IMG/VR virus record: IMGVR_UViG_3300045988_180769
Location: 32,001 to 96,000 of that record
DNA: 64,000 nucleotides
Source of the DNA: a virus
Direction: 5' to 3' (one strand)
Shown one piece after another: positions 1 through 64,000 of this stretch. How positions within the stretch are numbered: the stretch's first letter is position 1; the number at the start of each line of letters is the position of its first letter. Below the pieces are notes generated by a model. That model did no database searches. It saw only the letters and a program-made list of their open reading frames with translations, and had not been told where the DNA came from. A program made the position numbers and the translations under genes.

Positions 1-239
1 TCAGGACGAGGTTCTTCAGCACCTTTCTTCACAGTCTTGGCATGTTCATTCACCAATTCCTCTTCCTTTGCCACATCTTCGTCAGATGCGATCATTTCAG
101 GATCAATGTAAGTTTCAATACCTGCCTCTTTCTGTTCGATCAACTTTGCAAGTTCTTCTTTTGAATACTTTGCATAATTCTGAATACCAAGTTCGTTTGC
201 CTTTTTACGAAGTTCCAATAATGATAATTTCTTTTCCAT
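1..239 (-). CDS. 5' part of a CDS that runs off the window edge; HeH/SAP-like (Rho_N-like) motif protein
   Basis: ATG at 239-237, open to position 1 (79 codons, no stop). It is absent from the ORF track because it is truncated. The translation MEKKLSLLELRKKANELGIQNYAKYSKEELAKLIEQKE fits the helix-extended-helix pattern of Rho N-terminal/SAP-like modules. A promoter-like element lies at 272-303. Confidence 0.5.
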   Translation of the reverse strand, partial: MEKKLSLLELRKKANELGIQNYAKYSKEELAKLIEQKEAGIETYIDPEMIASDEDVAKEEELVNEHAKTVKKGAEEPRP

Positions 240-271
240 AACTAAATTAATTTTAAATGTTTTGTTTTTCT

Positions 272-303
272 TTTGACTATGTAAAGATCGACCTTTATTT
301 TCA
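272..303 (-). promoter_or_regulatory. Bacteroidota-type promoter candidate (GTTG-N20-GATCTTTA)
   Basis: Minus strand reads GTTGCAACATTGAAAATAAAGGTCGATCTTTAC. This is near-identical in layout to the 33-nt element at 5342-5374 and 50127-50159. It lies in the 239-324 intergenic gap, about 33 nt upstream of the ATG at 239. Confidence 0.45.
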
Positions 304-324
304 ATGTTGCAACATGTTGTCTAT

Positions 325-906
325 TTATTTCGAAGAAAAGATGACCTCTTTTATTTTCTCAATTCTTTCTTCCACTGTACCAGTAATAACTATATGTGGA
401 ATTTTATAGTTGTTCAAAAATTGGACAATCTTTCTATCTATATCTTGTTGAAAGACTTCATCAGAAGATCTTACTCCATCATCCACAACTGGAAATTCAA
501 TAGGAAGATAAACCACAAGTTCCAACTCCTTTGCTCTCTGAAGAACTCTTTTTCTTTCTTCAAATTCTTCGAGAGAAAGATTTTGATATTCCTCCAAATC
601 TTCAGAACAATTATCAAATAAAACTGAAGTATAAGCAGCAACATCTACAATACATCTGTCACTTATAGAAGGCTGTTCAAATGTCTTATCTAACAATTTG
701 TCATACTCTTCAAAGATCTTATGTTGAGATTTTGCATTACCATTTTCATTAATGGTAACTTCTCCTTTCTTCAACATATCTCGAACCAATTCTGGATAAA
801 AAGCCCATCCTTTGAAGGATGGGTCTTTCTTTAATGCTTCGAGTAATGTTGTCTTACCAGTTCCTTGTGTTCCACAAAGATTGATTCTTTTGTTCAACGT
901 TTTCAT
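325..906 (-). CDS. P-loop ATPase/kinase, NadR-like (AAA_28-like) family
   Basis: Walker A CGTQGTGKTTLLEAL at the N-terminus. The C-terminal pattern VVYLPIEFPVVDDGVRSSDEVFQQDIDRKI...ITGTVEERIEKI resembles the NadR ribosylnicotinamide-kinase-type domain. ATGA overlap with the upstream MazG gene. Confidence 0.6.
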   Translation of the reverse strand: MKTLNKRINLCGTQGTGKTTLLEALKKDPSFKGWAFYPELVRDMLKKGEVTINENGNAKSQHKIFEEYDKLLDKTFEQPSISDRCIVDVAAYTSVLFDNCSEDLEEYQNLSLEEFEERKRVLQRAKELELVVYLPIEFPVVDDGVRSSDEVFQQDIDRKIVQFLNNYKIPHIVITGTVEERIEKIKEVIFSSK

Positions 907-1442
907 CGATTATCACCTGCTCCATGAATTACTCCTCTCTTTTTTCGAGAGGCCAATTTCTCATTGTTTTGAACAGCAACTTCTTCAATAGTCATACCCA
1001 TACTATGACAAAGACCATTCAAATACTTCCAAATGTTTTTCCAAGACTCGAGTACAATTGGTTTTCTATGTTCAGGAAAGATTGATTCTTCTCCTTCTTT
1101 CCATTCATCTCTCAACCACTTCTTTACTTGTTCAGCAATCTTTCCTACTTCGACAGGAAGTTGAAATGGATCTGGTTTCAACATTTCACTCCAATTCCAA
1201 TCTTTTTCAAGTGGAAGATCAAGTTCAACTCGAATACTTGCTAAATACCATAATTGATCGCCAATTTCTTTTGACACTTCTTCGATCTGTTTCTTTTGAG
1301 ATTGATCGTCTATCTCAATGTTGATCTTTTCATATGTTTCACCAAGTTCTCCGCTTAAACCTAATACAACATAAGGAATGGCGACTTTTTGATCATAGGC
1401 CTTTGTTGTGATGGCCTTTTCTTCATACTCTCTGTAATTCAT
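903..1442 (-). CDS. mazG: MazG-like nucleoside triphosphate pyrophosphohydrolase
   Basis: Motifs LSGELGETYEKI and EIGDQLWYLA, plus the C-terminal NNEKLASRKKRGVIHGAGDNR typical of all-alpha NTP-PPases. The track start at 1472 is a TTG that overlaps the upstream gene. The ATG at 1442 lies 7 nt after the upstream stop and is preferred. Confidence 0.8.
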   Translation of the reverse strand: MNYREYEEKAITTKAYDQKVAIPYVVLGLSGELGETYEKINIEIDDQSQKKQIEEVSKEIGDQLWYLASIRVELDLPLEKDWNWSEMLKPDPFQLPVEVGKIAEQVKKWLRDEWKEGEESIFPEHRKPIVLESWKNIWKYLNGLCHSMGMTIEEVAVQNNEKLASRKKRGVIHGAGDNR

Positions 1443-1449
1443 TTCTTTA

Positions 1450-2211
1450 TTATTTAGAACAATTGTTTGCAATTAATTTACAAAAATTAATGAAATCATC
1501 CTGTGTTAAAGTTGATTTCATAATATTTACGCTTTTATGAACCCATTGAACGTTTCCTTCGATATAACCCTTCGACGAATCAATTCTATCTAAAGATATT
1601 GTTGATTCTAAACGACCTCTTTTAGATCCTAAACTGTAATTCGATATACATAAATCAATGCCAGATAGAGCACATTTCATATTTTGCTGTTTAAGTAAGT
1701 TATCAAGATATTCGTTTGAAACATTCCATTCTAAATTTCTTGCCACAGCTCCTTCTTGAGCTCTTCTAATAACTGAAAGATTCAAATTTCCAATCTTTTT
1801 ACTTCCCTTATTTATTCTACAATTTTGACAACAAGAACTTCTTCCTCCTGTTAAAAATGTAATTCTGACATAATTTTCTTCTCCACAATCACACTTTACT
1901 CTATAAGATCTTTCTTTACTTTTGGTTAAAACCTTGAAATCCTCTTTATCAACTATAGTCCAATGTCCAAATTTCATTCCAGTTTCTACTACAGTCCAAT
2001 GTTTTGGTTTTTGCTTTTTTGCTGCAATAGTTGCTCCATATCTACATTTTAAGCATTGTTTTGAAGTTCCTGTTTTTAGATCGTAAAATCTTTTTGTTAT
2101 AACTTCTCCACATTCACATTGAACTTTAACTTGTCCTCCTGGAATTATTTCTATTATGGTCCATTTACCATACTTGTCTCCAATTTTAGGATATATTGTT
2201 TCTAACTTCAT
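1450..2211 (-). CDS. HNH-type homing endonuclease-like protein with two N-terminal Cys4 zinc-ribbon repeats
   Basis: Duplicated module G(K/H)WTI(I/V)...C(E/D)CG...(C)C..C. The C-terminus reads SLDRIDSSKGYIEGNVQWVHKSVNIMKS, as in phage HNH endonucleases. It is wedged between MazG and FolE with ATGA overlap. Confidence 0.6.
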   Translation of the reverse strand: MKLETIYPKIGDKYGKWTIIEIIPGGQVKVQCECGEVITKRFYDLKTGTSKQCLKCRYGATIAAKKQKPKHWTVVETGMKFGHWTIVDKEDFKVLTKSKERSYRVKCDCGEENYVRITFLTGGRSSCCQNCRINKGSKKIGNLNLSVIRRAQEGAVARNLEWNVSNEYLDNLLKQQNMKCALSGIDLCISNYSLGSKRGRLESTISLDRIDSSKGYIEGNVQWVHKSVNIMKSTLTQDDFINFCKLIANNCSK

Positions 2212-2840
2212 TTTTTTACATTTGAAATCATATCAAAAAATTCTTTTCTTGATCCAATTTCATTAGTTTTAAAATATCCACTACAATATGAAGTTTGCAT
2301 TGTTGAATCTTGTTCAATTCCTCTCAATTTAACGCACATATGCTCAGCTTTAATAAAAACAATTACTCCTTGATTATCTGGTAAAATTTCACAAAGATAA
2401 TCATGTATTTGTTTTGTTAAAAACTCTTGAGTTTGAGGACGTTTTGATAAAAAATCTACAATACGATTTAGTTTGGATAAACCTATAATATCACCATCTT
2501 TTTTTGGAATATAAGCTAAATGACAAATTCCAACTATACTTGCAAAATGATGAGCACATAAGCTGTGAACAGGTATATCTCCTTGAAATACAATACCATC
2601 ATATTGAGAATCATTTGGAAATACTGTGATCTTTGGAGGATTATCGTATGCTCCTGATGTAATTTCTTTTACATACATTTTTGCTACTCGAAAAGGAGTC
2701 TTCTTCATCGACTCATCATTTTCCCAATCGTATCCCAATGCTGTTAAAAACTCACCATACGCTTTTTCAGCGTCTTTTAACATCTTCTCTCTTTCTTCTT
2801 CTGACAGAATCATATTCTGTCCTGATTTAATTTTCTTCAT
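2208..2840 (-). CDS. folE: GTP cyclohydrolase I (FolE type)
   Basis: FRVAKMY, SLCAHHF (canonical CEHH with E replaced by A), GLSKLNRIVDFLSKRPQTQEFLTKQI and AEHMCVKLRG align with the E. coli FolE signature blocks. Confidence 0.9.
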   Translation of the reverse strand: MKKIKSGQNMILSEEEREKMLKDAEKAYGEFLTALGYDWENDESMKKTPFRVAKMYVKEITSGAYDNPPKITVFPNDSQYDGIVFQGDIPVHSLCAHHFASIVGICHLAYIPKKDGDIIGLSKLNRIVDFLSKRPQTQEFLTKQIHDYLCEILPDNQGVIVFIKAEHMCVKLRGIEQDSTMQTSYCSGYFKTNEIGSRKEFFDMISNVKK

Positions 2841-2843
2841 AAT

Positions 2844-3695
2844 TTATCTGTATCTTTCTGTTCCCCAAATAACAATTTGCAATCTATCTGAATAGATAAA
2901 ACCATTCTTTGCACAATATTCTGCCACCATTTTCCTATTTTGATCTAATTCTTCGTTGGTCGATCCTGATGGCATTAATATAATATTTAGTGGTTGAATA
3001 AATTCATCATCTTCCCATACAATATTAGAATTTCTATATAGAGGGACTTTCATTCGATTTCTTTTATAAACATCATAATCGATAAGATCTTTAATTTGTT
3101 GATGAATTTCTTCAAAATCATTTTTGCTACCAACAACATATTTCAATCTAAAGTCCTGAGAATATGTCAATAAGTCCCATAATGCATCTATATTCCAACG
3201 ATTTTTAGAATGATTTTTCATGACTTCTGTCATCTTCATTCCAAGTTTAGCGCATTTCTCTTCTGTAGGTTCTGATGACTTTAATTTAGGAGAAATATTA
3301 ATTAAATCAATATTTCCTATTATTTTTGGACAAGGTGCTATTGTTCCATTTGTTTCAACGATTACATTTTTATCATAGGTTTTAGCAATTTCAATAATGT
3401 CTCTAACGATTTCAGGATAAAGAAATACTTCGCCACCTGTAATAGATATATCTTTTGTCAATGGATATTTTTCAATTTCATCTATTATAGACTGGTATGT
3501 ATACTTTCCTTTTTCAGGATTAAAACTTGAATACGCTGTATCACAAATACTATTATCAAAACAGCATCTAAGATTACAACCACTTAATCGAACAAACAAA
3601 GTTGGATTCCCAGTTGTGATTCCTTCACCTTCTATCGAAGTAAATACCTCAATAATTGGTCTATATTTAGAAAGATCTATATTACTTATTTTCAT
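2844..3695 (-). CDS. queE: 7-carboxy-7-deazaguanine synthase (radical SAM, QueE)
   Basis: N-terminal FTSIEGEGITTGNPTLFVRLSGCNLRCCFDNSICDTAYS, followed by ITGGEVFLYP and VIVETNG blocks typical of QueE. Sits between FolE and QueD. Confidence 0.85.
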   Translation of the reverse strand: MKISNIDLSKYRPIIEVFTSIEGEGITTGNPTLFVRLSGCNLRCCFDNSICDTAYSSFNPEKGKYTYQSIIDEIEKYPLTKDISITGGEVFLYPEIVRDIIEIAKTYDKNVIVETNGTIAPCPKIIGNIDLINISPKLKSSEPTEEKCAKLGMKMTEVMKNHSKNRWNIDALWDLLTYSQDFRLKYVVGSKNDFEEIHQQIKDLIDYDVYKRNRMKVPLYRNSNIVWEDDEFIQPLNIILMPSGSTNEELDQNRKMVAEYCAKNGFIYSDRLQIVIWGTERYR

Positions 3696-4327
3696 ACTTG
3701 TTGATCTACTTTAGGATTTATAAACAAATCTTCATTTGGATTTTTATATGACGATTTTCCTTTCAAATACCAATTCCAGAGATCAGTTCCCCAATCTTTA
3801 GTTACTCCTGTCGAAAATTGAATAGTACCTTCTTTAGTCTCTCCATTTGTCATCACACCAAAAATATTTGGCATATCTAACAAATCTGAAACAAAACTTG
3901 TTGCACTTCCAGTTCTTGTTTCGTAATATTGTACAGAAAGAGCTGTCAATTCAGCTTCACCATTATTCGTTTGAGTGCACATAAGAATACCTTGAATTGC
4001 AGATAAAAGAAATAATGAGAGCATTTCAGCAGAAGGATTAAATGGAAGACTTATCCATCTATCACTATGCTTCATGATGAACTTAATATATTCTTCATCA
4101 TCCTGATTCCAAAACACAGTGCAGTGATCAAAAGAATCAATAAATTGCTTAATTGACCCTTTCATTAATCCAAAATCATAAATCATACCTGCATTATCTA
4201 ATTTAGAAGCAGTGAGACTTACAAGAACTTTGTAAGAATGACCATGAATAGATCTCTTACATCTTTCTGTTGAACAATTGCGCACAATGTGTGCCATTTC
4301 ACCTTCGAATTCTTTAGTAATTATCAT
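3692..4327 (-). CDS. queD: 6-carboxy-5,6,7,8-tetrahydropterin synthase (QueD/PTPS family)
   Basis: FEGEMAHIV...C...IHGHSYKV matches the PTPS/QueD Cys-His-His signature. ATGA overlap with queE. Confidence 0.8.
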   Translation of the reverse strand: MIITKEFEGEMAHIVRNCSTERCKRSIHGHSYKVLVSLTASKLDNAGMIYDFGLMKGSIKQFIDSFDHCTVFWNQDDEEYIKFIMKHSDRWISLPFNPSAEMLSLFLLSAIQGILMCTQTNNGEAELTALSVQYYETRTGSATSFVSDLLDMPNIFGVMTNGETKEGTIQFSTGVTKDWGTDLWNWYLKGKSSYKNPNEDLFINPKVDQQV

Positions 4328-4352
4328 ATCTTTTGTTTTAAATTTGATGTTC

Positions 4353-4384
4353 TAAAGATACTATAATTACTTTAAATCGTCAAT
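4353..4384 (-). promoter_or_regulatory. promoter candidate (ATTG-N20-TATCTTTA) upstream of queD
   Basis: Minus strand reads CAATTGACGATTTAAAGTAATTATAGTATCTTTAG. The -7-like box lies about 26 nt upstream of the queD ATG at 4327. Confidence 0.4.
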
Positions 4385-4849
4385 TGAAATGGTAGTTAAC
4401 ATTTTAAGTTTTACGTCAATATAAGGAACTATAAATGGAAGGCCTTTCTTTCTCACCATAATTACATTTTCATCAGGATTATTTGTTTTCACTCTATAAT
4501 CTACATCCTTCCATGTAACCATTCGTCCTTCACTAAAAAGATAGAATTTATCCCAATAAGAAACTGCTTCTTTCTTTGCAGAATATTGTAGTTTTGGAAG
4601 CCCATATTCCTGAAGAAATTTACTTCTCCAAAATATCTCGAAATTTTCATCTGAATCAAAAATTGTTTCCTTTCGATATCGTTTTGCTACATTTTGAATT
4701 TTCTCTTTCTTTTTTGCAGCAATATCGCTATTCATCTTTCTGAACTCAGGAACTTCATAGATTATTGATCTTAATTTATAACTCAAATATTCGAGTTGCA
4801 ATGTTTTTATAAATTCTTCTATCGAGAGACTTCTTGATTTTTCTTCCAT
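4367..4849 (-). CDS. hypothetical protein
   Basis: Long ORF in the gene-dense minus-strand array. The track start at 4855 is GTG. The ATG at 4849 (MEEKSRS...) sits just downstream of the promoter candidate at 4866-4896. No recognisable motifs. Confidence 0.55.
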   Translation of the reverse strand: MEEKSRSLSIEEFIKTLQLEYLSYKLRSIIYEVPEFRKMNSDIAAKKKEKIQNVAKRYRKETIFDSDENFEIFWRSKFLQEYGLPKLQYSAKKEAVSYWDKFYLFSEGRMVTWKDVDYRVKTNNPDENVIMVRKKGLPFIVPYIDVKLKMLTTISIDDLK

Positions 4850-4865
4850 GATCACTTTTTGTTTG

Positions 4866-4896
4866 TAAAGCTATACAAATTAACTTTATGAACAAA
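4866..4896 (-). promoter_or_regulatory. promoter candidate (TTTG-N19-TAGCTTTA)
   Basis: Minus strand reads TTTGTTCATAAAGTTAATTTGTATAGCTTTAC. The -33 TTTG is shared with the T-tract of the terminator at 4894-4923. Confidence 0.45.
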
Positions 4897-4923
4897 AAGA
4901 AAGGGTTACTTAATTGTAACCCT
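4894..4923 (-). terminator. Rho-independent terminator candidate after the 123-aa gene
   Basis: Perfect 8-bp stem AGGGTTAC/GTAACCCT (4902-4909 and 4916-4923) with a 6-nt loop. On the minus strand it is followed by TTCTTTTTG. It starts 5 nt after the stop codon at 4929. Confidence 0.55.
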
Positions 4924-4928
4924 AAAAC

Positions 4929-5300
4929 TCACCAATTAATTTTTACTAATCGTGCTCCCCATCCTTTTCCAGTTGCACCATTTAATCCACTTGTTCTATG
5001 TACTATTTTAAGATTCTTATTAATTCCTACTACGTGTTCATGGATAACTTGACCATAAGCACCATATCTATAAGACGCTTTTACAAACTCTCCATTTTCT
5101 TTTCTTAGAGAAGCTGAACACCATTTTTCAAGTTCTTGTGGATTGTAAAAACAAAGATGTCCTTCAATTTCAATTGATTCGTATTCATTTTCAACAGTAT
5201 AAGATTCTGTAACACTCTTCATCTTCTTTGTAGATTTTCCATTTCTCATCACTGGAACTTCTATAGTTCTAAACTTTGTATCTATAAAAATCTTCTTCAT
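4929..5300 (-). CDS. hypothetical protein
   Basis: ATG-initiated 123-aa ORF bracketed by a promoter candidate (5342-5374) and a terminator candidate (4894-4923). No recognisable motifs. Confidence 0.55.
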   Translation of the reverse strand: MKKIFIDTKFRTIEVPVMRNGKSTKKMKSVTESYTVENEYESIEIEGHLCFYNPQELEKWCSASLRKENGEFVKASYRYGAYGQVIHEHVVGINKNLKIVHRTSGLNGATGKGWGARLVKINW

Positions 5301-5341
5301 AATTTTTCTCGTTTTTAATTGTTGTCCTTTTCTTTTGATAC

Positions 5342-5374
5342 CTAAAGATACACCTTTTGGACCAATGTAGCAAC
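5342..5374 (-). promoter_or_regulatory. promoter candidate, copy A of a perfect 33-nt repeat (GTTG-N20-TATCTTTA)
   Basis: Minus strand reads GTTGCTACATTGGTCCAAAAGGTGTATCTTTAG, identical to 50127-50159. The -7-like box is about 43 nt upstream of the ATG at 5300. Confidence 0.55.
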
Positions 5375-5375
5375 A

Positions 5376-6383
5376 CTAAACAAGATTATTTGTATAAAAA
5401 TTTATAGGTTCGACCATATTATCGAGAGCTTCAAGTAATTCTTCCTGAGTAGCATCTCCTGGATCTTTTTTCTTGTCTTTTAAACATGCTATTCTTACAG
5501 TGAAATATTTCTGTAGAGTCATTGAAACACTTTTAATCGTTTCAGGTTTATCAGGATCGTACATAAGAACTACTGATTGAACACTTTTCTTCTTTCTCAG
5601 TAACCTAATTTGATCTGTTCCTATATTATTACCAAAAGTGAAAATACATTTGATTTCTTCTGTCTCATAGAGATGAAGCTTTTCATCTACTGAAATATAA
5701 TCAAACATTCCTTCTACAACAATCACTGTGTCAGTCTTGTCAGTAATTTTATCATAACCTCCTATCACCTTTGCAAAACCATCTCTTGAATTTTCATATC
5801 GAAGTATGAGTTTTGACTTTCCTTCTTTGAATTCTTGTAGATTTTTATCATGCCATTCTTTCGACTTATTTGAACGAGCCAACCACGCAACAGTCTTATC
5901 GTTCATCGTAAATTGAAAAATGAACTTATCGTGTAGCTTTTTCTCTAAAAAGAATTTTGTGATTGCAGGTTTAAATTCTTCATAGTATCTTTTATTAAAT
6001 CCTCGATCGTCAAGATATGAATCGTTTTTAAGATATTCTAATTTTCTTGGCAATTCACACTCGTCAAGTTCTAAATTCGTTTCCTCATCTTCTTTTTCAT
6101 CTACAAGAGGAGTTAGCTTTGAAACTTTTACACTATTTTCATAGTTTATTTTAGCTAAATCCATCCTTTCGATCTTAAATAGGTATCCCTTTAAGTTAGT
6201 TTTATGACCACATTTAAAACAATGAAAAACACCATCGTTTCCATGATCATTAAAATGAATAGCCCATTTTTTACCTTTGCCACAAAATGGACAAGAAGTA
6301 TCTTTATCTTGCATCCATCCAGAAGCACCAAAAGGAGTCAGATTAAGTTCTTGTATAATTTCTAATTTATCAACTCTAAACAT
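5376..6383 (-). CDS. DNA primase (zinc finger plus TOPRIM)
   Basis: Zinc-binding CPFCGKGKKW...FHCFKCGH. TOPRIM-like VIVVEGMFDYISV and VVLMYDPD. Immediately downstream of the helicase gene. Confidence 0.75.
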   Translation of the reverse strand: MFRVDKLEIIQELNLTPFGASGWMQDKDTSCPFCGKGKKWAIHFNDHGNDGVFHCFKCGHKTNLKGYLFKIERMDLAKINYENSVKVSKLTPLVDEKEDEETNLELDECELPRKLEYLKNDSYLDDRGFNKRYYEEFKPAITKFFLEKKLHDKFIFQFTMNDKTVAWLARSNKSKEWHDKNLQEFKEGKSKLILRYENSRDGFAKVIGGYDKITDKTDTVIVVEGMFDYISVDEKLHLYETEEIKCIFTFGNNIGTDQIRLLRKKKSVQSVVLMYDPDKPETIKSVSMTLQKYFTVRIACLKDKKKDPGDATQEELLEALDNMVEPINFYTNNLV

Positions 6384-6385
6384 AA

Positions 6386-7816
6386 TTAAATTCTTTCAGC
6401 CTTTTTTAACTTCGTTTCTTTTTTTTGTTTATCATCTTTCTTTTTGACTGGATGATAATTGGTAAAAAGTTCTCTTGTTCTTCCTTTATTGCAAAATCTT
6501 CCTCGATCATAATCTGTTGCAATAGGAATGATTTCTTGAGATCCTTTATAATCTCGAATCTTGTCAACATATACTCGTAAAACAGATTGCTTCAATTCTT
6601 CTCTTGTTTGATTTCCAGTTAACACAAAAGAAAATGGCTTCACTAATGTCTTGTCTCCTTCAGTATAACTTCTATCAATCACTTTATCAGAATTATCCCA
6701 TATCTCTATAGGAACGTTACTTGCCTGTGTTGCAGTAACTCCAACCATTTTAAACTCCACACAAATGTTTTTGAATAATTGAGCACTTGTTTGAAGTTTA
6801 TCTTTTTTATATGCAGGATTCGTATCAATAATTTTATTTATTCCTGTTGCTACAAGATCTAACGAGTCCATCACCAACACTTTTGGAAAGAAACCATGTA
6901 CTTTGCCATAATCAAGAACAAGGTTTCTAACATCAACCATCGTTGCTTCTCCAAACTTCTCAAAACCATATACATCAATGTCTTGACCATATTCAATCAT
7001 AGACCTATATGATTGTGTAACCTTCTTTTGATCTTCTGCTTTTAAAAATCCCTGTCGAATATCGTTAAACGATTGATTCGTCCAAAACTGATCATACTTA
7101 TCCAAACATGCCTGTACACCACCTTCTAACTGAATATGTAACACTGGATTGCCATCTAACGCTGCAGCCATAGCCTGATATCTTAATGCTGTCGACTTTC
7201 CTATTCCAGACCTCATTATCCATAGAACAGTATCTTCACAGAGAGCACCTCCATATGCGAGATCGTCTAATTGATCTATTCCAAAAGTAATCTTTATAGG
7301 TGTTTGACTTGTTTCAATATTCTCTCGTCTTTTTTTCATTCGAGTATTGAAATTTCCAAACACTTTATGAAAATTTCCTCCATCGTGTCTTAATGAAAGA
7401 GATAGTATTCTTTGACTTTCTTCAGCGTTAACTCTTATAGCTTCATCTTTTTTACCATCTTCGTATAAATCATGAACTTTCTTTGACAATAATTGAAACT
7501 CAATATCTTTTATGTATGACTCAAGTTGATCTATTATTATTTCTCTATCAACTTTTGCAGCTTTATGTATTTCATCAATCGACTCTTGTACAAAGTCATT
7601 GTCAATATATTTCTGTGAAACAACTCCTAATGATGGAACTGTTTCTTTCTTTGTGAAAATTTCAATTGCTTCTCGAAGAAGATATTTATATCCAGACCAT
7701 TCTTTTGGTATTAATTGATATGTTAAATTGCTCACAGCTATCTGTGTCAATACTGGATCGAGATAAATCAATTTAAAGAGTTCAGCCATAAAATTGGCTG
7801 ATAATTTCTGTGCCAT
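6386..7816 (-). CDS. DnaB-like replicative DNA helicase
   Basis: RecA-fold C-terminal half with Walker A MRSGIGKSTALRYQA, Walker B-like VLVMDSLDLV and TATQASN. Helicase-primase gene pairing. Confidence 0.75.
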   Translation of the reverse strand: MAQKLSANFMAELFKLIYLDPVLTQIAVSNLTYQLIPKEWSGYKYLLREAIEIFTKKETVPSLGVVSQKYIDNDFVQESIDEIHKAAKVDREIIIDQLESYIKDIEFQLLSKKVHDLYEDGKKDEAIRVNAEESQRILSLSLRHDGGNFHKVFGNFNTRMKKRRENIETSQTPIKITFGIDQLDDLAYGGALCEDTVLWIMRSGIGKSTALRYQAMAAALDGNPVLHIQLEGGVQACLDKYDQFWTNQSFNDIRQGFLKAEDQKKVTQSYRSMIEYGQDIDVYGFEKFGEATMVDVRNLVLDYGKVHGFFPKVLVMDSLDLVATGINKIIDTNPAYKKDKLQTSAQLFKNICVEFKMVGVTATQASNVPIEIWDNSDKVIDRSYTEGDKTLVKPFSFVLTGNQTREELKQSVLRVYVDKIRDYKGSQEIIPIATDYDRGRFCNKGRTRELFTNYHPVKKKDDKQKKETKLKKAERI

Positions 7817-7817
7817 A

Positions 7818-10523
7818 TTATATTAGAGTTATTCCAACTTTGACTTCTTTTTCATCTTCTCTCAAACTATTGATTGCTAAAAATGCACTCATGGTGATAT
7901 CGTCATGTCCTGAACTTGCTTCGAGTTTACCATTATCACTTTTAAATGTAATAGAAGCAAACTCTCCAAACATTATTTCCACTGCTTGTTTTGTTTCTCC
8001 AGGAGCATATGGACATTTGATCTGTCCTCTTTCAAACATTGCTGAAAGACTTGGCAATCCAGTATAAAGATCCTTTTTATTTCCTTCAGTTGTTGTAAAT
8101 GGCTCTATATTTTTTAATCCTCTTTCTTGTGCCAATCCTGATAATATGGACTGAAATCCATTCGCTTCACATATAATTTTGTTTGGTCTAAAAAGACGAT
8201 CAAGTTGAACAATCTTATCTACCTGCTCATTATGAGACATTCCTTTTTGCCTATAATAATAAAGTAAATAGAAGTTCTTCATTGCATCAATGCCCCAAAC
8301 TGAATAAACAGTATAGTCAGCACCAATATTACCAGACACAGCAAAGTCAACACCAATATGAACTCTTGTCAACTTGATTGGAAATTCATCTATTGAACTC
8401 GCAAACCTTATATTCTCCATTCCAACAATACTTCTCATAAGGTATTCATATGGAAAGATCGTTGAAGAGTCACTAATTGGAACAACTAAATATTCTCGAT
8501 TGAATACAATTGTTCCAAGTTCTTCTTTCTTTTCGAGTATCTGTGAAAAAGTAAATCTATCTGGTGCCAATGGACGTCCATTTGGAAAGACGATTGGATA
8601 TTCAAAGCAATAAAATCGTTTATCTGCTTTTAATAATTGATACAATTCATTAGGAGCTGAAGAGAATGGAGTTCCACAAATAAGAAAATATCCATAAGGT
8701 TCTACGATAGGCTCTATTGTACCTTTTAAAAGCTCTTTCATCTTTTCTCTCTGTTCATCTGAATAAAGAGATGATTCATCAGGCATGTCATCGCATAATG
8801 CAGCTCCAACATGAAGACCTCGAATAAATCCATCCTTACCACGAACATGAAGAATTGAACCAGTTTCTGTTGTGATACCAGTCTCACCAATAGACGCTTT
8901 ATTGTTTGGATTTAACTTTTCCTTAATAAGATCATTTGTTTCAATTTCTTCTCTCACTTTGGCAACTTGTACTTTCGCCAGTGTCATCGTAGAAGTGATG
9001 TAACAAGTTTCCTTTCTATTGGCATTATCTATTGTATCAGGTCTCCAAACAGTTGGTCTACAATAACTCCACAATCTCCATAATATAAAAGCATAAGACC
9101 ACTCAAAACTATTGTGAACTACTGTTCCATCTTTATGAAGATATAAATGATCACCATCAAGATAAAAACCATAGAATTTTGTTCTCTCACCTTTGGTAAC
9201 TTCAATCTTTCCTCTTCTATAGTCTTGTCTATAATGAATCTGATGAGCTCGTTTTCTCTCGACTCTTGTTGGAATTGTATGTAAATCCAATGAAATTCTT
9301 AATTCGTCTCTACTAAATCCTTTTATAGTTCGTGAGCTTAAAGAAGTTCTAAATCCTAAAGACCAGGCTAAATCTTGAACTTGTTTAATAAAACTTCCTG
9401 ATTTTAAAGTTAATTCAAAAATAGTTCCTGTTGAACTTAAATGTCCATCTGTATCAAGTATTCCTGCTAATAATTGAAGTCTCTGCTCTCGAGAACCTCT
9501 CATATAAATATCAGGAATATGTTTATTATTCAATACATTAAGCTCTCTAAGAACATTCAAAACTGGATTAATCTCTCCATGTTTTTGTTCAACATTGGTT
9601 AAAGAATATTCGTATTTGTTTTTTAATTTGAATAATTTCATTCCAAGTGATTCTGCATACTCTTTCCAAGCATCTATAATTTCTATATCTGCAGAAGTCA
9701 ACTTTGTACAATTACTATGTCTATCTCCTAACCAAGTTCCAAAAATATATGGATCAATAGGAAGTGATTGATCAGAAAGCTCCCAACCATTAATTCTGTA
9801 ACCATATAATCTTTTTTGTTTTGATCTTGGAAGATCATAAAAATCCTTTGCTGAAATTTCAACTATTTCTTGTCCATTCTTTCTATAATTTCCATGTCCA
9901 TATTCCATATATCCAAACTTATCTTTTTGTAGATGAAGTATGTGTCTGGAATTAACAACATAATCTAATCCATGTTTTTGCTTAATATGATAAGAATCAT
10001 CTTCACATACGTGAGTTTGTAGAACTACTCGAGGTGTCGAATCGACACCCATCACTTTATCTCCTACTTTAATATCTTCGATCTTTTTTAAAGACCCATC
10101 AAACATTACAACTTCAGTTCCAGCGATCTCTGTTTTTCCACTTGCTCTACTACACAAGTAACAGCTCCATGGAAAAAGTTGTGTTAAATTTCCCCATTCA
10201 ATATTTCTCCATCCCATTCTGAACTTTGGGAGCATTGTTGTTTTGAAATAATTGAACGATAAAATTTTAAGCGTAGAATCCATTGAAGATTTTACATTCT
10301 CAACATACTCAAGATTCTCTGAATCAAGTGATTTACCCAGATATAACGCTCTTTCTGCCTGTGTTGTCATTTCTTTTAGCATCGCATCAACATCATTATC
10401 ATATCCTTCCATGAGTTGATATAATGCTTTTCCAGGAAGAGCTTCAATTACTTTATCTATTGTATCACATAAATAATTGAGTTGTATGTTTGAAAGTAAG
10501 TCTTTTCCATCAGGTGTTAGCAT
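7818..10523 (-). CDS. terL: terminase large subunit interrupted by an intein in the P-loop
   Basis: Walker A CSRASGKT is followed by a 340-aa Hint/LAGLIDADG insert. After the insert come terminase blocks: LHVGAALCDDMPDES (Walker B region), ICGTPFSS (coupling motif), and the nuclease blocks IGVDFAVSG, ICEANGFQ and GHDDITMSAFLA. Confidence 0.85.
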   Translation of the reverse strand: MLTPDGKDLLSNIQLNYLCDTIDKVIEALPGKALYQLMEGYDNDVDAMLKEMTTQAERALYLGKSLDSENLEYVENVKSSMDSTLKILSFNYFKTTMLPKFRMGWRNIEWGNLTQLFPWSCYLCSRASGKTEIAGTEVVMFDGSLKKIEDIKVGDKVMGVDSTPRVVLQTHVCEDDSYHIKQKHGLDYVVNSRHILHLQKDKFGYMEYGHGNYRKNGQEIVEISAKDFYDLPRSKQKRLYGYRINGWELSDQSLPIDPYIFGTWLGDRHSNCTKLTSADIEIIDAWKEYAESLGMKLFKLKNKYEYSLTNVEQKHGEINPVLNVLRELNVLNNKHIPDIYMRGSREQRLQLLAGILDTDGHLSSTGTIFELTLKSGSFIKQVQDLAWSLGFRTSLSSRTIKGFSRDELRISLDLHTIPTRVERKRAHQIHYRQDYRRGKIEVTKGERTKFYGFYLDGDHLYLHKDGTVVHNSFEWSYAFILWRLWSYCRPTVWRPDTIDNANRKETCYITSTMTLAKVQVAKVREEIETNDLIKEKLNPNNKASIGETGITTETGSILHVRGKDGFIRGLHVGAALCDDMPDESSLYSDEQREKMKELLKGTIEPIVEPYGYFLICGTPFSSAPNELYQLLKADKRFYCFEYPIVFPNGRPLAPDRFTFSQILEKKEELGTIVFNREYLVVPISDSSTIFPYEYLMRSIVGMENIRFASSIDEFPIKLTRVHIGVDFAVSGNIGADYTVYSVWGIDAMKNFYLLYYYRQKGMSHNEQVDKIVQLDRLFRPNKIICEANGFQSILSGLAQERGLKNIEPFTTTEGNKKDLYTGLPSLSAMFERGQIKCPYAPGETKQAVEIMFGEFASITFKSDNGKLEASSGHDDITMSAFLAINSLREDEKEVKVGITLI
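9111..10133 (-). mobile_element. intein with LAGLIDADG homing-endonuclease domain inside terL
   Basis: Block A-like (T)EIAGTEVVMFDGSLKKIEDIKVGDKV. Block B VVNSRHILHL. LAGLIDADG motifs YIFGTWLGDRHS and LLAGILDTDGHLS. Blocks F/G KFYGFYLDGDHLYLHKDGTVVHN followed by +1 Ser. The N-terminal boundary is ambiguous (Thr131 or Glu132). Confidence 0.8.
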
Positions 10524-11188
10524 AATTGAAAACTTTCTCTGTATCGAACAGTTTTTTCATTCATTAATTCACTTTGTCCTTCTCCTCTCAATTTCTTGAT
10601 GTATGATATTAGAAGTTCAGCATTCGCATCAACATCATTCTGTGCTCTATGAGCATCAACGAGATCGACACCTGCCAATTGACAACAAGTTCCCAACTTG
10701 TAATCCATTTGCTCTAACGCTGAAAGATGAGCTATATGCATTGTATCAAGATAAAACTTCACATACCTATCAATATCATCTCCCATAAATTTAAAGAAGT
10801 TTTTGAGGAAAGCATTATCAAAACTAACAATATTGTGACCAGCTAAAGTGCACATTTGTCTTGGATTTTTGTACTTTGTAAACCAATCTCTACATGTTTT
10901 AAAAATCTCTTTCAATGGAACTGAATTCTCATCTTGTGTTTCTTTTGTTATTCCATGTACTTCTAATGCCTGTTGAGAATAAATTAGACCTTCTTTATAT
11001 CCATAAGGAAAAATCATATCAACTCGATCGATAATCTCTAATTTTCTCAGATCAATACAAGACATTGCTATTTCAACACATGGTGAATTTTCGAATGCAA
11101 TAATATCTTTAGTACAAAGATTTCCTGTTTCAAAATCGTAAACGATTACATAATTACAACTACTCTTCATATACTTTATTATTTTCAT
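10517..11188 (-). CDS. DEDDh 3'-5' exonuclease (DnaQ/epsilon-like)
   Basis: ExoI VIVYDFETGN, ExoII LAGHNIVSFDNAFL and ExoIII HRAQNDVDANAELL. An alternative ATG at 11170 is possible. Confidence 0.8.
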   Translation of the reverse strand: MKIIKYMKSSCNYVIVYDFETGNLCTKDIIAFENSPCVEIAMSCIDLRKLEIIDRVDMIFPYGYKEGLIYSQQALEVHGITKETQDENSVPLKEIFKTCRDWFTKYKNPRQMCTLAGHNIVSFDNAFLKNFFKFMGDDIDRYVKFYLDTMHIAHLSALEQMDYKLGTCCQLAGVDLVDAHRAQNDVDANAELLISYIKKLRGEGQSELMNEKTVRYRESFQLC

Positions 11189-11399
11189 TAGACAATACCT
11201 GATACATCTTTATAGTACAGTGTTTTTTTGGCACAACTCTAATTTCATTTCCTCCTAAATATTCTGGAATGTGACCTCTTATCAAATATGCCTGTACATC
11301 ATTTCGATTAAATGGTTTGCCATTTTCTTTGGTGAAATTTTCATTCATCCAATTCATCAAACCTTGTGCATTTACATCTGTTATTAAATACTTCTCCAT
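11160..11399 (-). CDS. hypothetical protein (79 aa)
   Basis: ATG-initiated ORF in the operon-like array. No motif recognised. Confidence 0.45.
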   Translation of the reverse strand: MEKYLITDVNAQGLMNWMNENFTKENGKPFNRNDVQAYLIRGHIPEYLGGNEIRVVPKKHCTIKMYQVLSNENNKVYEE

Positions 11400-11400
11400 T

Positions 11401-11793
11401 TTATCTCGCTATTAAAAGTCTTTCATAATCGATATCTCGATCCTCTTCATTTTCATATATCACATAACAATTCTTTATAGGATTGTCTTTAAATGAAGCT
11501 GTTTCATCCTCGAGTTTATTTATAATAATCACTGGCCTTCCATCTTTATCGTAATCCTTTTCTGTTGATATGATTAAAAACTTGAGAAGACTATAATTAT
11601 TTCCAAAGATAAAATTCTTCCTTTTTATCTCATTTTCAAAACCCTGCCATCGAAGAGCTTCTTCATATACTTTATCAAGATTAGAAGAATCAGGAAACTC
11701 CATATAATCTTCCAATCTTGATGCTAATCTTTTTGCTCCTATGCTTTTAAACACTTCTGTACAAAGTTCAATTATTTCTTGATCTTTACTCAT
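11401..11793 (-). CDS. hypothetical protein (130 aa)
   Basis: ATG-initiated ORF abutting its neighbours. No motif recognised. Confidence 0.5.
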   Translation of the reverse strand: MSKDQEIIELCTEVFKSIGAKRLASRLEDYMEFPDSSNLDKVYEEALRWQGFENEIKRKNFIFGNNYSLLKFLIISTEKDYDKDGRPVIIINKLEDETASFKDNPIKNCYVIYENEEDRDIDYERLLIAR

Positions 11794-12217
11794 TTTTCTC
11801 TTTTTCTAAAAGTTCTTCTAAATGATCTCTTGAAATTTGATATTTCAATCTCGATCTATCTCCAAAATCATAGATATAATGGCATTCTCTACAAGCCAAT
11901 ACAATATTATCTTCATCACATCTTAACTTTGGATGAGCACCTCTTGAAAGAATGTGACTAAAATAAATCGGCTTCATTGTTGATCCTAAATAAGTTCCAC
12001 AATGGAAACAATAATGAGTTCTTTTCTCCCATATCCTTTCCATTACAACTTGAAGATCATTTTCATCATTCTCTAATGTGGCTCGATTAAACTTCTCTTT
12101 CTTTTTATTAGAAGCACAATCTTTACAAAGCCATTTATTTCGATCGTAAATCTTATGATTTGTTTTGCAACAAACACAAGGCCTTACTTCTTCTTTTTCT
12201 TTTCTGAAATAGGACAT
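11786..12217 (-). CDS. Cys-rich HNH/NinG-like nuclease
   Basis: CVCCKTN...CKDCAS and YCFHCG zinc-like pairs. Then FSHILSRGAHPKLRCDEDNIVLACRECHYIYD, which fits the H-N-H core (H...N...C..CH). Confidence 0.5.
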   Translation of the reverse strand: MSYFRKEKEEVRPCVCCKTNHKIYDRNKWLCKDCASNKKKEKFNRATLENDENDLQVVMERIWEKRTHYCFHCGTYLGSTMKPIYFSHILSRGAHPKLRCDEDNIVLACRECHYIYDFGDRSRLKYQISRDHLEELLEKEKNE

Positions 12218-12220
12218 ATC

Positions 12221-12718
12221 TTAATATGTTAATGCACTTTTACATGCATGTTTATATTGACAATCTTTACACTCAATTTCATCATAGAGTAATCCATCGT
12301 ATTCTCCACATAATATAAAACCTCTTGGAGTGTTCCAAAACTTCTTTCTTTGATACTCTATATATTCCTTTGAATAACTATATTTATTACTCTTCAAAGG
12401 ATTAACAAGTCTTCTTTCTCTTTGAAATCTCGATACAATAAAACTCCTTGTACTTGTTCTTTCATTCCATCGTTTTATAGAGTTTAAACTTATACTCTTC
12501 AATAATGTGAAAGATACTCTTCGAGAATAACGATTTTCAGATAAAACAGCCTGAAACAATAAAAACTCCCATATTCCATCAATTGAATTAATCTTTGTTT
12601 CCTCAAAGAAACGATTAATTGCTTTGAGATTTTTTGGAGTTCTTTTCACTTCATATGAAGGAGAACAATTTAATCTTTGTACTAAATACTCAAATATTTC
12701 ACAAAATTCCTCTAACAT
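12221..12718 (-). CDS. hypothetical protein (165 aa)
   Basis: ATG-initiated ORF with a C-terminal Cys cluster CKDCQYKHACKS. No family recognised. Confidence 0.5.
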   Translation of the reverse strand: MLEEFCEIFEYLVQRLNCSPSYEVKRTPKNLKAINRFFEETKINSIDGIWEFLLFQAVLSENRYSRRVSFTLLKSISLNSIKRWNERTSTRSFIVSRFQRERRLVNPLKSNKYSYSKEYIEYQRKKFWNTPRGFILCGEYDGLLYDEIECKDCQYKHACKSALTY

Positions 12719-12746
12719 AATAAAATAGTATCTATTGATTGTAAAA

Positions 12747-12770
12747 GAAAGGATGAGTAATCATCCTTTC
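12747..12770 (-). terminator. hairpin / terminator candidate at the structural-to-early module boundary
   Basis: Perfect 10-bp stem GAAAGGATGA/TCATCCTTTC with a 4-nt loop. On the minus strand it is followed by TTTTAC. It lies in the 12719-12798 gap. Confidence 0.45.
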
Positions 12771-12798
12771 CAAGTCTAAAGATACAAAACATTCAAAA

Positions 12799-13356
12799 TC
12801 AATCCCACGAAATTTTAAGATTAAGTTTCTCTTCCTGATCATGAACAATAGGTTTGTATCTTGATTCTGTTGTCAAGTCTCTTTCTGCAACAGTATTGTA
12901 TTCCAAAAGAGCTTTCTCTTTATCAACAGATCTTGATATCCATAAACCAATCATTTGATTTGGCTCCATATTTCCAATTGTTACTTTTTGATCAATTGTC
13001 GCTTCATACAATTCAGTCTCAAAAGGTTTACTGTAAGAATCATCTACACTTTCCATATACTGTTCATCTCCACTTTGTGTCAGTAATGTTGCTCCTATCA
13101 TAAAAGTACAGACATTTGTTTCTGGCGATTCAAACCACAACTCAACATTTTCAGCTACTTTCTCAGAATTATTCTGTAAAATTATTGCTCTGTATTGTGT
13201 CTTTGCATCTTTAATTTCTGACAAACTCAATTCATCAAACAAGTTTCCATTAACATCATTGGGAACACGAGTTGAAGATGGAAATCCACCCAAAGAATTG
13301 ATATAATTCGTTTGAGGTTGTAAATATCCTGAACTTACTGTATAATATAATTTCAT
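12799..13356 (-). CDS. hypothetical protein (possible tail-fibre accessory, by position only)
   Basis: ATG-initiated 185-aa ORF directly downstream of the fibre genes. No motif recognised. Confidence 0.5.
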   Translation of the reverse strand: MKLYYTVSSGYLQPQTNYINSLGGFPSSTRVPNDVNGNLFDELSLSEIKDAKTQYRAIILQNNSEKVAENVELWFESPETNVCTFMIGATLLTQSGDEQYMESVDDSYSKPFETELYEATIDQKVTIGNMEPNQMIGLWISRSVDKEKALLEYNTVAERDLTTESRYKPIVHDQEEKLNLKISWD

Positions 13357-13359
13357 CTC

Positions 13360-14193
13360 TTAATTTGATTTTGGAAAATTAGCCAAAGACCAATATTCTG
13401 ATTTAACTGTATTGTCAATAGAAACGACTCCTCCATTGTTTCTCACTCTCGCAATATAGAATTCGTTTTCTGATTTTACAGGAGGTTGTTCTAATGTCAC
13501 CTCTTGTACCAAACTGAAATTGTAGTAACTATATGTATAAAGTCCTTTCAATTGCTCATCTGTGAAAACTTTTCCCAATGGAATTGTACCTAAAATAATA
13601 ACTTGAAGATTAGTTTCTGCAACAAAATCTGACGCTGATGTTAACACAAGATTTTGATTATCGATTACATTAACAATCTCATAAATACCATTATTCAAAG
13701 GTAGTGAACCATCTTCTTTGATAAATCTTATTGCAACTGGAGTTTTTCCTGATTGTCCTCTTACTTTTCCACTAAAATCAACTGTTCCAGTTACAACACC
13801 TTTTTGATTTACACTCACTAAACCATTTTCATAATTCTTCGTTGTATAACCTACTTTCAACCAATAATAGGTGCTATCAGCAGGAATTGAGAAGTTGTCA
13901 TAAATATTTGTTAAGTTCACTACTTGTCCCAAAGCATTTACTGTCATTCCTGGAAGAATTTGAACTGTTCCTCCTGTTGTTCCTTGTTGCACTTCAAATG
14001 GATTTAAATCTACAAAACCATCTTTTGTTACAAAGTCAGGATTAAACACTTTAGGATTGTTTGTTACAATACCATAAGTATAACTCGTTGCAACAAGAAT
14101 CTGTCCAAGTGGATGATTCTGTAAGAAGCTCTGTAAATTCATTACTTCTTCCTTCTCTAAGAAGGTGTTTCTATTTACATTAATCTGTGTCAT
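13360..14193 (-). CDS. hypothetical protein (possible distal fibre component, by position only)
   Basis: ATG-initiated 277-aa ORF, beta-rich by composition, immediately after the 1812-aa fibre gene. Confidence 0.5.
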   Translation of the reverse strand: MTQINVNRNTFLEKEEVMNLQSFLQNHPLGQILVATSYTYGIVTNNPKVFNPDFVTKDGFVDLNPFEVQQGTTGGTVQILPGMTVNALGQVVNLTNIYDNFSIPADSTYYWLKVGYTTKNYENGLVSVNQKGVVTGTVDFSGKVRGQSGKTPVAIRFIKEDGSLPLNNGIYEIVNVIDNQNLVLTSASDFVAETNLQVIILGTIPLGKVFTDEQLKGLYTYSYYNFSLVQEVTLEQPPVKSENEFYIARVRNNGGVVSIDNTVKSEYWSLANFPKSN

Positions 14194-14208
14194 ATATCTT
14201 TTTCTTAA

Positions 14209-17200
14209 TTAAAACCAATTTGGATACTGATCATGAAGATCTTGATATTCTGTTAAACTTGTACAATTATAATAGCAATTAGTATGAGCGATTTGACTCA
14301 TTGATGGGAAACCATCAAAAGTTAATTGGAATGCTGGATCAAACATAAATGGCATTGGTAGATCCAGATAAACTCCATATTTGTTATACAATTCACAATA
14401 TGGAGCGTTTATCAATTTCGAACAATTATAGAACAAATTGTTATAAGCCAAACAAGTTTTAAATAAGCCACTTGTTATTGTAGCATTCGAAATTGAATAT
14501 CCAAATGGATACTTATCCATATTAGTCAAGTTTATACATCCTGAAAACATTTCAACTACAGATTGAATACTATTGCTACTTGCTGGTATAATCGTTGAAC
14601 CAATTGTTCTTAGGTTTGTACAATTCTTAAAACATCCCACATAAGAAGCACATTTATCGCTAACAAAGTAATTACTTGGAATTGTCACAACGCCACTTCC
14701 TTCAAAAGTGCTTTGACATAATATAGCATCGTTGAGCTTTATATTATCAATATTCAAAAGAACTTTATTATCCATAAATGTTTGAACCCAAGAAATACTT
14801 AATGTTGCATGTACATTAAATGCATTCGAGCTTACTTGTGATAAGTTCGTACTCGCGAATGCCTGTGTAAATACAGCTGTATTTACATTTCCAATAAATG
14901 AATTAGACTGTAATGATGTTATTCCTGTACCTGCACAAAAATATGTCGCATCGCAATCACTTCCACTCATAAATGAAATTTGACATGGTGCACTTAGAGA
15001 TGTACATCTTCTAAACATTCCAATACAATTGATAATGTTTATGGCGTTTATATCAAATTGTATGCTCGTTAGAATAGAGCAATCTTGAAACATACTACCA
15101 ACAGTACATCCTTGTCCTGATGGTGAAATTTGTCCAGTTACATTTGTAATTTTTGTACCAGCAAAAGTCCTATAATAATTATCTACTCCATATCCACCAA
15201 GATAATTTGTAAGATTTATAGCTCCACTAATATTACTTCCTTCATAAGTAGAGATATAACTTGTTCCAAACGATAATTGATTCGAAGGAACACTCTTTAA
15301 TGAAGAGCAATTGAAAAAGAAGTAATCTGTACTACCAGATATCAATCCTGTTGTCCATGATGCAACTTCTGTCAATTTCGAACAATTTGCAAACGCTCTT
15401 TCTGTGAATGAAGTGGAAACCTTTGTTGTAAACCATTTAACCACTCTTCTTAATTGTGTTTGGAACGAAACTAATGGATATGGTTGGCCCCAGATCATTT
15501 GAACAGTTTGATCATTAAAATCAAAAGTGATCGTATAAGTTCCCATTGTTCCATATGTATGAGAAATTGTTCCAATTGTTTGAGATCCATCTCCCCAATT
15601 TACTCTTAAATTGCCCAATCCTGTTACAGAAGTATTCTGAATTGGTAATGATACTGGTTCGCCATTCGTAGAAGTTTGAATTTCTATTACAGCTCCATCT
15701 TCCATTGTAATATAAACAGTCTTTGAAGTTTCTGTTGGTCCTACTGTATATTGACCATTTACAGTGAAATAATATGGTGAAGTTGCACTATATCCATATA
15801 TATCACCAGCAGGTACATACCATTGAACTGTTCCTGATGTTCCAGTCACACCACTACTTATTCTATCAGTTACAGTCACACCACTAATTGGCTGACCAGC
15901 TGTGTTTCGAACATTGTATGTCACCATACATTTATTTCTTGGCATTACAACATTCACTGTAGTATCCATCTCTAAAACAGTTCCTGAACCACTTTGACTT
16001 TGATATGCATCTTTTGTCGCCTGCCATGAAAATGCTGTACCTGCTGGATAAGAACTAAAAATACAATAACCTGAACTACTTATGTAGTTTAATGTTCCAT
16101 TACATCTTATCGCTACATCAGAAAGATAATTACCTGAATCATCTCTTACCCAAAAAATAATCGAATAATATTTAGCCCCTAATTCAATAGGAAATATTGG
16201 TGTCGCCTTATTAACAGTAAAGAATGTAGTATTACTTGGATAAACTGGTAATTTACTCGCAGTACAAATCAATGAATTATCTGACATAGGAACATTATAA
16301 AATAATGCATTTCCATCAGCACCTGAAACTGAACTCGTATTATTAAAGTTTACACTCGCACCTTGAATTGCTCTTTGTGTTCCTCCATAATTCTCATAAC
16401 AAAAAATCGTAACTGTTGTAGTCTTTCTTATGAAAGTCAAATTTACAGTCATGTTATTATACACTGTAAAGTCAGATTCCAGATCTGTGAAATATGTTCC
16501 ATACTTTGCAATGTAATGATAAGTACCTGCTGCAAGTTGAACTACAACTCTACCATTGGCATCTGTTGCCACAGTAGTTTCTCCATCAATTGTTATCGAA
16601 GCACCCTCTAATGTGTTTTGTCCTTCTTTGGCAATAAAAGTCACATTATAAAGAACTGCATCTTTTTCTGTCAATCTTATAGTGTAGTTGTTTTGACCTT
16701 GTACAATGTTTAAATTTCCTGAATTAGGTTTGTAATCTGTATGTGATGCTGTCCAAGGCCAAGTACCAAGAATTAAACTCCAATTCCCTGCAATACCATT
16801 AATATTAGAATATTTTGTTTCTCCATTGATTGTAACTGCAGCATTATTTATCGCAGTGCTTGTTGCATTATCTACAACAGTAACTGTAAGAGTTCCTCTT
16901 GTTTTGGCGAGATCAACAACAATTGCGATTGACTGATTTGTCAAAACTGCTGTTCCTGTTTGAATATCGTATCCTGTTCTTGTTACTGACCAAGGATAAG
17001 CACCTGGAATCTTAGTAAATGTAACATTACCTCTACCATCTGTATTCAAAGTTTCCTCATTACTTCCTGAACCAACTACTACTGGTTGATTAACTACTGG
17101 CTGTCCATCAATTCGAACTGTAAATACGATATTATAGGTTATCAACTTCAATACAACATTCACTGTTTTATTGAAACTATTTACAATTACAACTCCTTGT

Positions 17201-19647
17201 TGCAGATAATAACCATCTTTATTTACTGTCCAGTTATACGATCCTGAAATTCTTACAAATTGAGCTTTTCCTTGTTCATCTGTATTAATTGATTCTGTAC
17301 CAATAGTAATAAGAGCGTCTGCAAGTGGTTGATCGTTTATATCAACAACTGTAAAATCGATTGTGTATCCTATTTGAATAAGATTAATCTCTTTTATAAC
17401 TGGTTGGCCATTGATTGTTATTTGACCTTGTTGTGTATAAAATTCTGTTTTTGTAACTTGCCAATTATATGTTCCATCAATCTCTGAAAATACAACTGTT
17501 CCATTGGCATCTGTTTGCAAAGTCATTCCATTGAATGTAACATTTGCTTTCGCAACTGGAAGGCCATTACTTCGAACAATAAATGTTGCATCATACTTAG
17601 GAACAGGATTAAACTGCACATCTATGATTGCATTATTATAAATCGTAAAATCAGCTTCTTTTGTAACAAAGCCTTCTTTAACGACTTTATAGTGATATGT
17701 ACCTGCTGCTAATACAAAACCTGTTCCCAATCCTTGAGCATTCGTTACTCCTGTTTGAGGATCAATATCTGTACCAGTAACTAATATTGATGCACCTGAA
17801 ACTGGATCGACACCATTTCGAACTCTAAATGTAACATTGTAATATGGAATTTTTTCGAGCTCGATTTCAATATTGGTACTATCGATAATCTCAGCATTTC
17901 TTCTTATCGTATAATAATCTTCATACTCGACAACATATGGATAAATTCCTGGAAACACATCAAATGTTGCAATACCACTTGAACTTGTATACTGAATCTT
18001 ACCTCCAAAAGTGATCTTTACATTCTGCATCAATTCTTTTGTTACAGAGTCTCTCACATAGAATGTGACCACTCTTTCATAGGCCAAACCTGGAAGTTGA
18101 ATATACTCAACAGAATCTTTTGTTACAATCAAAACTCCTTCAACTTCATTAAAGTTCTCTGCTGTCGCTTTATAATACCATTGCCCTCTTGGAAGTATAA
18201 TAGATGCTTCACCATTTACATCTGTTTTTAACATTTGTCCATTTATCTCAATAGAAGTGTTTGGTATATATTTATTTCTACTTGAAAACACTTTAAAAAG
18301 TACTCTATAAGTCTCTTCTCCAGTATATGGTCTAATCAATTCACTACCAAAAACATTCTTATATCCAATAAGATAGGTTTTTAAGAAGTTTTCTACAGAG
18401 AATTTCGCCTGATAAGAGTTATTCTTATAATATGCTGCAATGATATCTCTTTCTCCAAGATAACCCTGAGAAAATGGCAAATACAATGGTTTTACTTTGA
18501 AGTCATATACATAAGCATAAGGTGAATTCGATTCTGGTGTTCTATCCTGAATAAATATTGGTGCTATGTATTTCATATTAGGAAGAATTGACAATGCTCT
18601 TCCAGTTGCGAAATTTAAACTTGGTGCATTGAGGAATTTCTCATTTGTTGATAAAAGAAGTCCTTTTATGTAATAATACATTCCTTCGTTTGGCAAATTC
18701 AAATATTCAGCAGTATGAAACCATATCGAATTTCCTGTGATCTGTCCATTTTCGAGAACTCCCATTTCAAGTGGAGCTCCATCTGTTGTTTCATAACCTG
18801 CAACACCAAACTTTAAATTTTCATTAGTTGTTCCTGAAACTTTTACTTGTAATGAAATCTCATAGCTTAAATTAGGATCAATGAGAATAAGTTTACTTAA
18901 ATCCTCTCTTCCATCAATACCAACCATTTGATTTCCAAAGAAAGTCATTGCATTAAAGATCTCACCATCGTCACCATTTTCATCTTGTGTCAAACTAATG
19001 TTTCCTGATGGAAATAATGGATAGTTGTCTAATGACTCTACTCCTTTTGTATATTCGAATGCTTTTGTTACATTCATTACAGTATTCGTTCGATCATAAG
19101 TTGGAGAACTATGACCCATCGCCCATCCTGTACTTTCAGGTTTCAATAAAGCAAAGATAAATTCATCTAATGAATTGTATCTAATTAAGCGAAGGAGTTC
19201 TCCTAAGATTTCTCCTTCTTTGCTTATAATATCTAATCGTCCTCTTTTTGAATATTCCAGTAAATAATTATAGAAGAGATATTCCATTTGATCCTGACTA
19301 TCTACAAGATTAGTCACAAGACCTCTGTTTTGAATAAAGAGTTCGAATAATATCTTGTTTGAATCAATTTCCTTATACTTTCGAGCATAGAGAACTGTTA
19401 ATGCAAACATATGTGTTATCGTTCCCCAAAAAGCTCTAAAGTCAGGATTATCTTTCTTTTTGATGAAAGTTGGTAAAATTCCGATTCCTTCCAATTTAGC
19501 TAATACATTTTCAGCCCAACCCATAACAGCTTTATCATTTTCTTCGAAAAAGCGACTAAAGACCAGGTTATCATATATTGAAGAACTTGAAGTTATAAAT
19601 AAGTCTCCACATGGATGTTCTTCTCTTGGATCAATTCTTTCTCTCAT
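14209..19647 (-). CDS. giant tail fibre / receptor-binding protein (1812 aa): about 11 prealbumin-like repeats, a PKD-like module, and C-terminal BspA-type leucine-rich repeats
   Basis: Repeats of about 80 aa, e.g. YNVTFRVRNG..VSGASILVTG...TNAQG...LAAGTYHYKVVKEGF (coordinates about 15690-18310). PKD-like LRVNWGDGSQTIGTISHTYGTMGTYTITF (about 15530-15620). LRR_5/BspA-like units FANCSKLTEV, FFNCSSLKSV, FQDCSILTSI, FRRCTSLSAP, FKNCTNLRTI, FSGCINLTNM, FYNCSKLINA and YYNCTSLTEY (about 14250-15420). Confidence 0.75.
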   Translation of the reverse strand: MRERIDPREEHPCGDLFITSSSSIYDNLVFSRFFEENDKAVMGWAENVLAKLEGIGILPTFIKKKDNPDFRAFWGTITHMFALTVLYARKYKEIDSNKILFELFIQNRGLVTNLVDSQDQMEYLFYNYLLEYSKRGRLDIISKEGEILGELLRLIRYNSLDEFIFALLKPESTGWAMGHSSPTYDRTNTVMNVTKAFEYTKGVESLDNYPLFPSGNISLTQDENGDDGEIFNAMTFFGNQMVGIDGREDLSKLILIDPNLSYEISLQVKVSGTTNENLKFGVAGYETTDGAPLEMGVLENGQITGNSIWFHTAEYLNLPNEGMYYYIKGLLLSTNEKFLNAPSLNFATGRALSILPNMKYIAPIFIQDRTPESNSPYAYVYDFKVKPLYLPFSQGYLGERDIIAAYYKNNSYQAKFSVENFLKTYLIGYKNVFGSELIRPYTGEETYRVLFKVFSSRNKYIPNTSIEINGQMLKTDVNGEASIILPRGQWYYKATAENFNEVEGVLIVTKDSVEYIQLPGLAYERVVTFYVRDSVTKELMQNVKITFGGKIQYTSSSGIATFDVFPGIYPYVVEYEDYYTIRRNAEIIDSTNIEIELEKIPYYNVTFRVRNGVDPVSGASILVTGTDIDPQTGVTNAQGLGTGFVLAAGTYHYKVVKEGFVTKEADFTIYNNAIIDVQFNPVPKYDATFIVRSNGLPVAKANVTFNGMTLQTDANGTVVFSEIDGTYNWQVTKTEFYTQQGQITINGQPVIKEINLIQIGYTIDFTVVDINDQPLADALITIGTESINTDEQGKAQFVRISGSYNWTVNKDGYYLQQGVVIVNSFNKTVNVVLKLITYNIVFTVRIDGQPVVNQPVVVGSGSNEETLNTDGRGNVTFTKIPGAYPWSVTRTGYDIQTGTAVLTNQSIAIVVDLAKTRGTLTVTVVDNATSTAINNAAVTINGETKYSNINGIAGNWSLILGTWPWTASHTDYKPNSGNLNIVQGQNNYTIRLTEKDAVLYNVTFIAKEGQNTLEGASITIDGETTVATDANGRVVVQLAAGTYHYIAKYGTYFTDLESDFTVYNNMTVNLTFIRKTTTVTIFCYENYGGTQRAIQGASVNFNNTSSVSGADGNALFYNVPMSDNSLICTASKLPVYPSNTTFFTVNKATPIFPIELGAKYYSIIFWVRDDSGNYLSDVAIRCNGTLNYISSSGYCIFSSYPAGTAFSWQATKDAYQSQSGSGTVLEMDTTVNVVMPRNKCMVTYNVRNTAGQPISGVTVTDRISSGVTGTSGTVQWYVPAGDIYGYSATSPYYFTVNGQYTVGPTETSKTVYITMEDGAVIEIQTSTNGEPVSLPIQNTSVTGLGNLRVNWGDGSQTIGTISHTYGTMGTYTITFDFNDQTVQMIWGQPYPLVSFQTQLRRVVKWFTTKVSTSFTERAFANCSKLTEVASWTTGLISGSTDYFFFNCSSLKSVPSNQLSFGTSYISTYEGSNISGAINLTNYLGGYGVDNYYRTFAGTKITNVTGQISPSGQGCTVGSMFQDCSILTSIQFDINAINIINCIGMFRRCTSLSAPCQISFMSGSDCDATYFCAGTGITSLQSNSFIGNVNTAVFTQAFASTNLSQVSSNAFNVHATLSISWVQTFMDNKVLLNIDNIKLNDAILCQSTFEGSGVVTIPSNYFVSDKCASYVGCFKNCTNLRTIGSTIIPASSNSIQSVVEMFSGCINLTNMDKYPFGYSISNATITSGLFKTCLAYNNLFYNCSKLINAPYCELYNKYGVYLDLPMPFMFDPAFQLTFDGFPSMSQIAHTNCYYNCTSLTEYQDLHDQYPNWF

Positions 19648-19701
19648 CTTATTGTTATTTACTGCATAAAAATACTAATTAATCTTTTAATTACAAACTC
19701 C

Positions 19702-22700
19702 TTACCAGATTAATTTATAACCATAAAAAGTTGTTGGTAACTTTCCTGATATGGCTGGATTTGAATATGATGGGTATGCAAAAGAAATATAAGAATCTCC
19801 ATTCCAAGATAAAACTTCATAAACAGATGGTCTATATACTTCTGATAATCCCCCTGCAACAGATTGATTATATGTACCCTCCATATTAATCTTATCTCCT
19901 GAGCCACCTAAAGATTTCCAAACTCCTTCTACATCGCTATATTGCCAACATGAAAATGATTTTGGATTATTTCCTTCTGCATATGATGTATTTTGAAATA
20001 ATGCTCCAAAACAACCTGCTGTTCCACTTATAAATAAAATCATTTTTGTACCTGACTTTGAAAAAATAATTTCTTGAACATAATAAGAAGCCATTTGACT
20101 TCTTAAAAAAGCTGTATGTTCTGTGTTCATATAAGTTTGTGAATCAACAATAAACCCATTCGCATTAATAATAACATTTCCATTATAATAATAAGAATAA
20201 AGTCCTTTTGCATATCCAAATAAAGTTGGAGACCCTTTTGGAACAAAAAACATCCATGTACAATTAGAATTGATCCAACAATTAGCACCAAGATTTGCTT
20301 GAATTACAGAAACTTGATTATCATAGTATGAATAGTTTGTTGAATTGTTAACTTGTAATGTTCTATCGTATTTTATACAAGAGAGTTTCCATGCTGTTAG
20401 TGCTGAAGCCTGGTCCAAACCCAATGCTAAAGTCACAAAGTATGTATTATCTTCGTAAGCCTTCATAAACTTATAATAAGAAGTTGTTGTATTCACACTA
20501 CCACTCATGTTTATAAGCGTATTGGAGGGTACATAATTATGTAATGTTGCTACGAAAGATTTTGGTTCAAAAGAGGGTGATATGATTATTTCACCTGACT
20601 CCACTGTATTATGACCAAGTACTACACCACCAATGCAAGAATAACTATTTAAACAGCCAAAATTACTAAAATAGTTATTTGGATTAGATGAAGTTCCGAA
20701 TGTTGTATTTATTATTAATCGCGATAAACACTGTTGATGATTGATATTATACATAAGTGTAAATGTTGCAATCGCAATTTTTGGCAAAGATTCCTGAGGT
20801 GATGCTGTGAACATATACAGAATACATTTTTCAAAAGTTCCCCAAGCACCAGATGTTTGGCTTGAAATCTCATGAAAAATCACTTTTGATTTCATTATAT
20901 TCTGATCATACATAGATAAACTTAACTGTTCTGAATATTGTCCAATATTTGAAGTATTCACAGCTGCCATATCAAATTGTCCAAGATTAAAGAAACCTCG
21001 ACTTGAATAAAAGTTAGCGCAACCAACTGATGGGATTTTATTCGAAGGTAAATTATTATAATCAAGAGGAACTACATAGGCTGAACTGTTACTTGGTTGA
21101 GAATAATAAGGATTATAACTTGGACCAATTCCTGTATATCTTCCATAACTATATTGATTACCTGCTGCATAATCATACACTTTTTGCACCCAACCATTAT
21201 TGCCAATATACATAGCTCTTACTTGTACACTTTGATCAATATTAAAGTTCCATACAGCAGGATATGTTGTGGTAACTGGATAATCACCTGAACTTGCACC
21301 TGTGCCCCATCCAGTTACCAATCCTCCTAACTGTAAGTAATAAGCTCCTGGTCTAATAACAATCGATACTGTACCTGCAGAATTCGTTGTTCCTGAATAA
21401 TTTATTGTGCTTTTGTTCGTAGATAATTTTACTGCACAATTAGCTGCAACCAAAGATGTATTATCCTCTCTCACTACATTAAATGTAATCGTAGCTTCAC
21501 TTGGTACGAGCTTAATTGTAAAGTTCGTAGTATTGGCATTAGTTGTCTCTAATGAATCATATTTGGAAGCACTTACTTGGTATCTGTTCGTAAGTCCTGA
21601 TACATAAACTGTTGCCTGTCCTGATGCATTTGTTGTAACAGTTTGTGGTGCGTAACCACCTGAAAAGGCACCTGAAATTGCATTACTACCATTAAGACCA
21701 TACATCTTTATTGTCGCTCCACTTACTGCAGCATTTGTTAAACTGTTTTGAACAGTCACTACAATCGTCTTTATCGCAACAGATGTAAATGCATTTGATT
21801 CTGCAGTTGGAACATTACTGAAATTATATGTAGGGGTGATAACATAAGGAGTTTCAGTTGTAGTTGCTCCTGTTACGAAGTAATTTGCAACTTTTGCCAC
21901 TACTGTTGTCGCAATACCTGCAATCCAAGTATAAGTTCCTAAATAAGAAACAGCTTCACTATTGGAAAGAGTTACTGTAGTTGCAGTACCTGCTGTTGTA
22001 TAAACAGGTTTCATATAAGTATTTATTGCCCACCAACCTAACGCAGAACCATACTTAATTCTAAAAAACGATCCAATAGATCTTGTCAATCTTGAAGCAT
22101 TGTGTGTTGATGCTGCAGTTGGCATATTAATGTTTGCACTACCAGCGACCCAATAACTTGTTCCTCCTCCCCATCTTACTATGTATGTACCAGTAATCAT
22201 TGGTCCAAAACTTACTTGACCTGATGAATTAGTACTTCCACTGAATGTAATAGTAGAAAGAGTTGTATTTGTTAATGTAACTGGACAGCCATTTGTATTT
22301 CCTTTTATGACTCCTTGATATACATCTTTAATCGTAATCGTAATCGAAGAAGTTGCTTCACTCAATATAATATTTACTGGAGAAGCAGTACCTGCAGCTA
22401 ATTGTGCAGATCCTGAAACATAATTTGTTTTTGAATAGGAATAAGTTCTTGTTACAGCACATCCACTTCGTAACAAAGATACATTTCCTGAAGAGTCTGT
22501 TGTTCCAGTTTGACCCAACATTGTTAATGTAACACCACTTAAATTTCCACCATAGTTTTTACTCTTTACATTAAAAGTTATTCTTGTGGAAGCAGTTAAA
22601 TTCATTGTCCAACCTTCACCTTCAGTAGTCCATGTATGAGTCTGTGTGGCATTGCTATAATAACTTGCATAGTTCTTAGGAGTATAAGTGTAAACAAGGC

Positions 22701-25700
22701 CTGCATAGACTGTATTTGATTTTTGACCATTTCCATCTAACGTTAGATCTGCATTTCCTCCAGTACTTGTTCTCGACATCACAGTAGAAGCCAATCTATA
22801 ACTATTCGATCCGATAACTTCATTCACTGTTAATGTTACAGTTACTGTTGTTCTCAGCATTGTAATCGTATATGGACTTGTCTGAGCTGCTGTCACAGTT
22901 CCTGAATAAGGATTGAAATATGTAGCTGTTCCTGTTAATGGTTTATCTAATCCACTTCGATAAAAGAAAACATATCCTTCTGATGTCGTTGTTTCTTTTT
23001 GACCAAAATAAACTAAATTCGCCCCAGGCAACACTGTACTCGCTGGTACATTTGAAACAACATTTACTCTTATTGAATTATTACATTTCAAACTTATCAA
23101 TGCCACCTGACCTGACGAAGTAAAGGTAATCGCATTATCTGGATTACTATAATAATTTCGATAATCAACTACACCAAAAGTAATTGGAGTTCCAAGATAA
23201 CAAGCGAAAGTTACATTTCCTGCTGTATCTAATGTCAATGGACTTGTAGAAGCTGCAGGTGTGAAAGTCATCTTCTTTGATGGATAAACAGATACTGGGT
23301 TGTACGAACCATTACTTGGCGTTGCCTTTCTTGTTAATGTCACTGCTGAACCACCACTATTATTATAGATAGTGATATTATTATTCCCATTTTGGAAAGA
23401 ATAGTCAGAATGACGAGATACCATCTTATCATATGTACATGCTCTCTGGATAATGGTTCCTGCTGTAGAACTTGTAAAATTATTTCCTGTTATATCATAA
23501 ACAGTTGCCAATCCTAATTGCCACGCCACAGGTCTTGTTGTTCCTTGTAAAACAAAGAAGAATGTTGATGAAAATGTTCCAGTAGAGTATGTTCTTATAT
23601 AATACATGTATAAACCCCAATCTCCTGTACCTGCAGTTCCAGTTAACCATCGTGATACTGCACTATCTCCAATTGCATTCGTATGAAAAGAAATACTATA
23701 TCCAGTAGGAACTTTTGCATAAAAATATGCTACATATTCTTTATTTGCAGCAGTTGGGAATGAATATGTAAATCCTCCTAAACCAGGACTTGTACTTCCA
23801 CTTGCTGCAGTCGCAATTTCCAAACAATAACCACTATGAACTAATGTAGCTTCTTGTACACTTAAAGTGACATTCGCAGATAAACGAGAAAGAACAACAT
23901 TCACTGTTCCAGTAGTTCCTGAACCAATCTGCCCAGATGTTCCTGTATGATATGTAGCTGAAACTTGATATTCTCTTCCTGGAACGCCTCTATAGAAACT
24001 TACATTACCACTCGAATCAGTCACACCAGCCTGTCCAAAGAAAGTTACATTCGCACCACTCAAATTAGTCCCTGATGGAATATTTGATTTAATATTGAAT
24101 GTAATTCGAGCTGTAATATTCAATGTCATTTTGAAAGTTTGATTCGCAGCAGTGAAAGTATAAGTTTGTGTTGGATTGCTATACCACGAAGGCGCTTCTT
24201 GTACTGTAAATGTTGTTGGCGTTCCAAGATATGCTGTAAATGATACAGTACTGTTTGCATTCAATGTAACACTGCTTCCACTTGTAAGTGGTGAAACAGT
24301 TATAGGTCGATTTGGGTAACTATAATCTGTTGTTGCCCCTGGATATCTTTCAACCACCTGTAAAGTTACAGTAGCAGTCTTTCTTGTCAATACAATATTG
24401 AATGGAGATGCAGAAGTTGATAATATTGTTCCGCTATAACCATTTATATAAGAACTGTCGCCTACAGTTATTGACTTATCCAATCCACTTCTATAGAAAG
24501 ATGCGTTTCCTGAAGCATCTGTGGTTTTCGTTTGATTGAAATATGTCACGCTCATATTTGCAGCGACATTTCCAGTTGGAACATTTACTTTAGTATTTAC
24601 CACAATCTGTTTTGCACAAGTCAATGACATCGTCTGTGATTGACCTTCACTTGTATATGTGAATGATTGAGATGGATTACTATAAAAATCAGTATTTTCT
24701 GTTACACTAAATGTTATCGCTGTTCCAAGAATACCACTGAATGAAACATTTCCTGAAGAATCTGTTGTAATATTTCCAGTAGATGAACCTGCTGTCCATT
24801 TAATCGTTTTACCAGCGTAAGCAAATGTTCCTGTGACTCCTGGAATTGTTTCTACTACTTTCAATACAATAGGAGTTGTTGCTCTTATCATTGTAATATT
24901 GAAAGGGGAAGATTGTGCTGCAGTCAGGGTCGTTGATAATGTATCAAAATATGTCGCAGAAGAAGAAAGGCTTTGATTCAAACCACTTCTTAAGAAAGTC
25001 GCATTTCCAGATGCATCTGTTGTCTTTGTCTGATGGAAATACGATACAGATGCTCCTTGAATATTTGTACTCGCAGGAATATTTGATTTAACATTTACCA
25101 CTACATTTGCAGAACAAGTTAAATTCATCACCCATGACTGTCCTGATGCTGTGAATGTATGAGCTTGACTGGCATTACTGTAATAGTTCGAATAATTCGT
25201 TGGAACAAATGTATAAGAAATTCCAAGATAATAAGTACCACTGACTAATTGTCCATTAGCGTTTAGATCATGAGAAGATCCTGTTATCCCTGGTCTTGAA
25301 ATTGTAATTTTGCTATTCGCCAATGGATAGTTTGTTCCTGAAATCGTTTCATTTACTGTTAAAAGCGCAGTAACAGCAATTCTTGTCAATGTCACTGTAA
25401 GTGGTGATGTTTGAGCTGCTGTAATTGTTCCAGAATAAGGATTGAAGTAAGAACCATTACTTACACTTAATCCTTGTGTTAATCCACTTCGATATAATGA
25501 AACTGTACCATCGCTCGCTGCTGTTCCTGTTTGATTGAAATATGTAACTGTTGCTCCACCTAAATTAGGATCGGTTACATATATGTCTGTTATGGCTTTA
25601 ATCGTTATTTTTGCTGAACAAGTTAAATTCATTGCAAACGATTGACCTGCTGCAGTATATGTATGAGATTGAGTTGGATTGGAATAAAACTCAGGGTGCA

Positions 25701-28700
25701 ATACAACTGCGAAACTTATTGGAATGCCTAAGTATGCATCAAAAGATGCTGTACCTGTCGCGCTTAATGTTAATGTCCCATTTCCTGCTGCAGATGTATA
25801 ATTGATCGTCATTCCATTATAAGCAAACGATCCAGTCACTCCTGGAATAACCTCTGCAACACTAATTGTTACTGTTTGCTTAATTCTATATAGCAATACA
25901 TTTACTGGAGAAGTAGTTGTAGGAGTTATAGTTCCTTGTTTAGTATCGTATCCACTATCATCTACACTATAATCTTTTGTTAAAGCAGAACGATATAAAA
26001 CAGCGTTTCCTGATGCATTCGTTGTTACTTGTTGTGAATTCCAAGTTACTGTTGCTCCTTGTAAATTAGTACCAGCATATTGATCTTTTACATTAAATGT
26101 GATTTGAGCTGATACGTTCAAATTCATTGGCCAAATATATCCATCCTCTGTCCAAGTATAAGTTTGTGTTGGATTTGAATAAAAGTTTGGATAAGCATCT
26201 GTTGTAAATGTATATGGTAGCGTTTTGATCAATGTCATATTTGCATATCCATTCTCATCTAAGGTAATTGTAATTTCACCTGCCTTAGATGTCATTGTAA
26301 GAGTTTGGTCTGCTAAATAAGCACTTCCATTTGAACCAAAAATCTCTGACACCTGAATACCAGCATTAATCAATTCATACTTAACCTCAACATCAATAAC
26401 TGTTCCAGTAGAAGTTTGAGGATGAAAGAATGTTCCAGTTGTGATTTCACCAGCCAAAACTGCGTAACTGTAATTTCCAGTAAATACATCTGGAATAATT
26501 GTTAAACCATTTACATCAGTTGTTCCTTCATAAACAAGTGTTGACTTATCTTCATTGGTAATTCTTACTATGATTCCTTCTGGTGCTATAATACCTCCTG
26601 TAGAAACATTGAATGTAACTGGAAAGACTTGTGCTTTCAATGTAATATCCATTCTTGTTTCACTTCCAGTAGGAGTAAATGTCAATGTCGTTGTATCATA
26701 ATATTGAGCGCTTACTGTATAATTCATCGATATTGGTGAAAGATACATATAAACTATTCCATCACTATCTGTAGTTTGAGTTTGATCAACACTCATTCCT
26801 TTGAAGACAACAGTTGCTCCTGTTAATTCTCCATATTGATCACTTGTAACATAAACAGGTATTCTTTTTGAACAAGTATATGTTAAAATAGGAGTTTTGG
26901 CATCTGTGTTATTAAGTTTTACTACTGCTCCATTACCTTCATAAAAAACAACTGGTTGTACCTCAAATCTCTCAGGCAAACCAGCATAAATTGTTTTTGT
27001 GAATTGACCACTCGCGTTGGTCGTAACATTGGGTCCTGATGAAGTACCATTTTCATTGTAATAACATGCTAATACAAGACCAGCTTTGACAGGATTCGCT
27101 GTGGACGATATTAATGGCAGAATTTCTTTTACTGTCGCTGTGATAGAGAACGATCTTCTCGTAGCAATAATGCTCGTTGTTTTTTCTGTAGGTAGATAGA
27201 TATCTTTTGTTGCGACCTCATAATTTCCATTTGCATCTCCAACAGTGATTTTATAATTTCCAGGTGGAATATTAAATGTTCCATTTCCAAGAGTATTCAA
27301 TACACCATTGGCATTCGTTGTCCCTGTAAATGTATATTGTTGACTTGGTGTCCCACCCCAAGTACTTGATACTGTTACAGGACAAGATTCTGCAACATGA
27401 TTATATGGAACAGTATTACTTACTGTTAGATTAAATGTGATCTGTTCATATGTTAATACGAGATCAATATAATCATTCGTCAATGGAGGAGTAAATGTTC
27501 CAGTCAATACATTATGATCGGGGAATGTACAAGTGTAACCCATTGTTAATGGAGTAATATATACTTTCGCTGAACCATCTGATCCTGATGTAACAGTTTG
27601 ATCTAAACTCATTCCTGTTACAACTATCTCTGCACCTTCCAATGGTCTTAATGTATTTGCCTGTTTTACTCGAAGTTCTAATTGTTTAGAAGCTGTGATT
27701 TGCATATCAACAGGAAAATTTCCTTCGAAATTCCATGACATTATAAATAATCCATTGTTTGTATAGAAACCAGCTTCTGTGATTGTAAATTCATAAGAAA
27801 CTCCTGGAGTTATATCTGGAAAAATTGCTCCATTTTCATTAGTAGTATATTGCTTTGTTGTTCCATCGACAGTATTCTTTGCAGTTACCTTTAATCCTGA
27901 TTTAACTGGCATAAAACGAGAAGACTTTTGTTGAGTCAACTTTATATTTCCAGTTGATTGACTAACTTCTGTTGTAACTGTTAAATCAATATAACATTCT
28001 CTTGGTGTCGCGTCCCTTTTTAGTTCAACATTTTCAGCTACATTTATCTGAGTTCCTTCTAAAGTAGCAAATGGACTGGGTATGGGGATAATGTTTATAT
28101 CTAATCGAGCACCACCTAACAATAACCAATCGTATTCGACATTCAAACCTCCATCTTCTGGTCTTCTAAAAGTTTGAACCAAATCTCTCATGTCAAAAGA
28201 AATAGCACTGTTTGGAACAAGAATACTTTCAGGCATTCTTAAAACATAATAAAAACCATCATTTCCTAAGGCTTCTACTGATTTTACTCCTGATACTTTA
28301 ACTGTATCTTCATCTCCACTTACTCCTGGAATAAACTCTGTTAAATCAACTTCTGTATTAATGTCTTTTCTTTTCATTGTAAATGGCACCTCAATATCTT
28401 TGAGCTTTTCTAATGTAACATCTTGTGTCACTGAAATATACCATTTGTGAGTTGCAGTCCAAGTATAATCATCAGCCTCTGCTGATAAGGTTACTTGACC
28501 TAAAGCATTCGTTACTCCTGAAGTAACTTTCTCCATTGTACCTTTATTTACAAGATCAATGTTCACTCCTTCAATTACTTCTCCAGTTAATTGATCTGTG
28601 GCAATGAAAGTTACTTCTGTATCTCGAATTTGAATATAAATTGTTTCAACTACATCCTGATCTTTAATAGTAACTGTTCCAGTATATCTCTTATAATTAG

Positions 28701-31002
28701 GATTCGTCACTACATATGTATATGTTCCATTTCCCAACATCACTGATGTAACTCCATTGACATTAGTGATCGCTGTCTCTCCATTGATTGATAATTGTGC
28801 TCCTTGAATGAAATTTCCATTCTCAATATCTCTAACTGTCAATCTAAAAGTATAATATGCCTTTCCTAACTTTACAATCTGTGATATTGACTCTCCATCT
28901 ACAACCAGTCTATTGGAATAAGTCATGTATCCTGTTTTGAAAATAGAATAATCATAAATACCATCAGGTAAACTAATAATTGCAACACCATTTTCATCTG
29001 CAATATATGTTGCATTATTTATCGAAACAGTAGCTCCAGGAATAACTGTTTCAGTCTCTTCATCTAATATCGTGAATTTGATTTCATAAGGAACTGCAGC
29101 CATTTCAATCACAACGCAGTTTGGTTCTTCACCAACTACTGTAATGTTTTGAGTTTTCCTTTGATATCCCTCTTTTAATACAGTTACTTCGTAATTACCA
29201 ACCTCAAGTCCTATTTCAGCCTGTCCTTCTTCGTTGGTTACTTCGTTTTGATTGACTACAGAAATATTCGCTTGTGGAACATAAACACTTCTTGTTCTAT
29301 CTATCACTGCAAAACTTACTGTAAGTGTTTCTAAAAACATTCTTTCGAATATTTCTAATGGTTGATTTTCAACTGTCAGAACACTTTCAATTGTTTTAAA
29401 TCCAGCCTTAGTTATTGTATAACTATATGTTCCAGGTTCGAGCTCAACTTTTGCTATTCCATCAGGATCTGTTGTTATTGTATAAATACCAACATTTATC
29501 GAAGCACCTTCCATTGGCGCGTTTCCTTCGTAAACAGTAAATACGACTTCATAAGGAGTCGCTGTAAAATCATTTACTGTTACAAAAACAGGACCATTTA
29601 ATACAACAAATTCACCAGTCTTTTGAGTCCAATTTGCTTTTGTTAAGCTAAAACTATATTCACCATTTTCGAGAAGAATATTCGCTGTTCCATTAGCATC
29701 TGTGATAATTACTTTATTACCTATTGTAATGTAAGCACCAGGAACTGGAATATTTTTTAAATTTGTTACAGTAAAAGATACAAGATATTTTTGAGATACA
29801 ATAGTTGTTTGTGTTCCTTTATAAATGTCATTATCACTCGCAGGATAAAAGATGTTCGAAAGATCAGAACCAGAATCATATAAAATATTCCCTTCCAGAT
29901 CTCTCATTCTAAATCCTTTGATTCTTGGTAACATATTCAAAGGTACTTCTTCATCATAATAGGGAAAGAAATATTCATCAGGAACATACTTAACACCATC
30001 TGATGATTTCACTACTTGTAAAAGATCGTCCCACTGAACAGTTTTTCCTGGCTCCCAAAATCTAAAATCCAAATATTTGGTCATTGCAATTTGAATATTC
30101 TTTCTTACATCTGCAATGTCTGTATCAGGATAAAGTTCAACTCTAAAGTCTACACCTTCTTCTCCACCAACATACATCCATTTTGCATTCTCAAGAACAA
30201 CACCAATTGTTTCTCCTGACAAATTTAATTCTGTTAAACCAAAATAAGGAGTTGCTTGTTCGAGGAGTGTTTCAAGTTCGTCATCAGTAAAAAACGATCC
30301 ATTCTGTGTAACAAGATAGATATGTGTTTTACCATCCTCACCAAGTCCAACATTCATCACTCTCAAAATTCTACTATCTAAATCCTGGAATATTTGTGTC
30401 CAAGATTCCATTGTTTCTTCTGAAAGCTTATTGTTGTAATTTATAATTCTGTTTCTAAATGTCTCATCATCCTCATAATCACGACCTCCAATAGCTGCAT
30501 ATTCATTTGTACACTCAATATGTGTCAATGGTCTTGGAGATACTTGAGTTATACTGTTTGCTTCTACATTAGTTGCTGAACCAGTAATAACACTCTTTAC
30601 ACTTACATATCCATATCCTGAATTATCAACTGTATAAGCCTGATCAACAATAAATCGTATACCATTCTTTGAAATGAAATATGTTCCAACTGCATAAATT
30701 GTTCCAGGTTGTGCAAAAACTCGTACATAAGTAGATGATCCTAAAGCCTGTTTTCTTGGACTTACACCAAACAATGCTGCAGACTTATCCAGATAATCTC
30801 CAGTCGCTGATTTTGGAAATATCTGCGCTTCTACGATACTAATGTCTTTAAGTGCTTTTTGTGCAACCTTTGCTGTACCAAAAGCAACTCCATTCAAGAT
30901 CGATCCATCAGCAATGTTGGACACCTTATCTGTCTTATTTAAAAACATTTCGATCCACAAGTTTTTTAAATTTGCGATCGTACTACTTGTTTTTGTAATC
31001 AT
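19702..31002 (-). CDS. giant baseplate protein (3766 aa): Baseplate-J-like N-terminal domain fused to dozens of beta-sandwich repeats and a distinct C-terminal domain
   Basis: The N-terminal ~400 aa fit the gpJ/gp6 pattern: DYLDKSAALFGVSPRKQALGSSTYVRVFAQPGTIY...GSATNVEANSITQV...AIGGRDYEDDETFRNRI. From about 29790 downward come serial ~85-aa CarboxypepD_reg-like modules (...GA.I.I......TD.NG.A...L..G.Y.Y...K.G...). Seven ~166-aa super-repeats follow. Uninterrupted ORF with an ATG start. Confidence 0.8.
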   Translation of the reverse strand: MITKTSSTIANLKNLWIEMFLNKTDKVSNIADGSILNGVAFGTAKVAQKALKDISIVEAQIFPKSATGDYLDKSAALFGVSPRKQALGSSTYVRVFAQPGTIYAVGTYFISKNGIRFIVDQAYTVDNSGYGYVSVKSVITGSATNVEANSITQVSPRPLTHIECTNEYAAIGGRDYEDDETFRNRIINYNNKLSEETMESWTQIFQDLDSRILRVMNVGLGEDGKTHIYLVTQNGSFFTDDELETLLEQATPYFGLTELNLSGETIGVVLENAKWMYVGGEEGVDFRVELYPDTDIADVRKNIQIAMTKYLDFRFWEPGKTVQWDDLLQVVKSSDGVKYVPDEYFFPYYDEEVPLNMLPRIKGFRMRDLEGNILYDSGSDLSNIFYPASDNDIYKGTQTTIVSQKYLVSFTVTNLKNIPVPGAYITIGNKVIITDANGTANILLENGEYSFSLTKANWTQKTGEFVVLNGPVFVTVNDFTATPYEVVFTVYEGNAPMEGASINVGIYTITTDPDGIAKVELEPGTYSYTITKAGFKTIESVLTVENQPLEIFERMFLETLTVSFAVIDRTRSVYVPQANISVVNQNEVTNEEGQAEIGLEVGNYEVTVLKEGYQRKTQNITVVGEEPNCVVIEMAAVPYEIKFTILDEETETVIPGATVSINNATYIADENGVAIISLPDGIYDYSIFKTGYMTYSNRLVVDGESISQIVKLGKAYYTFRLTVRDIENGNFIQGAQLSINGETAITNVNGVTSVMLGNGTYTYVVTNPNYKRYTGTVTIKDQDVVETIYIQIRDTEVTFIATDQLTGEVIEGVNIDLVNKGTMEKVTSGVTNALGQVTLSAEADDYTWTATHKWYISVTQDVTLEKLKDIEVPFTMKRKDINTEVDLTEFIPGVSGDEDTVKVSGVKSVEALGNDGFYYVLRMPESILVPNSAISFDMRDLVQTFRRPEDGGLNVEYDWLLLGGARLDINIIPIPSPFATLEGTQINVAENVELKRDATPRECYIDLTVTTEVSQSTGNIKLTQQKSSRFMPVKSGLKVTAKNTVDGTTKQYTTNENGAIFPDITPGVSYEFTITEAGFYTNNGLFIMSWNFEGNFPVDMQITASKQLELRVKQANTLRPLEGAEIVVTGMSLDQTVTSGSDGSAKVYITPLTMGYTCTFPDHNVLTGTFTPPLTNDYIDLVLTYEQITFNLTVSNTVPYNHVAESCPVTVSSTWGGTPSQQYTFTGTTNANGVLNTLGNGTFNIPPGNYKITVGDANGNYEVATKDIYLPTEKTTSIIATRRSFSITATVKEILPLISSTANPVKAGLVLACYYNENGTSSGPNVTTNASGQFTKTIYAGLPERFEVQPVVFYEGNGAVVKLNNTDAKTPILTYTCSKRIPVYVTSDQYGELTGATVVFKGMSVDQTQTTDSDGIVYMYLSPISMNYTVSAQYYDTTTLTFTPTGSETRMDITLKAQVFPVTFNVSTGGIIAPEGIIVRITNEDKSTLVYEGTTDVNGLTIIPDVFTGNYSYAVLAGEITTGTFFHPQTSTGTVIDVEVKYELINAGIQVSEIFGSNGSAYLADQTLTMTSKAGEITITLDENGYANMTLIKTLPYTFTTDAYPNFYSNPTQTYTWTEDGYIWPMNLNVSAQITFNVKDQYAGTNLQGATVTWNSQQVTTNASGNAVLYRSALTKDYSVDDSGYDTKQGTITPTTTSPVNVLLYRIKQTVTISVAEVIPGVTGSFAYNGMTINYTSAAGNGTLTLSATGTASFDAYLGIPISFAVVLHPEFYSNPTQSHTYTAAGQSFAMNLTCSAKITIKAITDIYVTDPNLGGATVTYFNQTGTAASDGTVSLYRSGLTQGLSVSNGSYFNPYSGTITAAQTSPLTVTLTRIAVTALLTVNETISGTNYPLANSKITISRPGITGSSHDLNANGQLVSGTYYLGISYTFVPTNYSNYYSNASQAHTFTASGQSWVMNLTCSANVVVNVKSNIPASTNIQGASVSYFHQTKTTDASGNATFLRSGLNQSLSSSATYFDTLSTTLTAAQSSPFNITMIRATTPIVLKVVETIPGVTGTFAYAGKTIKWTAGSSTGNITTDSSGNVSFSGILGTAITFSVTENTDFYSNPSQSFTYTSEGQSQTMSLTCAKQIVVNTKVNVPTGNVAANMSVTYFNQTKTTDASGNASFYRSGLDKSITVGDSSYINGYSGTILSTSASPFNIVLTRKTATVTLQVVERYPGATTDYSYPNRPITVSPLTSGSSVTLNANSTVSFTAYLGTPTTFTVQEAPSWYSNPTQTYTFTAANQTFKMTLNITARITFNIKSNIPSGTNLSGANVTFFGQAGVTDSSGNVSFYRGVPGREYQVSATYHTGTSGQIGSGTTGTVNVVLSRLSANVTLSVQEATLVHSGYCLEIATAASGSTSPGLGGFTYSFPTAANKEYVAYFYAKVPTGYSISFHTNAIGDSAVSRWLTGTAGTGDWGLYMYYIRTYSTGTFSSTFFFVLQGTTRPVAWQLGLATVYDITGNNFTSSTAGTIIQRACTYDKMVSRHSDYSFQNGNNNITIYNNSGGSAVTLTRKATPSNGSYNPVSVYPSKKMTFTPAASTSPLTLDTAGNVTFACYLGTPITFGVVDYRNYYSNPDNAITFTSSGQVALISLKCNNSIRVNVVSNVPASTVLPGANLVYFGQKETTTSEGYVFFYRSGLDKPLTGTATYFNPYSGTVTAAQTSPYTITMLRTTVTVTLTVNEVIGSNSYRLASTVMSRTSTGGNADLTLDGNGQKSNTVYAGLVYTYTPKNYASYYSNATQTHTWTTEGEGWTMNLTASTRITFNVKSKNYGGNLSGVTLTMLGQTGTTDSSGNVSLLRSGCAVTRTYSYSKTNYVSGSAQLAAGTASPVNIILSEATSSITITIKDVYQGVIKGNTNGCPVTLTNTTLSTITFSGSTNSSGQVSFGPMITGTYIVRWGGGTSYWVAGSANINMPTAASTHNASRLTRSIGSFFRIKYGSALGWWAINTYMKPVYTTAGTATTVTLSNSEAVSYLGTYTWIAGIATTVVAKVANYFVTGATTTETPYVITPTYNFSNVPTAESNAFTSVAIKTIVVTVQNSLTNAAVSGATIKMYGLNGSNAISGAFSGGYAPQTVTTNASGQATVYVSGLTNRYQVSASKYDSLETTNANTTNFTIKLVPSEATITFNVVREDNTSLVAANCAVKLSTNKSTINYSGTTNSAGTVSIVIRPGAYYLQLGGLVTGWGTGASSGDYPVTTTYPAVWNFNIDQSVQVRAMYIGNNGWVQKVYDYAAGNQYSYGRYTGIGPSYNPYYSQPSNSSAYVVPLDYNNLPSNKIPSVGCANFYSSRGFFNLGQFDMAAVNTSNIGQYSEQLSLSMYDQNIMKSKVIFHEISSQTSGAWGTFEKCILYMFTASPQESLPKIAIATFTLMYNINHQQCLSRLIINTTFGTSSNPNNYFSNFGCLNSYSCIGGVVLGHNTVESGEIIISPSFEPKSFVATLHNYVPSNTLINMSGSVNTTTSYYKFMKAYEDNTYFVTLALGLDQASALTAWKLSCIKYDRTLQVNNSTNYSYYDNQVSVIQANLGANCWINSNCTWMFFVPKGSPTLFGYAKGLYSYYYNGNVIINANGFIVDSQTYMNTEHTAFLRSQMASYYVQEIIFSKSGTKMILFISGTAGCFGALFQNTSYAEGNNPKSFSCWQYSDVEGVWKSLGGSGDKINMEGTYNQSVAGGLSEVYRPSVYEVLSWNGDSYISFAYPSYSNPAISGKLPTTFYGYKLIW
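22400..26500 (-). repeat. seven tandem ~500-nt (~166-aa) coding super-repeats within the 3766-aa gene
   Basis: The landmark motif (F/Y/W)YSN(P/A)(T/S/D)Q..T(F/W/Y)T..G recurs at about 26180, 25685, 25180, 24685, 24185, 23150 and 22655. Each unit also carries ...TTDASGNA.F.RSGL.... Spacing is about 500 nt, except for a ~530-nt insertion at 23330-23860. Confidence 0.75.
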
Positions 31003-31007
31003 AGCAA

Positions 31008-31910
31008 TTATATTGGAACATTAATTAAAAAATCTTCTTTTGTTACTGTAACAGCTTTCACTTTCATGAAAACACTATCGTCTTTTTTCACCAAATCAAT
31101 TAATTCAGCACTCGCCCATCTATTGTCTCTCTGGAACATATTCATCAATGCTTTAAAAATAATAGGGTATTGAATTGCATTGGTTGTTGTGCCTATAAAT
31201 TCATTGGGGAGTCCATAATCTTTAAATTCTGGAATGCAACCTTTTAGAGCTTCAAGTACAATTGTTAAGGCCTGATCCATCGATTCGTGATACTTAATTG
31301 CTCTCAAATCATTATTCTCAAAACTAAAGTTCATATCTATATCTTTCCCAAGAATATTTTGATCCACAAGAGTATCAACTACATTATCAACATAATTCAC
31401 ACCCATGTTTTTCAAATTAACAAAGAAAGTATTACTACCTTCACCTGCCACATAATCCTCCTCAATTATATATTGAGGAATAGTTATATCCATCCAATCA
31501 TCTTCAGGTTCATTTGATTCCATTTGTTCAGAAACTGATTCAAATGTTTCTCCTGTCCTGAGTTGTTTGGCCATCTGTAATGTATTTGTTCTTCCAACTG
31601 TAGCACTTCTTAACCATCTGTCAGAGTTCTTTATCGTTAGAAGTTTTGTTTCAATCTCAGAAAAGTCTTCCAATAGCTCCCACATAGAAAGATCGTCCAA
31701 CTTATTTTCATGAAGTTGAAATAGTGGCTCGATTATTCTTACTTGTGAAATGAGTTTATCTAATTCATGGAATGACTTTGCATCTATTTCTCCTCCCTGA
31801 TAATAATCAACAATGTAAGGATAGTAGTTGTTGCAAAAGTCTACATATGATTGGAAAAACTCTTTTATGTTATAACCAGTCACTGATTTGAATTTTTCAA
31901 ACATATCCAT
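31008..31910 (-). CDS. hypothetical baseplate-module protein (300 aa)
   Basis: ATG-initiated ORF immediately upstream of the J-like gene. The assignment is positional only. Confidence 0.5.
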   Translation of the reverse strand: MDMFEKFKSVTGYNIKEFFQSYVDFCNNYYPYIVDYYQGGEIDAKSFHELDKLISQVRIIEPLFQLHENKLDDLSMWELLEDFSEIETKLLTIKNSDRWLRSATVGRTNTLQMAKQLRTGETFESVSEQMESNEPEDDWMDITIPQYIIEEDYVAGEGSNTFFVNLKNMGVNYVDNVVDTLVDQNILGKDIDMNFSFENNDLRAIKYHESMDQALTIVLEALKGCIPEFKDYGLPNEFIGTTTNAIQYPIIFKALMNMFQRDNRWASAELIDLVKKDDSVFMKVKAVTVTKEDFLINVPI

Positions 31911-31912
31911 AG

Positions 31913-32689
31913 TTATAATATATTAGCGATTGATGCAGCTAAATCATTCACACCTTTTTGAACAACACCTGCTGCACAGATTTTTGTTAATGCTGTTTTT
32001 GCTTTCGCTGAACCAGCCACAGCATCGAGTGGAGCGATTGCTATCATTGTTAAATTGTAGTCCCAAATCATGTTCTTATTCAAGTTTTGAGAAAACGATA
32101 TTCCTGATGGAGGAACGACAACCAAGTAACTTTCTCCAAGAGCGAGATTATAAAAATACAATCTTAATGGCAATCCAGTTTTATCTACACCACTACTTTT
32201 TGATATAATACCTTGTAACATTTTGATACATCCAAATCCAGTTTTGATACCAGCATCAAAGGCTGGTGTTTGAAGACCAAAAGTACTTTTTCCAGAAATG
32301 GATGTCAATGAATATTTTCCTGCTGATAAACTATAACCAGCTCCTGTCACACTACTCATTCCTCCACCAATAGACAACAATATTTTAAATGTCCTACCAA
32401 AATCACCTCTTATATTGATTTCTTGTGGAGTAAAAGTTGGAGTACTCATTACTGTGATACCACCAGCTGTGTTTCTAATTGTTTCTCTTTTAGGATCTGT
32501 TTTTGTAATGTTGTTTGGATTTATTGGAAATGTGAAAAAGTCTATTGTATTGCCTTGTGAATCAGCTAATTCCAGAGTACAAAGATACACCTCAAAATCA
32601 TTTGGATATTGAGATGCTAAAATTGCTCTACCTGCTGTTTCAATAATACCTGCTGCAGTTTTGATCGCAGCACTCGCTATATTTGCCAT
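31913..32689 (-). CDS. baseplate-module protein, possibly a tube-fold/tube-initiator-like protein
   Basis: FFTFPINPNNITKTDPKRETIRNTAGGITVMSTPTFTPQEINIRGDFG resembles the N-terminal strand pattern of contractile-system tube-family proteins. Lies between the spike-like and J-like genes. Confidence 0.35.
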   Translation of the reverse strand: MANIASAAIKTAAGIIETAGRAILASQYPNDFEVYLCTLELADSQGNTIDFFTFPINPNNITKTDPKRETIRNTAGGITVMSTPTFTPQEINIRGDFGRTFKILLSIGGGMSSVTGAGYSLSAGKYSLTSISGKSTFGLQTPAFDAGIKTGFGCIKMLQGIISKSSGVDKTGLPLRLYFYNLALGESYLVVVPPSGISFSQNLNKNMIWDYNLTMIAIAPLDAVAGSAKAKTALTKICAAGVVQKGVNDLAASIANIL

Positions 32690-32730
32690 AGAATTTTTCT
32701 CTTTATGCGATAAAGATACGAATTAATTTA

Positions 32731-33777
32731 TTAATCAGAAAAGATTACTTTACTTTTTATTGCATCAAAATTTAATGGTGAAATAGAAGCTACTGCTGTT
32801 TGACCTGCTGTAAATCCAAGTCTACCACCATCCATCGAACCAGCACCAGCCAAAGCTGAAGTCCATGCCTGTTTTAAAGTTGTTACTTGAGTTTGAACAT
32901 TATTCAATAACTGTATCAATGTATTTGCCAATGTCAATGGTTCTGCAGCTCCATTAATTTCAACTTTCGCTCCTGTCAACAATTTTATTAAATTTTGTGC
33001 CAACTGAATTTGTTCTTTTGCTTCATCAAAAGAAATAACAATATTGTTCTCATTCATAACAATACTCTCTTTCTCATTATTAAAATTCATGGCAATTTTT
33101 TGATCATCAATAACAAATTGAGCTTGTTTATCCTGTACATTTCGAATGATCTCAAATTTGTCTTGATTCATTATCACTTTCTTGATTTCCTTTCCAGGAT
33201 CTTTTGCTTCTTTTGTAACATCGATAATTTGAGCTTCTATTGTGTCGAATCCAAGTACTTTCACTTTTTTAGAAGCTATCACTTCAATTTCACCTGATGA
33301 TTGAATCTTAATCTTGTGTTCTTCATTACCACCAGCCAATATTGTAAACTTAACTGGCTCTTTTGTTTCGATAATATTTATATTAAACTCCTTATGTTTT
33401 GGGTCCATACAAAACATTGTCGTTGTTGATTCATGACTTTTTCTAAATCTTATAATCTCTTCTGACCAATTAGGAGTTTCATCATTTCCTTGTACTGTTC
33501 CAACGATTATTGGTTGATTTCTAAATGCACCAGAAGCTATTACTACTTGAGTTCCTTTTTCACCAGCTTTCTCAGGAAAAGAGATGTTTTGAATCGCTTC
33601 ATTAGTAATGTATACATCTGTTTTAAACAAACCTCCTTCTACTAATACACATACTCTATTGGTTCGATAACAAGTTTCGATAAAACCATCTCTATCCACC
33701 TCTTTTGGAATCATGATATATCCAACAGTTATTGGACTTAAATCATTTCTTTGTGTCTTTGGCTTTCCTCCTGTCAT
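32731..33777 (-). CDS. baseplate central spike/hub-like protein
   Basis: The N-terminal beta-rich region (VCVLVEGG...VVIASGAFRNQPIIVGTVQG) resembles gpV/gp5 OB-fold spikes. It is followed by short repetitive beta-strand segments. Located between the hub and baseplate genes. Confidence 0.4.
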   Translation of the reverse strand: MTGGKPKTQRNDLSPITVGYIMIPKEVDRDGFIETCYRTNRVCVLVEGGLFKTDVYITNEAIQNISFPEKAGEKGTQVVIASGAFRNQPIIVGTVQGNDETPNWSEEIIRFRKSHESTTTMFCMDPKHKEFNINIIETKEPVKFTILAGGNEEHKIKIQSSGEIEVIASKKVKVLGFDTIEAQIIDVTKEAKDPGKEIKKVIMNQDKFEIIRNVQDKQAQFVIDDQKIAMNFNNEKESIVMNENNIVISFDEAKEQIQLAQNLIKLLTGAKVEINGAAEPLTLANTLIQLLNNVQTQVTTLKQAWTSALAGAGSMDGGRLGFTAGQTAVASISPLNFDAIKSKVIFSD

Positions 33778-35930
33778 ACTAATCCTCCATACATTTTTCT
33801 ATTCAAAAAGAACTTAAATTGATCTTGATCAACCAATGGACTTGTTGCTGTTGTTAAATTTCCACTTTCAGCTTGTTTTGCACTTTTCTTCAGTTCATCC
33901 AAATTCACTATCTTAAAATAAGATGGGCTCCCTTGCCAAGGAACTGTATTCGAATTATCAAGTCTCTTAATACTTTTAGATGCTGTTCTTTCAAGTATAG
34001 GGACATACATTCCTCTTTCAACTTGCAAAATAGTTCTTCGATCTAATGAGCCTTCTGAAAATGAAACTGAATTCGATACACTCAATACATAGAAGAATTC
34101 ATTTGTTGATTCGTTCAAAACAAATGTTCCAACTTTAATTCTTCTATCTCCATTGATCTCGATTGTTCCTGTTCTTGTAAATGGTAGATATGCATTGCTT
34201 TCGACAAGATAGATTAGATCATTCAATAATGCTGACTGCATTGTTGAAAACTGCACTTTACTTTCTGTTCCATTAATTGTCTTCATTTGACAATACATAT
34301 CATTTATCTCTAATTTTCGATTGCCCCAAAGTTCAGCATATTCATTCAAATATACAATAGGAACGAACGCTAAATTTGTCGATTCATTGTCACCAATCAA
34401 ATTATTATTTTGTACATGAACTTGAAACCATGAATACACTCTCGAATCGTAACTCAAATTATACGATATAACATTATCAGGTGTTATCGTTATATATTGA
34501 CTATTCTTAAATGCACCCATTATTGCAGCCTCAGTAAAAGGTGGTTGTCGAACAATAAGATCAATTGTATTTATGTATGTATCAAAGAAAAATTCTACAA
34601 ATGGATATTGACATGCTCTATTCACATAATCCATTAGTGTTCCATTTGGATTTCCAATACTCGAATCGACAACTATTCTTTGTTGAACTTCAGGAGATAT
34701 GAAAGTCTTTACAATCTGCCATATTCCATTCACTTTCATAGATTCTTGTCCTTCTACTTCATAGCTTTGTATTCTCTTATCTCCCCATGATTGAAAAAGA
34801 TCGTTCTTACATACACCAATGTTCGACATTACATTGATAACGAACCAAAGAATTTCATTTATAGACTTGTATTTGTAACTCCACAAAAAATCGTAATTTC
34901 CAGTAATGATATTTCTCTTGTACCAAGAATCTTGTGGCCTTCCAAGATAAACCCAATTTTGCTTTGAATTATTTATATCTATCAATGGTATAAAGTAACT
35001 TCCATCTTCGACAAACAATTTAGAAATATCTCGTCCAAATATTGATGTTGTCTTTGAATTTTCCTCTGAAGAATAAGTTTCACTTGAACCATCTACAAAA
35101 CCAATCATATCCCATACATTATAATTTGTTCCTGTATTGGCCAAGTTATTTGGCGAGACAATTATATCATCTGATAATATAGAGTCTCTTTCCCTTTCAA
35201 GTTTTAATCTCTCAAACCTGATAAAAACAATATCGTTTATTTGAACAACTTTCTCAAGAAATGTTTTGTAATCATATCCTTCCTTTGTAGTGACATTTAC
35301 AATATCCCAATAACTTCCACTGTAATTACCACTTGTTTTTGCATCTTTAAATGGAGCTACATTTATTGTAAAACTTCCATTTTGAAAAGACTTATCGATA
35401 TTACAATCCATTACATATTGACTAACATCAATAATTGAGTCTATTGCTTTACAGTATATCCAAACTCGAACATTTAATGGCTGAACTTTTGTCCTTACTG
35501 CAGCATCTTCATCGTCAGCAACAATATTGTCAGGAACATATTTTGGATCTTTAATCAGTTTTTCCATATTCTCACTCCAATAGGAGAGAAAATCTTGTTG
35601 CTTTAAGAATAAAAAACTTTTCGCCACTTCTTCTAATATCAGTGGAGAGTCTTTTATAGGAAAAGCTAATTTTGTTGCAGGTTTAATATATGGAAGATTT
35701 TTACTCGAATATTCATTCTTATATTGTTCTTTCTCAAGATCGTCATATGTTGCCCATATCGTATCTATGTTTGAAAGCTCCTTCTCTCCTGAAACGATCT
35801 CCATAAACTGCTCTACTGTCAATTTAACACTTTCCTTGTTTTTAGGATCAACTTTAAATTGCCAGTATTCTATGAAAGCCTTTGGAGTAGTCTGTTCCTT
35901 GGTCTCTAATATGTAATTACTTATTTTCAT
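33774..35930 (-). CDS. tail hub / distal tail protein (718 aa), positional call
   Basis: Large ORF overlapping the stop of the tape measure gene, the canonical position for hub proteins. No motif recognised. Confidence 0.4.
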   Translation of the reverse strand: MKISNYILETKEQTTPKAFIEYWQFKVDPKNKESVKLTVEQFMEIVSGEKELSNIDTIWATYDDLEKEQYKNEYSSKNLPYIKPATKLAFPIKDSPLILEEVAKSFLFLKQQDFLSYWSENMEKLIKDPKYVPDNIVADDEDAAVRTKVQPLNVRVWIYCKAIDSIIDVSQYVMDCNIDKSFQNGSFTINVAPFKDAKTSGNYSGSYWDIVNVTTKEGYDYKTFLEKVVQINDIVFIRFERLKLERERDSILSDDIIVSPNNLANTGTNYNVWDMIGFVDGSSETYSSEENSKTTSIFGRDISKLFVEDGSYFIPLIDINNSKQNWVYLGRPQDSWYKRNIITGNYDFLWSYKYKSINEILWFVINVMSNIGVCKNDLFQSWGDKRIQSYEVEGQESMKVNGIWQIVKTFISPEVQQRIVVDSSIGNPNGTLMDYVNRACQYPFVEFFFDTYINTIDLIVRQPPFTEAAIMGAFKNSQYITITPDNVISYNLSYDSRVYSWFQVHVQNNNLIGDNESTNLAFVPIVYLNEYAELWGNRKLEINDMYCQMKTINGTESKVQFSTMQSALLNDLIYLVESNAYLPFTRTGTIEINGDRRIKVGTFVLNESTNEFFYVLSVSNSVSFSEGSLDRRTILQVERGMYVPILERTASKSIKRLDNSNTVPWQGSPSYFKIVNLDELKKSAKQAESGNLTTATSPLVDQDQFKFFLNRKMYGGLV

Positions 35931-38731
35931 TCTCTTTCTTCAGGTATTACAATTTTTCTTTTAAAAACTTTATTAAACCCTCTTATTATAGCCTTTTCTA
36001 CAGCTTTGTCAATATCCTGCATCATTTCAGGTTTATTGGCATCTTTATCTATTGGATCTGCTTTATAAATAGGACCATTTTCGTCAAAATATGTTCCCTT
36101 TCCTCTTTGATCGCCACCACCTCTTGTATTATTTGCTGTTTTACTCGTATTATCTCTAATCGCTTCTAATAAAGTTCTTAATTCTTTTGCTCCTAATCCA
36201 ATCTGCCTGTTTGTATCACTGGCCTGAAGTCGAGCTCCAGTCCCAACTGTTTGTTGAGCTTCAGTAGGTTCGTATGCTCTGTTTGGAGTTTCTCTTAATT
36301 TTTTAAGATCTTCTGCGATTCGATCAAAAATTCGATTTATAACATCTCCTGATTCTTCTCCAAAATCAAATTGTCTTCTAATATCCTGCCAACTCAAATT
36401 AGGAAACACTGACTTTAAAAGATTTATGAATTGCTCGTTGTTTTGAGAAAGATCTTTTAATTCTAATAAAAAATTCCTCATAAATTCTGGATCAGCATCT
36501 CCACTTCTAACCTGTTCAAGTTTTTCCATTGCTTCAGAATATGTCTGTACACCTGGATTAACTTTTGTTAGCGTTCTTAACAATAATGCCTGTGTTGCTT
36601 CATCTTGTGAAATTCCACTTCCTGAATAAGCCTCTTGAAATCGTTCTAACCTTCTACCACTAAAACTTGTTTCTGCTCTTACAGCATTCATAACAGCAGC
36701 AACTTTACCAGCGTCAAAATCACCTGCTTTTTCAAGAATACTATCTGCTCTTTTATTGAATGTCTCCATTGACTCTTCCATTGTAGAAGCAATTTCTCTG
36801 AAAGACATGTTCAACTCTCTCATGGTCTTTTCAAAAGATCTAATTATTCCTGAGGAGCCATAATTGGTATTTCTTTCACCAAATCGTAATGAACCTTGTA
36901 ATTTATCTGTGGCTGATGACGATATGCCAAACAATCTTTCTGCTGCGAGAGTCGATTTTCTTTCTTCCCATCCATATTGATCATATTCATTTGAACCCAA
37001 AGCTCGTCCACCTGCTGCTCTCGTTAATTCAGCATTACGCTGTAAAAAAGAACTTACATCCATACCAAGTGAATTCGCTGCATAACCACCTTCTCTAAAA
37101 GCAGTTTGCATTGATTGACCTGCTGTGCCTCCAAAAGTTTGTGTATATAAAGTATTTCTATTTTCTGCATCAAAATACTTTTGTATTGTTGCAACCATTT
37201 TATCTGCAGCTATATTTGCAGGTAATTCAATACTTCTCGCTATTGTACTTCCAATAATAGGAATCCATCGATACATATCAGCTTCATTCGCAGCTTCCAC
37301 TCTTTTTCTGTTTGCTGCAGTTTCAACTGTACCTTGATATTCTGCTCTTAAATCTGCTTCTTGATTTCTAAAATATCTATCTGTTAATGTGCTACCAATA
37401 TTTTTCAATGCTGATAATGCAGTACCAGCGATTCCAAGAGTTCCAAGTAATCTACCTATAGACATTCCTGAAAATGAGTTTCGACCTGAACCTCCTGAAC
37501 CACCTCCTGGAGTAGGAGTCGAACCTGAACCTCCTGAACCACCTCCTCTTCTCACTTCAACAATTTCTGTTTCAAGTTTATCAACATTATCTTCAATCAT
37601 AGAGATTGATTGAGATATAGTATCAAGATATCTATTTATTGACGTTCTACTTGAATTATTTGAATTTGCTTTTTCAAAATCTTTAAGAGCATCAATTATA
37701 TCCTTTCTCGATCCATTAACAGAACTATTTATTGCTGAAAGTGCTCTAAGAATGTTTGCATCGTCAAATGTTGACAATGGTTGTTGAAGTTGTGTTTCGC
37801 TTTGTCGAGATGTATCTGTTGATCGAGTTGCACTCTTATCGTCACTACTTTCTTCTTCGCGAACTACAACTTCTCTTTCAGGTTGCCTAACCTCAACAGG
37901 ATCTTTTTCTGTTAGAGTTGTTGTGTTTTCTCTAATGGTTTCAACATTACGCTCAATGTTTGTAATATTTTCTCTAAGATTCTCGCAACAAGAAGTGTTG
38001 TTAACTGTTTTTTCGCTGTTATTTTCAGTTATATTTGAATTATCAATTGTTTTGTTAGAATTATCTACATTCGTAACTGAATTATCAATATTCTCTACAT
38101 GACGATTGATTTCACGAAGTGTCTCTCTTTCTTCTTCTCTCGCTGACGATTTTCTTTTTGGCTTTTCAGGTTGTTCAACATTCCATGATACAGAATCACC
38201 TTCTTCACTTATAACTGGCTCTCTTGTTACAGGAGGCTTTGGCCTCTTTACTGGTTCAGCTTTTGGACCTGAAACATCCCAAGTGATAGAGTTCTCAGTT
38301 TGATTAATAATTGGTTCTTCTCTTCTTTGGGAAGGTTTTTGTTGTTCAATAGAAGATTCTCTGAGACTTTGTCTTTCTTCACTTGGTTGTTCAACAATTG
38401 GTTCTTCAACAATTGACTCTTCTCTTCTGGGTTTTGCTTCTTCAGGAATTTGAACTTCTTTTGGTGTTGTAACTGGAGTAATAGGTCTTTGTGGAACTTG
38501 GTTTTCAAGAGATAGTGCTTGTTTCTTTAAGTCTACAAGAAGTCTTTCCAACTCAACTCTACTTTCCATTAAAGAAAGTTGTTCTTTAAGTTGTTCTATA
38601 TTTCTTTCATTTTCTTGTGTACTTACAGAAGATGCTGTATTGATTTCTCTATATAAAGAAATAGCCTCTTCTCTTAACTGCCTTAGTGGAGAAGTATCTA
38701 CACCAACCCTTATTCTTTTATCTTCAGCCAT
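35927..38731 (-). CDS. tail tape measure protein
   Basis: 934 aa, directly after the two chaperone-position ORFs. N-terminal coiled coil, a P/E/K-rich segment, Asn/Ser-rich short repeats, Gly-rich GGGSGGSGSTPTPGGGSGGSG followed by the hydrophobic segment IGRLLGTLGIAGTALSAL, then a long helical C-terminal part. Confidence 0.75.
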   Translation of the reverse strand: MAEDKRIRVGVDTSPLRQLREEAISLYREINTASSVSTQENERNIEQLKEQLSLMESRVELERLLVDLKKQALSLENQVPQRPITPVTTPKEVQIPEEAKPRREESIVEEPIVEQPSEERQSLRESSIEQQKPSQRREEPIINQTENSITWDVSGPKAEPVKRPKPPVTREPVISEEGDSVSWNVEQPEKPKRKSSAREEERETLREINRHVENIDNSVTNVDNSNKTIDNSNITENNSEKTVNNTSCCENLRENITNIERNVETIRENTTTLTEKDPVEVRQPEREVVVREEESSDDKSATRSTDTSRQSETQLQQPLSTFDDANILRALSAINSSVNGSRKDIIDALKDFEKANSNNSSRTSINRYLDTISQSISMIEDNVDKLETEIVEVRRGGGSGGSGSTPTPGGGSGGSGRNSFSGMSIGRLLGTLGIAGTALSALKNIGSTLTDRYFRNQEADLRAEYQGTVETAANRKRVEAANEADMYRWIPIIGSTIARSIELPANIAADKMVATIQKYFDAENRNTLYTQTFGGTAGQSMQTAFREGGYAANSLGMDVSSFLQRNAELTRAAGGRALGSNEYDQYGWEERKSTLAAERLFGISSSATDKLQGSLRFGERNTNYGSSGIIRSFEKTMRELNMSFREIASTMEESMETFNKRADSILEKAGDFDAGKVAAVMNAVRAETSFSGRRLERFQEAYSGSGISQDEATQALLLRTLTKVNPGVQTYSEAMEKLEQVRSGDADPEFMRNFLLELKDLSQNNEQFINLLKSVFPNLSWQDIRRQFDFGEESGDVINRIFDRIAEDLKKLRETPNRAYEPTEAQQTVGTGARLQASDTNRQIGLGAKELRTLLEAIRDNTSKTANNTRGGGDQRGKGTYFDENGPIYKADPIDKDANKPEMMQDIDKAVEKAIIRGFNKVFKRKIVIPEERE

Positions 38732-39059
38732 TGTTCTCTTGTTCTGTATCTTCTTCGAATTTTTCTAACTCTGCAGCCTCTGCTCTGAACCTTTCAATAT
38801 CATCTTGATTGATTTCTTCAGAATAATCTCTTTTCAGCCATTCTCCTATATTAGGTGTATATGGATCATCATTATCTTGTTCTTTTATTGCCTTCGCAAA
38901 AAACACATCTTCTTGATACTCCATCATCTGTGCTGTAAAAGAACATTCCCTATGTTCAGATGATAAAAAAGAAACGTTATGCTTTTTTCGCCACCATCTG
39001 TCTATAGGGAACTTCTCATTCCATTGAATCATAAAAGTTTGTAATTCATCAATGGTCAT
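38724..39059 (-). CDS. tail assembly chaperone-position protein 2 (111 aa)
   Basis: Acidic small ORF between the tube and tape measure genes. Overlaps the tape measure start by 8 nt. In the same reading frame as the preceding 111-aa ORF. Confidence 0.5.
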   Translation of the reverse strand: MTIDELQTFMIQWNEKFPIDRWWRKKHNVSFLSSEHRECSFTAQMMEYQEDVFFAKAIKEQDNDDPYTPNIGEWLKRDYSEEINQDDIERFRAEAAELEKFEEDTEQENNG

Positions 39060-39071
39060 TTTTGTCTCAAA

Positions 39072-39407
39072 TTAAGTTATTCTCAATATCTCGTGGATTT
39101 CTTTTAAGAAAGGATAAATCTCCTCATCATAAATTTTTCTGACCTCAACATAATCTTTCAATCCAAGATCTTTGAATCTCGTAACTTTCAAGTCACTGAC
39201 CAAATCAGGCAACAATACTGATATTGTGGCTTCGATATCAATCATATCCAATGCATCTTGTGCTGCCTTTGTTTTATTACCTAACAAAGCATTATAGAAA
39301 CCTTTTCCCAATGCTTGTTTTGTTGCTTCAATATTATAATATTGACCAACTGTAGGGAAGGAAAGTTTGTATTCCTTCCCCTTAACTCTTATGATCTTTT
39401 CGTCCAT
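39072..39407 (-). CDS. tail assembly chaperone-position protein 1 (111 aa)
   Basis: Small ORF immediately after the tube gene, the canonical gpG-like position. Confidence 0.5.
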   Translation of the reverse strand: MDEKIIRVKGKEYKLSFPTVGQYYNIEATKQALGKGFYNALLGNKTKAAQDALDMIDIEATISVLLPDLVSDLKVTRFKDLGLKDYVEVRKIYDEEIYPFLKEIHEILRIT

Positions 39408-39424
39408 ATTGTTATATTACAAAA

Positions 39425-39907
39425 TTATAATTCCAATGTTGAAATTGGGTTCAAGTAGATACCACTGATGTTATATCCTGCGACACCACCTTCAGCTAAA
39501 CTAAACTGTTGATTGTTTACAAAACATGGATTCAGTAGTGCCATTGTTTGTCCAGTAGGATCAACTGATGTAACCATCTTTGTGTTGGAATCTTGTGACT
39601 GGATCGTTTTCGAATAAATCGCCAACGCAAATCCAAGTTCACCTAACACTAAGGTGTCAACAATCGCTTTTACAGACCCAAGTCTATGCATCATACCTTC
39701 CAAAACTGGCTGTTTGAAGTCTAAAAAGAACTGGTCTACTGTAAAAGTACATTGGTATCCAACTGGAGGAACTTCCTGAAGTAATAAACTTCCTAAACCC
39801 TGTACATTCGCACGCGAAATTTGCTCTGCGAATTGCAGATTTCTTACATAACCTGCAACTTTGTTGTCTATCTTAATATACGCCTTTGGCGCTGTAAAAG
39901 TTGGCAT
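39425..39907 (-). CDS. tail tube protein
   Basis: 160-aa beta-rich ORF directly downstream of the sheath gene. Confidence 0.65.
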   Translation of the reverse strand: MPTFTAPKAYIKIDNKVAGYVRNLQFAEQISRANVQGLGSLLLQEVPPVGYQCTFTVDQFFLDFKQPVLEGMMHRLGSVKAIVDTLVLGELGFALAIYSKTIQSQDSNTKMVTSVDPTGQTMALLNPCFVNNQQFSLAEGGVAGYNISGIYLNPISTLEL

Positions 39908-39923
39908 AGTCTTAATTTTTTAA

Positions 39924-41570
39924 TTATCCTCGAATTAAGTAACCAGTAAAGAACAACTTCGTAATTTCATTGTTCACTACTATTTTATAAGTTGTAAAGT
40001 AAGCATCGTCTTTGCGAACTGTAACAACATCCTTGAATGACAGTAACAAATTATCTTGTTCATCTGTTGCTGTTCTTCCCTGCAAATATGCAACAGTCCA
40101 ATCTTTAACAGCCCCTGCTGTAAGAGTATTGGCATTAACACCATTTTCTTGACCTAAAAGATCAATAGATGCATTAACGATCAATTCTTTATTGATCTGT
40201 GCTACAACTCTCATGAACTGAATTGAATAAGATTGTCCTTTTGCATTGAACAAGTTTGCATTGTCCTGTAAAGTATTGACACCTTGAAGAACATTGAAAC
40301 GACCAGTGTAATCGTTCAATACTGTAACAAGAACACCATATTTCAATGCTTTCTTCTTTTCAGACTCTGACAAGATATGTTTTACACGATCTACACCAAT
40401 CGTCTTAAATGTAACAGGAACATAAGGTGGCTTTCCAGATACACGACCAACAATTGCACAAAGATTATAAATCGCAGGCCACCAGCGAATCTTTTGTGCG
40501 TCAAATGCTGAAACAACTCCTACTCCACTATGAACAACTTGTACATAAGGATTATTCATTGCGACAGCAATATCGATCGACTGTTGATATTGTGCAGCTT
40601 CATCATAACCTGCCAAATACAAGAAATGATCAAACTTAGCCTCTTTCATGTGAGTCAAGTAAGAACGAGTTGTTGGAGAATTTGCATTCGCACCAACCTG
40701 ATCCAAAATGATTGCACTATAATCCATACCAGTAATTTGTTCCAATACAGCCTGAAAATCTGTTGAACTGAATGATTCAGTAGCTCCAGTAGCAAGGATA
40801 TATGGTTTGCCATCAAGTGCTGCAGTAATATCGGCCTGTGTAATTGTACCATCACCTTCAACCTTTGAAGAAGGATCAAGAACAAATGCCAAACCAAAAT
40901 TTGAATCATTAGTTGCCCAATCGATCAATTCCTGAACATTATTGAACTCAGGTGATTCAAGTACCAATTCTGGATCAGCATTTTCCTGAGTAAGATCGCC
41001 ATAAGGCAGTCCATCAGTATATGTTCCAGTATAAGTACCTCTCCAGAATTGTGCAATCCATTTTGTATTGTCTTCAACTCCAGGAATAAATGTCAATCCA
41101 TAACCAAGTGTTAAAATTGGATTGCTTTCACCAAACAATGTTCCATTTGCAACTAAACCTTCATCGAGAGTTTTTACAGCAAACGTTCCACCTGCTGTTG
41201 TTGTTAATGTAATTGTTGCACCAGTTGTCGTTGCTGCACGAACAAACTCAATCTCTGAAATACCAATAGCATCTGGATTGGTAGGATCTGGATCAAACAA
41301 CGCTTCCGCTGCCTTCCACCACATTCCTCCTTTCATGAAACCTCTGAAATCAGAAAGATTGTCAAAAATATAAATGGAGTTTTGTCCTTGTGTATTTTCT
41401 CCATTTATACCAGCACCACCACCAAAACCTGCTGAGTATGTACCAGTATCAATTACAAGTACTTTTCCATAATCAAGATTACGAGCAGGACTTGACTCTC
41501 CACTTACAATGGTGCTATAAACACCAGGAAGAGAAATTTGTCTATTATTAAAATAAAACGTTGAACTCAT
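39924..41570 (-). CDS. contractile tail sheath protein
   Basis: N-terminus MSSTFYFNNRQISLPGVYSTIV carries the sheath-type PGVY motif. About 548 aa, followed by the tube gene. The track start at 41606 is a TTG lying inside the predicted promoter, so the ATG at 41570 is preferred. Confidence 0.8.
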   Translation of the reverse strand: MSSTFYFNNRQISLPGVYSTIVSGESSPARNLDYGKVLVIDTGTYSAGFGGGAGINGENTQGQNSIYIFDNLSDFRGFMKGGMWWKAAEALFDPDPTNPDAIGISEIEFVRAATTTGATITLTTTAGGTFAVKTLDEGLVANGTLFGESNPILTLGYGLTFIPGVEDNTKWIAQFWRGTYTGTYTDGLPYGDLTQENADPELVLESPEFNNVQELIDWATNDSNFGLAFVLDPSSKVEGDGTITQADITAALDGKPYILATGATESFSSTDFQAVLEQITGMDYSAIILDQVGANANSPTTRSYLTHMKEAKFDHFLYLAGYDEAAQYQQSIDIAVAMNNPYVQVVHSGVGVVSAFDAQKIRWWPAIYNLCAIVGRVSGKPPYVPVTFKTIGVDRVKHILSESEKKKALKYGVLVTVLNDYTGRFNVLQGVNTLQDNANLFNAKGQSYSIQFMRVVAQINKELIVNASIDLLGQENGVNANTLTAGAVKDWTVAYLQGRTATDEQDNLLLSFKDVVTVRKDDAYFTTYKIVVNNEITKLFFTGYLIRG

Positions 41571-41611
41571 AAAACATGAATTAAAATTTATACGAAATTT
41601 ATTCAAACACC

Positions 41612-41642
41612 TAAATATCTACACTATTTCTGAATCTACAAA
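41612..41642 (-). promoter_or_regulatory. promoter candidate (TTTG-N19-GATATTTA) upstream of the sheath gene
   Basis: Minus strand reads TTTGTAGATTCAGAAATAGTGTAGATATTTAGG, in the 41571-41659 gap. Confidence 0.45.
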
Positions 41643-41659
41643 ATAATTTGCCTTAAAAC

Positions 41660-42352
41660 TTAAACTATTTCAGACTCAACACCAGGTAGATCATAATCTC
41701 TTGTATAATTTTCACCAATAATCGCTGCTTTTCCTGCGTCTTCAAACAAAACTTTGTTCAAAAATTCAGTATTGATTAATGATGAAACGATCTGCTCAGA
41801 AGATAACTCCATTCGAATCGACCTTATAAAAATTGGAAGTGGAATAAGATCAGTTTGTGCCATAACCTCTGTCATGTTTATCTCTACTGTACTATAATAG
41901 TTTGCTAACCAATTGTACGACCCAAGAAGAAGTGCATATAAAACTTCAGACAACAATATGCTTTCCAAAATGTTATCTGAAAGACACATTATCTCTATCA
42001 CTTCTTCTCTACTATCTCTTATTTCCCATGCTCCATCTGGAAATATGCTTCCAGTCATTTTTCCAATAGAATTAGCAGGTCCTTTTGATTTTCCTGGCTC
42101 TCTAATTACATAACATGGTAAAGATGTTTTGTCCTTTGGAAATTCAAGACTAACAGTGATTTTCCTTGGATTAGATTGACTTCTTGTAAAAAGACTTTTG
42201 GCTTGTATATAGAAGTCAAAGTTACCATCTTTTGTTCCATTAAGCAATTTATAGAGAAAAGTGTCTTCCTCTGCTTTTCCACTTTTATATTCTAATGGAA
42301 TATATTCAAGTACTCGTAGAACGAGGTCTTTTATTCGAATTATTTCAATCAT
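41660..42352 (-). CDS. hypothetical neck/tail-completion region protein (230 aa)
   Basis: ATG-initiated ORF between the head and tail modules. No motif recognised. Confidence 0.5.
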   Translation of the reverse strand: MIEIIRIKDLVLRVLEYIPLEYKSGKAEEDTFLYKLLNGTKDGNFDFYIQAKSLFTRSQSNPRKITVSLEFPKDKTSLPCYVIREPGKSKGPANSIGKMTGSIFPDGAWEIRDSREEVIEIMCLSDNILESILLSEVLYALLLGSYNWLANYYSTVEINMTEVMAQTDLIPLPIFIRSIRMELSSEQIVSSLINTEFLNKVLFEDAGKAAIIGENYTRDYDLPGVESEIV

Positions 42353-42353
42353 C

Positions 42354-43142
42354 TTATCTATTTTCTAATATTGATTTTAATGTCTCGTCAATCGCCATAT
42401 CTGCAACTGTTTCAATGTTTGCAGATTCGAGAGCTCTATCCATAAGATGTTTTGCTACGATACCACCATTGAACCAACTGTTTGGATCAGATTTATCACT
42501 CACTCTTCTGAATGTCATATATTCTCCTCTGTTTTCTTTTTCAGAACTTGAGGCTTTTACTCTTACCAATCCTTCATATTTTGCAGCTTTGTGAACATAT
42601 TCAGGAACTTTTAATCCAGGCAAATTTATTTCTGCTCTCGACCCTGGAAGTTGATATTGAGATGGAAGTTGTGATCTTTTTAATGGTTGTGGTGAAGTTT
42701 TTGCTAAATTATAGACTTCTTTTGGCATTATAGAGGAAAATATTCCAGATTCTGCAATCGCTTGTGGTGTTGCATGTCGAAAGGGAATTGTTAAATACCA
42801 ACCAAGTCCATCTTTCTTGATCTTGGTCTTATTTGATTTTTGAAATCCAATTTTCTCGTCAAATGGTGCAGCACCTTCTTCAACCATAAGAGCTAATTTA
42901 CTGGCTCTCGCTGAAAGACCAAAGATTACTTCAAGTCCTGATGGTCTCTCTATATAAATTGCTCTTCTATATTCTTCTCTCGATTGTTTTAATTCTGTAT
43001 CAATAAGTTTGTTCCATCTCGAACTATATTCTTGAACAATCCTATCTATAATGGCAGTTCCAAGTAAATCAGCTTCCCCTTGTCCAAGATTAAATTCTTC
43101 AACAACTTCACTTAAATCTATTCTTATGGGGAGTCCTGTCAT
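42354..43142 (-). CDS. hypothetical neck-region protein (262 aa)
   Basis: ATG-initiated ORF abutting its neighbours. No motif recognised. Confidence 0.5.
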   Translation of the reverse strand: MTGLPIRIDLSEVVEEFNLGQGEADLLGTAIIDRIVQEYSSRWNKLIDTELKQSREEYRRAIYIERPSGLEVIFGLSARASKLALMVEEGAAPFDEKIGFQKSNKTKIKKDGLGWYLTIPFRHATPQAIAESGIFSSIMPKEVYNLAKTSPQPLKRSQLPSQYQLPGSRAEINLPGLKVPEYVHKAAKYEGLVRVKASSSEKENRGEYMTFRRVSDKSDPNSWFNGGIVAKHLMDRALESANIETVADMAIDETLKSILENR

Positions 43143-43915
43143 ATATTATCATTAATAATTACACCACTACCATCAAAATTTGGTTTCTCTATCGCAATCA
43201 AATGACTTCTTCTCGCTATCGCTTGTAAAGGAAGTTTTATTTCGAACATTTGCCCTGTTTTTCTGTTAGTATTCCAAGATGATCTTATCTCATGAGGAAG
43301 ATCTAATACATGATATTCAGGACAATGTTTATAATAAACGCTTACAAAATTGTTAGAAGGTAATTCATCTAAATCCAAAATCAAACAATAAGGATTGTTT
43401 TCACTCACATGAGCTGCATTCGTTTTTTGAAGTTTTTCATTAGATGAAACAAAAGTATACATTCCTAATAAACTTTCAACTTGATATGTTGTAAAAACAA
43501 AATAAACATCACCATCACTTCGAATTTCCAAGTTTTCACTGAAATAAGAAATCTCTGACATAAATTTTATTCTGTCAAAATAGGAGAGATTGACTTTATC
43601 AACTTCCATTACAGTAATAGCAATTGTTCCAAGGAGTTCTTCAGACCAAGTCTTATATTGATTGTTTTGATTAACTCCTGTAATGAGTCCTTTTGTCTTT
43701 ACTGGATTTACATAGAAATATCCTGTTCCAAAGCAATTTTGACAATCAATCAGCGGAACTTCTTTTCCATGACATGGACATCTCATCGCTCTTTCTAAAA
43801 TCACATCATAACCTTTCGCCCAAATCGCCTGATCGAAATCAGGCTTAATGAATTCAGGTCTAAAGTTACTGAGACCAGGTGATTTTTGATTTAATATGTT
43901 TTTTGACTCTGCCAT
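43139..43915 (-). CDS. hypothetical neck-region protein with a Cys4 (DnaJ-like CxxCxGxG) motif
   Basis: RCPCHGKEVPLIDCQNCFGTGYFYV near the N-terminus. ATGA overlap with the downstream gene. Confidence 0.5.
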   Translation of the reverse strand: MAESKNILNQKSPGLSNFRPEFIKPDFDQAIWAKGYDVILERAMRCPCHGKEVPLIDCQNCFGTGYFYVNPVKTKGLITGVNQNNQYKTWSEELLGTIAITVMEVDKVNLSYFDRIKFMSEISYFSENLEIRSDGDVYFVFTTYQVESLLGMYTFVSSNEKLQKTNAAHVSENNPYCLILDLDELPSNNFVSVYYKHCPEYHVLDLPHEIRSSWNTNRKTGQMFEIKLPLQAIARRSHLIAIEKPNFDGSGVIINDNI

Positions 43916-43917
43916 AA

Positions 43918-44586
43918 TTATATTAAGTGTTTTTGTACTTTTGGTGAAGAAAGCGCTTTTTGAATTCTTTCCTGAATAGAATTAATATCTTTTTTATAAA
44001 TCCAAACATATCCATTACAAGAATTGAACTCTCCTTTGCAACATTTACCTATACTCATGTTATCAAATCCTAATTCTCTTTTAATTTGATTTCTACTATT
44101 CCAACTTTTAACAAAATTTCCCTTTAAATCATATTGCAACACTTCCTCTCTATTCTTATGACCTAAAGAAAGATTTAATTTTTCTTCTTCTGTATGAAGA
44201 ATCCCTTTGTTCCAGACTCCTTTTATTTTTGCTCTTAATTTGATTTTTTCAGAAATTGAATTTCGAACTTCTAATGTAGGATTACTTTGACCATCTCCTC
44301 CAAAAGTGTTGTTTGTTAAATTAAATCCAAAACTCTTATACAAAGCTATATAATGTATTTCCCAAAAATTAGAATCTGATTCTTCTACTATATCTATAAT
44401 ATTCATCAAAGGTCTAATATTTTGTTTTAAAAGAGATCTGATCCAAGCTAATTTTTTAGATGTAGTTTTGCATTCAGAATCATAAATATGTCTTTTTAAT
44501 CTTTGTTTAAGATTAATAGTCTTCCCAATGTAACGAATGTTGTTTTTAGGATACTCTAAACTATATATGAAAACTTTTCTTTCCAT
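43918..44586 (-). CDS. GIY-YIG homing endonuclease
   Basis: N-terminal VFIYSLEYPKNNIRYIGKTINLKQRLKRHIYDS (GIY...YIG...R...H). C-terminal putative DNA-binding part ends in CCKGEFNSCNGYVWIYK. Free-standing gene inserted among structural genes. Confidence 0.8.
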   Translation of the reverse strand: MERKVFIYSLEYPKNNIRYIGKTINLKQRLKRHIYDSECKTTSKKLAWIRSLLKQNIRPLMNIIDIVEESDSNFWEIHYIALYKSFGFNLTNNTFGGDGQSNPTLEVRNSISEKIKLRAKIKGVWNKGILHTEEEKLNLSLGHKNREEVLQYDLKGNFVKSWNSRNQIKRELGFDNMSIGKCCKGEFNSCNGYVWIYKKDINSIQERIQKALSSPKVQKHLI

Positions 44587-45389
44587 TATATGACTCTAAA
44601 TTTAACTTCGTCATAAACTAATTTAAGCCTACCAACAGTTTCTTTAATCTCTTTCTGATAATTTATTAAACGTGCTCCGTAACCAGCATTTTCAGCGGAT
44701 GATGTTGTTGAAATGCTTTGACTCAAACCATCAATACTTAAAGATTGTGATGCAATACCTGCTGTTCCTAATATCAAGTCACCAGCGATATTCAATGGGC
44801 CAAAAGAAGCAGTCATTCCAACAACATTCAGCAAATCCATTGGCATTTGATCAATATCCCATCCTGTGATATATTGTATTCTCCAATAATCAGGTATATA
44901 ATCAAATCTTTGCATTCCCACTTGAGAAGTAATGCCAGTCAAAATGACCTGTGCATTTCCTTGTGTAGTAGAAGCTCCAGTTGGAACAACACTTATTCTT
45001 CTCTTACCTTGTCCCATCACAAGATCGTATTCACAAAACAACCATCCTTGAGGATAGATAATCTGTTCCATTTTATTAAGCATACCAATCATTGATAATG
45101 GGTCACGAACAGGATAATTTGTTTGCAAAATAGGGAATTGTTGCCAATAATCTTGTCTGTAGTAAGTTAACGATTGATCAACTAACTGCTTACAGAATTT
45201 AAGATTAAACCAATTTTCAACTTGTCGTTGTGCCATTTCGATATATTTTCTCATAGCAACATTTGAAAAAACTGATCCTTCTCCTCCTTGGATTTTAATT
45301 CCATACAGATACAGAGCCCACATTTCTGCAACAGAAAATACAAGTCCTGTATTCTTTTTATATTTTATTGTAAGTGTTAGTTGAGCCAT
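44586..45389 (-). CDS. hypothetical head-completion/adaptor region protein (267 aa)
   Basis: ATG-initiated ORF. TAATG overlap with the GIY-YIG gene. No motif recognised. Confidence 0.5.
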   Translation of the reverse strand: MAQLTLTIKYKKNTGLVFSVAEMWALYLYGIKIQGGEGSVFSNVAMRKYIEMAQRQVENWFNLKFCKQLVDQSLTYYRQDYWQQFPILQTNYPVRDPLSMIGMLNKMEQIIYPQGWLFCEYDLVMGQGKRRISVVPTGASTTQGNAQVILTGITSQVGMQRFDYIPDYWRIQYITGWDIDQMPMDLLNVVGMTASFGPLNIAGDLILGTAGIASQSLSIDGLSQSISTTSSAENAGYGARLINYQKEIKETVGRLKLVYDEVKFRVI

Positions 45390-45399
45390 AACTTTTGAA

Positions 45400-45969
45400 T
45401 TAACCTACCTTAGACAGAATCATATTGATAATTTCTTCTTTCTTTTTATCTTTAAGATCTGCCTCTTCGAAATTGCCATAGTCTTCTTCCATAGCGAGTG
45501 CTTTCAATTCAGCAACTTTCATTCCTTCCAAATCTTTGCGAATTTCAGAAATTTCTTCGCTTTCATCAGCTTTTTCTTCAACCTTAGTTTCAGTTTTTTC
45601 TGAAGGTTTATTGAGTGTCAATTTAAAGACTTCTATTTCATGTTTCAAATCTTCAACAACTTTCTTCCATGAAACAATTTCACCATCCTTGCGATTGATT
45701 TCACTCTTTTGAGCTTCAATGATGTTTTTCAGTCTTTTGATTTCATCTTCAAATTCTTTATTGCCATCCTTCACATCTTTGCGAAGTTGTTCTTCAAACT
45801 TGGTGCGATATTCAGGTTCTTCTCCTTCTTTGAAAATGTTTGGGAATTTACGATCAACAATTTCTTGATATAATTCCTCTGAAACTTCTGCTTCACCATT
45901 TACAAACTTAACAACACCTTTACCAAACTTCAAAGATTGGTTTGAATAAACTCTACTTTTGACTTTCAT
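45400..45969 (-). CDS. coiled-coil protein with a C-terminal HeH/SAP-like motif
   Basis: Central heptad-like charged region. The C-terminus MKVAELKALAMEEDYGNFEEADLKDKKKEEIINMI resembles a Rho_N/SAP-like module. Immediately downstream of the capsid terminator. Confidence 0.5.
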   Translation of the reverse strand: MKVKSRVYSNQSLKFGKGVVKFVNGEAEVSEELYQEIVDRKFPNIFKEGEEPEYRTKFEEQLRKDVKDGNKEFEDEIKRLKNIIEAQKSEINRKDGEIVSWKKVVEDLKHEIEVFKLTLNKPSEKTETKVEEKADESEEISEIRKDLEGMKVAELKALAMEEDYGNFEEADLKDKKKEEIINMILSKVG

Positions 45970-45982
45970 AATTTACGAATTT

Positions 45983-46024
45983 AAAAAGAAAAGAGGAAGG
46001 AGTGTTTTTGTTCTCCCTCCTCTT
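45983..46024 (-). terminator. Rho-independent terminator after the major capsid gene
   Basis: 12-bp stem AAGAGGAAGGAG (45991-46002) pairs with CTCCCTCCTCTT (46013-46024), with one G-U/mismatch and a 10-nt loop. The minus strand continues TTTCTTTTT. Confidence 0.65.
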
Positions 46025-46047
46025 TATCTACGATTAATATTTATTTT

Positions 46048-47559
46048 TTAGATACCTTCGTCACCAATGTTAACGATACGAACGATCTTAGCAGGTTGAT
46101 ACAGAACTGGAGTTCCATAATTCAAAATTGCAAATCTACGAGAAGGAGCTGTGATAGCAAAATCCATCTTCATAGTATCTGCGAATTGCAGATATTCATT
46201 GATCTGGTTATCGTTGTAATAAACAAGAGCTGATTTCGTACCAGCGATAATACGATTACGATCGCGAACACAATTGGCTGCAGCTCCATCATAACCATTA
46301 GCCAACTGAGCAACTGGAACTTCAAAAATTGGATAGTAATCAGTTGTGTCATTCAATGCAGCATCTTTCTTGGTACGATAGATAACAAAACATGTTGCTG
46401 CATACGCTCCACCTGTACCTGCTGTAAATCCAAATTCAACTGATTCTGTACCAGTTACAGCCTGTGCTACAGTAGTGATATTCAAAGGAGCTGATTCACC
46501 ATAACGATTTTTTGCAGTTACCAAATAACCATAAGTACCAGCATGTTGACCAAAGTTTGTCTTTGTATCACCAGCATTTACTTTAATCGCTGTACCAGCT
46601 ACAGGAACAACAGGAGCTTTTGGAGAAGTTGATGTTCTGTTTACTTTGATAGGTTTGCGCTCGTCAAAGAATCGGTCGTTCTTGATATTAATCTTACCAA
46701 ACTGAGTGGTAACATCATTTACAGATTGACCCATCGTTGCACCAGTTACAGATGCCTGAAGACCTACGATAACTCGTTTGCTTTCATGGAACAACTGCAC
46801 ATAGTTATTAAATACAATAGGATTAGAGATGATACGATCAATATAACCATTATAAACATTAACAACTACATTAGAAGCATCTTGAATCAACTTGTCATTC
46901 AAAACCTGATTCTGTGCATTAATTACAGCAGGTGAATTGAAATATGCATCAAGTAACTGTTCAGAAGTCTTACCTTCAGCAGTACCACCATCCATTTCAT
47001 TTACACCCAACATATGCTGTCTAAAGATACCATCGAACTGTTCAGGAACACAAGTAGAATCAGCATCTACCAAACGAGTATCAATCAAAGTCTGTAACAA
47101 GATAGTCTTGTTTTCAACTTCTTTTGTATACATATTCATACCACCAGCCAATCGAGCCAACATCGCAGGATGAGTAACTTGACCAGTCACACCCATGAAC
47201 TTGGTGATGATTGACTTACGTCTGTATTGAGAATCTGTCTCTTCAGGTGTCTCACCTTCAGTATTGAAAATACCAATGTTTTCACCATATTTGTACAACT
47301 GATTGTACTGATGAACTGTATTGTCAATCTTGTGTTTGGGCATTTCTTGAAAATAAACCAACTGATTGAGTCTATTACCAAGAATCTTCAAAACAGAGTC
47401 CAAAGATTCAACTTTCAGACCACCACCATTGTTGATCTGGTTGTTGTATTGCATACCAGTCTCAAGACCAGCTTCCATTGCTTTCAAGATGTCTGATGCT
47501 GCAATTCCATCCATCAAATCGACACCTGTACCACTGTTAGTATAATTGTATAAATCCAT
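46048..47559 (-). CDS. major capsid protein
   Basis: 503-aa ORF in the canonical order protease-scaffold-capsid. A promoter candidate lies upstream of the scaffold gene and a strong terminator downstream of this gene. Confidence 0.7.
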   Translation of the reverse strand: MDLYNYTNSGTGVDLMDGIAASDILKAMEAGLETGMQYNNQINNGGGLKVESLDSVLKILGNRLNQLVYFQEMPKHKIDNTVHQYNQLYKYGENIGIFNTEGETPEETDSQYRRKSIITKFMGVTGQVTHPAMLARLAGGMNMYTKEVENKTILLQTLIDTRLVDADSTCVPEQFDGIFRQHMLGVNEMDGGTAEGKTSEQLLDAYFNSPAVINAQNQVLNDKLIQDASNVVVNVYNGYIDRIISNPIVFNNYVQLFHESKRVIVGLQASVTGATMGQSVNDVTTQFGKINIKNDRFFDERKPIKVNRTSTSPKAPVVPVAGTAIKVNAGDTKTNFGQHAGTYGYLVTAKNRYGESAPLNITTVAQAVTGTESVEFGFTAGTGGAYAATCFVIYRTKKDAALNDTTDYYPIFEVPVAQLANGYDGAAANCVRDRNRIIAGTKSALVYYNDNQINEYLQFADTMKMDFAITAPSRRFAILNYGTPVLYQPAKIVRIVNIGDEGI

Positions 47560-47591
47560 ACTTTTTATTTGTTTCTATTTATGTAACAAAA

Positions 47592-48287
47592 TTATTTAAC
47601 AAATTTTACATTGTTCTTTTCATACATATAACGAGCTAAATCTTCGCCCATTACATCTGCTTCAGGATTTGTCAAAAAAGCGAGTGCATCATCCTGTAGA
47701 GATTTTCTGATAATATCGTCTGCACCATCCAAAGCCTTTTCAATCAACTTTGATGCCATCGGACGTTGAGTAACAATGTTTACTTCATACTTATCGTTTT
47801 CGTCTTTTTCAAAATTCATTGCCTTTTCGATTGCACGAAAATTGTTTAAGCCTTCAGATTTGAAAGAAGGAGTAGAACTTCCGATCTTATCCAACTTTTG
47901 ATCCATTCTTTCAACAGATTTCTGTAAACTTTCGATAATAGGAGCAAAAACAGATAAAGACTTCTGAATTGTCGCATTTACAGATTTCATCATTTCTTCC
48001 TGATCTTCATCGTCATCAGACTTTTCGATTCCTTCTGCATCACGATCTTCCGCAGTGTCTTTTTCATCTCTTTTTACTTTCTTCTCTTTCTTTACAGCTT
48101 CTCTTTCGAGTTTATCAATGTCTTCTTCTTGTTTTGTTTCAGACTCATGATCACCTCGCGCAGCACGATCCTCCGATTTCTCAAGATTGATATCACCAGA
48201 GTCAATTCCTTTCATAATATAATCGTCACTGAATCCGATACTTTTAAGGAACTTTACAGTTTCATTGTTTTCATAATTTACTTTCAT
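47592..48287 (-). CDS. scaffolding protein
   Basis: 231-aa, highly acidic and helical (EDRAARGDHESETKQEEDIDKLEREAVKKEKK...). Lies between the protease and capsid genes. Confidence 0.6.
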   Translation of the reverse strand: MKVNYENNETVKFLKSIGFSDDYIMKGIDSGDINLEKSEDRAARGDHESETKQEEDIDKLEREAVKKEKKVKRDEKDTAEDRDAEGIEKSDDDEDQEEMMKSVNATIQKSLSVFAPIIESLQKSVERMDQKLDKIGSSTPSFKSEGLNNFRAIEKAMNFEKDENDKYEVNIVTQRPMASKLIEKALDGADDIIRKSLQDDALAFLTNPEADVMGEDLARYMYEKNNVKFVK

Positions 48288-48309
48288 ATCTCTATAAATT
48301 TATTTTTGG

Positions 48310-48340
48310 TAAAAATATCTTTTAATTTTTACTTCTCAAA
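48310..48340 (-). promoter_or_regulatory. promoter candidate (TTTG-N19-TATTTTTA) upstream of scaffold and capsid
   Basis: Minus strand reads TTTGAGAAGTAAAAATTAAAAGATATTTTTAC. The -7-like box is about 23 nt upstream of the ATG at 48287. Confidence 0.5.
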
Positions 48341-48341
48341 A

Positions 48342-49124
48342 TTATTTCTTCGAATTCTGAACAAAATCGTTCAAAACATTTAAAGATATGCGACCCTCTA
48401 TGCATTTCTTATATAATGTCTTAAAGATTTCATCATTTATATTGTTAGTAGGTCTTACTCGAATGGAGAAGTCTTTGTCTATCGTAATGATATGACCATT
48501 CTTTTCCATTTCAAGTAAAACTTTTGTTGTCTTGAAATCTTTATCTGTTTCAAAATCATAATCAATATAATCCTTAGATTGTTTTCCTTTGACAATATCT
48601 GCAAACGCGTTTGCATTGACTGGCGTCATTGTCATAGCAACATTAGTAATGAGAGCTTTTGTGATTCTTTTAGGATTTTTCCTATCTCGTTCGAGAGCTT
48701 TTCCTTCAATACTGAAACCTGGTTTTCTGTCTGTACCTGATTCTTTCATTTCGAGAGCTTTATCGTAGAACGCTCTCGCTTCAGGAGATTTCTTCCAAAG
48801 TTGACATTTTACATAGAACTTATTATTATCAACTTTTGCAGACAATGGCGCACCAATCCAAAAACGAGATTTATTAATTGGTGATCGTGATGGTAAGTGA
48901 TCAAGATTGATCAAACCATGTTTGAGAAAACGATCAATGATGAAACCATTTGGCTCCATTGATTCACCTTCATCGTCTTCTTCATTATCAGAGGCCAATC
49001 CTTCGAAGATCATCTTCTCATATCTCCGATCATCCCCAATAGGAAAGTTCAGAGGATTAAAAGAATGTGACTTCTCAAAATCAGCCTCAGCAAAAAAATT
49101 AAATTTATCTCCTACGTGGAACAT
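48342..49124 (-). CDS. prohead serine protease (HK97/S78-like)
   Basis: IFEGLASDNEEDDEGESMEPNGF...INLDH, KPGFSIEGKALER and ITKALITNVAMTMTPVNANAF follow the S78 block order (His, Ser, C-terminal PxN). Confidence 0.7.
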   Translation of the reverse strand: MFHVGDKFNFFAEADFEKSHSFNPLNFPIGDDRRYEKMIFEGLASDNEEDDEGESMEPNGFIIDRFLKHGLINLDHLPSRSPINKSRFWIGAPLSAKVDNNKFYVKCQLWKKSPEARAFYDKALEMKESGTDRKPGFSIEGKALERDRKNPKRITKALITNVAMTMTPVNANAFADIVKGKQSKDYIDYDFETDKDFKTTKVLLEMEKNGHIITIDKDFSIRVRPTNNINDEIFKTLYKKCIEGRISLNVLNDFVQNSKK

Positions 49125-49134
49125 TTGTCTCTTT

Positions 49135-49983
49135 TCATAATCTCAACGAATTTATGAAAATGTCTATGTACTTATCAATCAACTCATGACACCTAACTCT
49201 ATTCCAGTCTTCTTCTCTTACTTTCTTCTTCATTCCCATAAGAGCACCAAATAAAGCTGCATTGGTATCAGTATCTTCTCCATAATTAATAACTTCACAT
49301 AAGTCTTCAAACAGAGAAGTTGACTTGTTTTCCTGAGCTAAATAATTATCAATCACGAGATTATATGTGTTGATCACATCACCCTTATTATCATAATCGT
49401 TTATCTCTACATTTTCAAGAGGCAAATCTCGCAACAATTTTTGAAATATGCAACAAAGTTTAGAAGCAAAATTGAAACATTTTATATTATTATGTGTATA
49501 CCCACAAAATAAATCCATTCTTTCTCTTATGACTTCTGGTGATTCCTCAAGAAAATAAATAGCCAAAGGTAATGAGTAAAACAATGCTCCATTTCCCATT
49601 CTGTCTGTTCTTGGGCAACCTCTCATTCTTATTGATTCAGAAGTTTGGTTTCCTATATCAAATAACTCTACACCTGCATTAAATTTTCCTTTATAATACC
49701 ATAAATTGAGGTTATTTTCATATCTCTTATGAATATCCATCAATCTTTTAGATGGGTATGAAAAGGCATCTATTAAACATAATAAAACAGATGTATCGTC
49801 TGACCACGTTCCTTCTATCTGTCTATGAACTCCTCCTGATGAAAAAGAAGAGCACTTAAAAGTGCCCTCTTTTTTAAATTCGAATGGAACTCCGAGTGCA
49901 TCGCCTAAAATGTAAGCTCGAATACTATTTCTTATTTTTTCTGTCTTCGTCATTCTCGAATTCTTTAAGATTCTTAACTGCAT
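49135..49983 (-). CDS. ADP-ribosylglycohydrolase (ARH/DraG family)
   Basis: IRAYILGDALGVPFEFK, GTWSDDTSVLLCLIDA and YGEDTDTNAALFGALMG are the family's metal-binding blocks. The start could instead be the ATG at 49953. Confidence 0.85.
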   Translation of the reverse strand: MQLRILKNSRMTKTEKIRNSIRAYILGDALGVPFEFKKEGTFKCSSFSSGGVHRQIEGTWSDDTSVLLCLIDAFSYPSKRLMDIHKRYENNLNLWYYKGKFNAGVELFDIGNQTSESIRMRGCPRTDRMGNGALFYSLPLAIYFLEESPEVIRERMDLFCGYTHNNIKCFNFASKLCCIFQKLLRDLPLENVEINDYDNKGDVINTYNLVIDNYLAQENKSTSLFEDLCEVINYGEDTDTNAALFGALMGMKKKVREEDWNRVRCHELIDKYIDIFINSLRL

Positions 49984-50089
49984 TGTTAACCATCTCTTCT
50001 GTTCCTTTTTTCTTCTCCTCTTCTGTAGGATTATGGACGATCGTTACTATACCAGGATCGCTCCATCTTGAATTTGTTTGATTTTCCAT
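49925..50089 (-). CDS. possible small protein (54 aa), below the track cutoff
   Basis: ATG at 50089 lies about 40 nt downstream of the -7-like box of the 33-nt promoter repeat, the same spacing as the confirmed-length gene behind copy A. Translation MENQTNSRWSDPGIVTIVHNPTEEEKKKGTEEMVNNAVKNLKEFENDEDRKNKK. Overlaps the ARH start. Confidence 0.35.
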   Translation of the reverse strand: MENQTNSRWSDPGIVTIVHNPTEEEKKKGTEEMVNNAVKNLKEFENDEDRKNKK

Positions 50090-50126
50090 CTTGAATTTGT
50101 TTTTAGTTATTGATCTTTTTCTTTAT

Positions 50127-50159
50127 CTAAAGATACACCTTTTGGACCAATGTAGCAAC
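50127..50159 (-). promoter_or_regulatory. promoter candidate, copy B of the perfect 33-nt repeat
   Basis: Identical to 5342-5374. The downstream leader (50090-50126) is also about 70 percent identical to 5301-5341. Confidence 0.55.
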
Positions 50160-50175
50160 GATTACTTGAAAAAGA

Positions 50176-52356
50176 TTACACTAATTCGACAACAATAGAA
50201 TTCGTTCCTTTCGCTACAACTTTATACTTACTGTTTCTTTGTACAACATATTCTAATTCTGCAATTTGATTATTAACATTAGATACTTTATCTCCTTTTT
50301 TGGCTAATAAAGTTATTTGAAGATCATTTCCAAATTGTTTTAAGTGCCTCAACGAAAACGAACTAAAACTCTTGTCTTCTATAATAGAACCAACTTCTGC
50401 ACTCAACCATTCATTTAAAATATTCAAATTAGATGGTTTTATTTCGACTCTTCTATTTAAAATTAAATTTTCTTCACAAGGATTTTTATTTATAAGTGAT
50501 TCAATCTTTTCCACTCTATCTGCAATAGAATCATTTTTAACTTGTCCATAATTATAATTTCTTATTGCACTATATTCTTGCCCCATATAAATTTTTATCG
50601 CTTTCAATTCTTGTTTTGTTGCGTTCAACTTTTCACCTTGTTTATCGTAATACTTTTGTGCTTCATACAAAAGTTCCTTAGAATCTAAATCAAAAGGTGC
50701 AACAAAATGTTTATATTCAACACCATTAAAATTGTGATATAAAACACCATTCGCAATTGGAAGATAACCTGATTCAACAAGCAACTTGTTTACTTCGACT
50801 CTTCCTTTTTCATGCATATGTCCATATTTTTCAAGAATCTTGTTAAAATTACGTTCTTCTATTGCTTCCTTAATTATTTCTATTGTAGACTCAAAATCTT
50901 TTTTCTCATTACCTTCCTTGAGTTTAAAATCTTCTACAGATTTAAACGCATCTTCTAATCGTTTAGATTGATCTTCATCGAGAGTGTTTGTTAATTTGTT
51001 TCTCTTTTCTGTATATTTATTAATTTCCTTTTTATTTTTAAAATGTAATCCATTAGAAGGGTTGTTATTTTCACCATCTTTTCCAGATTTTGATTCTTCA
51101 GTTCCTATCATAGCTATTGGTACATCATAAAGATTGGGACTATTTACTGATATATTGTTCTTGAGATTGGTAACTTTATATACTGTACTTCCATTATCAT
51201 TAGTCACTTTCTCTATGTGATACTTTTTACCATTACGCTCAACTTCAGCGATTCCTGAATTAAGAGCATCTTTAATTTTAGACCATTGGACAATACCTGA
51301 TCCAGGATTCGTCCAATTAACCTTTGTTATCGTTTTTGGCTTTTCTTCTGGTTTATCCTCTTCCTTTTTAGCATCTGGAATTTGATCTAACATCTCATTT
51401 CCTTTTTCTTTTGCTTCATCTAAACTATTTTGATAATTTGTCATAAGAACTTTCTTTCCATCACTATCAAATGCTTCAATTTTGTAGTGGGTTTTACCAA
51501 AAGAATTCTCTTCAGGTTCAATCGTTACGAAAGCACCTTTCTTTCCATTAAGTGTAACTGGCTTATTACTTACTTTTTCTTCCTTTTTAGGTTCTTCTTG
51601 TTTCTTTTCCTCTGGTTTTGGCTCTTTATCTTGTGTCTTCTCAAATTCTTCTTTAACCCTTTTCTTAAAATCAGCTAACGATTCATAAGGTTTCGATTCC
51701 ATATAAAAAGAACCTTTCTTTGTTTTATATTTATCGTCACCTTTCATGTTTAGAACAATTGTTTGTCCATTAGACTTAACATAGGTTTGAGTGATCTTTT
51801 TGAAACCATTCATCTCGTTAAGTTTGTTATCAATGTTCTCAGCAATCTCATTCTTTAACTTTTCAAGTTTAGAATCAAGTGTCTTTTCATCAAGTGGTTT
51901 TTGTTCTTCTTTCTTTTTCTTTGATTCAGCAATCTTATCTTTAATCTTGTTAAGCACCTCTTCATCCAGATCTAATTCACCTTTTTCTTGGGCATCAAGA
52001 ATTCTTTGAAGTGCTGAAGAAATACCAACTTCTTTATTCTCCTTATCACCTTTATTTTCTTCTGTTTTACCTTGTCTATTTTCAAGTTCTTTCTTTGCAG
52101 CTTCTCTTACTTCTTTTGGCGCATCCTTATCTTTTAATGCTGCATTTAACTGTTCATCACTCGCTTTAGAAGCATGTTCAGAATGATCAACCTTTTTATC
52201 TTTTGATGAGATTTCCTCTTCTTCAGAAGAATTCTTTCCTTTACCTTTTGGTTTCCATCCTGTTGCTGTTTTTATATAAACTTTACCTCCCCAAGTTTTC
52301 TCTGTTCCAACTGGAGATGCTTTCTTTGCCTTTTCAATCAAATCAATTAAATCCAT
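50176..52356 (-). CDS. Alt-like ADP-ribosyltransferase (726 aa; C-terminal R-S-E ART domain)
   Basis: The C-terminal ~150 aa read YMGQEYSAIRNYNYG, LILNRRVE (Arg), KSFSSFSL (STS-like) and QIAELEYVVQRNSKY (ExE). This matches the C3/VIP2/T4 Alt-type toxin fold signature. The N-terminal part is K/E-rich with low-complexity linkers. Confidence 0.8.
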   Translation of the reverse strand: MDLIDLIEKAKKASPVGTEKTWGGKVYIKTATGWKPKGKGKNSSEEEEISSKDKKVDHSEHASKASDEQLNAALKDKDAPKEVREAAKKELENRQGKTEENKGDKENKEVGISSALQRILDAQEKGELDLDEEVLNKIKDKIAESKKKKEEQKPLDEKTLDSKLEKLKNEIAENIDNKLNEMNGFKKITQTYVKSNGQTIVLNMKGDDKYKTKKGSFYMESKPYESLADFKKRVKEEFEKTQDKEPKPEEKKQEEPKKEEKVSNKPVTLNGKKGAFVTIEPEENSFGKTHYKIEAFDSDGKKVLMTNYQNSLDEAKEKGNEMLDQIPDAKKEEDKPEEKPKTITKVNWTNPGSGIVQWSKIKDALNSGIAEVERNGKKYHIEKVTNDNGSTVYKVTNLKNNISVNSPNLYDVPIAMIGTEESKSGKDGENNNPSNGLHFKNKKEINKYTEKRNKLTNTLDEDQSKRLEDAFKSVEDFKLKEGNEKKDFESTIEIIKEAIEERNFNKILEKYGHMHEKGRVEVNKLLVESGYLPIANGVLYHNFNGVEYKHFVAPFDLDSKELLYEAQKYYDKQGEKLNATKQELKAIKIYMGQEYSAIRNYNYGQVKNDSIADRVEKIESLINKNPCEENLILNRRVEIKPSNLNILNEWLSAEVGSIIEDKSFSSFSLRHLKQFGNDLQITLLAKKGDKVSNVNNQIAELEYVVQRNSKYKVVAKGTNSIVVELV

Positions 52357-52375
52357 AAGACTGCTTTTAAAAGTG

Positions 52376-52400
52376 TTGGCGAACCATAAAGATTCGCCAA
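52376..52400 (-). terminator. hairpin (weak terminator candidate) between the Nudix and ART genes
   Basis: Perfect 8-bp stem TTGGCGAA/TTCGCCAA with a 9-nt loop. The minus strand continues CACTTTTAAAAG, a short and displaced T-tract. Confidence 0.3.
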
Positions 52401-52407
52401 TGTTATA

Positions 52408-54159
52408 TTAATGCATTTGTAAACGATACTTGGTTTGCATCAAATCTCCAAGAAAATCTTCAATCCAAGACATTTCACCAAGATAATCAATATTATCTTT
52501 TATAACCTCATGAAAATCTTGTGTTCGCTTAATAATCAAATCTACAAGTTCTATAGGATCATTCACATTAATTTCTTCACCTACAATTTCACCTTCTTTA
52601 AATCGACCAAACTTGCTTTGACCTGCTTCCATCACTCGATCTTCGTAATCAGAAAGTGTATCTTCGAGATCATCGAGATATTCATGTTTAGAATTATCTA
52701 ACTCACCCCAATGAACATTCTTTGTACGAGTTTTTGCTCCTTCAATAAAATTAGCAAAATCAGCAAATAAACCAGACATCATGTCTTCAGCTTTTTCGAT
52801 TGTCTCAACAGAATCAATATCAAGTTTACCAGACTTTTTCATTTCATTAATCAATGATTTAAACATATCAGCCTGATCAAGATCGTTGAAGTTAATTGTC
52901 AATGAAAAACCATTTGTAGACTTTTTAATACCATCGTCATCTGGTTCTTTTTCTTTATCATCAAGATGTTCTTTACAGATTGTATTTGCATCGTCACAAT
53001 CCATTGTCTTTTCAACATCATCGTGATCGCCCCAACTTTCAGGAAGTTCATCTGTAAGTCCAAGTTCTTTCGCTCTTTTCTTAATCCATGCCTTTACTTC
53101 ACTATCAGGCATTGAAGAAGCTCCTACAAGTCGTATAGCATCTTTTAGATCTTGACTGTTGCGAATTGGATATTTTCCATTTGACATCGCTTCGCCTTTC
53201 TTGGCGAGATCTTTTCTTTCTTTATGAGAAAAATATGTCTTATTGTTAGCTTTTTCAATCTCCTCAGGATGTTTGTCACAATATGCTTTGAACACATTCT
53301 GTGAAATTACACCATCATTGAAAGCTTTTTGTATTTTCATCAAAGGACTGGGTTGAATTTCAAGTCCAAGAATTCTTTTAAGATTATCCTTCATATCAAA
53401 AATGAAATCATAATCGTCCAATTCTGTTCCAGGATAAATCCATTCAGCTCCAATTTCCTCTTCGCTATCAACTAAAACTGTTGTAGGAGAATCGTCATCT
53501 ACATGACCCATAAAATAATGAATGATGCAATCTTTTGATTCAGCGACAGCAACTTCCATTAATGTATCTTCTGGTACTTCAATTCCTGTCTCTTCAAAAA
53601 GTTCTCTACATGCTGCTTCACGATAATCTTCACCAGCATCTACATGACCTCCAGGAATGCACCATTCTTGTGTATTTCCTCCCATAACACCAGCTCTCTG
53701 TAAGATCAATAATTTATCTCCTCTAAAAAGCAATACGTCTGCATAACGAATCTTTCCAGTCTTTGCTTTAATGATATCGTTATATACAGATTTTGAAATC
53801 CTTTTGTTTTTGTAGGATTGTTTTGCATCATGAAGAATTTTCAAGTCAACAATTGCATCGAAAATCTCTTCATCGTTTTCAAGTCTATTCATCGACTTTT
53901 CAATCTGTGATTTTTCTTTTTGCAACTTTGCTACTTTCTTTGCATGTTCTGTCAAAAAGGAGTTATGTCGATCTCGAACTTCTTTTCTCTCTTCAGTTCC
54001 TAAAAGCGATATACTCTTTAAGATTTCACTTTGTTCAAGAAATTCCTGAGACATTTCTTCAACTTTATTGTCAATGTCTACAGACTTCTTCAATAATACT
54101 TTGTATTCACCAATCTTCTCTTGTGCTGATTGGAGATTTAATATTTTTCTGATATTCAT
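52408..54159 (-). CDS. multidomain protein: coiled coil, Nudix hydrolase domain, C-terminal Dps/ferritin-like domain
   Basis: Nudix box GGHVDAGEDYREAACRELFEETGIEV (about 53585-53660). The C-terminus KNVHWGELDNSKHEYLDDLEDTLSDYEDRVMEAGQ...EMSWIEDFLGDLMQTKYRLQM follows the Dps helix pattern (HW...H...D..(A)E...W(m)L). Confidence 0.75.
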   Translation of the reverse strand: MNIRKILNLQSAQEKIGEYKVLLKKSVDIDNKVEEMSQEFLEQSEILKSISLLGTEERKEVRDRHNSFLTEHAKKVAKLQKEKSQIEKSMNRLENDEEIFDAIVDLKILHDAKQSYKNKRISKSVYNDIIKAKTGKIRYADVLLFRGDKLLILQRAGVMGGNTQEWCIPGGHVDAGEDYREAACRELFEETGIEVPEDTLMEVAVAESKDCIIHYFMGHVDDDSPTTVLVDSEEEIGAEWIYPGTELDDYDFIFDMKDNLKRILGLEIQPSPLMKIQKAFNDGVISQNVFKAYCDKHPEEIEKANNKTYFSHKERKDLAKKGEAMSNGKYPIRNSQDLKDAIRLVGASSMPDSEVKAWIKKRAKELGLTDELPESWGDHDDVEKTMDCDDANTICKEHLDDKEKEPDDDGIKKSTNGFSLTINFNDLDQADMFKSLINEMKKSGKLDIDSVETIEKAEDMMSGLFADFANFIEGAKTRTKNVHWGELDNSKHEYLDDLEDTLSDYEDRVMEAGQSKFGRFKEGEIVGEEINVNDPIELVDLIIKRTQDFHEVIKDNIDYLGEMSWIEDFLGDLMQTKYRLQMH

Positions 54160-54201
54160 AATGAAGATAATTTAATTCTGTCCTAAATATACAACTAATT
54201 T

Positions 54202-54618
54202 TTATATCTGATCACTTTTTATGCAAATATTATTCACATAAAGCGTTTTACCCTTTTTTAATTGAATGCTATAAAAGAAACGATTAACAGTTTCCATCTT
54301 CTCAATTCTATCAACAATTGCCACATCTCCATTCCTGTGTAACATTGAGTCTCCAATTGTAAGATCTTTAACTATCGTTCCATCAAGTAATTCTTGATCT
54401 CCTGAAATACGATCTATCACTCCTTCTTCATTGAAAGTGTGATAATACACATTATAAACTGCATCTCGTGGTTTCGCCAATCGTTGATTTATCAACTTGA
54501 CTTTAGAAAATGACTTTCTGTCAGTTAGGATCAAATCATTTGGTTTGATATCTTTTAAGAACTTATCACCTTCGATTGTCCTTATTTCTACAAAGTTCGA
54601 ATTAAATCCACCTTTCAT
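54202..54618 (-). CDS. free-standing degenerate Hint (mini-intein-like) domain protein, 138 aa
   Basis: Block A-like FVEIRTIEGDKFLKDIKPNDLILT. Block B-like RISGDQELL (TxxH replaced by SGDQ). TIVKDLTIGDSML. Block F/G-like FFYSIQLKKGKTLYVNNICIKS (no HN). No Cys1. Confidence 0.55.
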   Translation of the reverse strand: MKGGFNSNFVEIRTIEGDKFLKDIKPNDLILTDRKSFSKVKLINQRLAKPRDAVYNVYYHTFNEEGVIDRISGDQELLDGTIVKDLTIGDSMLHRNGDVAIVDRIEKMETVNRFFYSIQLKKGKTLYVNNICIKSDQI

Positions 54619-54620
54619 GT

Positions 54621-55178
54621 TTATTCATGTATTATTGTTCCTATTCCATATTCATCAATCCTCAGACCATATTCTATAGGAGCTATGATATTATAAAGTT
54701 CTCCTTTGTACTCTTCTTCTTTGATTTCGAGCTTCTCTACTTTCTTATAACAATAATGACTTTTTTCTCTATGCGACATGTGTTCAGCCATATCTTCAAT
54801 ACTACCATCTATCGCATCTTGATTTAATTCATAGCTCCATCCTTCTATCGTTGTTAAGATTTCGTCATCTTCAAATTCATCTATAGACTTTTCGTTAATG
54901 ACAGGATACTTTGCTCCTGGAAGATATTTACATGCGAATAACTTTTGATCTTTACAATATGTAATGGTGGCATTTGTTTTTGACAACACTCCATTGTATT
55001 GCCCTGATACAATCTTTACAGGATAAAAACAAAAGCTCATTGAAGGAAGATGATACATTTGAATATAGTCTCCTTCTTTAACATCTTTTATTTTAATTTG
55101 TTCCCATCTAACAGGTTCGAGTTCATCATCTCCCTTTACGAGAACATATACTATCGTATCTCCTATATATCCTATCAT
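54621..55178 (-). CDS. free-standing degenerate Hint-like domain protein, 185 aa
   Basis: N-terminal IVYVLVKGDDELEPVRWEQIKIKDVKEGDYI. Block B-like YCKDQKLF, sharing DQ.L with the 138-aa paralog. C-terminal ELYNIIAPIEYGLRIDEYGIGTIIHE ends the protein where inteins have HN. ATGA overlap with the MuF gene. Confidence 0.5.
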   Translation of the reverse strand: MIGYIGDTIVYVLVKGDDELEPVRWEQIKIKDVKEGDYIQMYHLPSMSFCFYPVKIVSGQYNGVLSKTNATITYCKDQKLFACKYLPGAKYPVINEKSIDEFEDDEILTTIEGWSYELNQDAIDGSIEDMAEHMSHREKSHYCYKKVEKLEIKEEEYKGELYNIIAPIEYGLRIDEYGIGTIIHE

Positions 55179-57148
55179 ACCTCAAAAGTTTTATCTCCAA
55201 CATATATTTTAACTTTACTTCTTCTCTCGATCTTTCTTTCATAGTTTTTAGGAGGAACAAACATTTTCTCTTCATCGCTCCAAACATATCCTTTTGGAGT
55301 ATATCGAAGTTGACAGCGACAATTACCTGAAATGCAAATTTTACCATTTCTCCTAATTATCAATGTATGATTCTTCTCAAGTTCAACATCGTAGATGTAT
55401 CCATTATAATCAATTTCTTTTGGTTGTAATGCTTCACTTATGGCTGTTGTATTAAAACATTCATCAATATAAATTTGATCAAATTTGGATGTATATGTTT
55501 TTTGATATTTTTTGTCATACACAACAACTTTACCTGTATTTCGATAAGAAGGTCTTTTACCTATTTTCAAAATAAGTTCACCGATATCGTCAGCCAATCT
55601 TGGACTTGAAGTTGAAAATACTCTATTATCTTTACATTTATATCCATCCCAATCTCTTCCTTTGCGAATTGAACCATCTCCTAATCTAAATGCTTCTAAA
55701 AAGATTTCAATACATTCTTTATTAAGTTCTTTGATGTTCTGTGGTATAAACTTATCGTGTGAATGACCAAATTGTTTCATATAATCCCAAAGCTCATCTT
55801 GATCACCTCTATAAAGTCTAATTTCTATATAATTGGAGCATTTATTTGCATTTGGAAATAATTGAACACAACAATCAAACATTTTTTGCAAATATTTCTC
55901 CTTACTTTGAGCGATATGAATTCTTCTGCTACCATATTCCACTGTTGATCCTTCAGATAAAAAATATCCCATAAATTCACAAAACAGTTTTGAATCATAT
56001 TCTCTCTTATCAAAAACAAATGATTTTACTGATTCACCTTTCCAATTTGGAATACTTCTCAAAAACCTCGTACTTTTAAAGATATCTTTTTCTGTTCCTA
56101 AAAACCATTTGAAATTACTTTTAGCTATCACATGATTATGGTTTGGAGTTGTCATTAAAGAAAATGATTTATGTTCTCTTAATAACATTTTTCCTTCATA
56201 TTTTTCTTCGATCCAACCTATAGCTTTACACCATTCACCATTTCCATCTTCAAGATTAATGGAGAGGAAATTTTCATCTTTATTTAAATCTTTAAAGAAT
56301 TTAAAACCTTCATTGGTTAGTACTTCTGTTTTATCGTCATAACAAAATGGATGTACAGGTCCGAGCGTTGGTTTCCAATTAGCAACTTTTACACCAATAT
56401 TGTCTCCATTTGCTATTAAATCAATCAATTTGAAAAGCCTTGGTTTTGTTCCAATTCCTCCAGTTGTATATAATCGAATACAATGTTTACACGCTCCAGG
56501 AAAGACCTCTTTGTACACTATTGCTTCAGAACCATGTTCTTCCATAATAGTTTGTGCCATTCCAATTTGATAAATATCCTGAAGTTCTGTCTCAACTATT
56601 CTTCCCCAATCTCTATTCCAATCGTTTAATGAATGACCAATATTACTCACAATATTTTGAACACTCTTTTTCTTTAAAGTTCCTTCAAGAATTTCTTTTT
56701 TAATCGTAGAGTGTTCTAATTGTCGCTGTGTCTCCATTAGAAGGTTTATTTCTTCTTGTGAAACAGCGTTAGTAATAATATCCTTCATTCTTTGTCCCAT
56801 ACTCTTTATATAAGAGTAAGTTCGAGTTGCTGCAGCATTATAAACTGCTTTCTCATGTGTAGATAATGTTTTAAACTGTTTTTTATCTATGAACAAAGAA
56901 AAGTCATGATAATCTAAAGATCTTAATTGAGATGGTGATAAAACTGAAGATAATCTTCCAAAAAGAAAAGATTGATAATATGGAGGTATCTTGTGAAGTT
57001 CGTTCTTCCAATTGTATCTATTCTTTATCAATAAATCTTTATCCTCAGGAGTAAGAAGACCAACTCCAAGGACATCAGCGACAATCTTTGCTAATCGAAA
57101 GTCAACTATTGAAAACAACTGTTGTATATCTTCAGGACTAAATATCAT
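55175..57148 (-). CDS. MuF/SPP1 gp7-like minor head (morphogenesis) protein interrupted by an intein
   Basis: The extein parts give PGACKHCIRLY...GPVHPF|CRCQLRY, i.e. the C..C...HP.CRC motif of MuF-family proteins. Located right after the portal gene. Confidence 0.75.
   Translation of the reverse strand: MIFSPEDIQQLFSIVDFRLAKIVADVLGVGLLTPEDKDLLIKNRYNWKNELHKIPPYYQSFLFGRLSSVLSPSQLRSLDYHDFSLFIDKKQFKTLSTHEKAVYNAAATRTYSYIKSMGQRMKDIITNAVSQEEINLLMETQRQLEHSTIKKEILEGTLKKKSVQNIVSNIGHSLNDWNRDWGRIVETELQDIYQIGMAQTIMEEHGSEAIVYKEVFPGACKHCIRLYTTGGIGTKPRLFKLIDLIANGDNIGVKVANWKPTLGPVHPFCYDDKTEVLTNEGFKFFKDLNKDENFLSINLEDGNGEWCKAIGWIEEKYEGKMLLREHKSFSLMTTPNHNHVIAKSNFKWFLGTEKDIFKSTRFLRSIPNWKGESVKSFVFDKREYDSKLFCEFMGYFLSEGSTVEYGSRRIHIAQSKEKYLQKMFDCCVQLFPNANKCSNYIEIRLYRGDQDELWDYMKQFGHSHDKFIPQNIKELNKECIEIFLEAFRLGDGSIRKGRDWDGYKCKDNRVFSTSSPRLADDIGELILKIGKRPSYRNTGKVVVYDKKYQKTYTSKFDQIYIDECFNTTAISEALQPKEIDYNGYIYDVELEKNHTLIIRRNGKICISGNCRCQLRYTPKGYVWSDEEKMFVPPKNYERKIERRSKVKIYVGDKTFEV
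55322..56344 (-). mobile_element. intein (341 aa) with LAGLIDADG endonuclease domain inside the MuF-like gene
   Basis: Begins CYDDKTEVLTNEGFKFFKDL (Cys1, block A). Block B MTTPNHNHVIA. LAGLIDADG motifs FMGYFLSEGS and FLEAFRLGDGSI. Ends YDVELEKNHTLIIRRNGKICISGN followed by +1 Cys. Confidence 0.85.
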
Positions 57149-57345
57149 TCTGTTATCTCAATTATTTTATTAACCAAATCCTTCATCATGTTATTTGTTT
57201 GAGTAGCAAACATAACTTGTGCCAATCCTTCATATCCACATTGCACTTTTGGATATCGAATAGGATCTTTTGTATGATAAACAATGTTCGAAGTCTTCGA
57301 CATTTGTTTTACATCTATTCCTTTTATGGTTTTAAATGGTGGCAT
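57145..57345 (-). CDS. hypothetical small protein (66 aa)
   Basis: ATG-initiated ORF between the portal and MuF genes. ATGA overlap with the MuF start. Confidence 0.45.
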   Translation of the reverse strand: MPPFKTIKGIDVKQMSKTSNIVYHTKDPIRYPKVQCGYEGLAQVMFATQTNNMMKDLVNKIIEITE

Positions 57346-57348
57346 TTG

Positions 57349-59082
57349 TTATTTCCATAAGTTCTTTTGATAATACTCAATCGCTGGTTGAAGAATAGGA
57401 TTATCCATTGATTTATACTTATCAAATGGATTTTCTTCTTCCATTCCAAAATCACCCTCACCTTCTTCTCCTGGAACGCCCTCTTCTTGACTTTGTCCTG
57501 GAACAGAAGCTCCAAACATTTGTTGCTGTTGTTCAGTTTGTTTTGCAGTTTGGTAAACTTGATTGATAATAATATCTTTTTCTGGATCAAATGGCCTTCC
57601 TGAATATTTTTGAAAAATATCCTGCATTGCCACCATACCTTTATCAAGTTTATCCATATCTAATTTTACTTGTGCTTCTTCATCTTCAACCTCTATTCCA
57701 GTAAAAGCGAATTCCCAGTCTTCATCAAGTTCACTAACAATGTATTTTGTAATAATGTTCTCAAGGAAAATCAATATTGGTTTTAGACCTTTCTCTCTAC
57801 TATGTTGCAATCGAGCTTTTTGACCATCCTGTCCAAATATTTGTGCCTGATCTTTAAACTGAAAACCAAGTTCTGTGGGGTCCATTCGATAAACAGCGCA
57901 TCCTATAATAATCAAGAATTTGAGCCATTCGTTGAACTCCATGTCTCGATTGTTCTTTTGAAGATCAATCCATTCCAGATCAATACCATTTATAACAGGT
58001 ACTCTATGAGAGTTTTGAACTCCTCTCATTGTTTGAGTCCATGCCTGTCTAAATTCGTTTAATGTAGAATTAGAGATGTTCTGGTTCTTTACATTCACAA
58101 AGCCCTTTGGTTGAGAACCTTGTGAAAAGAAGTTACCATTATATTGCATACCCCACAATATCCAAGTAATGATCTCAACAAGTGTTTCAAGTTCACTCGT
58201 TCCATAACCATTCTTTCGAATATTAGAAGTTTTGTTTCTTATTCCAAATCCAAGTTCCCATGGATAATACAAGATTGATTCTTGTGTCACTGGATTTTTT
58301 AAGATCATATCTTCCCATACCATACAATATCTTGGTAGGTAACCTTTGAATCGATACTCTTCATAATTATCCCTTTGTCTTGGATCGACTGTATCTAAGA
58401 ACCTAATCAAAGATGCATCTACAGCTCTAAACTTCTCTAACTCCCAATTTCTATTTCGAAGAAGTTCGAATGCTAATTGATCAAGTGTCAAGCTATCAAA
58501 AGTAATCTTTCTAATGAAATCTTGAAATCCATCGATATTGTCCCATTTCTCATTCCAACCACCATTCTCAAGAAATTCGACAATCTTTTCGACCTTTCTC
58601 TTATCTTCGTCAGAAAGATCGTTTGCATTCTTTTCTTGAAAAAGACCTTTTTTCTTTCTTATAGTGTATCCTTCTTTTTGTTCATCTTCTGAGAAATGCA
58701 AAAAGTTTTGAACCTGCTCTATTCGAGTATTAACAATAGCACGAATGATATAAATATCACCCATCTTACGAAGAGACTCAAAAGAAAGAACACTCTTTTG
58801 ACTCTTAAATCCTTTACCATTTCCAGTAAAGTCATTTGGATCAAAAAAGATTGATTGTATATGCTTTGGTGCCTTATTTACTTCACCAAGATAAACATTC
58901 GCTTTGAATATCTCTGTAGGATCATTTGAATTCAATGATGCCTGTAATTTACTTTGAAATGCCATTGGTGCTGCTTTTTGCAGTCTATCGATTTCTTCTA
59001 AAGAAAGATCGGCCAAACTTGTAATAAAATCTGGCCTATCTATTCTTTGAGCATTGTTTCTTTTTCTTCTTTTACTTCCCAT
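57349..59082 (-). CDS. portal protein
   Basis: About 577 aa. The central region GYGTSELETLVEIITWILWGMQYNGNFFSQGSQPKGFVNV...EFRQAWTQTMRGVQNSHRVPVINGIDLEWIDLQ...MEFNEWLKFLIIIGCAVYRMDPTELGF follows the portal-family pattern. An acidic C-terminus follows. The track start at 59121 is TTG, so the ATG at 59082 (MGSKRRKRNN) is preferred. Confidence 0.8.
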   Translation of the reverse strand: MGSKRRKRNNAQRIDRPDFITSLADLSLEEIDRLQKAAPMAFQSKLQASLNSNDPTEIFKANVYLGEVNKAPKHIQSIFFDPNDFTGNGKGFKSQKSVLSFESLRKMGDIYIIRAIVNTRIEQVQNFLHFSEDEQKEGYTIRKKKGLFQEKNANDLSDEDKRKVEKIVEFLENGGWNEKWDNIDGFQDFIRKITFDSLTLDQLAFELLRNRNWELEKFRAVDASLIRFLDTVDPRQRDNYEEYRFKGYLPRYCMVWEDMILKNPVTQESILYYPWELGFGIRNKTSNIRKNGYGTSELETLVEIITWILWGMQYNGNFFSQGSQPKGFVNVKNQNISNSTLNEFRQAWTQTMRGVQNSHRVPVINGIDLEWIDLQKNNRDMEFNEWLKFLIIIGCAVYRMDPTELGFQFKDQAQIFGQDGQKARLQHSREKGLKPILIFLENIITKYIVSELDEDWEFAFTGIEVEDEEAQVKLDMDKLDKGMVAMQDIFQKYSGRPFDPEKDIIINQVYQTAKQTEQQQQMFGASVPGQSQEEGVPGEEGEGDFGMEEENPFDKYKSMDNPILQPAIEYYQKNLWK

Positions 59083-59093
59083 CGCTCTTTTCT

Positions 59094-59660
59094 TTATGCA
59101 GTCGTACCAGCTTGTGTACAATTGACAACCATTTCTTTGTTTGAAACATCCTGAACATATGTCACTGAACCAATCTTTTCAGTTGGATCTGCATTCGCTG
59201 CCATAGTGATGGAATCATTGTTCACTGTTACATTAACAAGATTGGTTGTTGTATAATCAACATTTTCAGGGTCGCCTTCTGGTTCGCCATTAATCGTCTT
59301 CTGTCGAGTAGAAACGATCGTTACTTGTTTGGTCTCTCCTGTATTAACAAAACTTAATGTTGTTGGTGTCACTGTAAAGGTGTATTCAAACTCCTCTTCA
59401 ATATCTACCAATATTTGAGCTTTATCGTTTAATCCCTCAGGATAGGAAAGTAATTTAAAAGGACCAATAAGAGCCCATTCTTTAAATCGACCAATATTAT
59501 AAGTCATTCCTGGTTCTATGACTATTCCAAGTGATTTGAAATAATCCACATCTCCAACTGTGTTTTCTGTAACAAACACATTCAACTGACTGTCAATACC
59601 ATCAGTAATCACAGTCAGTTGTTTGGAGTTATCTATATTAGTGAATAAAAGTCTTAACAT
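59094..59660 (-). CDS. hypothetical protein with a C-terminal Ig-like segment; paralog of 59670-60227
   Basis: Shares LTVITDG/TLVTDG, VFVTEN/IFITES and YPEGLND/TPEGLNN with the neighbour. The C-terminus TFTVTPTTLSFVNTGETKQVTIVS is Ig-like. Confidence 0.5.
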   Translation of the reverse strand: MLRLLFTNIDNSKQLTVITDGIDSQLNVFVTENTVGDVDYFKSLGIVIEPGMTYNIGRFKEWALIGPFKLLSYPEGLNDKAQILVDIEEEFEYTFTVTPTTLSFVNTGETKQVTIVSTRQKTINGEPEGDPENVDYTTTNLVNVTVNNDSITMAANADPTEKIGSVTYVQDVSNKEMVVNCTQAGTTA

Positions 59661-59669
59661 GTTAACTTG

Positions 59670-60227
59670 CTACTGTGCTTTCACATTAATAACCTTAACA
59701 TTATCAATCACATTAGCTTCAATAGATGCCTTTTGTGTCAATCCAAGATCAGCTAAAGTGAAGTCAATATTTTTCCACATCTTTCCAGTTACACTCTTCT
59801 TATCAGCAGAGACTTCGCCATAGCGAGAGACTGAATCTGCGAGTGTTACTGATGCAGTAACAAATTGAATCGTCATTACTTTCTTTTGAGGAATTGTAGT
59901 GTTCAAAGCAATTGAAAATACATCTCCATTCCAAGATGCTTTCGCACTTTCAAGATTATTCAAACCCTCAGGAGTAATAATTAATTCAAGTCCTTTTTCA
60001 TTCGCGAATGCAACGAGTTCTTCGTGAGTTGTCAATTGACCTGCTTTCCAATTAAAACCCATTGCCAATAATGCAGCTCCAAGATCTTCTTCATCCTTTG
60101 CCATCACTTGTCCAGGAGAAACTACTCCTCTGGGAGATTCTGTGATAAAAATTCTCTTTTGATCGTTGCTACCATCTGTTACTAATGTAACATCAATATC
60201 TTGTCCTAAAAATCTATATAGTCTCAT
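59670..60227 (-). CDS. hypothetical protein; paralog of 59094-59660
   Basis: See the shared motifs listed for 59094-59660. ATG-initiated. Confidence 0.5.
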   Translation of the reverse strand: MRLYRFLGQDIDVTLVTDGSNDQKRIFITESPRGVVSPGQVMAKDEEDLGAALLAMGFNWKAGQLTTHEELVAFANEKGLELIITPEGLNNLESAKASWNGDVFSIALNTTIPQKKVMTIQFVTASVTLADSVSRYGEVSADKKSVTGKMWKNIDFTLADLGLTQKASIEANVIDNVKVINVKAQ

Positions 60228-60239
60228 ATTCTTTATTTA

Positions 60240-60752
60240 TTAAAGTGCAAAATGAAGTGATTGTAAAACTGAACCATCAGTATCGAGAACATAAACTTGA
60301 TATGCACCATTCACGTTTCCTTCTGGTACACTCATATCGTTTTTGATCTCAAAACTGAAATAGTTGTTTGTTGCTTTTAATGTAACGATTGTTCCATCTT
60401 CTGAAACTGTACCCATACTCTCAGGAATGTTCTTAAACACACAAAAAGCGTTGTCTTTACGAATACAAACCTGAACACCTGCTGCAATAGGTTTTTTCAC
60501 ATTAATCCACAACCAAGGCAGAATATCTTGAATTGTCGAATCCCAAGGATATTGTGTTCTATAACTTTCAGGAATGATTGCATTGTATTGTGCTTCATTG
60601 TTAATTATTCCTGAATTGGGATCTAAAGAAATTGGCATTGTTGCTGATTCAGCGATAGCACTTTCCAAAGCCAAAAAGTTGTTTTGTAAACCAGATGCAA
60701 CTTGTGCTCTTGTTTGTCCATCTGTTATTTGATAAAAATCAATTTTACTCAT
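60240..60752 (-). CDS. hypothetical protein
   Basis: The ATG at 60752 forms an ATGA overlap with the stop of the upstream Trp-rich ORF and is preferred over the track start at 60779. Confidence 0.5.
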   Translation of the reverse strand: MSKIDFYQITDGQTRAQVASGLQNNFLALESAIAESATMPISLDPNSGIINNEAQYNAIIPESYRTQYPWDSTIQDILPWLWINVKKPIAAGVQVCIRKDNAFCVFKNIPESMGTVSEDGTIVTLKATNNYFSFEIKNDMSVPEGNVNGAYQVYVLDTDGSVLQSLHFAL

Positions 60753-61090
60753 AGTTTCCAAATTAAATCTTTTGTCCAAACGAAATCATTGTGCCATATA
60801 TTGTCAGTTGAAAATAGAAATCTATTCATTCTCCATATTCCTTCTTTTAGCCAAACTCCTACACTACTCCATACTCCAGTCTTCATCAACCAAACTGGAG
60901 GTATCGAGAATTTTCCTCCTGAAATCCAATAGTTTCTATTATTCCACCTATTATACTCAAGTACCCATCTCTTTATAATGTTTGGTGGCATCTTCATTGA
61001 ACCACCTGTACTTCCACCTGTTCTAAATGAACCAGGGTCTTGTTCTGTTCCTATTCGAGAATAAACTCCTGGCAATACTTCATTTGACAT
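60749..61090 (-). CDS. Trp-rich small protein following the holin
   Basis: The track start at 61132 is TTG. ATGs exist at 61129, 61123 and 61090, and the start is uncertain. Contains periodic Trp: VWLMKTGVWSSVGVWLKEGIWRMNRF...NIWHNDFVWTKDLIWKL. Coupled by ATGA to the next gene. Confidence 0.4.
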   Translation of the reverse strand: MSNEVLPGVYSRIGTEQDPGSFRTGGSTGGSMKMPPNIIKRWVLEYNRWNNRNYWISGGKFSIPPVWLMKTGVWSSVGVWLKEGIWRMNRFLFSTDNIWHNDFVWTKDLIWKL

Positions 61091-61565
61091 AATCAAAACC
61101 CTCCTTCTTTTTTGGTGAGCCATTTTCATCAAAATCTGCTAAATACTTCCTAATCCTTGCTGGTACAAGTGTTGGGCTTATTTTAGCTGAATTCTCAATA
61201 ATAGAGATACTTTCTCTTATAATAAGAGCATTACACACAACTGATCTAAACCATGTGTATATCTCTACATTTCCTCCTTCAACTGTAAAATTACCTATTA
61301 CATGTGAAACTATCAACATTCCACTGTAAATAAGTATCTTAATAAATATCATTCCAAAGCCTTTACTCGAAAAATCCTTTTGCTTTAAATGATATACCCA
61401 ACTTATAACAGTGTCTATAATGATGAGAATCATTAAGTACTTTAAAAACTCCCAATCATTATAGACATATTTTTCAATAAAAGCTGTTACAGAAGCACAT
61501 GAAAGAGGAACACTGAGTAAAAGTGGCATGTAAAAACTGCAGATATAGTTCCTGAACTTATTCAT
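61080..61565 (-). CDS. holin (phage_holin_4-like)
   Basis: Predicted membrane helices LLLSVPLSCASV, YLMILIIIDTVISWV and IFIKILIYSGMLIVSHVI. The family-like C-terminal motif is IRESISIIENSAKISPTLVPARIRKYL. Confidence 0.65.
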   Translation of the reverse strand: MNKFRNYICSFYMPLLLSVPLSCASVTAFIEKYVYNDWEFLKYLMILIIIDTVISWVYHLKQKDFSSKGFGMIFIKILIYSGMLIVSHVIGNFTVEGGNVEIYTWFRSVVCNALIIRESISIIENSAKISPTLVPARIRKYLADFDENGSPKKKEGFDYVK

Positions 61566-61573
61566 GTTTATTC

Positions 61574-62590
61574 TTATTTAAGACTTTCGTATTTATTATT
61601 AATAGGAAGATAAACCTCAGCCCAACCACCAATTTTTATTCTATCAACATATCCTTGTTCTATATTTTTTAATCTGATCCAATAATCGTCTTTACCTACA
61701 ACTTCAAACTTTGAACCATTTTTTGAATCATTTCTTTGAACAATCATTCCAACTTTAACATCTTCATGAGAAAGTTTTTGTGGTCTGTCAGGATTCTCTT
61801 TTGATTGAGTTTTTATATCCTTCAAATCTGCTTTAGTATTATAAACCTTCTTGTTGTTGTATTTTTCTAATGTTTTCACAACTTGCTCTGGAGACACTTG
61901 AACATCGCCACGAGTCATTGTATTTTTACTAAACCACTTACCTTCTTTTTTAGTAAATGAAATAGCAATGTTTCCAGTTTGAGCATACTTAACATTGATT
62001 ACACTTCCATCACCAGAATTATCTAATTCTGATTTTGATACAAAAGATTGTTTCTCATCTTTGGATGATTTGGATTCTTCTACTTCTTTCTTCCCAGAAC
62101 TCGTTCCTTTCTTTTTAAGTCTCCAACCTCTCTCAGTCTTGACATATAATTTACCACCATATGTCTTTTCTGTTCCAAGTGGAAGAGCTTTCGCTTTTTC
62201 GATTGCATCTTTATCTGCACAATTAATCCCTGCAATGCCCTTAAAAATGTTAAGATCAGTCTCTTTAAATTTGCGACAAGCATTATCGTCAATGGATTTA
62301 AATATTCCATCAGGAATATCAACACCTTCAGTTTGAGCTTCTCTCCAATACATGATACACTTTGTAAGATCTTCTCTTACCACAGTTACAGGATGAAGTG
62401 ATGCATAATCTGCAGCAGCGCACGATATTTCATATTCATCAATTTCTTGTTTCTTAGACTTTTCCAATACATCTCTTGAAAAAGCATCTACTTGAGACTT
62501 TGAAAAACTCTCGAGATTATGTTTCTCAATGAAATCTTGATATTCAAGATAAGTAAATTCTTTTTGATTTAAATTAATCATATGACTCAT
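61574..62590 (-). CDS. hypothetical protein carrying the GTEKT-GGK-Y-KT-GW module
   Basis: Residues 128-170 DAIEKAKALPLGTEKTYGGKLYVKTERGWRLKKKGTSSGKKE are homologous to the N-terminus of the 726-aa ART protein. Confidence 0.55.
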   Translation of the reverse strand: MSHMINLNQKEFTYLEYQDFIEKHNLESFSKSQVDAFSRDVLEKSKKQEIDEYEISCAAADYASLHPVTVVREDLTKCIMYWREAQTEGVDIPDGIFKSIDDNACRKFKETDLNIFKGIAGINCADKDAIEKAKALPLGTEKTYGGKLYVKTERGWRLKKKGTSSGKKEVEESKSSKDEKQSFVSKSELDNSGDGSVINVKYAQTGNIAISFTKKEGKWFSKNTMTRGDVQVSPEQVVKTLEKYNNKKVYNTKADLKDIKTQSKENPDRPQKLSHEDVKVGMIVQRNDSKNGSKFEVVGKDDYWIRLKNIEQGYVDRIKIGGWAEVYLPINNKYESLK

Positions 62591-62623
62591 TTATTTTAAA
62601 TTATTGAATTCGAATTCATCGCA

Positions 62624-62655
62624 TAAAAATAGGAATAATATCAATCATTTCCAAA
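62624..62655 (-). promoter_or_regulatory. promoter candidate (TTTG-N20-TATTTTTA)
   Basis: Minus strand reads TTTGGAAATGATTGATATTATTCCTATTTTTATG, about 34 nt upstream of the ATG at 62590. Confidence 0.45.
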
Positions 62656-62669
62656 TTTTCTCGATAATT

Positions 62670-63665
62670 TTATCCTTTGAAGCCTAATTTCTTTAATCCA
62701 TCTATCATTCTATCTTCTTCGTCATATATTGATAAAACCTCTTCTACCTGCTTTAATATGTTTAAATCTCGATTTCTAAATATCCAACTTCGTATTCTCG
62801 CAACTTGAATTTCATTTAAAATAAACTCTTCTAAACTATATAATATACCTAATGTATCATTTATCTTTTCACTTATAGGATCAATAACTTTTTCAACTAC
62901 TTGTTGTTTAATTTCTTGTACTTTTTTCTTTGCACTGTTTACTTTTCTTTCAATCTCTATTCCAAAATCATTAAGTAACTTTTTGAATATTGCTCTCATT
63001 TCAATTCTCTGTGGAATTACGATAGTGTTCGTTCTTGAATAGACATGGACTCTTTTACATTGTTCTTCTAAACTTGGTTTATGATATGCATCTCTGCCAA
63101 AAATACTTCTAAATACATTCTTCAATCGATATCTTACTTCATTTATTGTCAATCCTGTTTTCTTTGCAATCGTTCTTGGACTCTGATATAATGTTTGCTC
63201 TGTGAGCACTTGTTCTTTTCTAAAATACTTATGCTTTATACCATATTGTGATGCAATCAAGTAATTGTAGATTTCTTGACATTTGATATCCCAATGATAT
63301 TTGGTATCCTTGATCTTAAATGTGCTTTTTGCATAATTAGGATTTCTAATCTCACATATAGCACTACAATCAATATCGCGTATTATCTCGATATGATCTT
63401 TGATAAAAGCAACTTGACCATTGGTATAAAGTATTTTATAGTGATTTTCAACTTTCGCTGTAGACCAATTTAATCTCTTCGAGTAGAGAGTAAACATATG
63501 AAATCGACTTCTAAAAATCTCCATTTCATAATTCTTGAGTTTTCCTGATGACTTTAACATCTCGTAGTAGAGAAGTTTGTTATCGAAACTTGGTTCGAAA
63601 GAATCGAACTTTTTTTCTTGGTCTTGTTTTGCCTTTAAAAGGACTTCTTTGATTTCTTTTCTCAT
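62670..63665 (-). CDS. hypothetical protein with a possible sigma-r4/LuxR-like HTH
   Basis: The segment QSPRTIAKKTGLTINEVRYRLKNVF looks like a helix-turn-helix. Otherwise unrecognised. Confidence 0.5.
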   Translation of the reverse strand: MRKEIKEVLLKAKQDQEKKFDSFEPSFDNKLLYYEMLKSSGKLKNYEMEIFRSRFHMFTLYSKRLNWSTAKVENHYKILYTNGQVAFIKDHIEIIRDIDCSAICEIRNPNYAKSTFKIKDTKYHWDIKCQEIYNYLIASQYGIKHKYFRKEQVLTEQTLYQSPRTIAKKTGLTINEVRYRLKNVFRSIFGRDAYHKPSLEEQCKRVHVYSRTNTIVIPQRIEMRAIFKKLLNDFGIEIERKVNSAKKKVQEIKQQVVEKVIDPISEKINDTLGILYSLEEFILNEIQVARIRSWIFRNRDLNILKQVEEVLSIYDEEDRMIDGLKKLGFKG

Positions 63666-63691
63666 TTTTGTCAGCTTTTTAATATTGATTG

Positions 63692-63699
63692 TAAAGATA
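63692..63699 (-). promoter_or_regulatory. -7-like box TATCTTTA upstream of the 331-aa gene (no good -33)
   Basis: Minus strand reads TGAAAATAAAGATCTATCTTTACAATC, nearly identical to the 272-303 element over 24 nt. The -33 position falls in the terminator T-tract. Confidence 0.35.
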
Positions 63700-63715
63700 G
63701 ATCTTTATTTTCATA

Positions 63716-63759
63716 TAAAAAGGAAAAAGCATTGAAGAGCTGACATAAACTTCAATGCT
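63716..63759 (-). terminator. Rho-independent terminator candidate
   Basis: Perfect 10-bp stem AGCATTGAAG/CTTCAATGCT (63728-63737 and 63750-63759) with a 12-nt loop. The minus strand continues TTTTCCTTTTTAT. Confidence 0.6.
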
Positions 63760-64000
63760 TTGCAAAACTTCTTCTCTAAGACAGTTTCAATTTCCTTAAA
63801 TTAAAAAATGGTTTAAAACAATTTGTAATGATAGTTACAACTTTTATTCTCACGAACAAATTATAACTATATGAAATCGCTTTCATTTCATACTGTAAAA
63901 GTACTACATTCTATTCATCCTACCTACTCCTATATCAATAGAGATACCCAATTGATCCTATCTTTTCTCTAACTCCTTCATTTTCAACACTTTCTCCTTT

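Follow-up and report, generated by a model that had tools for sequence, protein, structure and literature searches.

The 64,000-nucleotide stretch of DNA analysed here (hereafter the window) probably carries the precursor half of a two-locus 7-deazaguanine (dDG) DNA-modification system of the phiST type, encoded by a ~106-kb human-gut phage. At a first locus in the window (locus A), FolE, a long-form QueD and QueE would convert GTP to 7-carboxy-7-deazaguanine (CDG); MazG and a nucleotide-kinase-like protein follow directly. At a second locus (locus B), DpdL is predicted to decarboxylate CDG to 7-deazaguanine, which DpdA3, a short transglycosylase of the TGT fold, would place into phage DNA in exchange for guanine; QueC would be dispensable in such a pathway. 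If phiST is a guide, its gene set being the same and its DNA 100% dDG, 2'-deoxy-7-deazaguanosine would be expected at most or all guanine positions of the virion DNA, and such a replacement would protect the DNA from restriction. This reading draws on gene identities, their location on one contig, the non-detection of QueC, predicted folds and the co-occurrence of the two loci, all observed here.

The phage is known from metagenomes alone. The window represents 60% of its circular genome of ~105.9 kb. A contig in ENA (ERZ917822 k127_104256, 106,012 bp) is 100% identical to the window across the overlap and holds exact copies of the window QueE and kinase, together with exact copies of the 305-aa fusion protein and the 261-aa DpdA3 of locus B. 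Furthermore, window positions 1-10906 are 100% identical to sequence L197 and positions 52670-64000 to L088, which is also 100% identical to the end of L199. The genome was read except for 1.98 kb (record positions ~67,190-69,170, ERZ917822 k127_104256).

The precursor locus and its neighbours

Pfam and PHROG matches confirm all six genes of the initial annotation where it had placed them, all on the minus strand: the FolE/QueE/QueD cassette at 2208-4327, with an HNH gene, then MazG and a P-loop kinase. They are listed here with two adjoining small genes.

325..906, minus strand: P-loop (deoxy)nucleotide-kinase-like protein (Pfam AAA_28, 1.7e-21, and a weak dNK match; phrog_2107 'thymidylate kinase', 1.9e-28)
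903..1472, minus strand: MazG-like all-alpha NTP pyrophosphohydrolase (Pfam MazG, 22.7 bits against a cutoff of 22; phrog_229, 9.6e-23)
1450..2211, minus strand: HNH-type homing endonuclease (phrog_3322 endonuclease, 7e-21; phrog_374 HNH, 1e-18; no Pfam match)
2208..2840, minus strand: FolE, GTP cyclohydrolase I (Pfam PF01227 GTP_cyclohydroI, 1.4e-49, full-length)
2844..3695, minus strand: QueE, radical-SAM CDG synthase (Pfam Radical_SAM, 2.5e-8; Fer4_12, 1.1e-6)
3692..4327, minus strand: QueD, long 'QueD2-like' 6-carboxy-tetrahydropterin (CPH4) synthase (Pfam PTPS, 2.6e-20; phrog_2389 QueD-like)
4367..4855, minus strand: 162-aa protein, no significant Pfam or PHROG match and no family assigned; backbone gene of the phage family
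4929..5300, minus strand: 123-aa accessory protein, no family match in Pfam or PHROG; variable among strains

FolE would catalyse the first step, from GTP to dihydroneopterin triphosphate, QueD the second, the synthesis of CPH4, and QueE the third, in which CDG is made. FolE, which the gene caller starts at 2813 (201 aa), matches phiST FolE at 4.8e-54 in phmmer. The best phage matches of QueE are the annotated QueE proteins of Cellulophaga phiSM, phiST and Flavobacterium immuto, with 28-33% identity over 93-98% of the protein. Residues 1-201 of QueD align full-length with the CPH4 synthase of PDB 7v0f (1e-48), so a known form of QueD accounts for its C-terminal extension. The protein is QueD and not DpdL, since the catalytic Cys and the HGH motif are retained (CKRSIHGH). 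The HNH gene is inserted between FolE and MazG and is missing from this site in all cassette-positive relatives but one (L012, 48% identity); its product is a mobile passenger and not a pathway enzyme.

MazG (903-1442 according to the gene caller) is 33% identical (5e-27) to CGPG_00068, the MazG inside the phiST dDG cluster. Homologues of the window kinase are immuto gp203 (2.4e-18) and CP220 gp057 (1.3e-13), both encoded beside DpdA3, and its family is also present in 89 Streptomyces phage records. Relatives that lack the cassette still have MazG, at 56-59% identity, and the kinase as well, so the membership of these two proteins in the system is uncertain. MazG and the kinase or kinases probably adjust the nucleotide pool, where MazG may clear dGTP or serve in general pool sanitation.

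The 162-aa gene has 46-56% identity in relatives both with and without the cassette and, in the latter, directly precedes MazG. It is a backbone gene, not a cassette gene, and delimits the site of cassette insertion on its upstream side. Three near-identical strains (L002, L003, L005) and most relatives lack the 123-aa gene, which is variable and outside the system. Promoters of their own had been ascribed to these genes (4367-4849 and 4929-5300), an attribution that finds no support: sigma-70-like sites are about as frequent as chance alone would give (31, against 28 +/- 4.9 expected), and the sole feature standing out there is a terminator-like hairpin at 4923-4902, after the 123-aa gene.

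A second locus with DpdL and DpdA3, and the search for QueC

That the window lacks QueC and DpdA is borne out by Pfam, phmmer and motif searches. Neither TGT nor QueC is among the 25 listed of 26 Pfam families matched by the other 43 window proteins; phmmer of the window with phiST DpdA3, phiST DpdL, phiSM QueC and phiSM DpdA2 gave no match; and no ORF of at least 40 aa contains SGGxDS. The suggestion that the missing genes lie outside the window is correct for the transglycosylase: DpdA3 is encoded on the same contig. It is not correct for QueC, which was not detected in the genome, all but 1.98 kb covered, by Pfam scans, precomputed Pfam matches of called genes, phmmer with phiSM QueC or the SGGxDS motif.

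Locus B, 22.9-25.2 kb past window position 1, same contig: 83-aa protein, DpdL-kinase fusion, homing endonuclease and DpdA3
83-aa protein, locus B: no function assigned
305-aa fusion protein, locus B: DpdL at the N-terminus, NMP-kinase fold at the C-terminus
DpdA3, 24.4 kb past window position 1, same contig: 261 aa, 38% identity to phiST DpdA3

Residues 1-112 of the fusion protein are 50% identical (8e-33) to CGPG_00067, the DpdL of phiST. DpdL is a QueD paralog with Leu in place of the catalytic Cys; the predicted fold of the domain matches QueD, and L31, H35, R36, H37 and F39 (LxxxHRHxF) hardly vary among 29 homologs. In the kinase domain, residues 141-286 share 32% identity (3e-16) with phiST CGPG_00066, and the predicted fold corresponds to those of UMP/CMP, adenylate, polynucleotide and thymidylate kinases. 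DpdA3 aligns over its full length with CGPG_00065 (4e-61); its AlphaFold2 model (pLDDT 94.7) has tRNA-guanine transglycosylases and DpdA 7ui4 as top PDB folds (probability 1.00). TGT and DpdA exceed it in length by 100-150 aa, and it has a single invariant Cys, hence the Zn subdomain is probably missing.

Had both QueC and DpdA been found elsewhere in the genome, an ordinary dPreQ0/dADG system would have been indicated; instead, the genome encodes DpdL, as in the branch that leads from CDG to 7-deazaguanine without QueC (Cui et al., 2023, PMC10516641). The DNA of phiST, which encodes FolE, QueD, QueE, DpdL and DpdA3 and no QueC, is fully dDG (PMC10516641). What DpdL catalyses, which base DpdA3 uses and how much of the guanine is replaced are inferred from this literature. 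The proposal of a dCDG-type base comes close in that the FolE, QueD and QueE pathway stops at CDG, but is probably not exact, since DpdL predicts decarboxylation to dDG. An ordinary dPreQ0, dADG or dG+ system with QueC inside the 1.98-kb stretch, which is outside the genome portion read, is extremely improbable: in size and position the stretch corresponds to the 666-aa SbcC gene, which all relatives have between RecA and the 162-aa gene; relatives whose reading extends through this region lack QueC; and DpdL itself speaks for the branch without QueC.

Both loci are present in 9 IMG/VR contigs and in this genome and both are missing from ~40 contigs, and no contig with one locus but not the other was seen among ~50 genomes. 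The cassette and the DpdL/DpdA3 module are thus present or absent together, whereas MazG, the kinase and the 162-aa gene occur in both groups. The idea of an auxiliary metabolic module that boosts host queuosine/tRNA modification or folate/pterin supply, unrelated to phage DNA, was raised for phages with preQ0-pathway genes and without DpdA (Hutinet et al., 2019). It is very improbable for this genome, which encodes a DpdA-family enzyme and DpdL and belongs to a group in which the cassette is gained or lost with DpdL/DpdA3 across ~50 genomes. Moreover, CDG, at which the phage pathway ends without QueC, is not a tRNA substrate.

It is also rather unlikely that the DNA base is other than dDG, with DpdA3 inserting CDG (dCDG), or with host QueC converting CDG to preQ0/ADG for DpdA3 and DpdL doing something else. 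The host may supply QueC, so that a preQ0-derived base is compatible with the gene content. In addition, the activity of DpdL is a prediction and heterologous reconstitution failed, as phiST and ACP17 DpdL with DpdA3 formed no dDG in E. coli; CDG, DG and ADG are all discussed as substrate candidates for DpdA3 (PMC10516641). The DpdA3 family also accepts more than one base, since its members in CP220 and immuto are paired with dADG and fdPreQ1, and in a queC mutant DpdA2 can insert CDG, though inefficiently. However, within the clade, DpdA3, the cassette and DpdL, recognised by its diagnostic LxxxHRHxF motif, are inherited strictly together, and phiST, phi19:2 and phi13:1, the only chemically analysed phages with FolE/QueD/QueE/DpdL/DpdA3 and no QueC, contain dDG.

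Insertion into DNA or at the nucleotide level

The same gene set could act before replication, although we consider this unlikely. MazG would turn dGTP into dGMP, removing a competitor and supplying a substrate; DpdA3 would swap guanine for the 7-deazaguanine base on the mononucleotide and not on DNA; the DpdL-fused NMP-kinase domain and/or the window kinase would rephosphorylate the product; and a phage PolIII-type polymerase would incorporate 7-deaza-dGTP. Such a route would account for complete G replacement, and for Campylobacter phages a route through modified dGTP had already been put forward (PMC6884629). Fusion of DpdL to an NMP-kinase fold recurs in >100 homolog clusters; in phiST and MA9V-3 the two are encoded by adjacent separate genes. 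Similarly, in five of six lineages examined, P-loop kinases and/or an NTP phosphohydrolase are encoded close to DpdA3: phiST (MazG and CGPG_00066), MA9V-3 (a P-loop gene homologous to CGPG_00066), immuto (hydrolase gp208, kinase gp203 and phosphoribosyltransferase gp211), CP220 (HD-phosphohydrolase/P-loop gp055 and kinase gp057) and the gut phage (DpdL-fused kinase domain beside DpdA3, MazG and kinase beside the cassette). The exception is Bacillus phage BSTP12, with no kinase or NTP phosphohydrolase annotated near DpdA3. The homology of the window kinase to gp203 and gp057 and of the window MazG to that of the phiST cluster fits the same route, as do the short DpdA3, its one invariant Cys and its probable lack of a Zn subdomain.

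Several points nevertheless count against the nucleotide-level route. Action on mononucleotides is not known for any TGT-fold enzyme. MazG and the kinase are retained in ~40 relatives without either deazaguanine locus, and the 89 Streptomyces phage records with the kinase family come from a genus that is not in the top ten by frequency in the search with QueE. Finally, Cui et al. (2023, PMC10516641) take DpdA3 to exchange bases in DNA after replication, as all characterised DpdA enzymes do.

Comparison with known systems

The likeness to the Z-genome system of cyanophage S-2L (PurZ, MazZ, DatZ), drawn in the initial annotation, lies in a MazG-type NTP pyrophosphohydrolase beside base-biosynthesis genes. 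The gut phage differs in having a transglycosylase, with a nucleotide-level synthase not in evidence, and its MazG is kept in relatives without modification genes; the likeness is thus an analogy only, with no pathway homology. The DpdA1/DpdA2 systems of Enterobacteria phage 9g, CAjan and Cellulophaga phiSM (FolE, QueD, QueE, QueC or Gat-QueC, DpdA) share the three precursor enzymes and a TGT-superfamily transglycosylase. In contrast to the gut phage, they depend on QueC, and their preQ0-derived bases replace 0.1-30% of G within sequence motifs, while the DpdA3 subfamily, to which the transglycosylase of the gut phage belongs, goes with complete replacement.

CP220 and immuto encode DpdA3 family members (5e-15 and 7e-12), the window-kinase homologues next to them and an NTP phosphohydrolase in the neighbourhood. 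They differ in having QueC or QueC* with downstream enzymes (QueF, DpdN) and other bases (Cui et al., 2023, PMC10516641), and no DpdL was found in the regions examined or among tblastn matches. Closer is an unannotated cluster in Chryseobacterium phage MA9V-3 (PV245944.1, 103 kb), a genome of similar size with DpdL, a P-loop gene and DpdA3 (1.1e-55) in the same order and FolE and QueE nearby. There, DpdL and the P-loop protein are separate genes, and the 12.8-kb region examined has no homolog of the window MazG or kinase; we found no published account of MA9V-3 DNA.

The gut phage, whose host is a human-gut bacterium and which is known here from its genes, differs in several respects from phiST, whose host is marine and whose DNA has been chemically analysed. 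The system is split into two loci ~23 kb apart, both with homing endonucleases inside; DpdL and the CGPG_00066 homolog are fused in one 305-aa protein; an extra AAA_28-type kinase follows MazG; and QueD is of the long 7v0f-like form, matched in phmmer by phiSM QueD only at 1.6e-5 and, with a threshold of E < 0.01, not by phiST QueD. The local order QueD-QueE-FolE-MazG is shared: phiST has QueD-QueE-FolE-MazG-DpdL-00066-DpdA3, and the window QueD-QueE-FolE-(HNH)-MazG. Like the gut phage, phiST is without QueC, and every component of its dDG system (FolE, QueD, QueE, CGPG_00068, CGPG_00067, CGPG_00066, CGPG_00065; PMC10516641) has a homolog here, with FolE at 4.8e-54, QueE at 1.4e-31, MazG at 5e-27, DpdL at 8e-33, CGPG_00066 at 3e-16 and DpdA3 at 4e-61.

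The CDG cassette and its neighbourhood

The window has 54 open reading frames (ORFs), all on the minus strand, and the genes that surround the deazaguanine cassette are arranged as follows.

Genes of the cassette region, in the direction of transcription from 6383 to 325
5376-6383, minus strand: primase
4929-5300, minus strand: 123-aa protein, no assigned function
4367-4855, minus strand: 162-aa protein, no assigned function
3692-4327, minus strand: QueD (PTPS, 2.6e-20; aligns over its full length with PDB 7v0f, a CPH4 synthase of solved structure, 1e-48)
2844-3695, minus strand: QueE, radical SAM
2208-2840, minus strand: FolE (1.4e-49)
1450-2211, minus strand: HNH-type endonuclease, detected by PHROGs only
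903-1472, minus strand: MazG (Pfam, 22.7 bits, cutoff 22; phrog_229, 9.6e-23)
325-906, minus strand: AAA_28 or 'thymidylate kinase'-like P-loop protein

FolE, QueD and QueE, the trio that synthesizes 7-carboxy-7-deazaguanine (CDG), are thus phage-encoded at 2208-4327. Matches in Pfam, PHROGs and the PDB placed this cassette, the HNH gene that interrupts it, MazG and the kinase just as the initial annotation had described them. FolE and QueE are homologous to their counterparts in Cellulophaga phage phiST. The QueD motif, CKRSIHGH, retains the catalytic Cys as well as the zinc motif HGH, and E. coli QueD (4ntm) aligns with the protein across it, as would be expected of a T-fold CPH4 synthase. 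In MazG, the paired acidic motifs (ExxE/ExxD) are visible as GELGE and EIGDQLWY.

The absence of QueC and DpdA from the window, remarked on from the outset, was confirmed by three approaches: neither a tRNA-guanine transglycosylase (TGT) nor QueC was present among 25 of the 26 Pfam families matched by the remaining 43 proteins of the window, phmmer queries with phiST DpdA3, phiST DpdL, phiSM QueC and phiSM DpdA2 had no match in the window, and the SGGxDS motif is absent from every window ORF. Two genes upstream of the cassette (4367-4849 and 4929-5300) had also been credited with promoters of their own, a claim that was not upheld, as a scan returned promoter-like sites at chance level only; a terminator-like hairpin at 4923-4902 was the sole feature standing out in the promoter and terminator scan.

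Several other features of the window were recorded. A 901-aa ORF (7818-10523, minus strand) is the large terminase subunit with an intein (Hom_end_hint, Intein_splicing, Terminase_6C), and terminases from unrelated phages that likewise bear an intein match it at residues 135-472. The structural region holds giant ORFs of 3766 aa (19702-31002, minus strand) and 1812 aa (14209-19647, minus strand), and carboxypeptidase-regulatory-like, PKD and macroglobulin-type domains are present among the window proteins. A 583-aa protein (52408-54159, minus strand) carries a NUDIX domain and one protein an ADP-ribosylglycohydrolase domain (1.7e-24). G+C content is 30-37%, and GC skew is negative in 31 of 32 2-kb bins, being slightly positive only at 24001-26000.

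A second locus outside the window

Several contigs from human-gut metagenomes encode a QueE protein identical to that of the window, and ENA ERZ917822 k127_104256 (106,012 bp) is the longest of them. Window positions 1-10906 and 52670-64000 are 100% identical to stretches of this contig and of a second assembly, which are in turn 100% identical to each other where they overlap. The mapping of window to contig is off by exactly 127 nt, the k-mer of the assembler, a discrepancy from which it follows that the assembly is circular and ~105,885 bp long; the window makes up 60% of it. With window proteins and proteins from homology searches as anchors, the remaining 42 kb were read except for 1.98 kb; this stretch falls between RecA and a 162-aa gene, a site that holds a 666-667-aa SbcC (2.0 kb) in every relative. 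The phage is known solely from metagenome assemblies, megablast of window positions 1-8000 against GenBank phages gave no match and, judged by its sequence, it is a phage without a close cultured relative.

Beyond the window, a PolIII alpha homologue, the replicative polymerase, is divided between two overlapping ORFs just past window position 1 (11269-12885, PHP domain, 538 aa, and 12872-14935, core, 687 aa, of the genome stretch L197), a split that is identical in all strains and relatives seen. SNF2 (925 aa) and UvrD (850 aa), at 3378-6155 and 6661-9213 of a further stretch, L199, contain Hint/LAGLIDADG inserts that sister genomes lack.

It had been proposed that the missing genes might simply lie outside the window. 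This proved correct for DpdA, a member of the DpdA3 type being encoded on the same contig (k127_104256 81,115-81,900), but not for QueC, which was undetected by Pfam, phmmer with phiSM QueC or the SGGxDS motif in all but 1.98 kb of the 105.9 kb; precomputed Pfam matches of called genes likewise included no QueC in the parts read.

The route to DpdA3 was a walk along a related IMG/VR contig, which met a 265-aa protein without Pfam match, 39% identical (2e-63) to phiST CGPG_00065, the protein named DpdA3 by Cui et al. 2023 (PMC10516641). Its counterpart in the present genome, P0072 (261 aa, L199 11559-12344), lies 24.4 kb past window position 1, is 38% identical to CGPG_00065 over the full length and matches phrog_20335 (4e-53); the cluster representatives P0002 and P0003 belong to sister species with ~80% DNA identity. 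DpdA3 homologues form 67 clusters. A Pfam hmmscan of DpdA3 returned no family and a 44-sequence profile searched against PDB sequences gave noise only, so that identification required homology to phiST and comparison of folds. The AlphaFold2 model of P0072 (pLDDT 94.7, pTM 0.91) has as its best 50 PDB matches exclusively TGTs or DpdA 7ui4, a DNA preQ0 insertase (probability 1.00; TM-score by query ~0.54-0.65), and the protein is accordingly predicted to adopt the TIM-barrel transglycosylase fold of the TGT/DpdA superfamily.

TGT and DpdA carry a zinc-binding Cys3-His subdomain. DpdA3 has 261 aa compared with 340-413 aa for these enzymes and, among 44 homologues, C208 alone is invariant and C131 nearly so, with no CxCxxC cluster, a pattern which suggests that the zinc subdomain is absent. 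D52, D83 and D206 (the last in an S-T-D-S-C motif) are invariant in the same 44 sequences and are candidates for the catalytic Asp. In the literature searched, no paper from after 2023 that mentions DpdA3 was found.

Phages of 55 kb from Bacillus and Weizmannia (BSTP12 and relatives; L202 3863-4651, in BSTP12) likewise have DpdA3-like genes (~1e-13), which lie close to QueD and FolE, immediately 5' of DNA polymerase I, and are variously annotated as NadR, integrase or polynucleotide kinase. Directly 3' of DpdA3 in the present genome is a DUF4494 gene (L199 12341-12760), kept in relatives without DpdA3; the DpdA3 cluster of Flavobacterium phage immuto also contains a gene annotated as DUF4494 (gp209, L200 9436-9633).

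Two genes upstream of DpdA3, and likewise outside the window, lies a gene for a 305-aa fusion protein (L199 10001-10918). Over residues 1-112 the protein shares 50% identity with phiST DpdL and has the sequence LEYPHRHLF, an instance of the LxxxHRHxF motif that is nearly invariant across the DpdL family in place of the CxxxHGH of QueD. The model of this part is a QueD-like T-fold, so that motif and predicted structure alike point to a DpdL, the QueD paralogue. Residues 141-286 have their phiST homologue in CGPG_00066, a P-loop protein, and are modelled as a nucleoside-monophosphate (NMP)-kinase fold of the kind seen in UMP/CMP, adenylate, polynucleotide and thymidylate kinases. The same fusion of DpdL to an NMP-kinase fold is present in well over 100 homologue clusters.

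Between the fusion gene and DpdA3, in this genome alone, is a 213-aa endonuclease-VII-like ORF (L199 10921-11562). It was considered as a QueC-sized enzyme and discarded, given its endonuclease PHROG matches and a 39% identical paralogue elsewhere in the genome (L197 15844-16536). Homing-endonuclease-like genes are thus found inside both deazaguanine loci, the other being the HNH gene between FolE and MazG.

Co-inheritance of the two loci

Among many 100-108-kb relatives in IMG/VR, contigs on which both sites are visible were compared. Both insertions are present on nine contigs in addition to this genome, and both are absent, with the flanking genes abutting, on ~40; none of the contigs compared had only one of the two. 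FolE/QueE/QueD is inserted between the 162-aa gene and MazG, and the second module, comprising an 83-aa gene, DpdL-kinase and DpdA3, between a 107-aa gene and DUF4494. This joint presence or absence links the window cassette with DpdL and DpdA3 in function, and argues strongly against a role in tRNA modification or 'auxiliary metabolism'. The 83-aa protein, encoded immediately upstream of DpdL-kinase (L199 9747-9998), has no family match; its gene comes and goes with those of DpdL and DpdA3, so that the protein may represent an additional part of the module.

Genomes that lack the system retain MazG, the kinase and the 162-aa gene at 47-59% identity, which marks these three as part of the backbone; the 123-aa gene is accessory and variable, and the HNH gene is a mobile insertion. 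A substitute modification module was sought in cassette-negative relatives over ~32 kb and the idea was abandoned: the only substantial gene specific to them (395 aa) encodes a TnpB transposase, and their other unmatched ORFs do not exceed 126 aa. This TnpB/OrfB_IS605 gene (L066 12222-13409, in one such relative) lies between 206/67-aa genes and SbcD, a position occupied in the present phage by a 257-aa gene without assigned function. A match to Nmad5 ('nucleotide modification associated domain 5'; 28.8 bits, cutoff 27) was found in a 181-aa protein (L199 804-1349) whose gene adjoins NAD-ligase and SNF2 and occurs in relatives regardless of whether they have the deazaguanine loci.

Predicted chemistry and comparison with phiST

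In phages with the phiST gene set, dG is completely replaced by 2'-deoxy-7-deazaguanosine (dDG), and DpdL has been proposed to decarboxylate CDG, making QueC dispensable (Cui et al. 2023, PMC10516641). On the observed gene content, linkage on one contig, folds, diagnostic motifs and co-inheritance, we consider it probable that the gut phage carries a system of this type. FolE, QueD and QueE would convert GTP to CDG by established enzymology, DpdL would convert CDG to 7-deazaguanine, and DpdA3 would insert 7-deazaguanine into DNA after replication, the last two reactions being predicted from the work of Cui et al. (PMC10516641). The classical DpdA1/DpdA2 route proceeds from CDG to preQ0 by QueC or Gat-QueC, and no QueC was detected here. 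A dCDG-type base, one of the options initially envisaged, now appears less likely: with DpdL present and QueC undetected in the parts read, the base is likely to be dDG rather than dCDG or preQ0.

The fusion of DpdL to an NMP-kinase fold is a Rosetta-stone link that draws phiST CGPG_00066 into the pathway. This protein was dismissed as unrelated in 2023, and DpdL and DpdA3 alone failed in E. coli (Cui et al. 2023, PMC10516641); its implication by the fusion offers a concrete reason for that failure and raises anew the issue of whether DpdA3 works at the level of DNA or of nucleotides. Were DpdA3-type systems, that of the gut phage included, to replace guanine before replication, dGTP would be degraded by MazG (by an HD hydrolase in other lineages), the base would be swapped on a deoxynucleotide by DpdA3, a truncated TGT fold probably without zinc subdomain, the triphosphate would be rebuilt by the DpdL-fused kinase domain together with a conserved DpdA3-associated kinase family, and the polymerase would then write 7-deazaguanine at every G; CGPG_00066 would then be what the unsuccessful attempt to reconstitute dDG in a heterologous host had lacked. 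The evidence for such an S-2L-like scheme, in which a modified (d)NMP or dNTP is made and the canonical dNTP removed, is circumstantial. Besides the widespread DpdL-kinase fusion and the short, apparently Cys-cluster-free DpdA3, it consists of MazG and kinases encoded close to DpdA3 in several lineages: homologues of the window kinase include a 'thymidylate kinase' flanking DpdA3 in Campylobacter phage CP220 (gp057, 1.3e-13) and another inside the immuto cluster (gp203, 2.4e-18), CP220 has an HD-phosphohydrolase/P-loop fusion beside DpdA3, and the immuto cluster includes a phosphoribosyltransferase. Replacement is 100% in all DpdA3 phages analysed so far (PMC10516641), and a modified-dGTP route was once proposed for Campylobacter phages (PMC6884629). 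However, relatives that have lost the system still encode MazG and the kinase, and the kinase family is only partly specific to DpdA3 phages, as 89 Streptomyces phage records also contain it, surrounded by generic genes for replication and recombination, Streptomyces being outside the ten most frequent genera of the QueE search. To our knowledge, no TGT-fold enzyme acts on mononucleotides. The published interpretation, moreover, is post-replicative (Cui et al. 2023, PMC10516641), and we regard nucleotide-level incorporation, which had been suspected initially in view of MazG and the kinase, as unlikely.

If the phiST-type dDG reading is correct, 7-deazaguanine may stand in for every G in the DNA of one abundant gut phage lineage, which would have consequences for evasion of restriction and CRISPR, for bias in sequencing and PCR, and for nanopore base-calling in virome studies. 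Sister genomes that lack both loci keep everything else and provide a natural control with which the cost and benefit of modification can be studied directly.

The phiST cluster is ordered QueD-QueE-FolE-MazG-DpdL-CGPG_00066-DpdA3, and each of these genes has a homologue in the gut phage (MazG, 33% identity, 5e-27). Unlike phiST, the gut phage has its system split in two loci, its DpdL and P-loop protein fused, and a QueD of the long form. Chryseobacterium phage MA9V-3 (103 kb) represents an intermediate state, with DpdL, P-loop protein and DpdA3 adjacent yet separate. Chemical analysis of phiST-type systems has so far been confined to marine Cellulophaga phages (PMC10516641). The type of system is already known, and it occurs here in a prevalent human-gut phage lineage, a large family of ~100-110-kb phages with many complete contigs.

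Follow-up and report, generated by a model that had tools for sequence, protein, structure and literature searches.

Inteins in the P-loop of phage terminases have been described in mycobacteriophages, where TerL1-a and TerL1-b are splicing-competent, endonuclease-active and occur in some but not all related phages (Kelley et al. 2016, PMC5050341). These share with the intein described here the type of host and the 'classic' P-loop site between the invariant Lys and the next Ser/Thr. However, all inteins of that study are Cys-initiated (class 1 Cys1 or class 3 WCT) and sit in hosts of the terminase_1 type, whereas the present intein begins with Thr (Thr1), has no WCT and resides in a Terminase_6C-type TerL of a gut phage. 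Natural Thr1 had been seen in no known intein in InBase by 2009, according to the 2010 class 3 paper (PMC2807308), and a review names Cys1 and Ser1 as the sole natural nucleophiles of step 1 (PMC4031507). A literature search for a described natural Thr1 intein, with most subscription journals outside its scope, returned only generic figure legends of the type 'Ser1, Thr1 or Cys1'.

The cysteine-less class 1 inteins Psp Pol-1, PolB16 OarG and Mvu-M7 Pol-3, with Ser1 and Ser+1 (or Thr+1), use oxyester chemistry at both junctions, as proposed here, although they carry Ser rather than Thr at position 1 (Pasch et al. 2023, PMC10189870). Experimental proof that Thr at this position can splice comes from the S1T mutant of the Tli Pol-2 intein, a 1992 result as cited in PMC2807308; that mutant was engineered from an archaeal Ser1 intein, whereas the clade described here is natural, selected and mobile. 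Class 3 (MP-Be DnaB, WCT) and class 2 (Mja KlbA, Ala1) inteins likewise lack Cys or Ser at position 1, and class 3 is frequent in phage TerL P-loops, but these have Ala, Pro or Gln at position 1, and KlbA a Cys+1, in contrast to the hydroxyl residue and Ser+1 found here.

Fungal Prp8 inteins are Cys1 inteins. Those of Cryptococcus neoformans and C. gattii (PDB 6mx6, 6owu and 6mwy) are the closest solved sequences (E 7e-15), aligning in blocks A, B and F/G, for example KWSGFVVDKDSLYLRYDYLVLHN/S with KFYGFYLDGDHLYLHKDGTVVHN/S (slashes denote splice junctions), with Ser+1 in both; they differ in their TxxH in block B, a Gly at the equivalent of position 43 (RGEE) and another host protein. The best structural match is PI-SceI, the Saccharomyces VMA1 intein (PDB 1vde, 1ef0 and 1jva), which shares the Hom_end_hint domain, a near-identical block A pattern and a nested LAGLIDADG endonuclease. 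PI-SceI resides in a eukaryotic V-ATPase and splices by thioester chemistry, with Cys1 and Cys+1, whereas the present intein, which has a phage terminase as its host, pairs Thr1 with Ser+1 and is without the Gly43 of the family.

The window, by which we mean the whole 64,000-nucleotide stretch of DNA analysed, belongs to the complete 105,941-bp genome of a gut phage (DTR, CheckV 100%). A profile search of this genome gave a single Terminase_6C match, i.e. one TerL, and the match lies C-terminally at residues 723-886 of the 901-aa protein (Pfam); together with the Walker A motif SRASGK/S restored once the intein is excised, it places the protein among TerLs of the Terminase_6 type, which joins an N-terminal Walker A ATPase to a C-terminal RNase H-like nuclease. 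Source names of the relatives include 'phage terminase large subunit-like protein'. A crAss-like label for the phage, suggested by its genome size, its gut origin and Yutin 2021, was dropped, as among cultured phages the best relatives of its MCP and TerL belong to the Bacteroides phages DAC16-23 and SJC03 (33-35% identity) and to SPO1-like Bacillus phages. The features of the locus are collected in the table.

Table. Features of the TerL precursor gene and its intein (window positions; residues 1-341 are intein positions)
Feature	Position	Strand	Basis or remark
TerL (large terminase) precursor gene, 901 aa	7818..10523	-	Stop-free translation and Pfam; sole TerL of the genome
N-extein, residues 1-130; its last residues are the Walker A part CSRASGK (10134..10154)	10134..10523	-	Alignment with 560-aa intein-less homologues
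Intein, 341 aa, T131..N471 (intein positions 1-341), HINT splicing domain with nested LAGLIDADG endonuclease	9111..10133	-	Pfam, AF2, Foldseek
Thr1 codon ACA, proposed N-terminal nucleophile	10131..10133	-	ACA or ACG in relatives
Block A, TEIAGTEVVMFDG (intein 1-13)	10095..10133	-	Column-for-column alignment with CMSADTLVVMYDG and CFAKGTKVVMFDG of Cys1 relatives
T40-H41-V42-C43-E44, strand segment co-varying with Thr1; near-invariant Gly43 replaced by Cys	10002..10016	-	
Block B, N61-S-R-H64-I-L-H67-L; B:7 Asn, B:10 His, B:12 Leu (not Trp)	9930..9953	-	
LAGLIDADG motif 1, PYIFGTWLGDRHSN; catalytic Asp kept, private Gly-to-Arg change just after it	9711..9752	-	
LAGLIDADG motif 2, LLAGILDTDGHL	9438..9473	-	
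Blocks F and G, KFYGFYLDGDHLYLHKDGTVVHN; F:4 Gly, G:5 Val, penultimate His340, last Asn341	9111..9179	-	
C-extein, opening with Ser+1 (Ser472, AGT, 9108..9110) and SFEWSYAFILW and running past the nuclease domain up to the stop codon	7818..9110	-	

The borders of the insert could be set exactly by intein-less alleles. Forty-seven intein-less homologues are exactly 560 aa long and read ...G[SG]GK/S[FY]..SYAF at the Walker A motif, and removal of T131..N471 from the window protein likewise leaves exactly 560 aa; the interval 9111-10133 proposed in the preliminary description is therefore the exact intein, placed in frame between Lys130 and Ser472 at a conserved host site (...CSRASGK/TEIAGTEVVMFDG...DGTVVHN/SFEWSYAF). 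That description had named either Glu132 or Thr131 as position 1. Since the 560-aa homologues read GK/S, position 1 is Thr131; the column alignment with Cys1 relatives, which are inserted at the same site with their Cys aligned to Thr131, ruled out Glu132 as well as GKT/E...S/F junctions, as did the HN/S junction and the requirement that a nucleophile stand at +1. In agreement, the Hom_end_hint match in Pfam (1.5e-15, residues 134-200) begins at profile position 4, so that profile position 1 falls on residue 131. Further Pfam matches in the reading frame are LAGLIDADG_3 and Hom_end. The presence of a P-loop intein in the terminase, as first described, is thus borne out by Pfam, fold and the intein-less GK/S homologues, and the GKS that splicing would regenerate is indeed the form of the intein-less alleles.

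The first residue is a genuine Thr, with neither Cys nor Ser at this position, as originally read. The exact window protein was found on four contigs, and members of its 90%-identity cluster on dozens more; Thr begins the intein in all 42 listed members of this cluster. An IMG/VR pattern scan for the K-T-E-x-A-G-T block gave three loci only, most copies being in Logan and ENA assemblies. We looked at 150 of the roughly 16,400 relatives found; Thr1 is present in 33 of the 120 best TerL homologues, and 23 distinct N-terminal 60-mers carry it. The codon is ACA in the window and in L003, L044 and L045, and ACG in L001, L002, L047 and L048. A sequencing or assembly error, or recoding of a true Cys or Ser codon, has a negligible probability: no point in its favour was found, dozens of independent assemblies from several sources all give Thr through two codons, which refutes it at that level, a single change would turn either ACA or ACG into a Ser codon and a Cys codon lies at least two changes away, and the reading frame runs through without recoding. 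Thus the Cys or Ser codon at the junction that would have undone the initial claim is not there in any of these assemblies.

A single clade (support 0.86) unites the nine non-redundant Thr1 inteins, the most distant of which share 43% identity with the window intein. This clade spans two phage TerL lineages, reading ...GSGK/T and ARGHGK/T, each with intein-less GK/S alleles. Ser1 variants appear repeatedly within the same allele family. Purifying selection acts on the intein (dN/dS 0.08-0.26, with dS up to about 1.7), and Thr1 is kept by selection across the whole clade.

All other elements of a splicing domain are in place. The AF2 model of the intein (pLDDT 88.3, pTM 0.88) has PI-SceI (1ef0/1jva/1vde) as its best Foldseek match, with TM 0.75 and E 8e-24, and the HINT fold is further supported by Pfam and by the location of blocks A, B, F and G. 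Among the relatives inserted at the same TerL site, L020 starts with CFAKGTKVVMFDG, which is close to the start of PI-SceI. His64, His340, Asn341 and Ser+1 are invariant in the nine non-redundant Thr1 inteins, and the block B His64 (B:10) is also found in 199 of 199 Cys1 relatives. The C-terminus ends canonically in VVHN/S, i.e. His, Asn and then Ser+1, as had been noted at the outset. Two features that had been singled out in the preliminary description, NSRH in place of TxxH in block B and Gly at block F, were read correctly but are no peculiarities of the window copy: Asn at B:7 (Asn61) is usual in the family (186 of 199 Cys1 relatives), where NxxH is the PI-SceI-like norm, and F:4 is Gly in all relatives aligned. 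PI-SceI has NxxH and the F:4 Gly as well.

Regarding the class of the intein, the WCT triplet that marks class 3 is absent, as recognised earlier (B:12 is Leu66, F:4 is Gly in FYGFYL and G:5 is Val339), and the class 2 pattern of the KlbA type, Ala1 with Cys+1, is not matched by residue 1, a Thr, and residue +1, a Ser. With a nucleophilic residue, Thr131, at position 1, Asn61 and His64 in block B and HN/S at the C-terminus, the intein agrees with class 1, which has been defined as Ser1, Thr1 or Cys1 (PMC5222942). The earlier wording, that a canonical nucleophile is missing and a non-standard route must operate, was consequently overstated, since Thr bears a hydroxyl, falls under this definition and, as far as the cited Tli Pol-2 S1T result goes, can splice.

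The insert is probably (about 0.75) a class 1 intein that is both functional and mobile, belongs to the PI-SceI/Prp8-like family and occupies the classic P-loop site (GK/S), with Thr in place of Cys as the first nucleophile. The Thr1 hydroxyl would attack the carbonyl of Lys130 in an N-O acyl shift, aided by Asn61 and His64 of block B, to give a linear oxyester. The N-extein would then move to Ser+1 by transesterification, cyclisation of Asn341, assisted by His340, would free the intein, and an O-N shift would provide ...SRASGK-SFEWSY... and with it a 560-aa TerL whose Walker A again reads GKS. A Cys thiol is a better nucleophile than a Thr hydroxyl. Alternatively, Thr1 could be structural only and Ser+1, as raised in the preliminary description, could directly attack the Lys130-Thr131 bond to form a branched intermediate, in the manner of Cys+1 of the Mja KlbA Ala1 intein. 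The sequences alone fit either hydroxyl attacking first, and the block B Asn and His that class 2 inteins also need (PMC4031507) are present. We nevertheless regard this route as unlikely, because position 1 stays Thr throughout, even where synonymous divergence is saturated, and is never the Ala, Val or Gly that an irrelevant hydroxyl would allow. Moreover, the described class 2 inteins use Cys+1 and form one KlbA orthologue group (PMC2807308, PMC4031507), and for a Ser hydroxyl to attack an amide directly is chemically harder than both known routes.

Alignment of the relatives revealed a second position that co-varies with Thr1. Gly43 is near-invariant in inteins starting with Cys or Ser (297 of 300 Cys1 and 21 of 21 Ser1 relatives, 318 of 321 together), whereas every Thr1 intein has Cys, Ile or Val as residue 43, always with Glu44. 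Cys43 is the sole conserved Cys of the gut-phage Thr1 inteins (seven of the nine non-redundant members), and the second lineage (P0124 and P0271) has Ile or Val. Two residues before Cys43 on the same strand lies His41, found in 9/9 Thr1, 4/6 Ser1 and 53/199 Cys1 relatives. In AF2 models of a Thr1 intein and the Cys1 sister L005, the three-state DSSP assignment around positions 34-52 is the same (E44-62 in both). The loss of Gly43 in all Thr1 inteins shows a change in the neighbourhood of the active site, which leaves room for another route. A tentative extension of the main reading is that Thr1 inteins are a mechanistically distinct sub-type, in which Thr may be usable only with a remodelled strand (Gly43 to Cys, Ile or Val; Glu44, His41 and His67 fixed), a transferable 'Thr1 signature'. 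In its extreme version, Cys43 would be the true first nucleophile of the gut-phage branch, attacking the N-terminal junction in a class 3-like reaction from a new site and passing the N-extein to Ser+1. Its position near His41, its replacement of a near-invariant Gly and its status as the only conserved Cys of the branch speak for this internal nucleophile, but P0124 and P0271 keep Thr1 with Ile or Val at 43, and we consider it very unlikely; if true, it would represent a new branched-intermediate route.

Hydroxyl-initiated inteins are enriched in the NX motif, a His upstream of block B that always follows Lys or Arg, with a Glu on the preceding strand (PMC10189870). His41 follows Thr40 rather than Lys/Arg, and its putative match to the NX His is judged by spacing, with the Psp Pol-1 sequence as a guide. 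An alternative NX candidate, [K/R]53-His54, was rejected as co-varying with Thr1, because P0124 and P0271 have Gln-Gln there and the spacing to block B favours His41.

The nested endonuclease, by comparison, has decayed in part of the clade. The window copy has two LAGLIDADG motifs with catalytic acidic residues, WLGD(268R)HSN and LLAGILDTDG, and is thus a predicted homing endonuclease; its first motif has GDR where the nearest relatives have GDG. The P0032 cluster (45 members, on contigs of about 104 kb) has lost motif 1 by deletion and has DSKG as its motif 2, and in P0002 both catalytic Asp are replaced; Thr1, NxxH and HN/S are retained in both cases despite this decay. Splicing function therefore appears to be kept where the endonuclease decays. 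The intein also moves between TerL alleles. The extein of P0003 (Thr1) shares 99.1% identity with an intein-less allele and 99.3% with a Cys1-bearing one, that of P0004 is 99.6% identical to an intein-less allele, and P0030 and P0033 have 100% identical inteins in exteins of only 74.9% identity; between the window and L003, dS is 0.25 for the intein and 1.75 for the extein.

These data bear on whether the insert splices at all. A decaying intein or a permanent domain, with TerL either dead or working around it, could be argued from the literal GxxxxGKT that Thr1 leaves in the unspliced precursor and from the private Gly-to-Arg change in LAGLIDADG motif 1 of the window copy. Such a non-splicing insert is highly improbable: only one TerL is present in a complete genome, dN/dS lies well under 1, and splicing residues stay invariant while the endonuclease decays, the reverse of what a domesticated DNA-binding insert would present. 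In addition, presence and absence of the intein in 99% identical exteins, and identical inteins in divergent exteins, point to a selfish mobile element that its hosts survive.

For annotation, intein finders that demand Cys or Ser at position 1 will misplace Thr1 junctions. A Thr1/Ser+1 intein would widen the toolbox of cysteine-free inteins, which are wanted for protein ligation under oxidising conditions (PMC10189870). For the inteins themselves, the strict co-variation of Thr1 with the loss of Gly43 is a concrete, testable hypothesis, and the Cys1 and Ser1 sister inteins at the identical site, in near-identical exteins, provide a comparison set for the active-site needs of threonine use. 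The Thr1 inteins constitute an abundant natural clade, both mobile and under selection, that resides in an essential gene of phages.

Across both intein junctions the TerL protein reads ...WSCYLCSRASGK|TEIAGTEVVMFDGS...LHKDGTVVHN|SFEWSYAFILW.... Position 4 of the Hint profile matches residue 134, putting profile position 1 at residue 131, and Thr131 aligns with Cys1 of the relatives CMSADTLVVMYDG, CLSINELVVMYDG and CFAKGTKVVMFDG. In the 120 best TerL homologues, the site carries no intein in 47, a Cys1 intein in 39, a Thr1 intein in 33 and a Ser1 intein in one, the Cys1 inteins including full-length forms (proteins of 912-931 aa) and 144-aa mini forms (704-aa proteins). The 47 intein-less homologues are all exactly 560 aa in length, reading ...G[SG]GK|S[FY]xxSYAF, and removal of T131..N471 from the window TerL also leaves 560 aa. 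The intein-less alleles and the Cys1 alignment therefore establish that the bounds first proposed, 9111..10133, delimit the exact intein; of the two candidates for position 1 in the preliminary description, Thr131 is retained and Glu132 discarded, and its observation that this terminase P-loop intein starts with neither Cys nor Ser was correct. The +1 residue is Ser472 (codon AGT). The insertion point is that of the mycobacteriophage TerL1-a intein, the "classic" P-loop site between the invariant Lys and the next Ser or Thr (PMC5050341).

Features of the window and, in the last line, of the same genome outside it
Feature	Position	Strand	Remarks
TerL precursor ORF	7818..10523	-	901 codons without stop
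TerL intein	9111..10133	-	341 aa
Thr131, intein position 1	10131..10133	-	codon ACA
RNase T-like exonuclease	10517..11188	-	overlaps TerL start
DnaB-like helicase	6386..7816	-	phrog_19, 3e-35; begins directly after TerL stop
Giant ORF, 1812 aa	14209..19647	-	adjoins 3766-aa ORF
Giant ORF, 3766 aa	19702..31002	-	adjoins 1812-aa ORF
MCP	46048..47559		~36 kb from TerL
583-aa ORF	52408..54159	-	Nudix/MutT hydrolase segment, residues ~113-230, 6e-17
Second intein (L049)	G000:C1:11288-12373	-	PI-SceI-like family

The identical TerL protein is encoded by 4 contigs, and dozens more encode a member of its 90% cluster; one such member (NCBI record name "Terminase large subunit") is on 26 contigs. The intein starts with Thr in 42/42 listed members of three clusters, encoded by ACA in the window and the related loci L003, L044 and L045 and by ACG in L001, L002, L047 and L048. 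A sequencing error behind the Thr codon is vanishingly improbable: as far as independent assemblies can show, it is ruled out, since across them the junction codon is Thr and, in line with the preliminary description, neither Cys nor Ser. Comparisons between Thr1 members gave intein dN/dS values of 0.08-0.26 at dS between 0.25 and ~1.7. Sequence comparison thus shows that Thr1 is real and under selection. For phylogeny of the wider family, 291 extracted inteins (260 unique) were reduced by near-duplicate removal to 214 non-redundant sequences (199 Cys1, 6 Ser1 and 9 Thr1), columns with >50% gaps were trimmed, and a FastTree tree was built, in which all 9 Thr1 inteins form one exclusive clade (support 0.86), embedded among inteins from the TerL GK|S site that start with Cys or Ser. 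The clade covers two TerL lineages, the gut-phage ...GSGK|T branch and ARGHGK|T (P0124, P0271), the latter having its own intein-less GK|S alleles and inteins 43-46% identical to the gut-phage Thr1 inteins. Some Thr1/Ser1 relatives (P0030, P0033, P0032 and P0076) carry Cys at intein position 3 (TTCAGT, TECAGT, SHCRDT), where the window intein has Ile.

Pfam searches of the TerL ORF gave a Hom_end-associated Hint domain (1.5e-15), LAGLIDADG_3 and Hom_end mid-protein, and Terminase_6C at the C-terminus. An AF2 model covering the intein and 10-residue flanks (pLDDT 88.3, pTM 0.88) has its best PDB matches in PI-SceI structures (TM 0.75, E 8e-24), with the inteins TliVMA and PI-PfuI next; Prp8 mini-inteins match over the splicing part only and I-DmoI over the endonuclease part only. 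Among chains of solved structure, those most similar in sequence are the Prp8 inteins of Cryptococcus and PI-SceI. Two features initially regarded as odd turned out to be family norms: the block B Asn (NSRH) recurs at B:7 in 186/199 non-redundant Cys1 relatives, and Gly occupies F:4 in all relatives listed in the alignment.

Read most simply, these sequences describe a class 1 intein in which Thr1 would act as first nucleophile and splicing would pass through oxyester intermediates. Thr1 would make the first attack, giving an oxyester, the N-extein would be transferred to Ser+1, Asn341 would cyclise and a final O-N shift would restore GKS. Thr is considered chemically competent because the Tli Pol-2 intein can splice with the mutation S1T, as cited in PMC2807308, and the "non-standard" route previously invoked was consequently too strong a claim. 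Direct attack by Ser+1 in a class 2-like manner is improbable, as it gives no reason for a strictly Thr position 1, and the class 2 inteins of the cited papers have Cys+1 rather than Ser. Slightly less probable still is a class 3-like route with Cys43 as internal nucleophile: residue 43 is Cys in the gut-phage Thr1 branch, but the second Thr1 lineage has Ile or Val there, which contradicts such a role.

Position 43 co-varies with Thr1. Tallied by offset over distinct N-terminal 60-mers, Gly43 is present in 297 Cys1 inteins (not Gly in 3), in 21 Ser1 inteins (not Gly in 0) and in none of the Thr1 inteins (not Gly in 23). Since the Ser1 variants that recur in the family keep Gly43, the change at 43 goes with Thr specifically; since the Thr1 inteins form one clade, the loss of Gly43 may be a single historical event, maintained since, and does not count as many independent replications. 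Glu44 is found in 9/9 Thr1 versus 17/199 Cys1 inteins, His67 (B:13) in 8/9 versus 12/199, and His41 in 9/9 Thr1, 4/6 Ser1 and 53/199 Cys1 inteins. AF2 models of the window's Thr1 intein and of a Cys1 sister have the same 3-state secondary structure around the position-43 strand. His41 lies 23 residues upstream of the block B His, a spacing we take to equal that of the NX-motif His in Psp Pol-1. The NX-motif His is specific to Ser1 inteins (Pasch et al., PMC10189870); it is preceded there by Lys/Arg, whereas His41 of the window intein is preceded by Thr.

The Thr1-bearing P0003 shares 99.1% extein identity with an intein-less allele and 99.3% with a Cys1-bearing allele, and the extein of P0004 matches an intein-less allele at 99.6% identity. 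Inteins that are 100% identical occur in P0030 and P0033, whose exteins share only 74.9% identity, and between the window and L003 dS is 0.25 for the intein and 1.75 for the extein. By these measures the window-type intein behaves as a live mobile intein. Three states (empty, Thr1 and Cys1) occur at one TerL GK|S site within 99% identical exteins (P0003, P0034, P0072; P0004, P0088). The Cys1 type there is ~45% identical to the Thr1 type, and two intein lineages are rivals for a single homing site within the same phage population. An insert that does not splice is unlikely, a little more so than the class 3-like route, and is contradicted by this presence/absence polymorphism, by purifying selection focused on the splicing residues and by the single TerL, with exactly one Terminase_6C match in the complete 105,941-bp virus record. 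The endonuclease has been lost in two lineages, both keeping Thr1, NxxH and HN|S: the P0032 cluster (45 members, ~104 kb contigs), with LAGLIDADG motif 1 deleted and motif 2 reading DSKG, and P0002, with both catalytic Asp replaced. Such decay with the splicing residues kept is expected if the host phage depends on splicing, not homing. At residue 268 (9720..9722, minus strand), motif 1 reads WLGDRHSN in the window copy alone and WLGDGHSN in its 14 nearest cluster members; this Gly-to-Arg change beside the catalytic Asp may mark the beginning of endonuclease decay.

The source virus has direct terminal repeats and a completeness rating of 100%. Among cultured phages, its MCP and TerL are closest to DAC16-23 and SJC03 of Bacteroides, at 33-35% identity, and next to SPO1-like phages of Bacillus. 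On these matches the virus is not crAss-like; both proteins also match unannotated human-faecal phage records at 57-71%. The TerL neighbours (6386..11188, minus strand) are replication-type rather than head genes, an order repeated in relatives. The 1812-aa ORF gave no PHROG match at 1e-5, and the Nudix/MutT stretch of the 583-aa ORF also weakly matches a portal-annotated PHROG. The second intein interrupts another P-loop, that of a helicase-like protein (...VVDATAG|CLGKDTNILMYDGS...FTITHN|SGKTTTIVE...), with canonical Cys1 and Gly43, and thus one phage carries both intein kinds.

Natural step-1 nucleophiles were given in a 2014 review as Cys1 or Ser1 only (PMC4031507), and the mycobacteriophage inteins examined in 2016 all have Cys, in contrast to Thr1 here (PMC5050341). 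In the literature searched, which took in few of the subscription journals, no naturally occurring Thr1 intein was described. The window intein, with its natural Thr1, is a new version of a familiar kind, a LAGLIDADG intein, probably of class 1, in the P-loop of TerL, and its clade offers a sharp, testable co-variation with built-in Cys1 and Ser1 comparators.

Follow-up and report, generated by a model that had tools for sequence, protein, structure and literature searches.

All contractile injection systems share a conserved mechanical core, which is formed by proteins of the J/Tri2 type. In solved systems, each wedge holds two copies of this subunit, making 12 in a baseplate, and its C-terminal domains form dimers between wedges. 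[quoted passage not shown] In solved systems, the fiber is attached to Tri1 rather than to Tri2/J, and the C terminus of Tri2 stops at the iris-ring dimerization domain (PMC10996793). Among the phages of gut Bacteroidota, modular Ig-like adhesins of the BACON, PKD, and unspecified Ig types occur in members that include an unclassified myovirus group, and these adhesins give epithelial binding when they are displayed on another phage (PMC13370021).

The window that we analyzed, a 64-kb stretch of viral DNA, contains a gene in which a J-type domain and a fiber-like chain share one reading frame. We consider it probable that the product is a structural virion protein of a contractile-tailed phage, composed of a J subunit, a stalk of about 32 modules, and a variable receptor-binding tip. 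Most likely, it is a tail fiber that has been built into the contraction-triggering part of the baseplate. The features of the locus, with the evidence for each, are as follows.

31008..32689, minus strand: 300-aa baseplate protein (phrog_975) and 258-aa tail-tube initiator (PF23980), upstream of the giant open reading frame (ORF)
19702..31002, minus strand: giant ORF, Baseplate-J/fiber fusion, complete, ATG start, 3766 aa
29788..31002, minus strand: aa 1-405, Baseplate_J (triplex Tri2 / Mu gp47-type) wedge domain (PF04865, phrog_6, PDB profile matches)
28405..29787, minus strand: aa 406-866, six CarboxypepD_reg-like modules with a 78-79-aa period (Pfam, self-trained HMM)
27928..28404, minus strand: aa 867-1025, segment ending in ...RECYIDLTVTTEVSQSTGNIKLTQ, the end that the earlier note called BACON-like
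26383..27927, minus strand: aa 1026-1540, about six more beta-sandwich modules, four of them HMM-recognized (self-trained HMM)
23851..26382, minus strand: aa 1541-2384, super-repeats 1-5, each 164-168 aa (spacing, alignment, AF2, Foldseek)
23338..23850, minus strand: aa 2385-2555, 171-aa orphan domain (alignment)
22333..23337, minus strand: aa 2556-2890, rest of super-repeat 6 and super-repeat 7 (motif, alignment, AF2)
21286..22332, minus strand: aa 2891-3239, about four distal modules (HMM)
21190..21234, minus strand: aa 3257-3271, constant/variable junction QSVQVRAMYIGNNGW (identity collapse, inverted-repeat peptide homology)
19705..21189, minus strand: aa 3272-3766, variable C-terminal cassette of 495 aa, putative receptor-binding tip (identity drop, dN/dS)
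14209..19647, minus strand: next gene, 1812 aa, in the Tri1/gpI position (HMM, synteny)

An earlier note on this DNA had described a single uninterrupted ORF of 11.3 kb, and that ORF is real. Its product has a mass of 407 kDa and a pI of 5.1, and besides the 3766-codon frame there is no other ORF of at least 150 aa within 19702..31002. In a window of about 33% GC, roughly 7.5% of random codons are stops, so that an open frame of this length would occur by chance with a probability of about 1e-127. Complete orthologs of 3176 to 3783 aa are present in at least 10 independent contigs (IMG/VR loci L009-L016, L018, and L019), a further ortholog of 2696 aa is found in MT835500, and the gene of locus L004 is collinear with the giant ORF at 74% identity. 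An argument can be made that the frame is nonetheless a chimera, an expansion or collapse of repeats, or a set of genes joined by sequencing error, given that it is repetitive, that the L004 gene is split after aa 621 into pieces of 621 and 3141 aa, and that the L007 scaffold carries the gene in four ORFs. Yet the L004 split is a 1-nt deletion in an A9 run, which the window ORF does not have at that site, and the L007 breaks are runs of N. These are the only splits seen among the relatives, and a frameshifted or pseudogenized gene can be ruled out. The same can be said of collapsed repeats, because the internal repeats are 60-70% identical as DNA, with a longest exact repeat of no more than 22 nt, and none is similar enough to collapse. 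With complete collinear orthologs in 10 IMG/VR contigs plus others, and with dN/dS at 0.02-0.2 throughout the stalk, we regard an artifactual origin as extremely improbable. Given the L004 split, a shortened version of J may be something that the phage tolerates or even puts to use.

Profile searches bear out the claim that the protein starts with a Baseplate-J-like domain, and they indicate that its first ~390 aa are a J/Tri2-type subunit of the wedge triplex. Pfam family PF04865 matches aa 68-192 (E=3.2e-16; 59.8 bits versus a cut-off of 21.1), while the PHROGs family phrog_6, annotated as a baseplate wedge subunit, matches aa 51-338 (E=2.2e-31). A profile built from 14 homologs of the domain found 9g8s_C (E=2.8e-10), the TRI-2 chain 8v3w_E (6e-10), and the Mu gp47 chain 9ki1_H (1.7e-9) in the PDB; the solved proteins that it matched are diffocin, Mu gp47, and gp65 baseplate proteins, with chains of 350-495 aa. 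Most relatives have a stand-alone J protein of 390-400 aa, to which the domain is 56-61% identical, and aa 389-405 form a 17-aa linker beyond the point where these homologs stop. The dN/dS of the domain is 0.03, and no second J homolog was found in the 64-kb window. The fusion is restricted to one clade. Mu gp47 is represented by 12 chains per PDB entry, diffocin TRI-2 by 36 chains in three entries, and gp65 by 24 chains in two; in combination with the diffocin structure (PMC10996793), these counts suggest that two J copies per wedge would form the iris ring here as well.

The genomic neighborhood is that of a baseplate locus. The J gene lies between baseplate genes of the sheath/tube-initiator type and a gene in the position of Tri1/fiber, and the order of tube initiator, baseplate protein, J, and large protein in the Tri1 position is syntenic with that in Bacteroides phage DAC16, the Chryseobacterium myovirus MA9V-3, and metagenomic relatives. 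MA9V-3 has a contractile tail that is 164 nm long (PMC13120357). The 1812-aa product of the next gene has a conserved N-terminal region of ~430 aa, 11 CarboxypepD_reg-like modules, a weak PKD match, and an unannotated C-terminal region of ~430 aa. For its N terminus, neither the PDB nor the PHROG profiles yielded a match among Tri1/gpI families, leaving the Tri1/gpI identity a matter of position; the protein is probably a second extended baseplate fiber. The source phage is related to Bacteroidota phages and probably of gut origin. No tRNA was found, and a search of 185,579 representative genomes for a prophage copy returned only irrelevant J-like matches from Lactobacillus and Enterococcus.

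Behind the J domain, aa 406-3239 make up ~32 CarboxypepD_reg/CnaB-like beta-sandwich modules, including seven super-repeats of 164-168 aa, and these look like spacer or stalk modules. Pfam family PF13620 matches seven stretches (E=1.1e-35; 122.3 bits versus a cut-off of 32.3), and a self-trained HMM recognized 22 modules in the giant ORF and 11 in the next ORF. The earlier description of many CarboxypepD_reg-like modules was correct in kind, but the period of ~85 aa that it gave does not apply to the first six, which recur every 78-79 aa. This proximal part of the stalk (aa 406-866) is kept in every fusion lineage, with identities of 85% to L018, 66% to L009, and 46% to L012. The segment that follows, aa 867-1025, is possibly a beta-sandwich, with a weak match to an intimin Ig domain (E=0.04). 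A BACON-type domain end had been proposed at aa 1001-1024, an identity that Pfam searches failed to uphold: the window segment has no match even at E<=5, and BACON (PF13004) reaches E=0.023 at best, in one of five orthologous segments.

The count of seven super-repeats of ~166 aa, also made earlier, holds. Each unit consists of a module A, which carries the motif [FWY]YSN[PA], and a module B. The motif occurs at aa 1607, 1772, 1940, 2106, 2273, 2617, and 2781, with spacings of 165, 168, 166, 167, 344, and 164, where the gap of 344 aa arises because a 171-aa domain is nested in repeat 6. The AF2 model of super-repeat 5 is all-beta with a pLDDT of ~90. In a Foldseek search, the super-repeat model matched tandem CnaB-type pilins and adhesins best (E=1e-8 to 1e-5), with TM-scores kept low by the inter-domain geometry. 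Lys and Asn positions co-occur in most B modules and are co-absent in two, with exceptions to this pattern, and the B modules have no conserved catalytic acid for CnaB-like Lys-Asn isopeptide bonds. The most distal pair of CarboxypepD_reg-like modules occupies aa 3082-3160 and 3175-3226. Over its whole length, as the dN/dS values show, the stalk is under purifying selection.

The nested domain sits after the first strand of module A in super-repeat 6 and is missing from L009-L011. It is probably all-beta; its AF2 model has a pLDDT <46, and its dN/dS is 0.33. We found no Pfam match and no homolog in a word-indexed search of 5.8e9 proteins; because that search did not return the giant orthologs themselves, its result means that there is no homolog outside the giant orthologs.

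The C terminus is different in character. It had been described as a unique domain of ~700 aa rich in Asn, Ser, and Tyr. Uniqueness and enrichment both stand, with these residues making up ~30% of the tip versus ~18% of the J domain, but modules run to aa 3226 and the non-repeat part is shorter, at 527 aa (aa 3240-3766). Within this part, the junction QSVQVRAMYIGNNGW is homologous to a peptide, QSITLYALYVSSSGW..., that sister phages encode within their inverted repeats. Right after this motif, at aa 3271, identity to L018/P0121 collapses: the cassette is 36% and 57% identical to L018, versus 93-100% for the preceding 2200 aa. Identity to L004 is 22-65% over the cassette and 22-42% in the center of the tip, versus 96-99% in the J domain. 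A recombination boundary at aa ~3059 had seemed apparent because of an N-gap in the L007 scaffold and is ruled out by the intact L018, which places the boundary at aa 3271. Together with a dN/dS of 0.36-0.56, these comparisons show a fast-evolving tip that is replaced as a cassette, and this tip may be the receptor-binding domain that determines host range. Hypervariation driven by a DGR is ruled out, as the 64-kb window contains no template/variable repeat pair. Distant homologs of the tip comprised 17 matches among 1.84e9 proteins, confined to the last ~200 aa, and all three that were inspected are silent inverted cassettes. The word-indexed search of 5.8e9 proteins, which did not return the giant orthologs, yielded one fragment only.

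Five sister phages (L009, L010, L011, L022, and L024) carry a homologous tip within a 2.7-3.0-kb segment between inverted repeats. The repeats are 65-78 nt long, 95-100% complementary, and in frame in both arms; in L009, the inverted-repeat peptide was read in frame in both arms. Furthermore, the segment has one orientation in L009 and the opposite one in L010 and L011, such that the expressed and silent C termini are exchanged. This arrangement indicates that sister phages switch the homologous tip by DNA inversion. The window itself carries a single fixed cassette: it has no inverted repeat of at least 40 nt, and just 54 nt lie between the giant ORF and the next gene. A tblastn search with a Mu Gin query found no Gin-like invertase in the window or the loci, there was no Pfam match to a recombinase family in 30 of the 54 coding-strand ORFs of the window, and no invertase gene was found in the ~17-21 kb around each sister segment. 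With no invertase beside the segments, the recombinase would be encoded elsewhere in the phage genome or by the host.

The earlier note proposed that a gpJ-like wedge domain carries over 3000 aa of beta-sandwich modules and serves as a baseplate-anchored fiber, and this agrees with the profile matches, the AF2 and Foldseek results, the orthologs, and the purifying selection. Its other suggestion, a glycan-binding brush, is a hypothetical role for what look like spacer or stalk modules. In our reading, the J subunit continues through its 17-aa linker into what would be a flexible stalk that, if extended, might measure roughly 110-140 nm. A virion would presumably carry 12 such chains, probably as six pairs arising from inter-wedge dimers. 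The chains would span a thick capsule or surface layer and so get to the receptor, and the 495-aa variable tip would bind it and so set host range. Because the chains would be covalently built into the iris ring, binding of the receptor could act directly on the component that sets off sheath contraction when it rearranges. Twelve chains of 407 kDa on the iris ring might be sterically costly.

Other functions can be argued for the same architecture. The extension could be mainly an adhesin for mucus or epithelium, as in the "bacteriophage adherence to mucus" model, in which Ig-like modules bind animal glycans and hold the phage in mucus; recognition of the host cell would then fall to other proteins, for example the 1812-aa and 277-aa downstream products. 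A stalk of ~32 beta-sandwich modules, the weak PKD match in the neighboring ORF, and the origin of relatives in human fecal samples would all suit such a role, as would the epithelial binding known to be conferred by the Ig-like adhesins of gut phages (PMC13370021). Yet the modules are of the CarboxypepD_reg/CnaB type rather than the BACON and PKD types of that study (PMC13370021), and BACON was not confirmed. Moreover, strong purifying selection acts on the stalk and diversification is found in the tip only, while inversion of the tip, as seen in sister phages, typifies determinants of host range like Mu S/S'. We therefore regard this as an unlikely main function, although the mucus-adhesin and receptor-fiber roles are not mutually exclusive. 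It seems similarly improbable that the distal domain is an enzyme on a long tether, for instance a capsule depolymerase in the form of a beta-propeller glycosidase or lyase, rather than a pure binder. The AF2 model of the tip is propeller-like (pTM 0.68), and its Foldseek matches are mostly beta-propellers, including L-rhamnose-alpha-1,4-D-glucuronate lyase, GH43 arabinanases, sialidases, the K1E endosialidase tailspike, and paramyxovirus attachment proteins. However, this is a low-confidence model (mean pLDDT 54.8, half of it <50), the TM-scores are just 0.15-0.37 with an rmsd of ~10-13 A, no conserved catalytic motif was identified, and searches of Pfam, PHROG, and PDB gave no sequence match and recognized no binding or enzymatic family.

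The receptor-fiber reading can also be taken further, and this we do tentatively. Fiber and trigger would be united in one chain, with the iris-ring Tri2/J subunit itself acting as the receptor-binding fiber, and the clade would have gained a new tip-inversion switch. Binding by any of the 12 chains would pull on the inter-wedge dimer interfaces that gate contraction, bypassing the usual Tri1-to-fiber adaptor, and the distal 450-490 aa would be switched by in-frame DNA inversion. As part of the same tentative proposal, nested perfect inverted repeats might allow sub-cassettes to be shuffled in the clade.

To our knowledge, every solved J/Tri2 protein stops at the iris-ring dimerization domain, and fibers attach via another subunit. 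A natural clade in which J/Tri2 appears to be extended into a ~100-nm fiber offers a test case for the signaling between receptor binding and contraction. It could also provide a scaffold for engineering receptor-binding tips that are exchangeable and integral to a tailocin or phage. More generally, our analysis pinpoints a probable host-range determinant for a group of phages related to Bacteroidota phages, and the apparent phase variation of the tip by DNA inversion in sister lineages bears on the prediction of host range from metagenomes. If true, the fusion of fiber and trigger together with an inversion switch would represent a way, not described before, in which gut phages couple the recognition of a host to the firing of the tail.

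Several known systems share parts of this design. The Gram-positive pilins and giant adhesins PitA, BcpA, SpaD, TIE proteins, and MpIBP, which consist of tandem CnaB or transthyretin-like modules, have the module fold in common with the window protein, along with a beads-on-a-string layout and a distal adhesive domain, putative in our case. Unlike them, the window protein has no sortase, secretion, or cell-wall anchor, its anchor being a phage baseplate domain, and pilin-type isopeptide bonds are only a candidate feature. T4 Hoc, a protein of ~40 kDa with four domains, likewise places tandem beta-sandwich modules on virions. So do the Ig-like adhesins of phages of gut Bacteroidota (PMC13370021), and so would the window protein. 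Unlike either, it would be anchored in the baseplate, it is built of CarboxypepD_reg-type modules, and it is far longer than Hoc.

The sister phages can be compared with the Mu G segment (S/S', U/U', Gin) and the P1 C segment (Cin), in which a constant fiber is likewise joined in frame to alternatives. In the sister lineages, as in Mu and P1, there are two convergent alternative C-terminal cassettes, the join lies inside an inverted repeat, and both orientations were observed. They differ from Mu and P1 in that their repeats are protein-coding at 65-78 nt, the cassettes are not separated by U-like chaperone genes, and no Gin-like invertase was found in the window or the loci examined; the window, for its part, has one cassette without an inverted repeat.

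The closest comparison is with the J/Tri2 family itself. Mu gp47, P2 gpJ, diffocin CD1371, R-pyocin PA0618, and T4 gp6 are homologous to the N-terminal ~390 aa and occupy the same position among the tail genes. Solved homologs measure 350-495 aa and the nearest relatives 390-400 aa, as opposed to 3766 aa in the window; where solved Tri2 stops at the iris-ring dimerization domain and the fiber sits on Tri1, the window chain runs 3360 aa further. A baseplate-anchored receptor-binding fiber is a known kind of structure, and one fused covalently to J would be a new variation on it.

The giant ORF is best explained as a baseplate-anchored fibre in which a J/Tri2 anchor is followed by a spacer of, judged by length, about 32 modules and by a swappable tip. 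It is one ATG-initiated frame of 3766 codons (19702..31002, minus strand), uninterrupted as the earlier note had described it. It overlaps no further ORF of 150 aa or longer, and its predicted product has a mass of 407 kDa and a pI of 5.1. The large ORFs of the window all lie on the same strand, tightly packed, at a GC content of ~33%; at that composition a random codon is a stop ~7.5% of the time, which gives a 3766-codon open frame a chance of ~1e-127.

Regions of the giant ORF (minus strand, amino acid positions) and the gene that follows it, with pairwise, region-by-region dN/dS
aa 1-405: J domain, with Pfam and PHROG matches; dN/dS 0.03
aa 406-866: proximal stalk, six CarboxypepD_reg-like modules with a period of 78-79 aa; dN/dS of the stalk as a whole 0.02-0.2
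aa 867-1025: segment called BACON-like in the earlier note
aa 1026-1540: about six further modules
aa 1607, 1772, 1940, 2106, 2273, 2617 and 2781: [FWY]YSN[PA] motifs of the seven super-repeats
aa 2385-2555: nested insert of 171 aa, after the first strand of module A in super-repeat 6; dN/dS 0.33
aa 2891-3239: about four distal modules
aa 3240-3766: non-repetitive C-terminus, rich in Asn, Ser and Tyr; dN/dS of the tip (aa 3272-3766) 0.36-0.56
14209-19647 (minus strand): next gene, 1812 aa, with 11 CarboxypepD_reg-like modules and a weak PKD match

The regional dN/dS values indicate that the whole ORF is translated and under selection. Collapse or expansion during assembly is implausible because the repeats are only 60-70% identical in DNA and no exact repeat is longer than ~22 nt. 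Intact orthologues exist as well: when IMG/VR was scanned with the junction between J and modules, 10 of 12 loci carried complete ORFs of 3176-3783 aa, one had a complete 3' end with its upstream part beyond the contig, and one was cut by the contig end. Relative L004 is collinear with the giant ORF over its full length at 74% identity. A single-base deletion in an A9 homopolymer (L004 11839-11855, window ~29140) splits its gene into 621 and 3141 aa. This deletion could reflect sequencing error or mutation, or mark a slippery site; the window reads CAAAGGAAAAC there and has no A9 run. Fragmentation of the gene in relative L007 is only apparent, being caused by runs of N in the scaffold. A GenBank relative from human faeces (MT835500.1, a Mexican sample) has a 2696-aa J fusion at 20001-28091 that shares the J domain (65% identity) and the first module array with the window. 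Its distal part is quite different, lacking CarboxypepD_reg-like modules beyond ~aa 2216, so distal architecture is lineage-specific. In the searchable literature we came across no account of giant fibres fused to J, although the sequences are already in public metagenome collections.

The Baseplate-J-like start held up in profile searches, with PF04865 at aa 68-192 (E=3.2e-16, exceeding the curated cut-off) and PHROG 6, a baseplate wedge subunit, at aa 51-338 (E=2.2e-31). A profile built from 14 homologues and run against solved structures matched the gp65 triplex (9g8s_C, E=2.8e-10), diffocin TRI-2 CD1371 (8v3w_E, E=6e-10) and Mu gp47 (9ki1_H, E=1.7e-9), each with 12 chains per entry. Among 795 J-domain homologues, the top 120 are almost all stand-alone proteins of 390-400 aa with 55-61% identity, and fused forms group separately from these in a neighbour-joining tree.

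The stalk is largely as the earlier note had drawn it. A self-trained HMM recognised 22 modules in the giant ORF and 11 in the next, bearing out the many CarboxypepD_reg-like modules, although the proposed length of ~85 aa does not fit the first six. The seven super-repeats were recovered, each as a pair of modules A and B, and alignment attributes the 344-aa gap between the fifth and sixth to insertion of the 171-aa domain. An AlphaFold2 model of repeat 5, the insert and repeat 6, built on an alignment of the window's own paralogous repeats, was all-beta in the repeats (pLDDT ~90 and 70-88, respectively) and had a pLDDT below 46 in the insert. Its best Foldseek matches were tandem CnaB-type modules of Gram-positive pilins, TIE proteins and the MpIBP adhesin. 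The B modules (e.g., aa 1631-1717 and 2297-2384; nt 23851-26110) have a first-strand Lys (NVK) and a last-strand Asn (SPxNxxL), present together in five of seven and both missing in two, with a few exceptions among orthologues. CnaB pilins bear Lys-Asn isopeptide bonds; no conserved catalytic acid for such a bond was seen in the B modules.

The stalk may have a role in mucus adherence (cf. PMC13370021), which would be compatible with an anchored fibre, but BACON membership of aa 867-1025 was not established. This segment had no Pfam match even at E<=5, and only one of five orthologous copies matched BACON (E=0.023). Combined into a profile, the five gave a weak match to an intimin Ig domain, and the fold is possibly a beta-sandwich.

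A tail-tube initiator (PF23980) and a baseplate protein (phrog_975) are encoded upstream of the giant ORF, together with large unassigned proteins and what are probably the sheath and tube genes. On the downstream side, the 1812-aa protein is accompanied by small genes, an RNase T-like exonuclease and a terminase that contains an intein. This order is common to Bacteroides phages DAC16 to SJC03, Chryseobacterium phage MA9V-3 and many metagenomic contigs of ~100-110 kb; MA9V-3 is a myovirus with a contractile tail of 164 nm (PMC13120357). Stand-alone-J genomes have small genes, a 786-aa protein and a fibre-like protein of 470 aa after J. Both this 786-aa protein and a 555-aa protein after J in MA9V-3 are homologous to the first ~430 aa of the 1812-aa protein. 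Given its Tri1/gpI position, the 1812-aa protein probably forms a second, likewise extended fibre of the baseplate, and its homology to a shorter protein implies that both peripheral baseplate proteins gained module arrays in the fusion clade.

Other genes of the window deserve mention. The terminase intein (Hint plus LAGLIDADG) lies between the N-terminal region and nuclease domain of the large subunit (7818-10523, minus strand), and a 657-aa ORF (55175-57148, minus strand) also has a LAGLIDADG domain. Three neighbouring genes (2208-4327, minus strand) encode GTP cyclohydrolase I, a radical-SAM enzyme and 6-pyruvoyl-tetrahydropterin synthase (FolE, QueE-like and QueD-like), a set that suggests phage 7-deazaguanine DNA modification. 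A conserved intergenic motif of ~63 nt (251-313, 5312-5374 and 50097-50159; plus-strand core CTAAAGATACACCTTTTGGACCAATGTAGCAAC) lies upstream of minus-strand genes and contains, on the coding strand, TTG...TATCTTTAG, a sequence resembling the Bacteroidota -33/-7 promoter consensus.

The C-terminus is non-repetitive as proposed, but spans aa 3240-3766 rather than ~700 aa. Searches of Pfam, PHROG and PDB gave no sequence match for its tip, and a word-indexed protein search returned only a scaffold fragment of an orthologue. An exhaustive phmmer search against 1.84e9 representatives yielded 17 proteins (186-585 aa), 15 aligning to the last ~200 aa only and two through short, repeated matches only. 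The AlphaFold2 model (mean pLDDT 54.8, pTM 0.68) is confident only in the last ~250 aa. Its Foldseek matches are mostly beta-propellers, and because these include lyases, arabinanases and sialidases along with viral attachment proteins, an enzymatic tip is possible and would be compatible with the fibre. Yet TM-scores do not exceed 0.37 and sequence matches are lacking, so that the model gives only a hint of a propeller. Comparison with relatives gives stronger evidence on the tip. L004 and the window share 96-99% identity in J and 57-97% in the stalk, with 51% over the nested insert and 22-42% at aa 3301-3600; against relative L018, identity is 93-100% over aa 1026-3239 and drops to 36% and 57% right after QSVQVRAMYIGNNGW (aa 3257-3271).

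Sister phages switch the homologous tip by DNA inversion. We looked up 3 of the 17 distant tip homologues, and all three are silent cassettes: two are inverted ORFs between a giant J-fusion gene (3209 or 3420 aa) and a ~1800-aa gene, and the third, likewise inverted, sits on a 4.9-kb contig whose ends truncate the genes on either side. In five sister loci, inverted repeats that start inside the giant gene enclose 2.7-3.0 kb holding its C-terminal 450-490 aa.

Inverted repeats and segments in sister phages
L009: 17306-20212; 65-66 nt, perfect complementarity
L010: 17309-20221; 65-66 nt, perfect complementarity
L011: 17306-20152; 65-66 nt, perfect complementarity
L022: 7770-10679; 65 nt, 98%
L024: 5344-8507; 78 nt, 95%

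L009 and L010 are 98% identical and collinear outside the segment and inverted inside it. L009 expresses the end ...KITWGE and keeps ...YTNTIW silent; L010 and L011 show the reverse. Both arms of these repeats are in frame with the coding sequence; in L009 they encode QSITLYALYVSSSGWFAPVTS, a peptide homologous to the window's junction motif QSVQVRAMYIGNNGW. A second, perfect 27-nt inverted repeat is nested within both cassettes (L009 18221-18247/19208-19234; L022 8748-8774/9735-9761). It encodes YPKGLNSYY, with YAKGLYSYYY as window counterpart (aa 3597-3606, nt 20185-20214), and could allow shufflon-like shuffling of the last ~160 aa alone. Unlike the sister phages, the window has one fixed cassette, as do L004 and L007; only 54 nt separate the giant ORF from the next gene, and no inverted repeat of at least 40 nt was found in the window. 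A tblastn search with Mu Gin detected no invertase in the window or within the ~17-21 kb around each sister segment, and Pfam scans of 30 of the window's 54 coding-strand ORFs matched no recombinase family. The Mu G segment and the P1 C segment follow the same switching logic, an analogy that argues strongly for the tip as determinant of host specificity.

Taken together, our results confirm what the earlier note observed, except for BACON and the size of the C-terminal domain, and support its main interpretation, a wedge domain fused to a modular fibre anchored in the baseplate. The spacer would reach ~110-140 nm if extended, taking ~4 nm per module, and would end in a putative receptor-binding tip. 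In diffocin, each triplex consists of two Tri2 conformers and one Tri1, neighbouring triplexes are linked through Tri2 C-terminal dimerisation domains into the iris ring that receives the triggering signal, and the fibre attaches to Tri1 (PMC10996793). Here, by contrast, the fibre-like stalk continues from J/Tri2 itself: stand-alone homologues end at ~aa 388, and the giant ORF runs on through a 17-aa linker into the stalk. Twelve chains would leave the baseplate, probably in six pairs at the inter-wedge dimers, so that receptor engagement may be covalently coupled to the iris ring.
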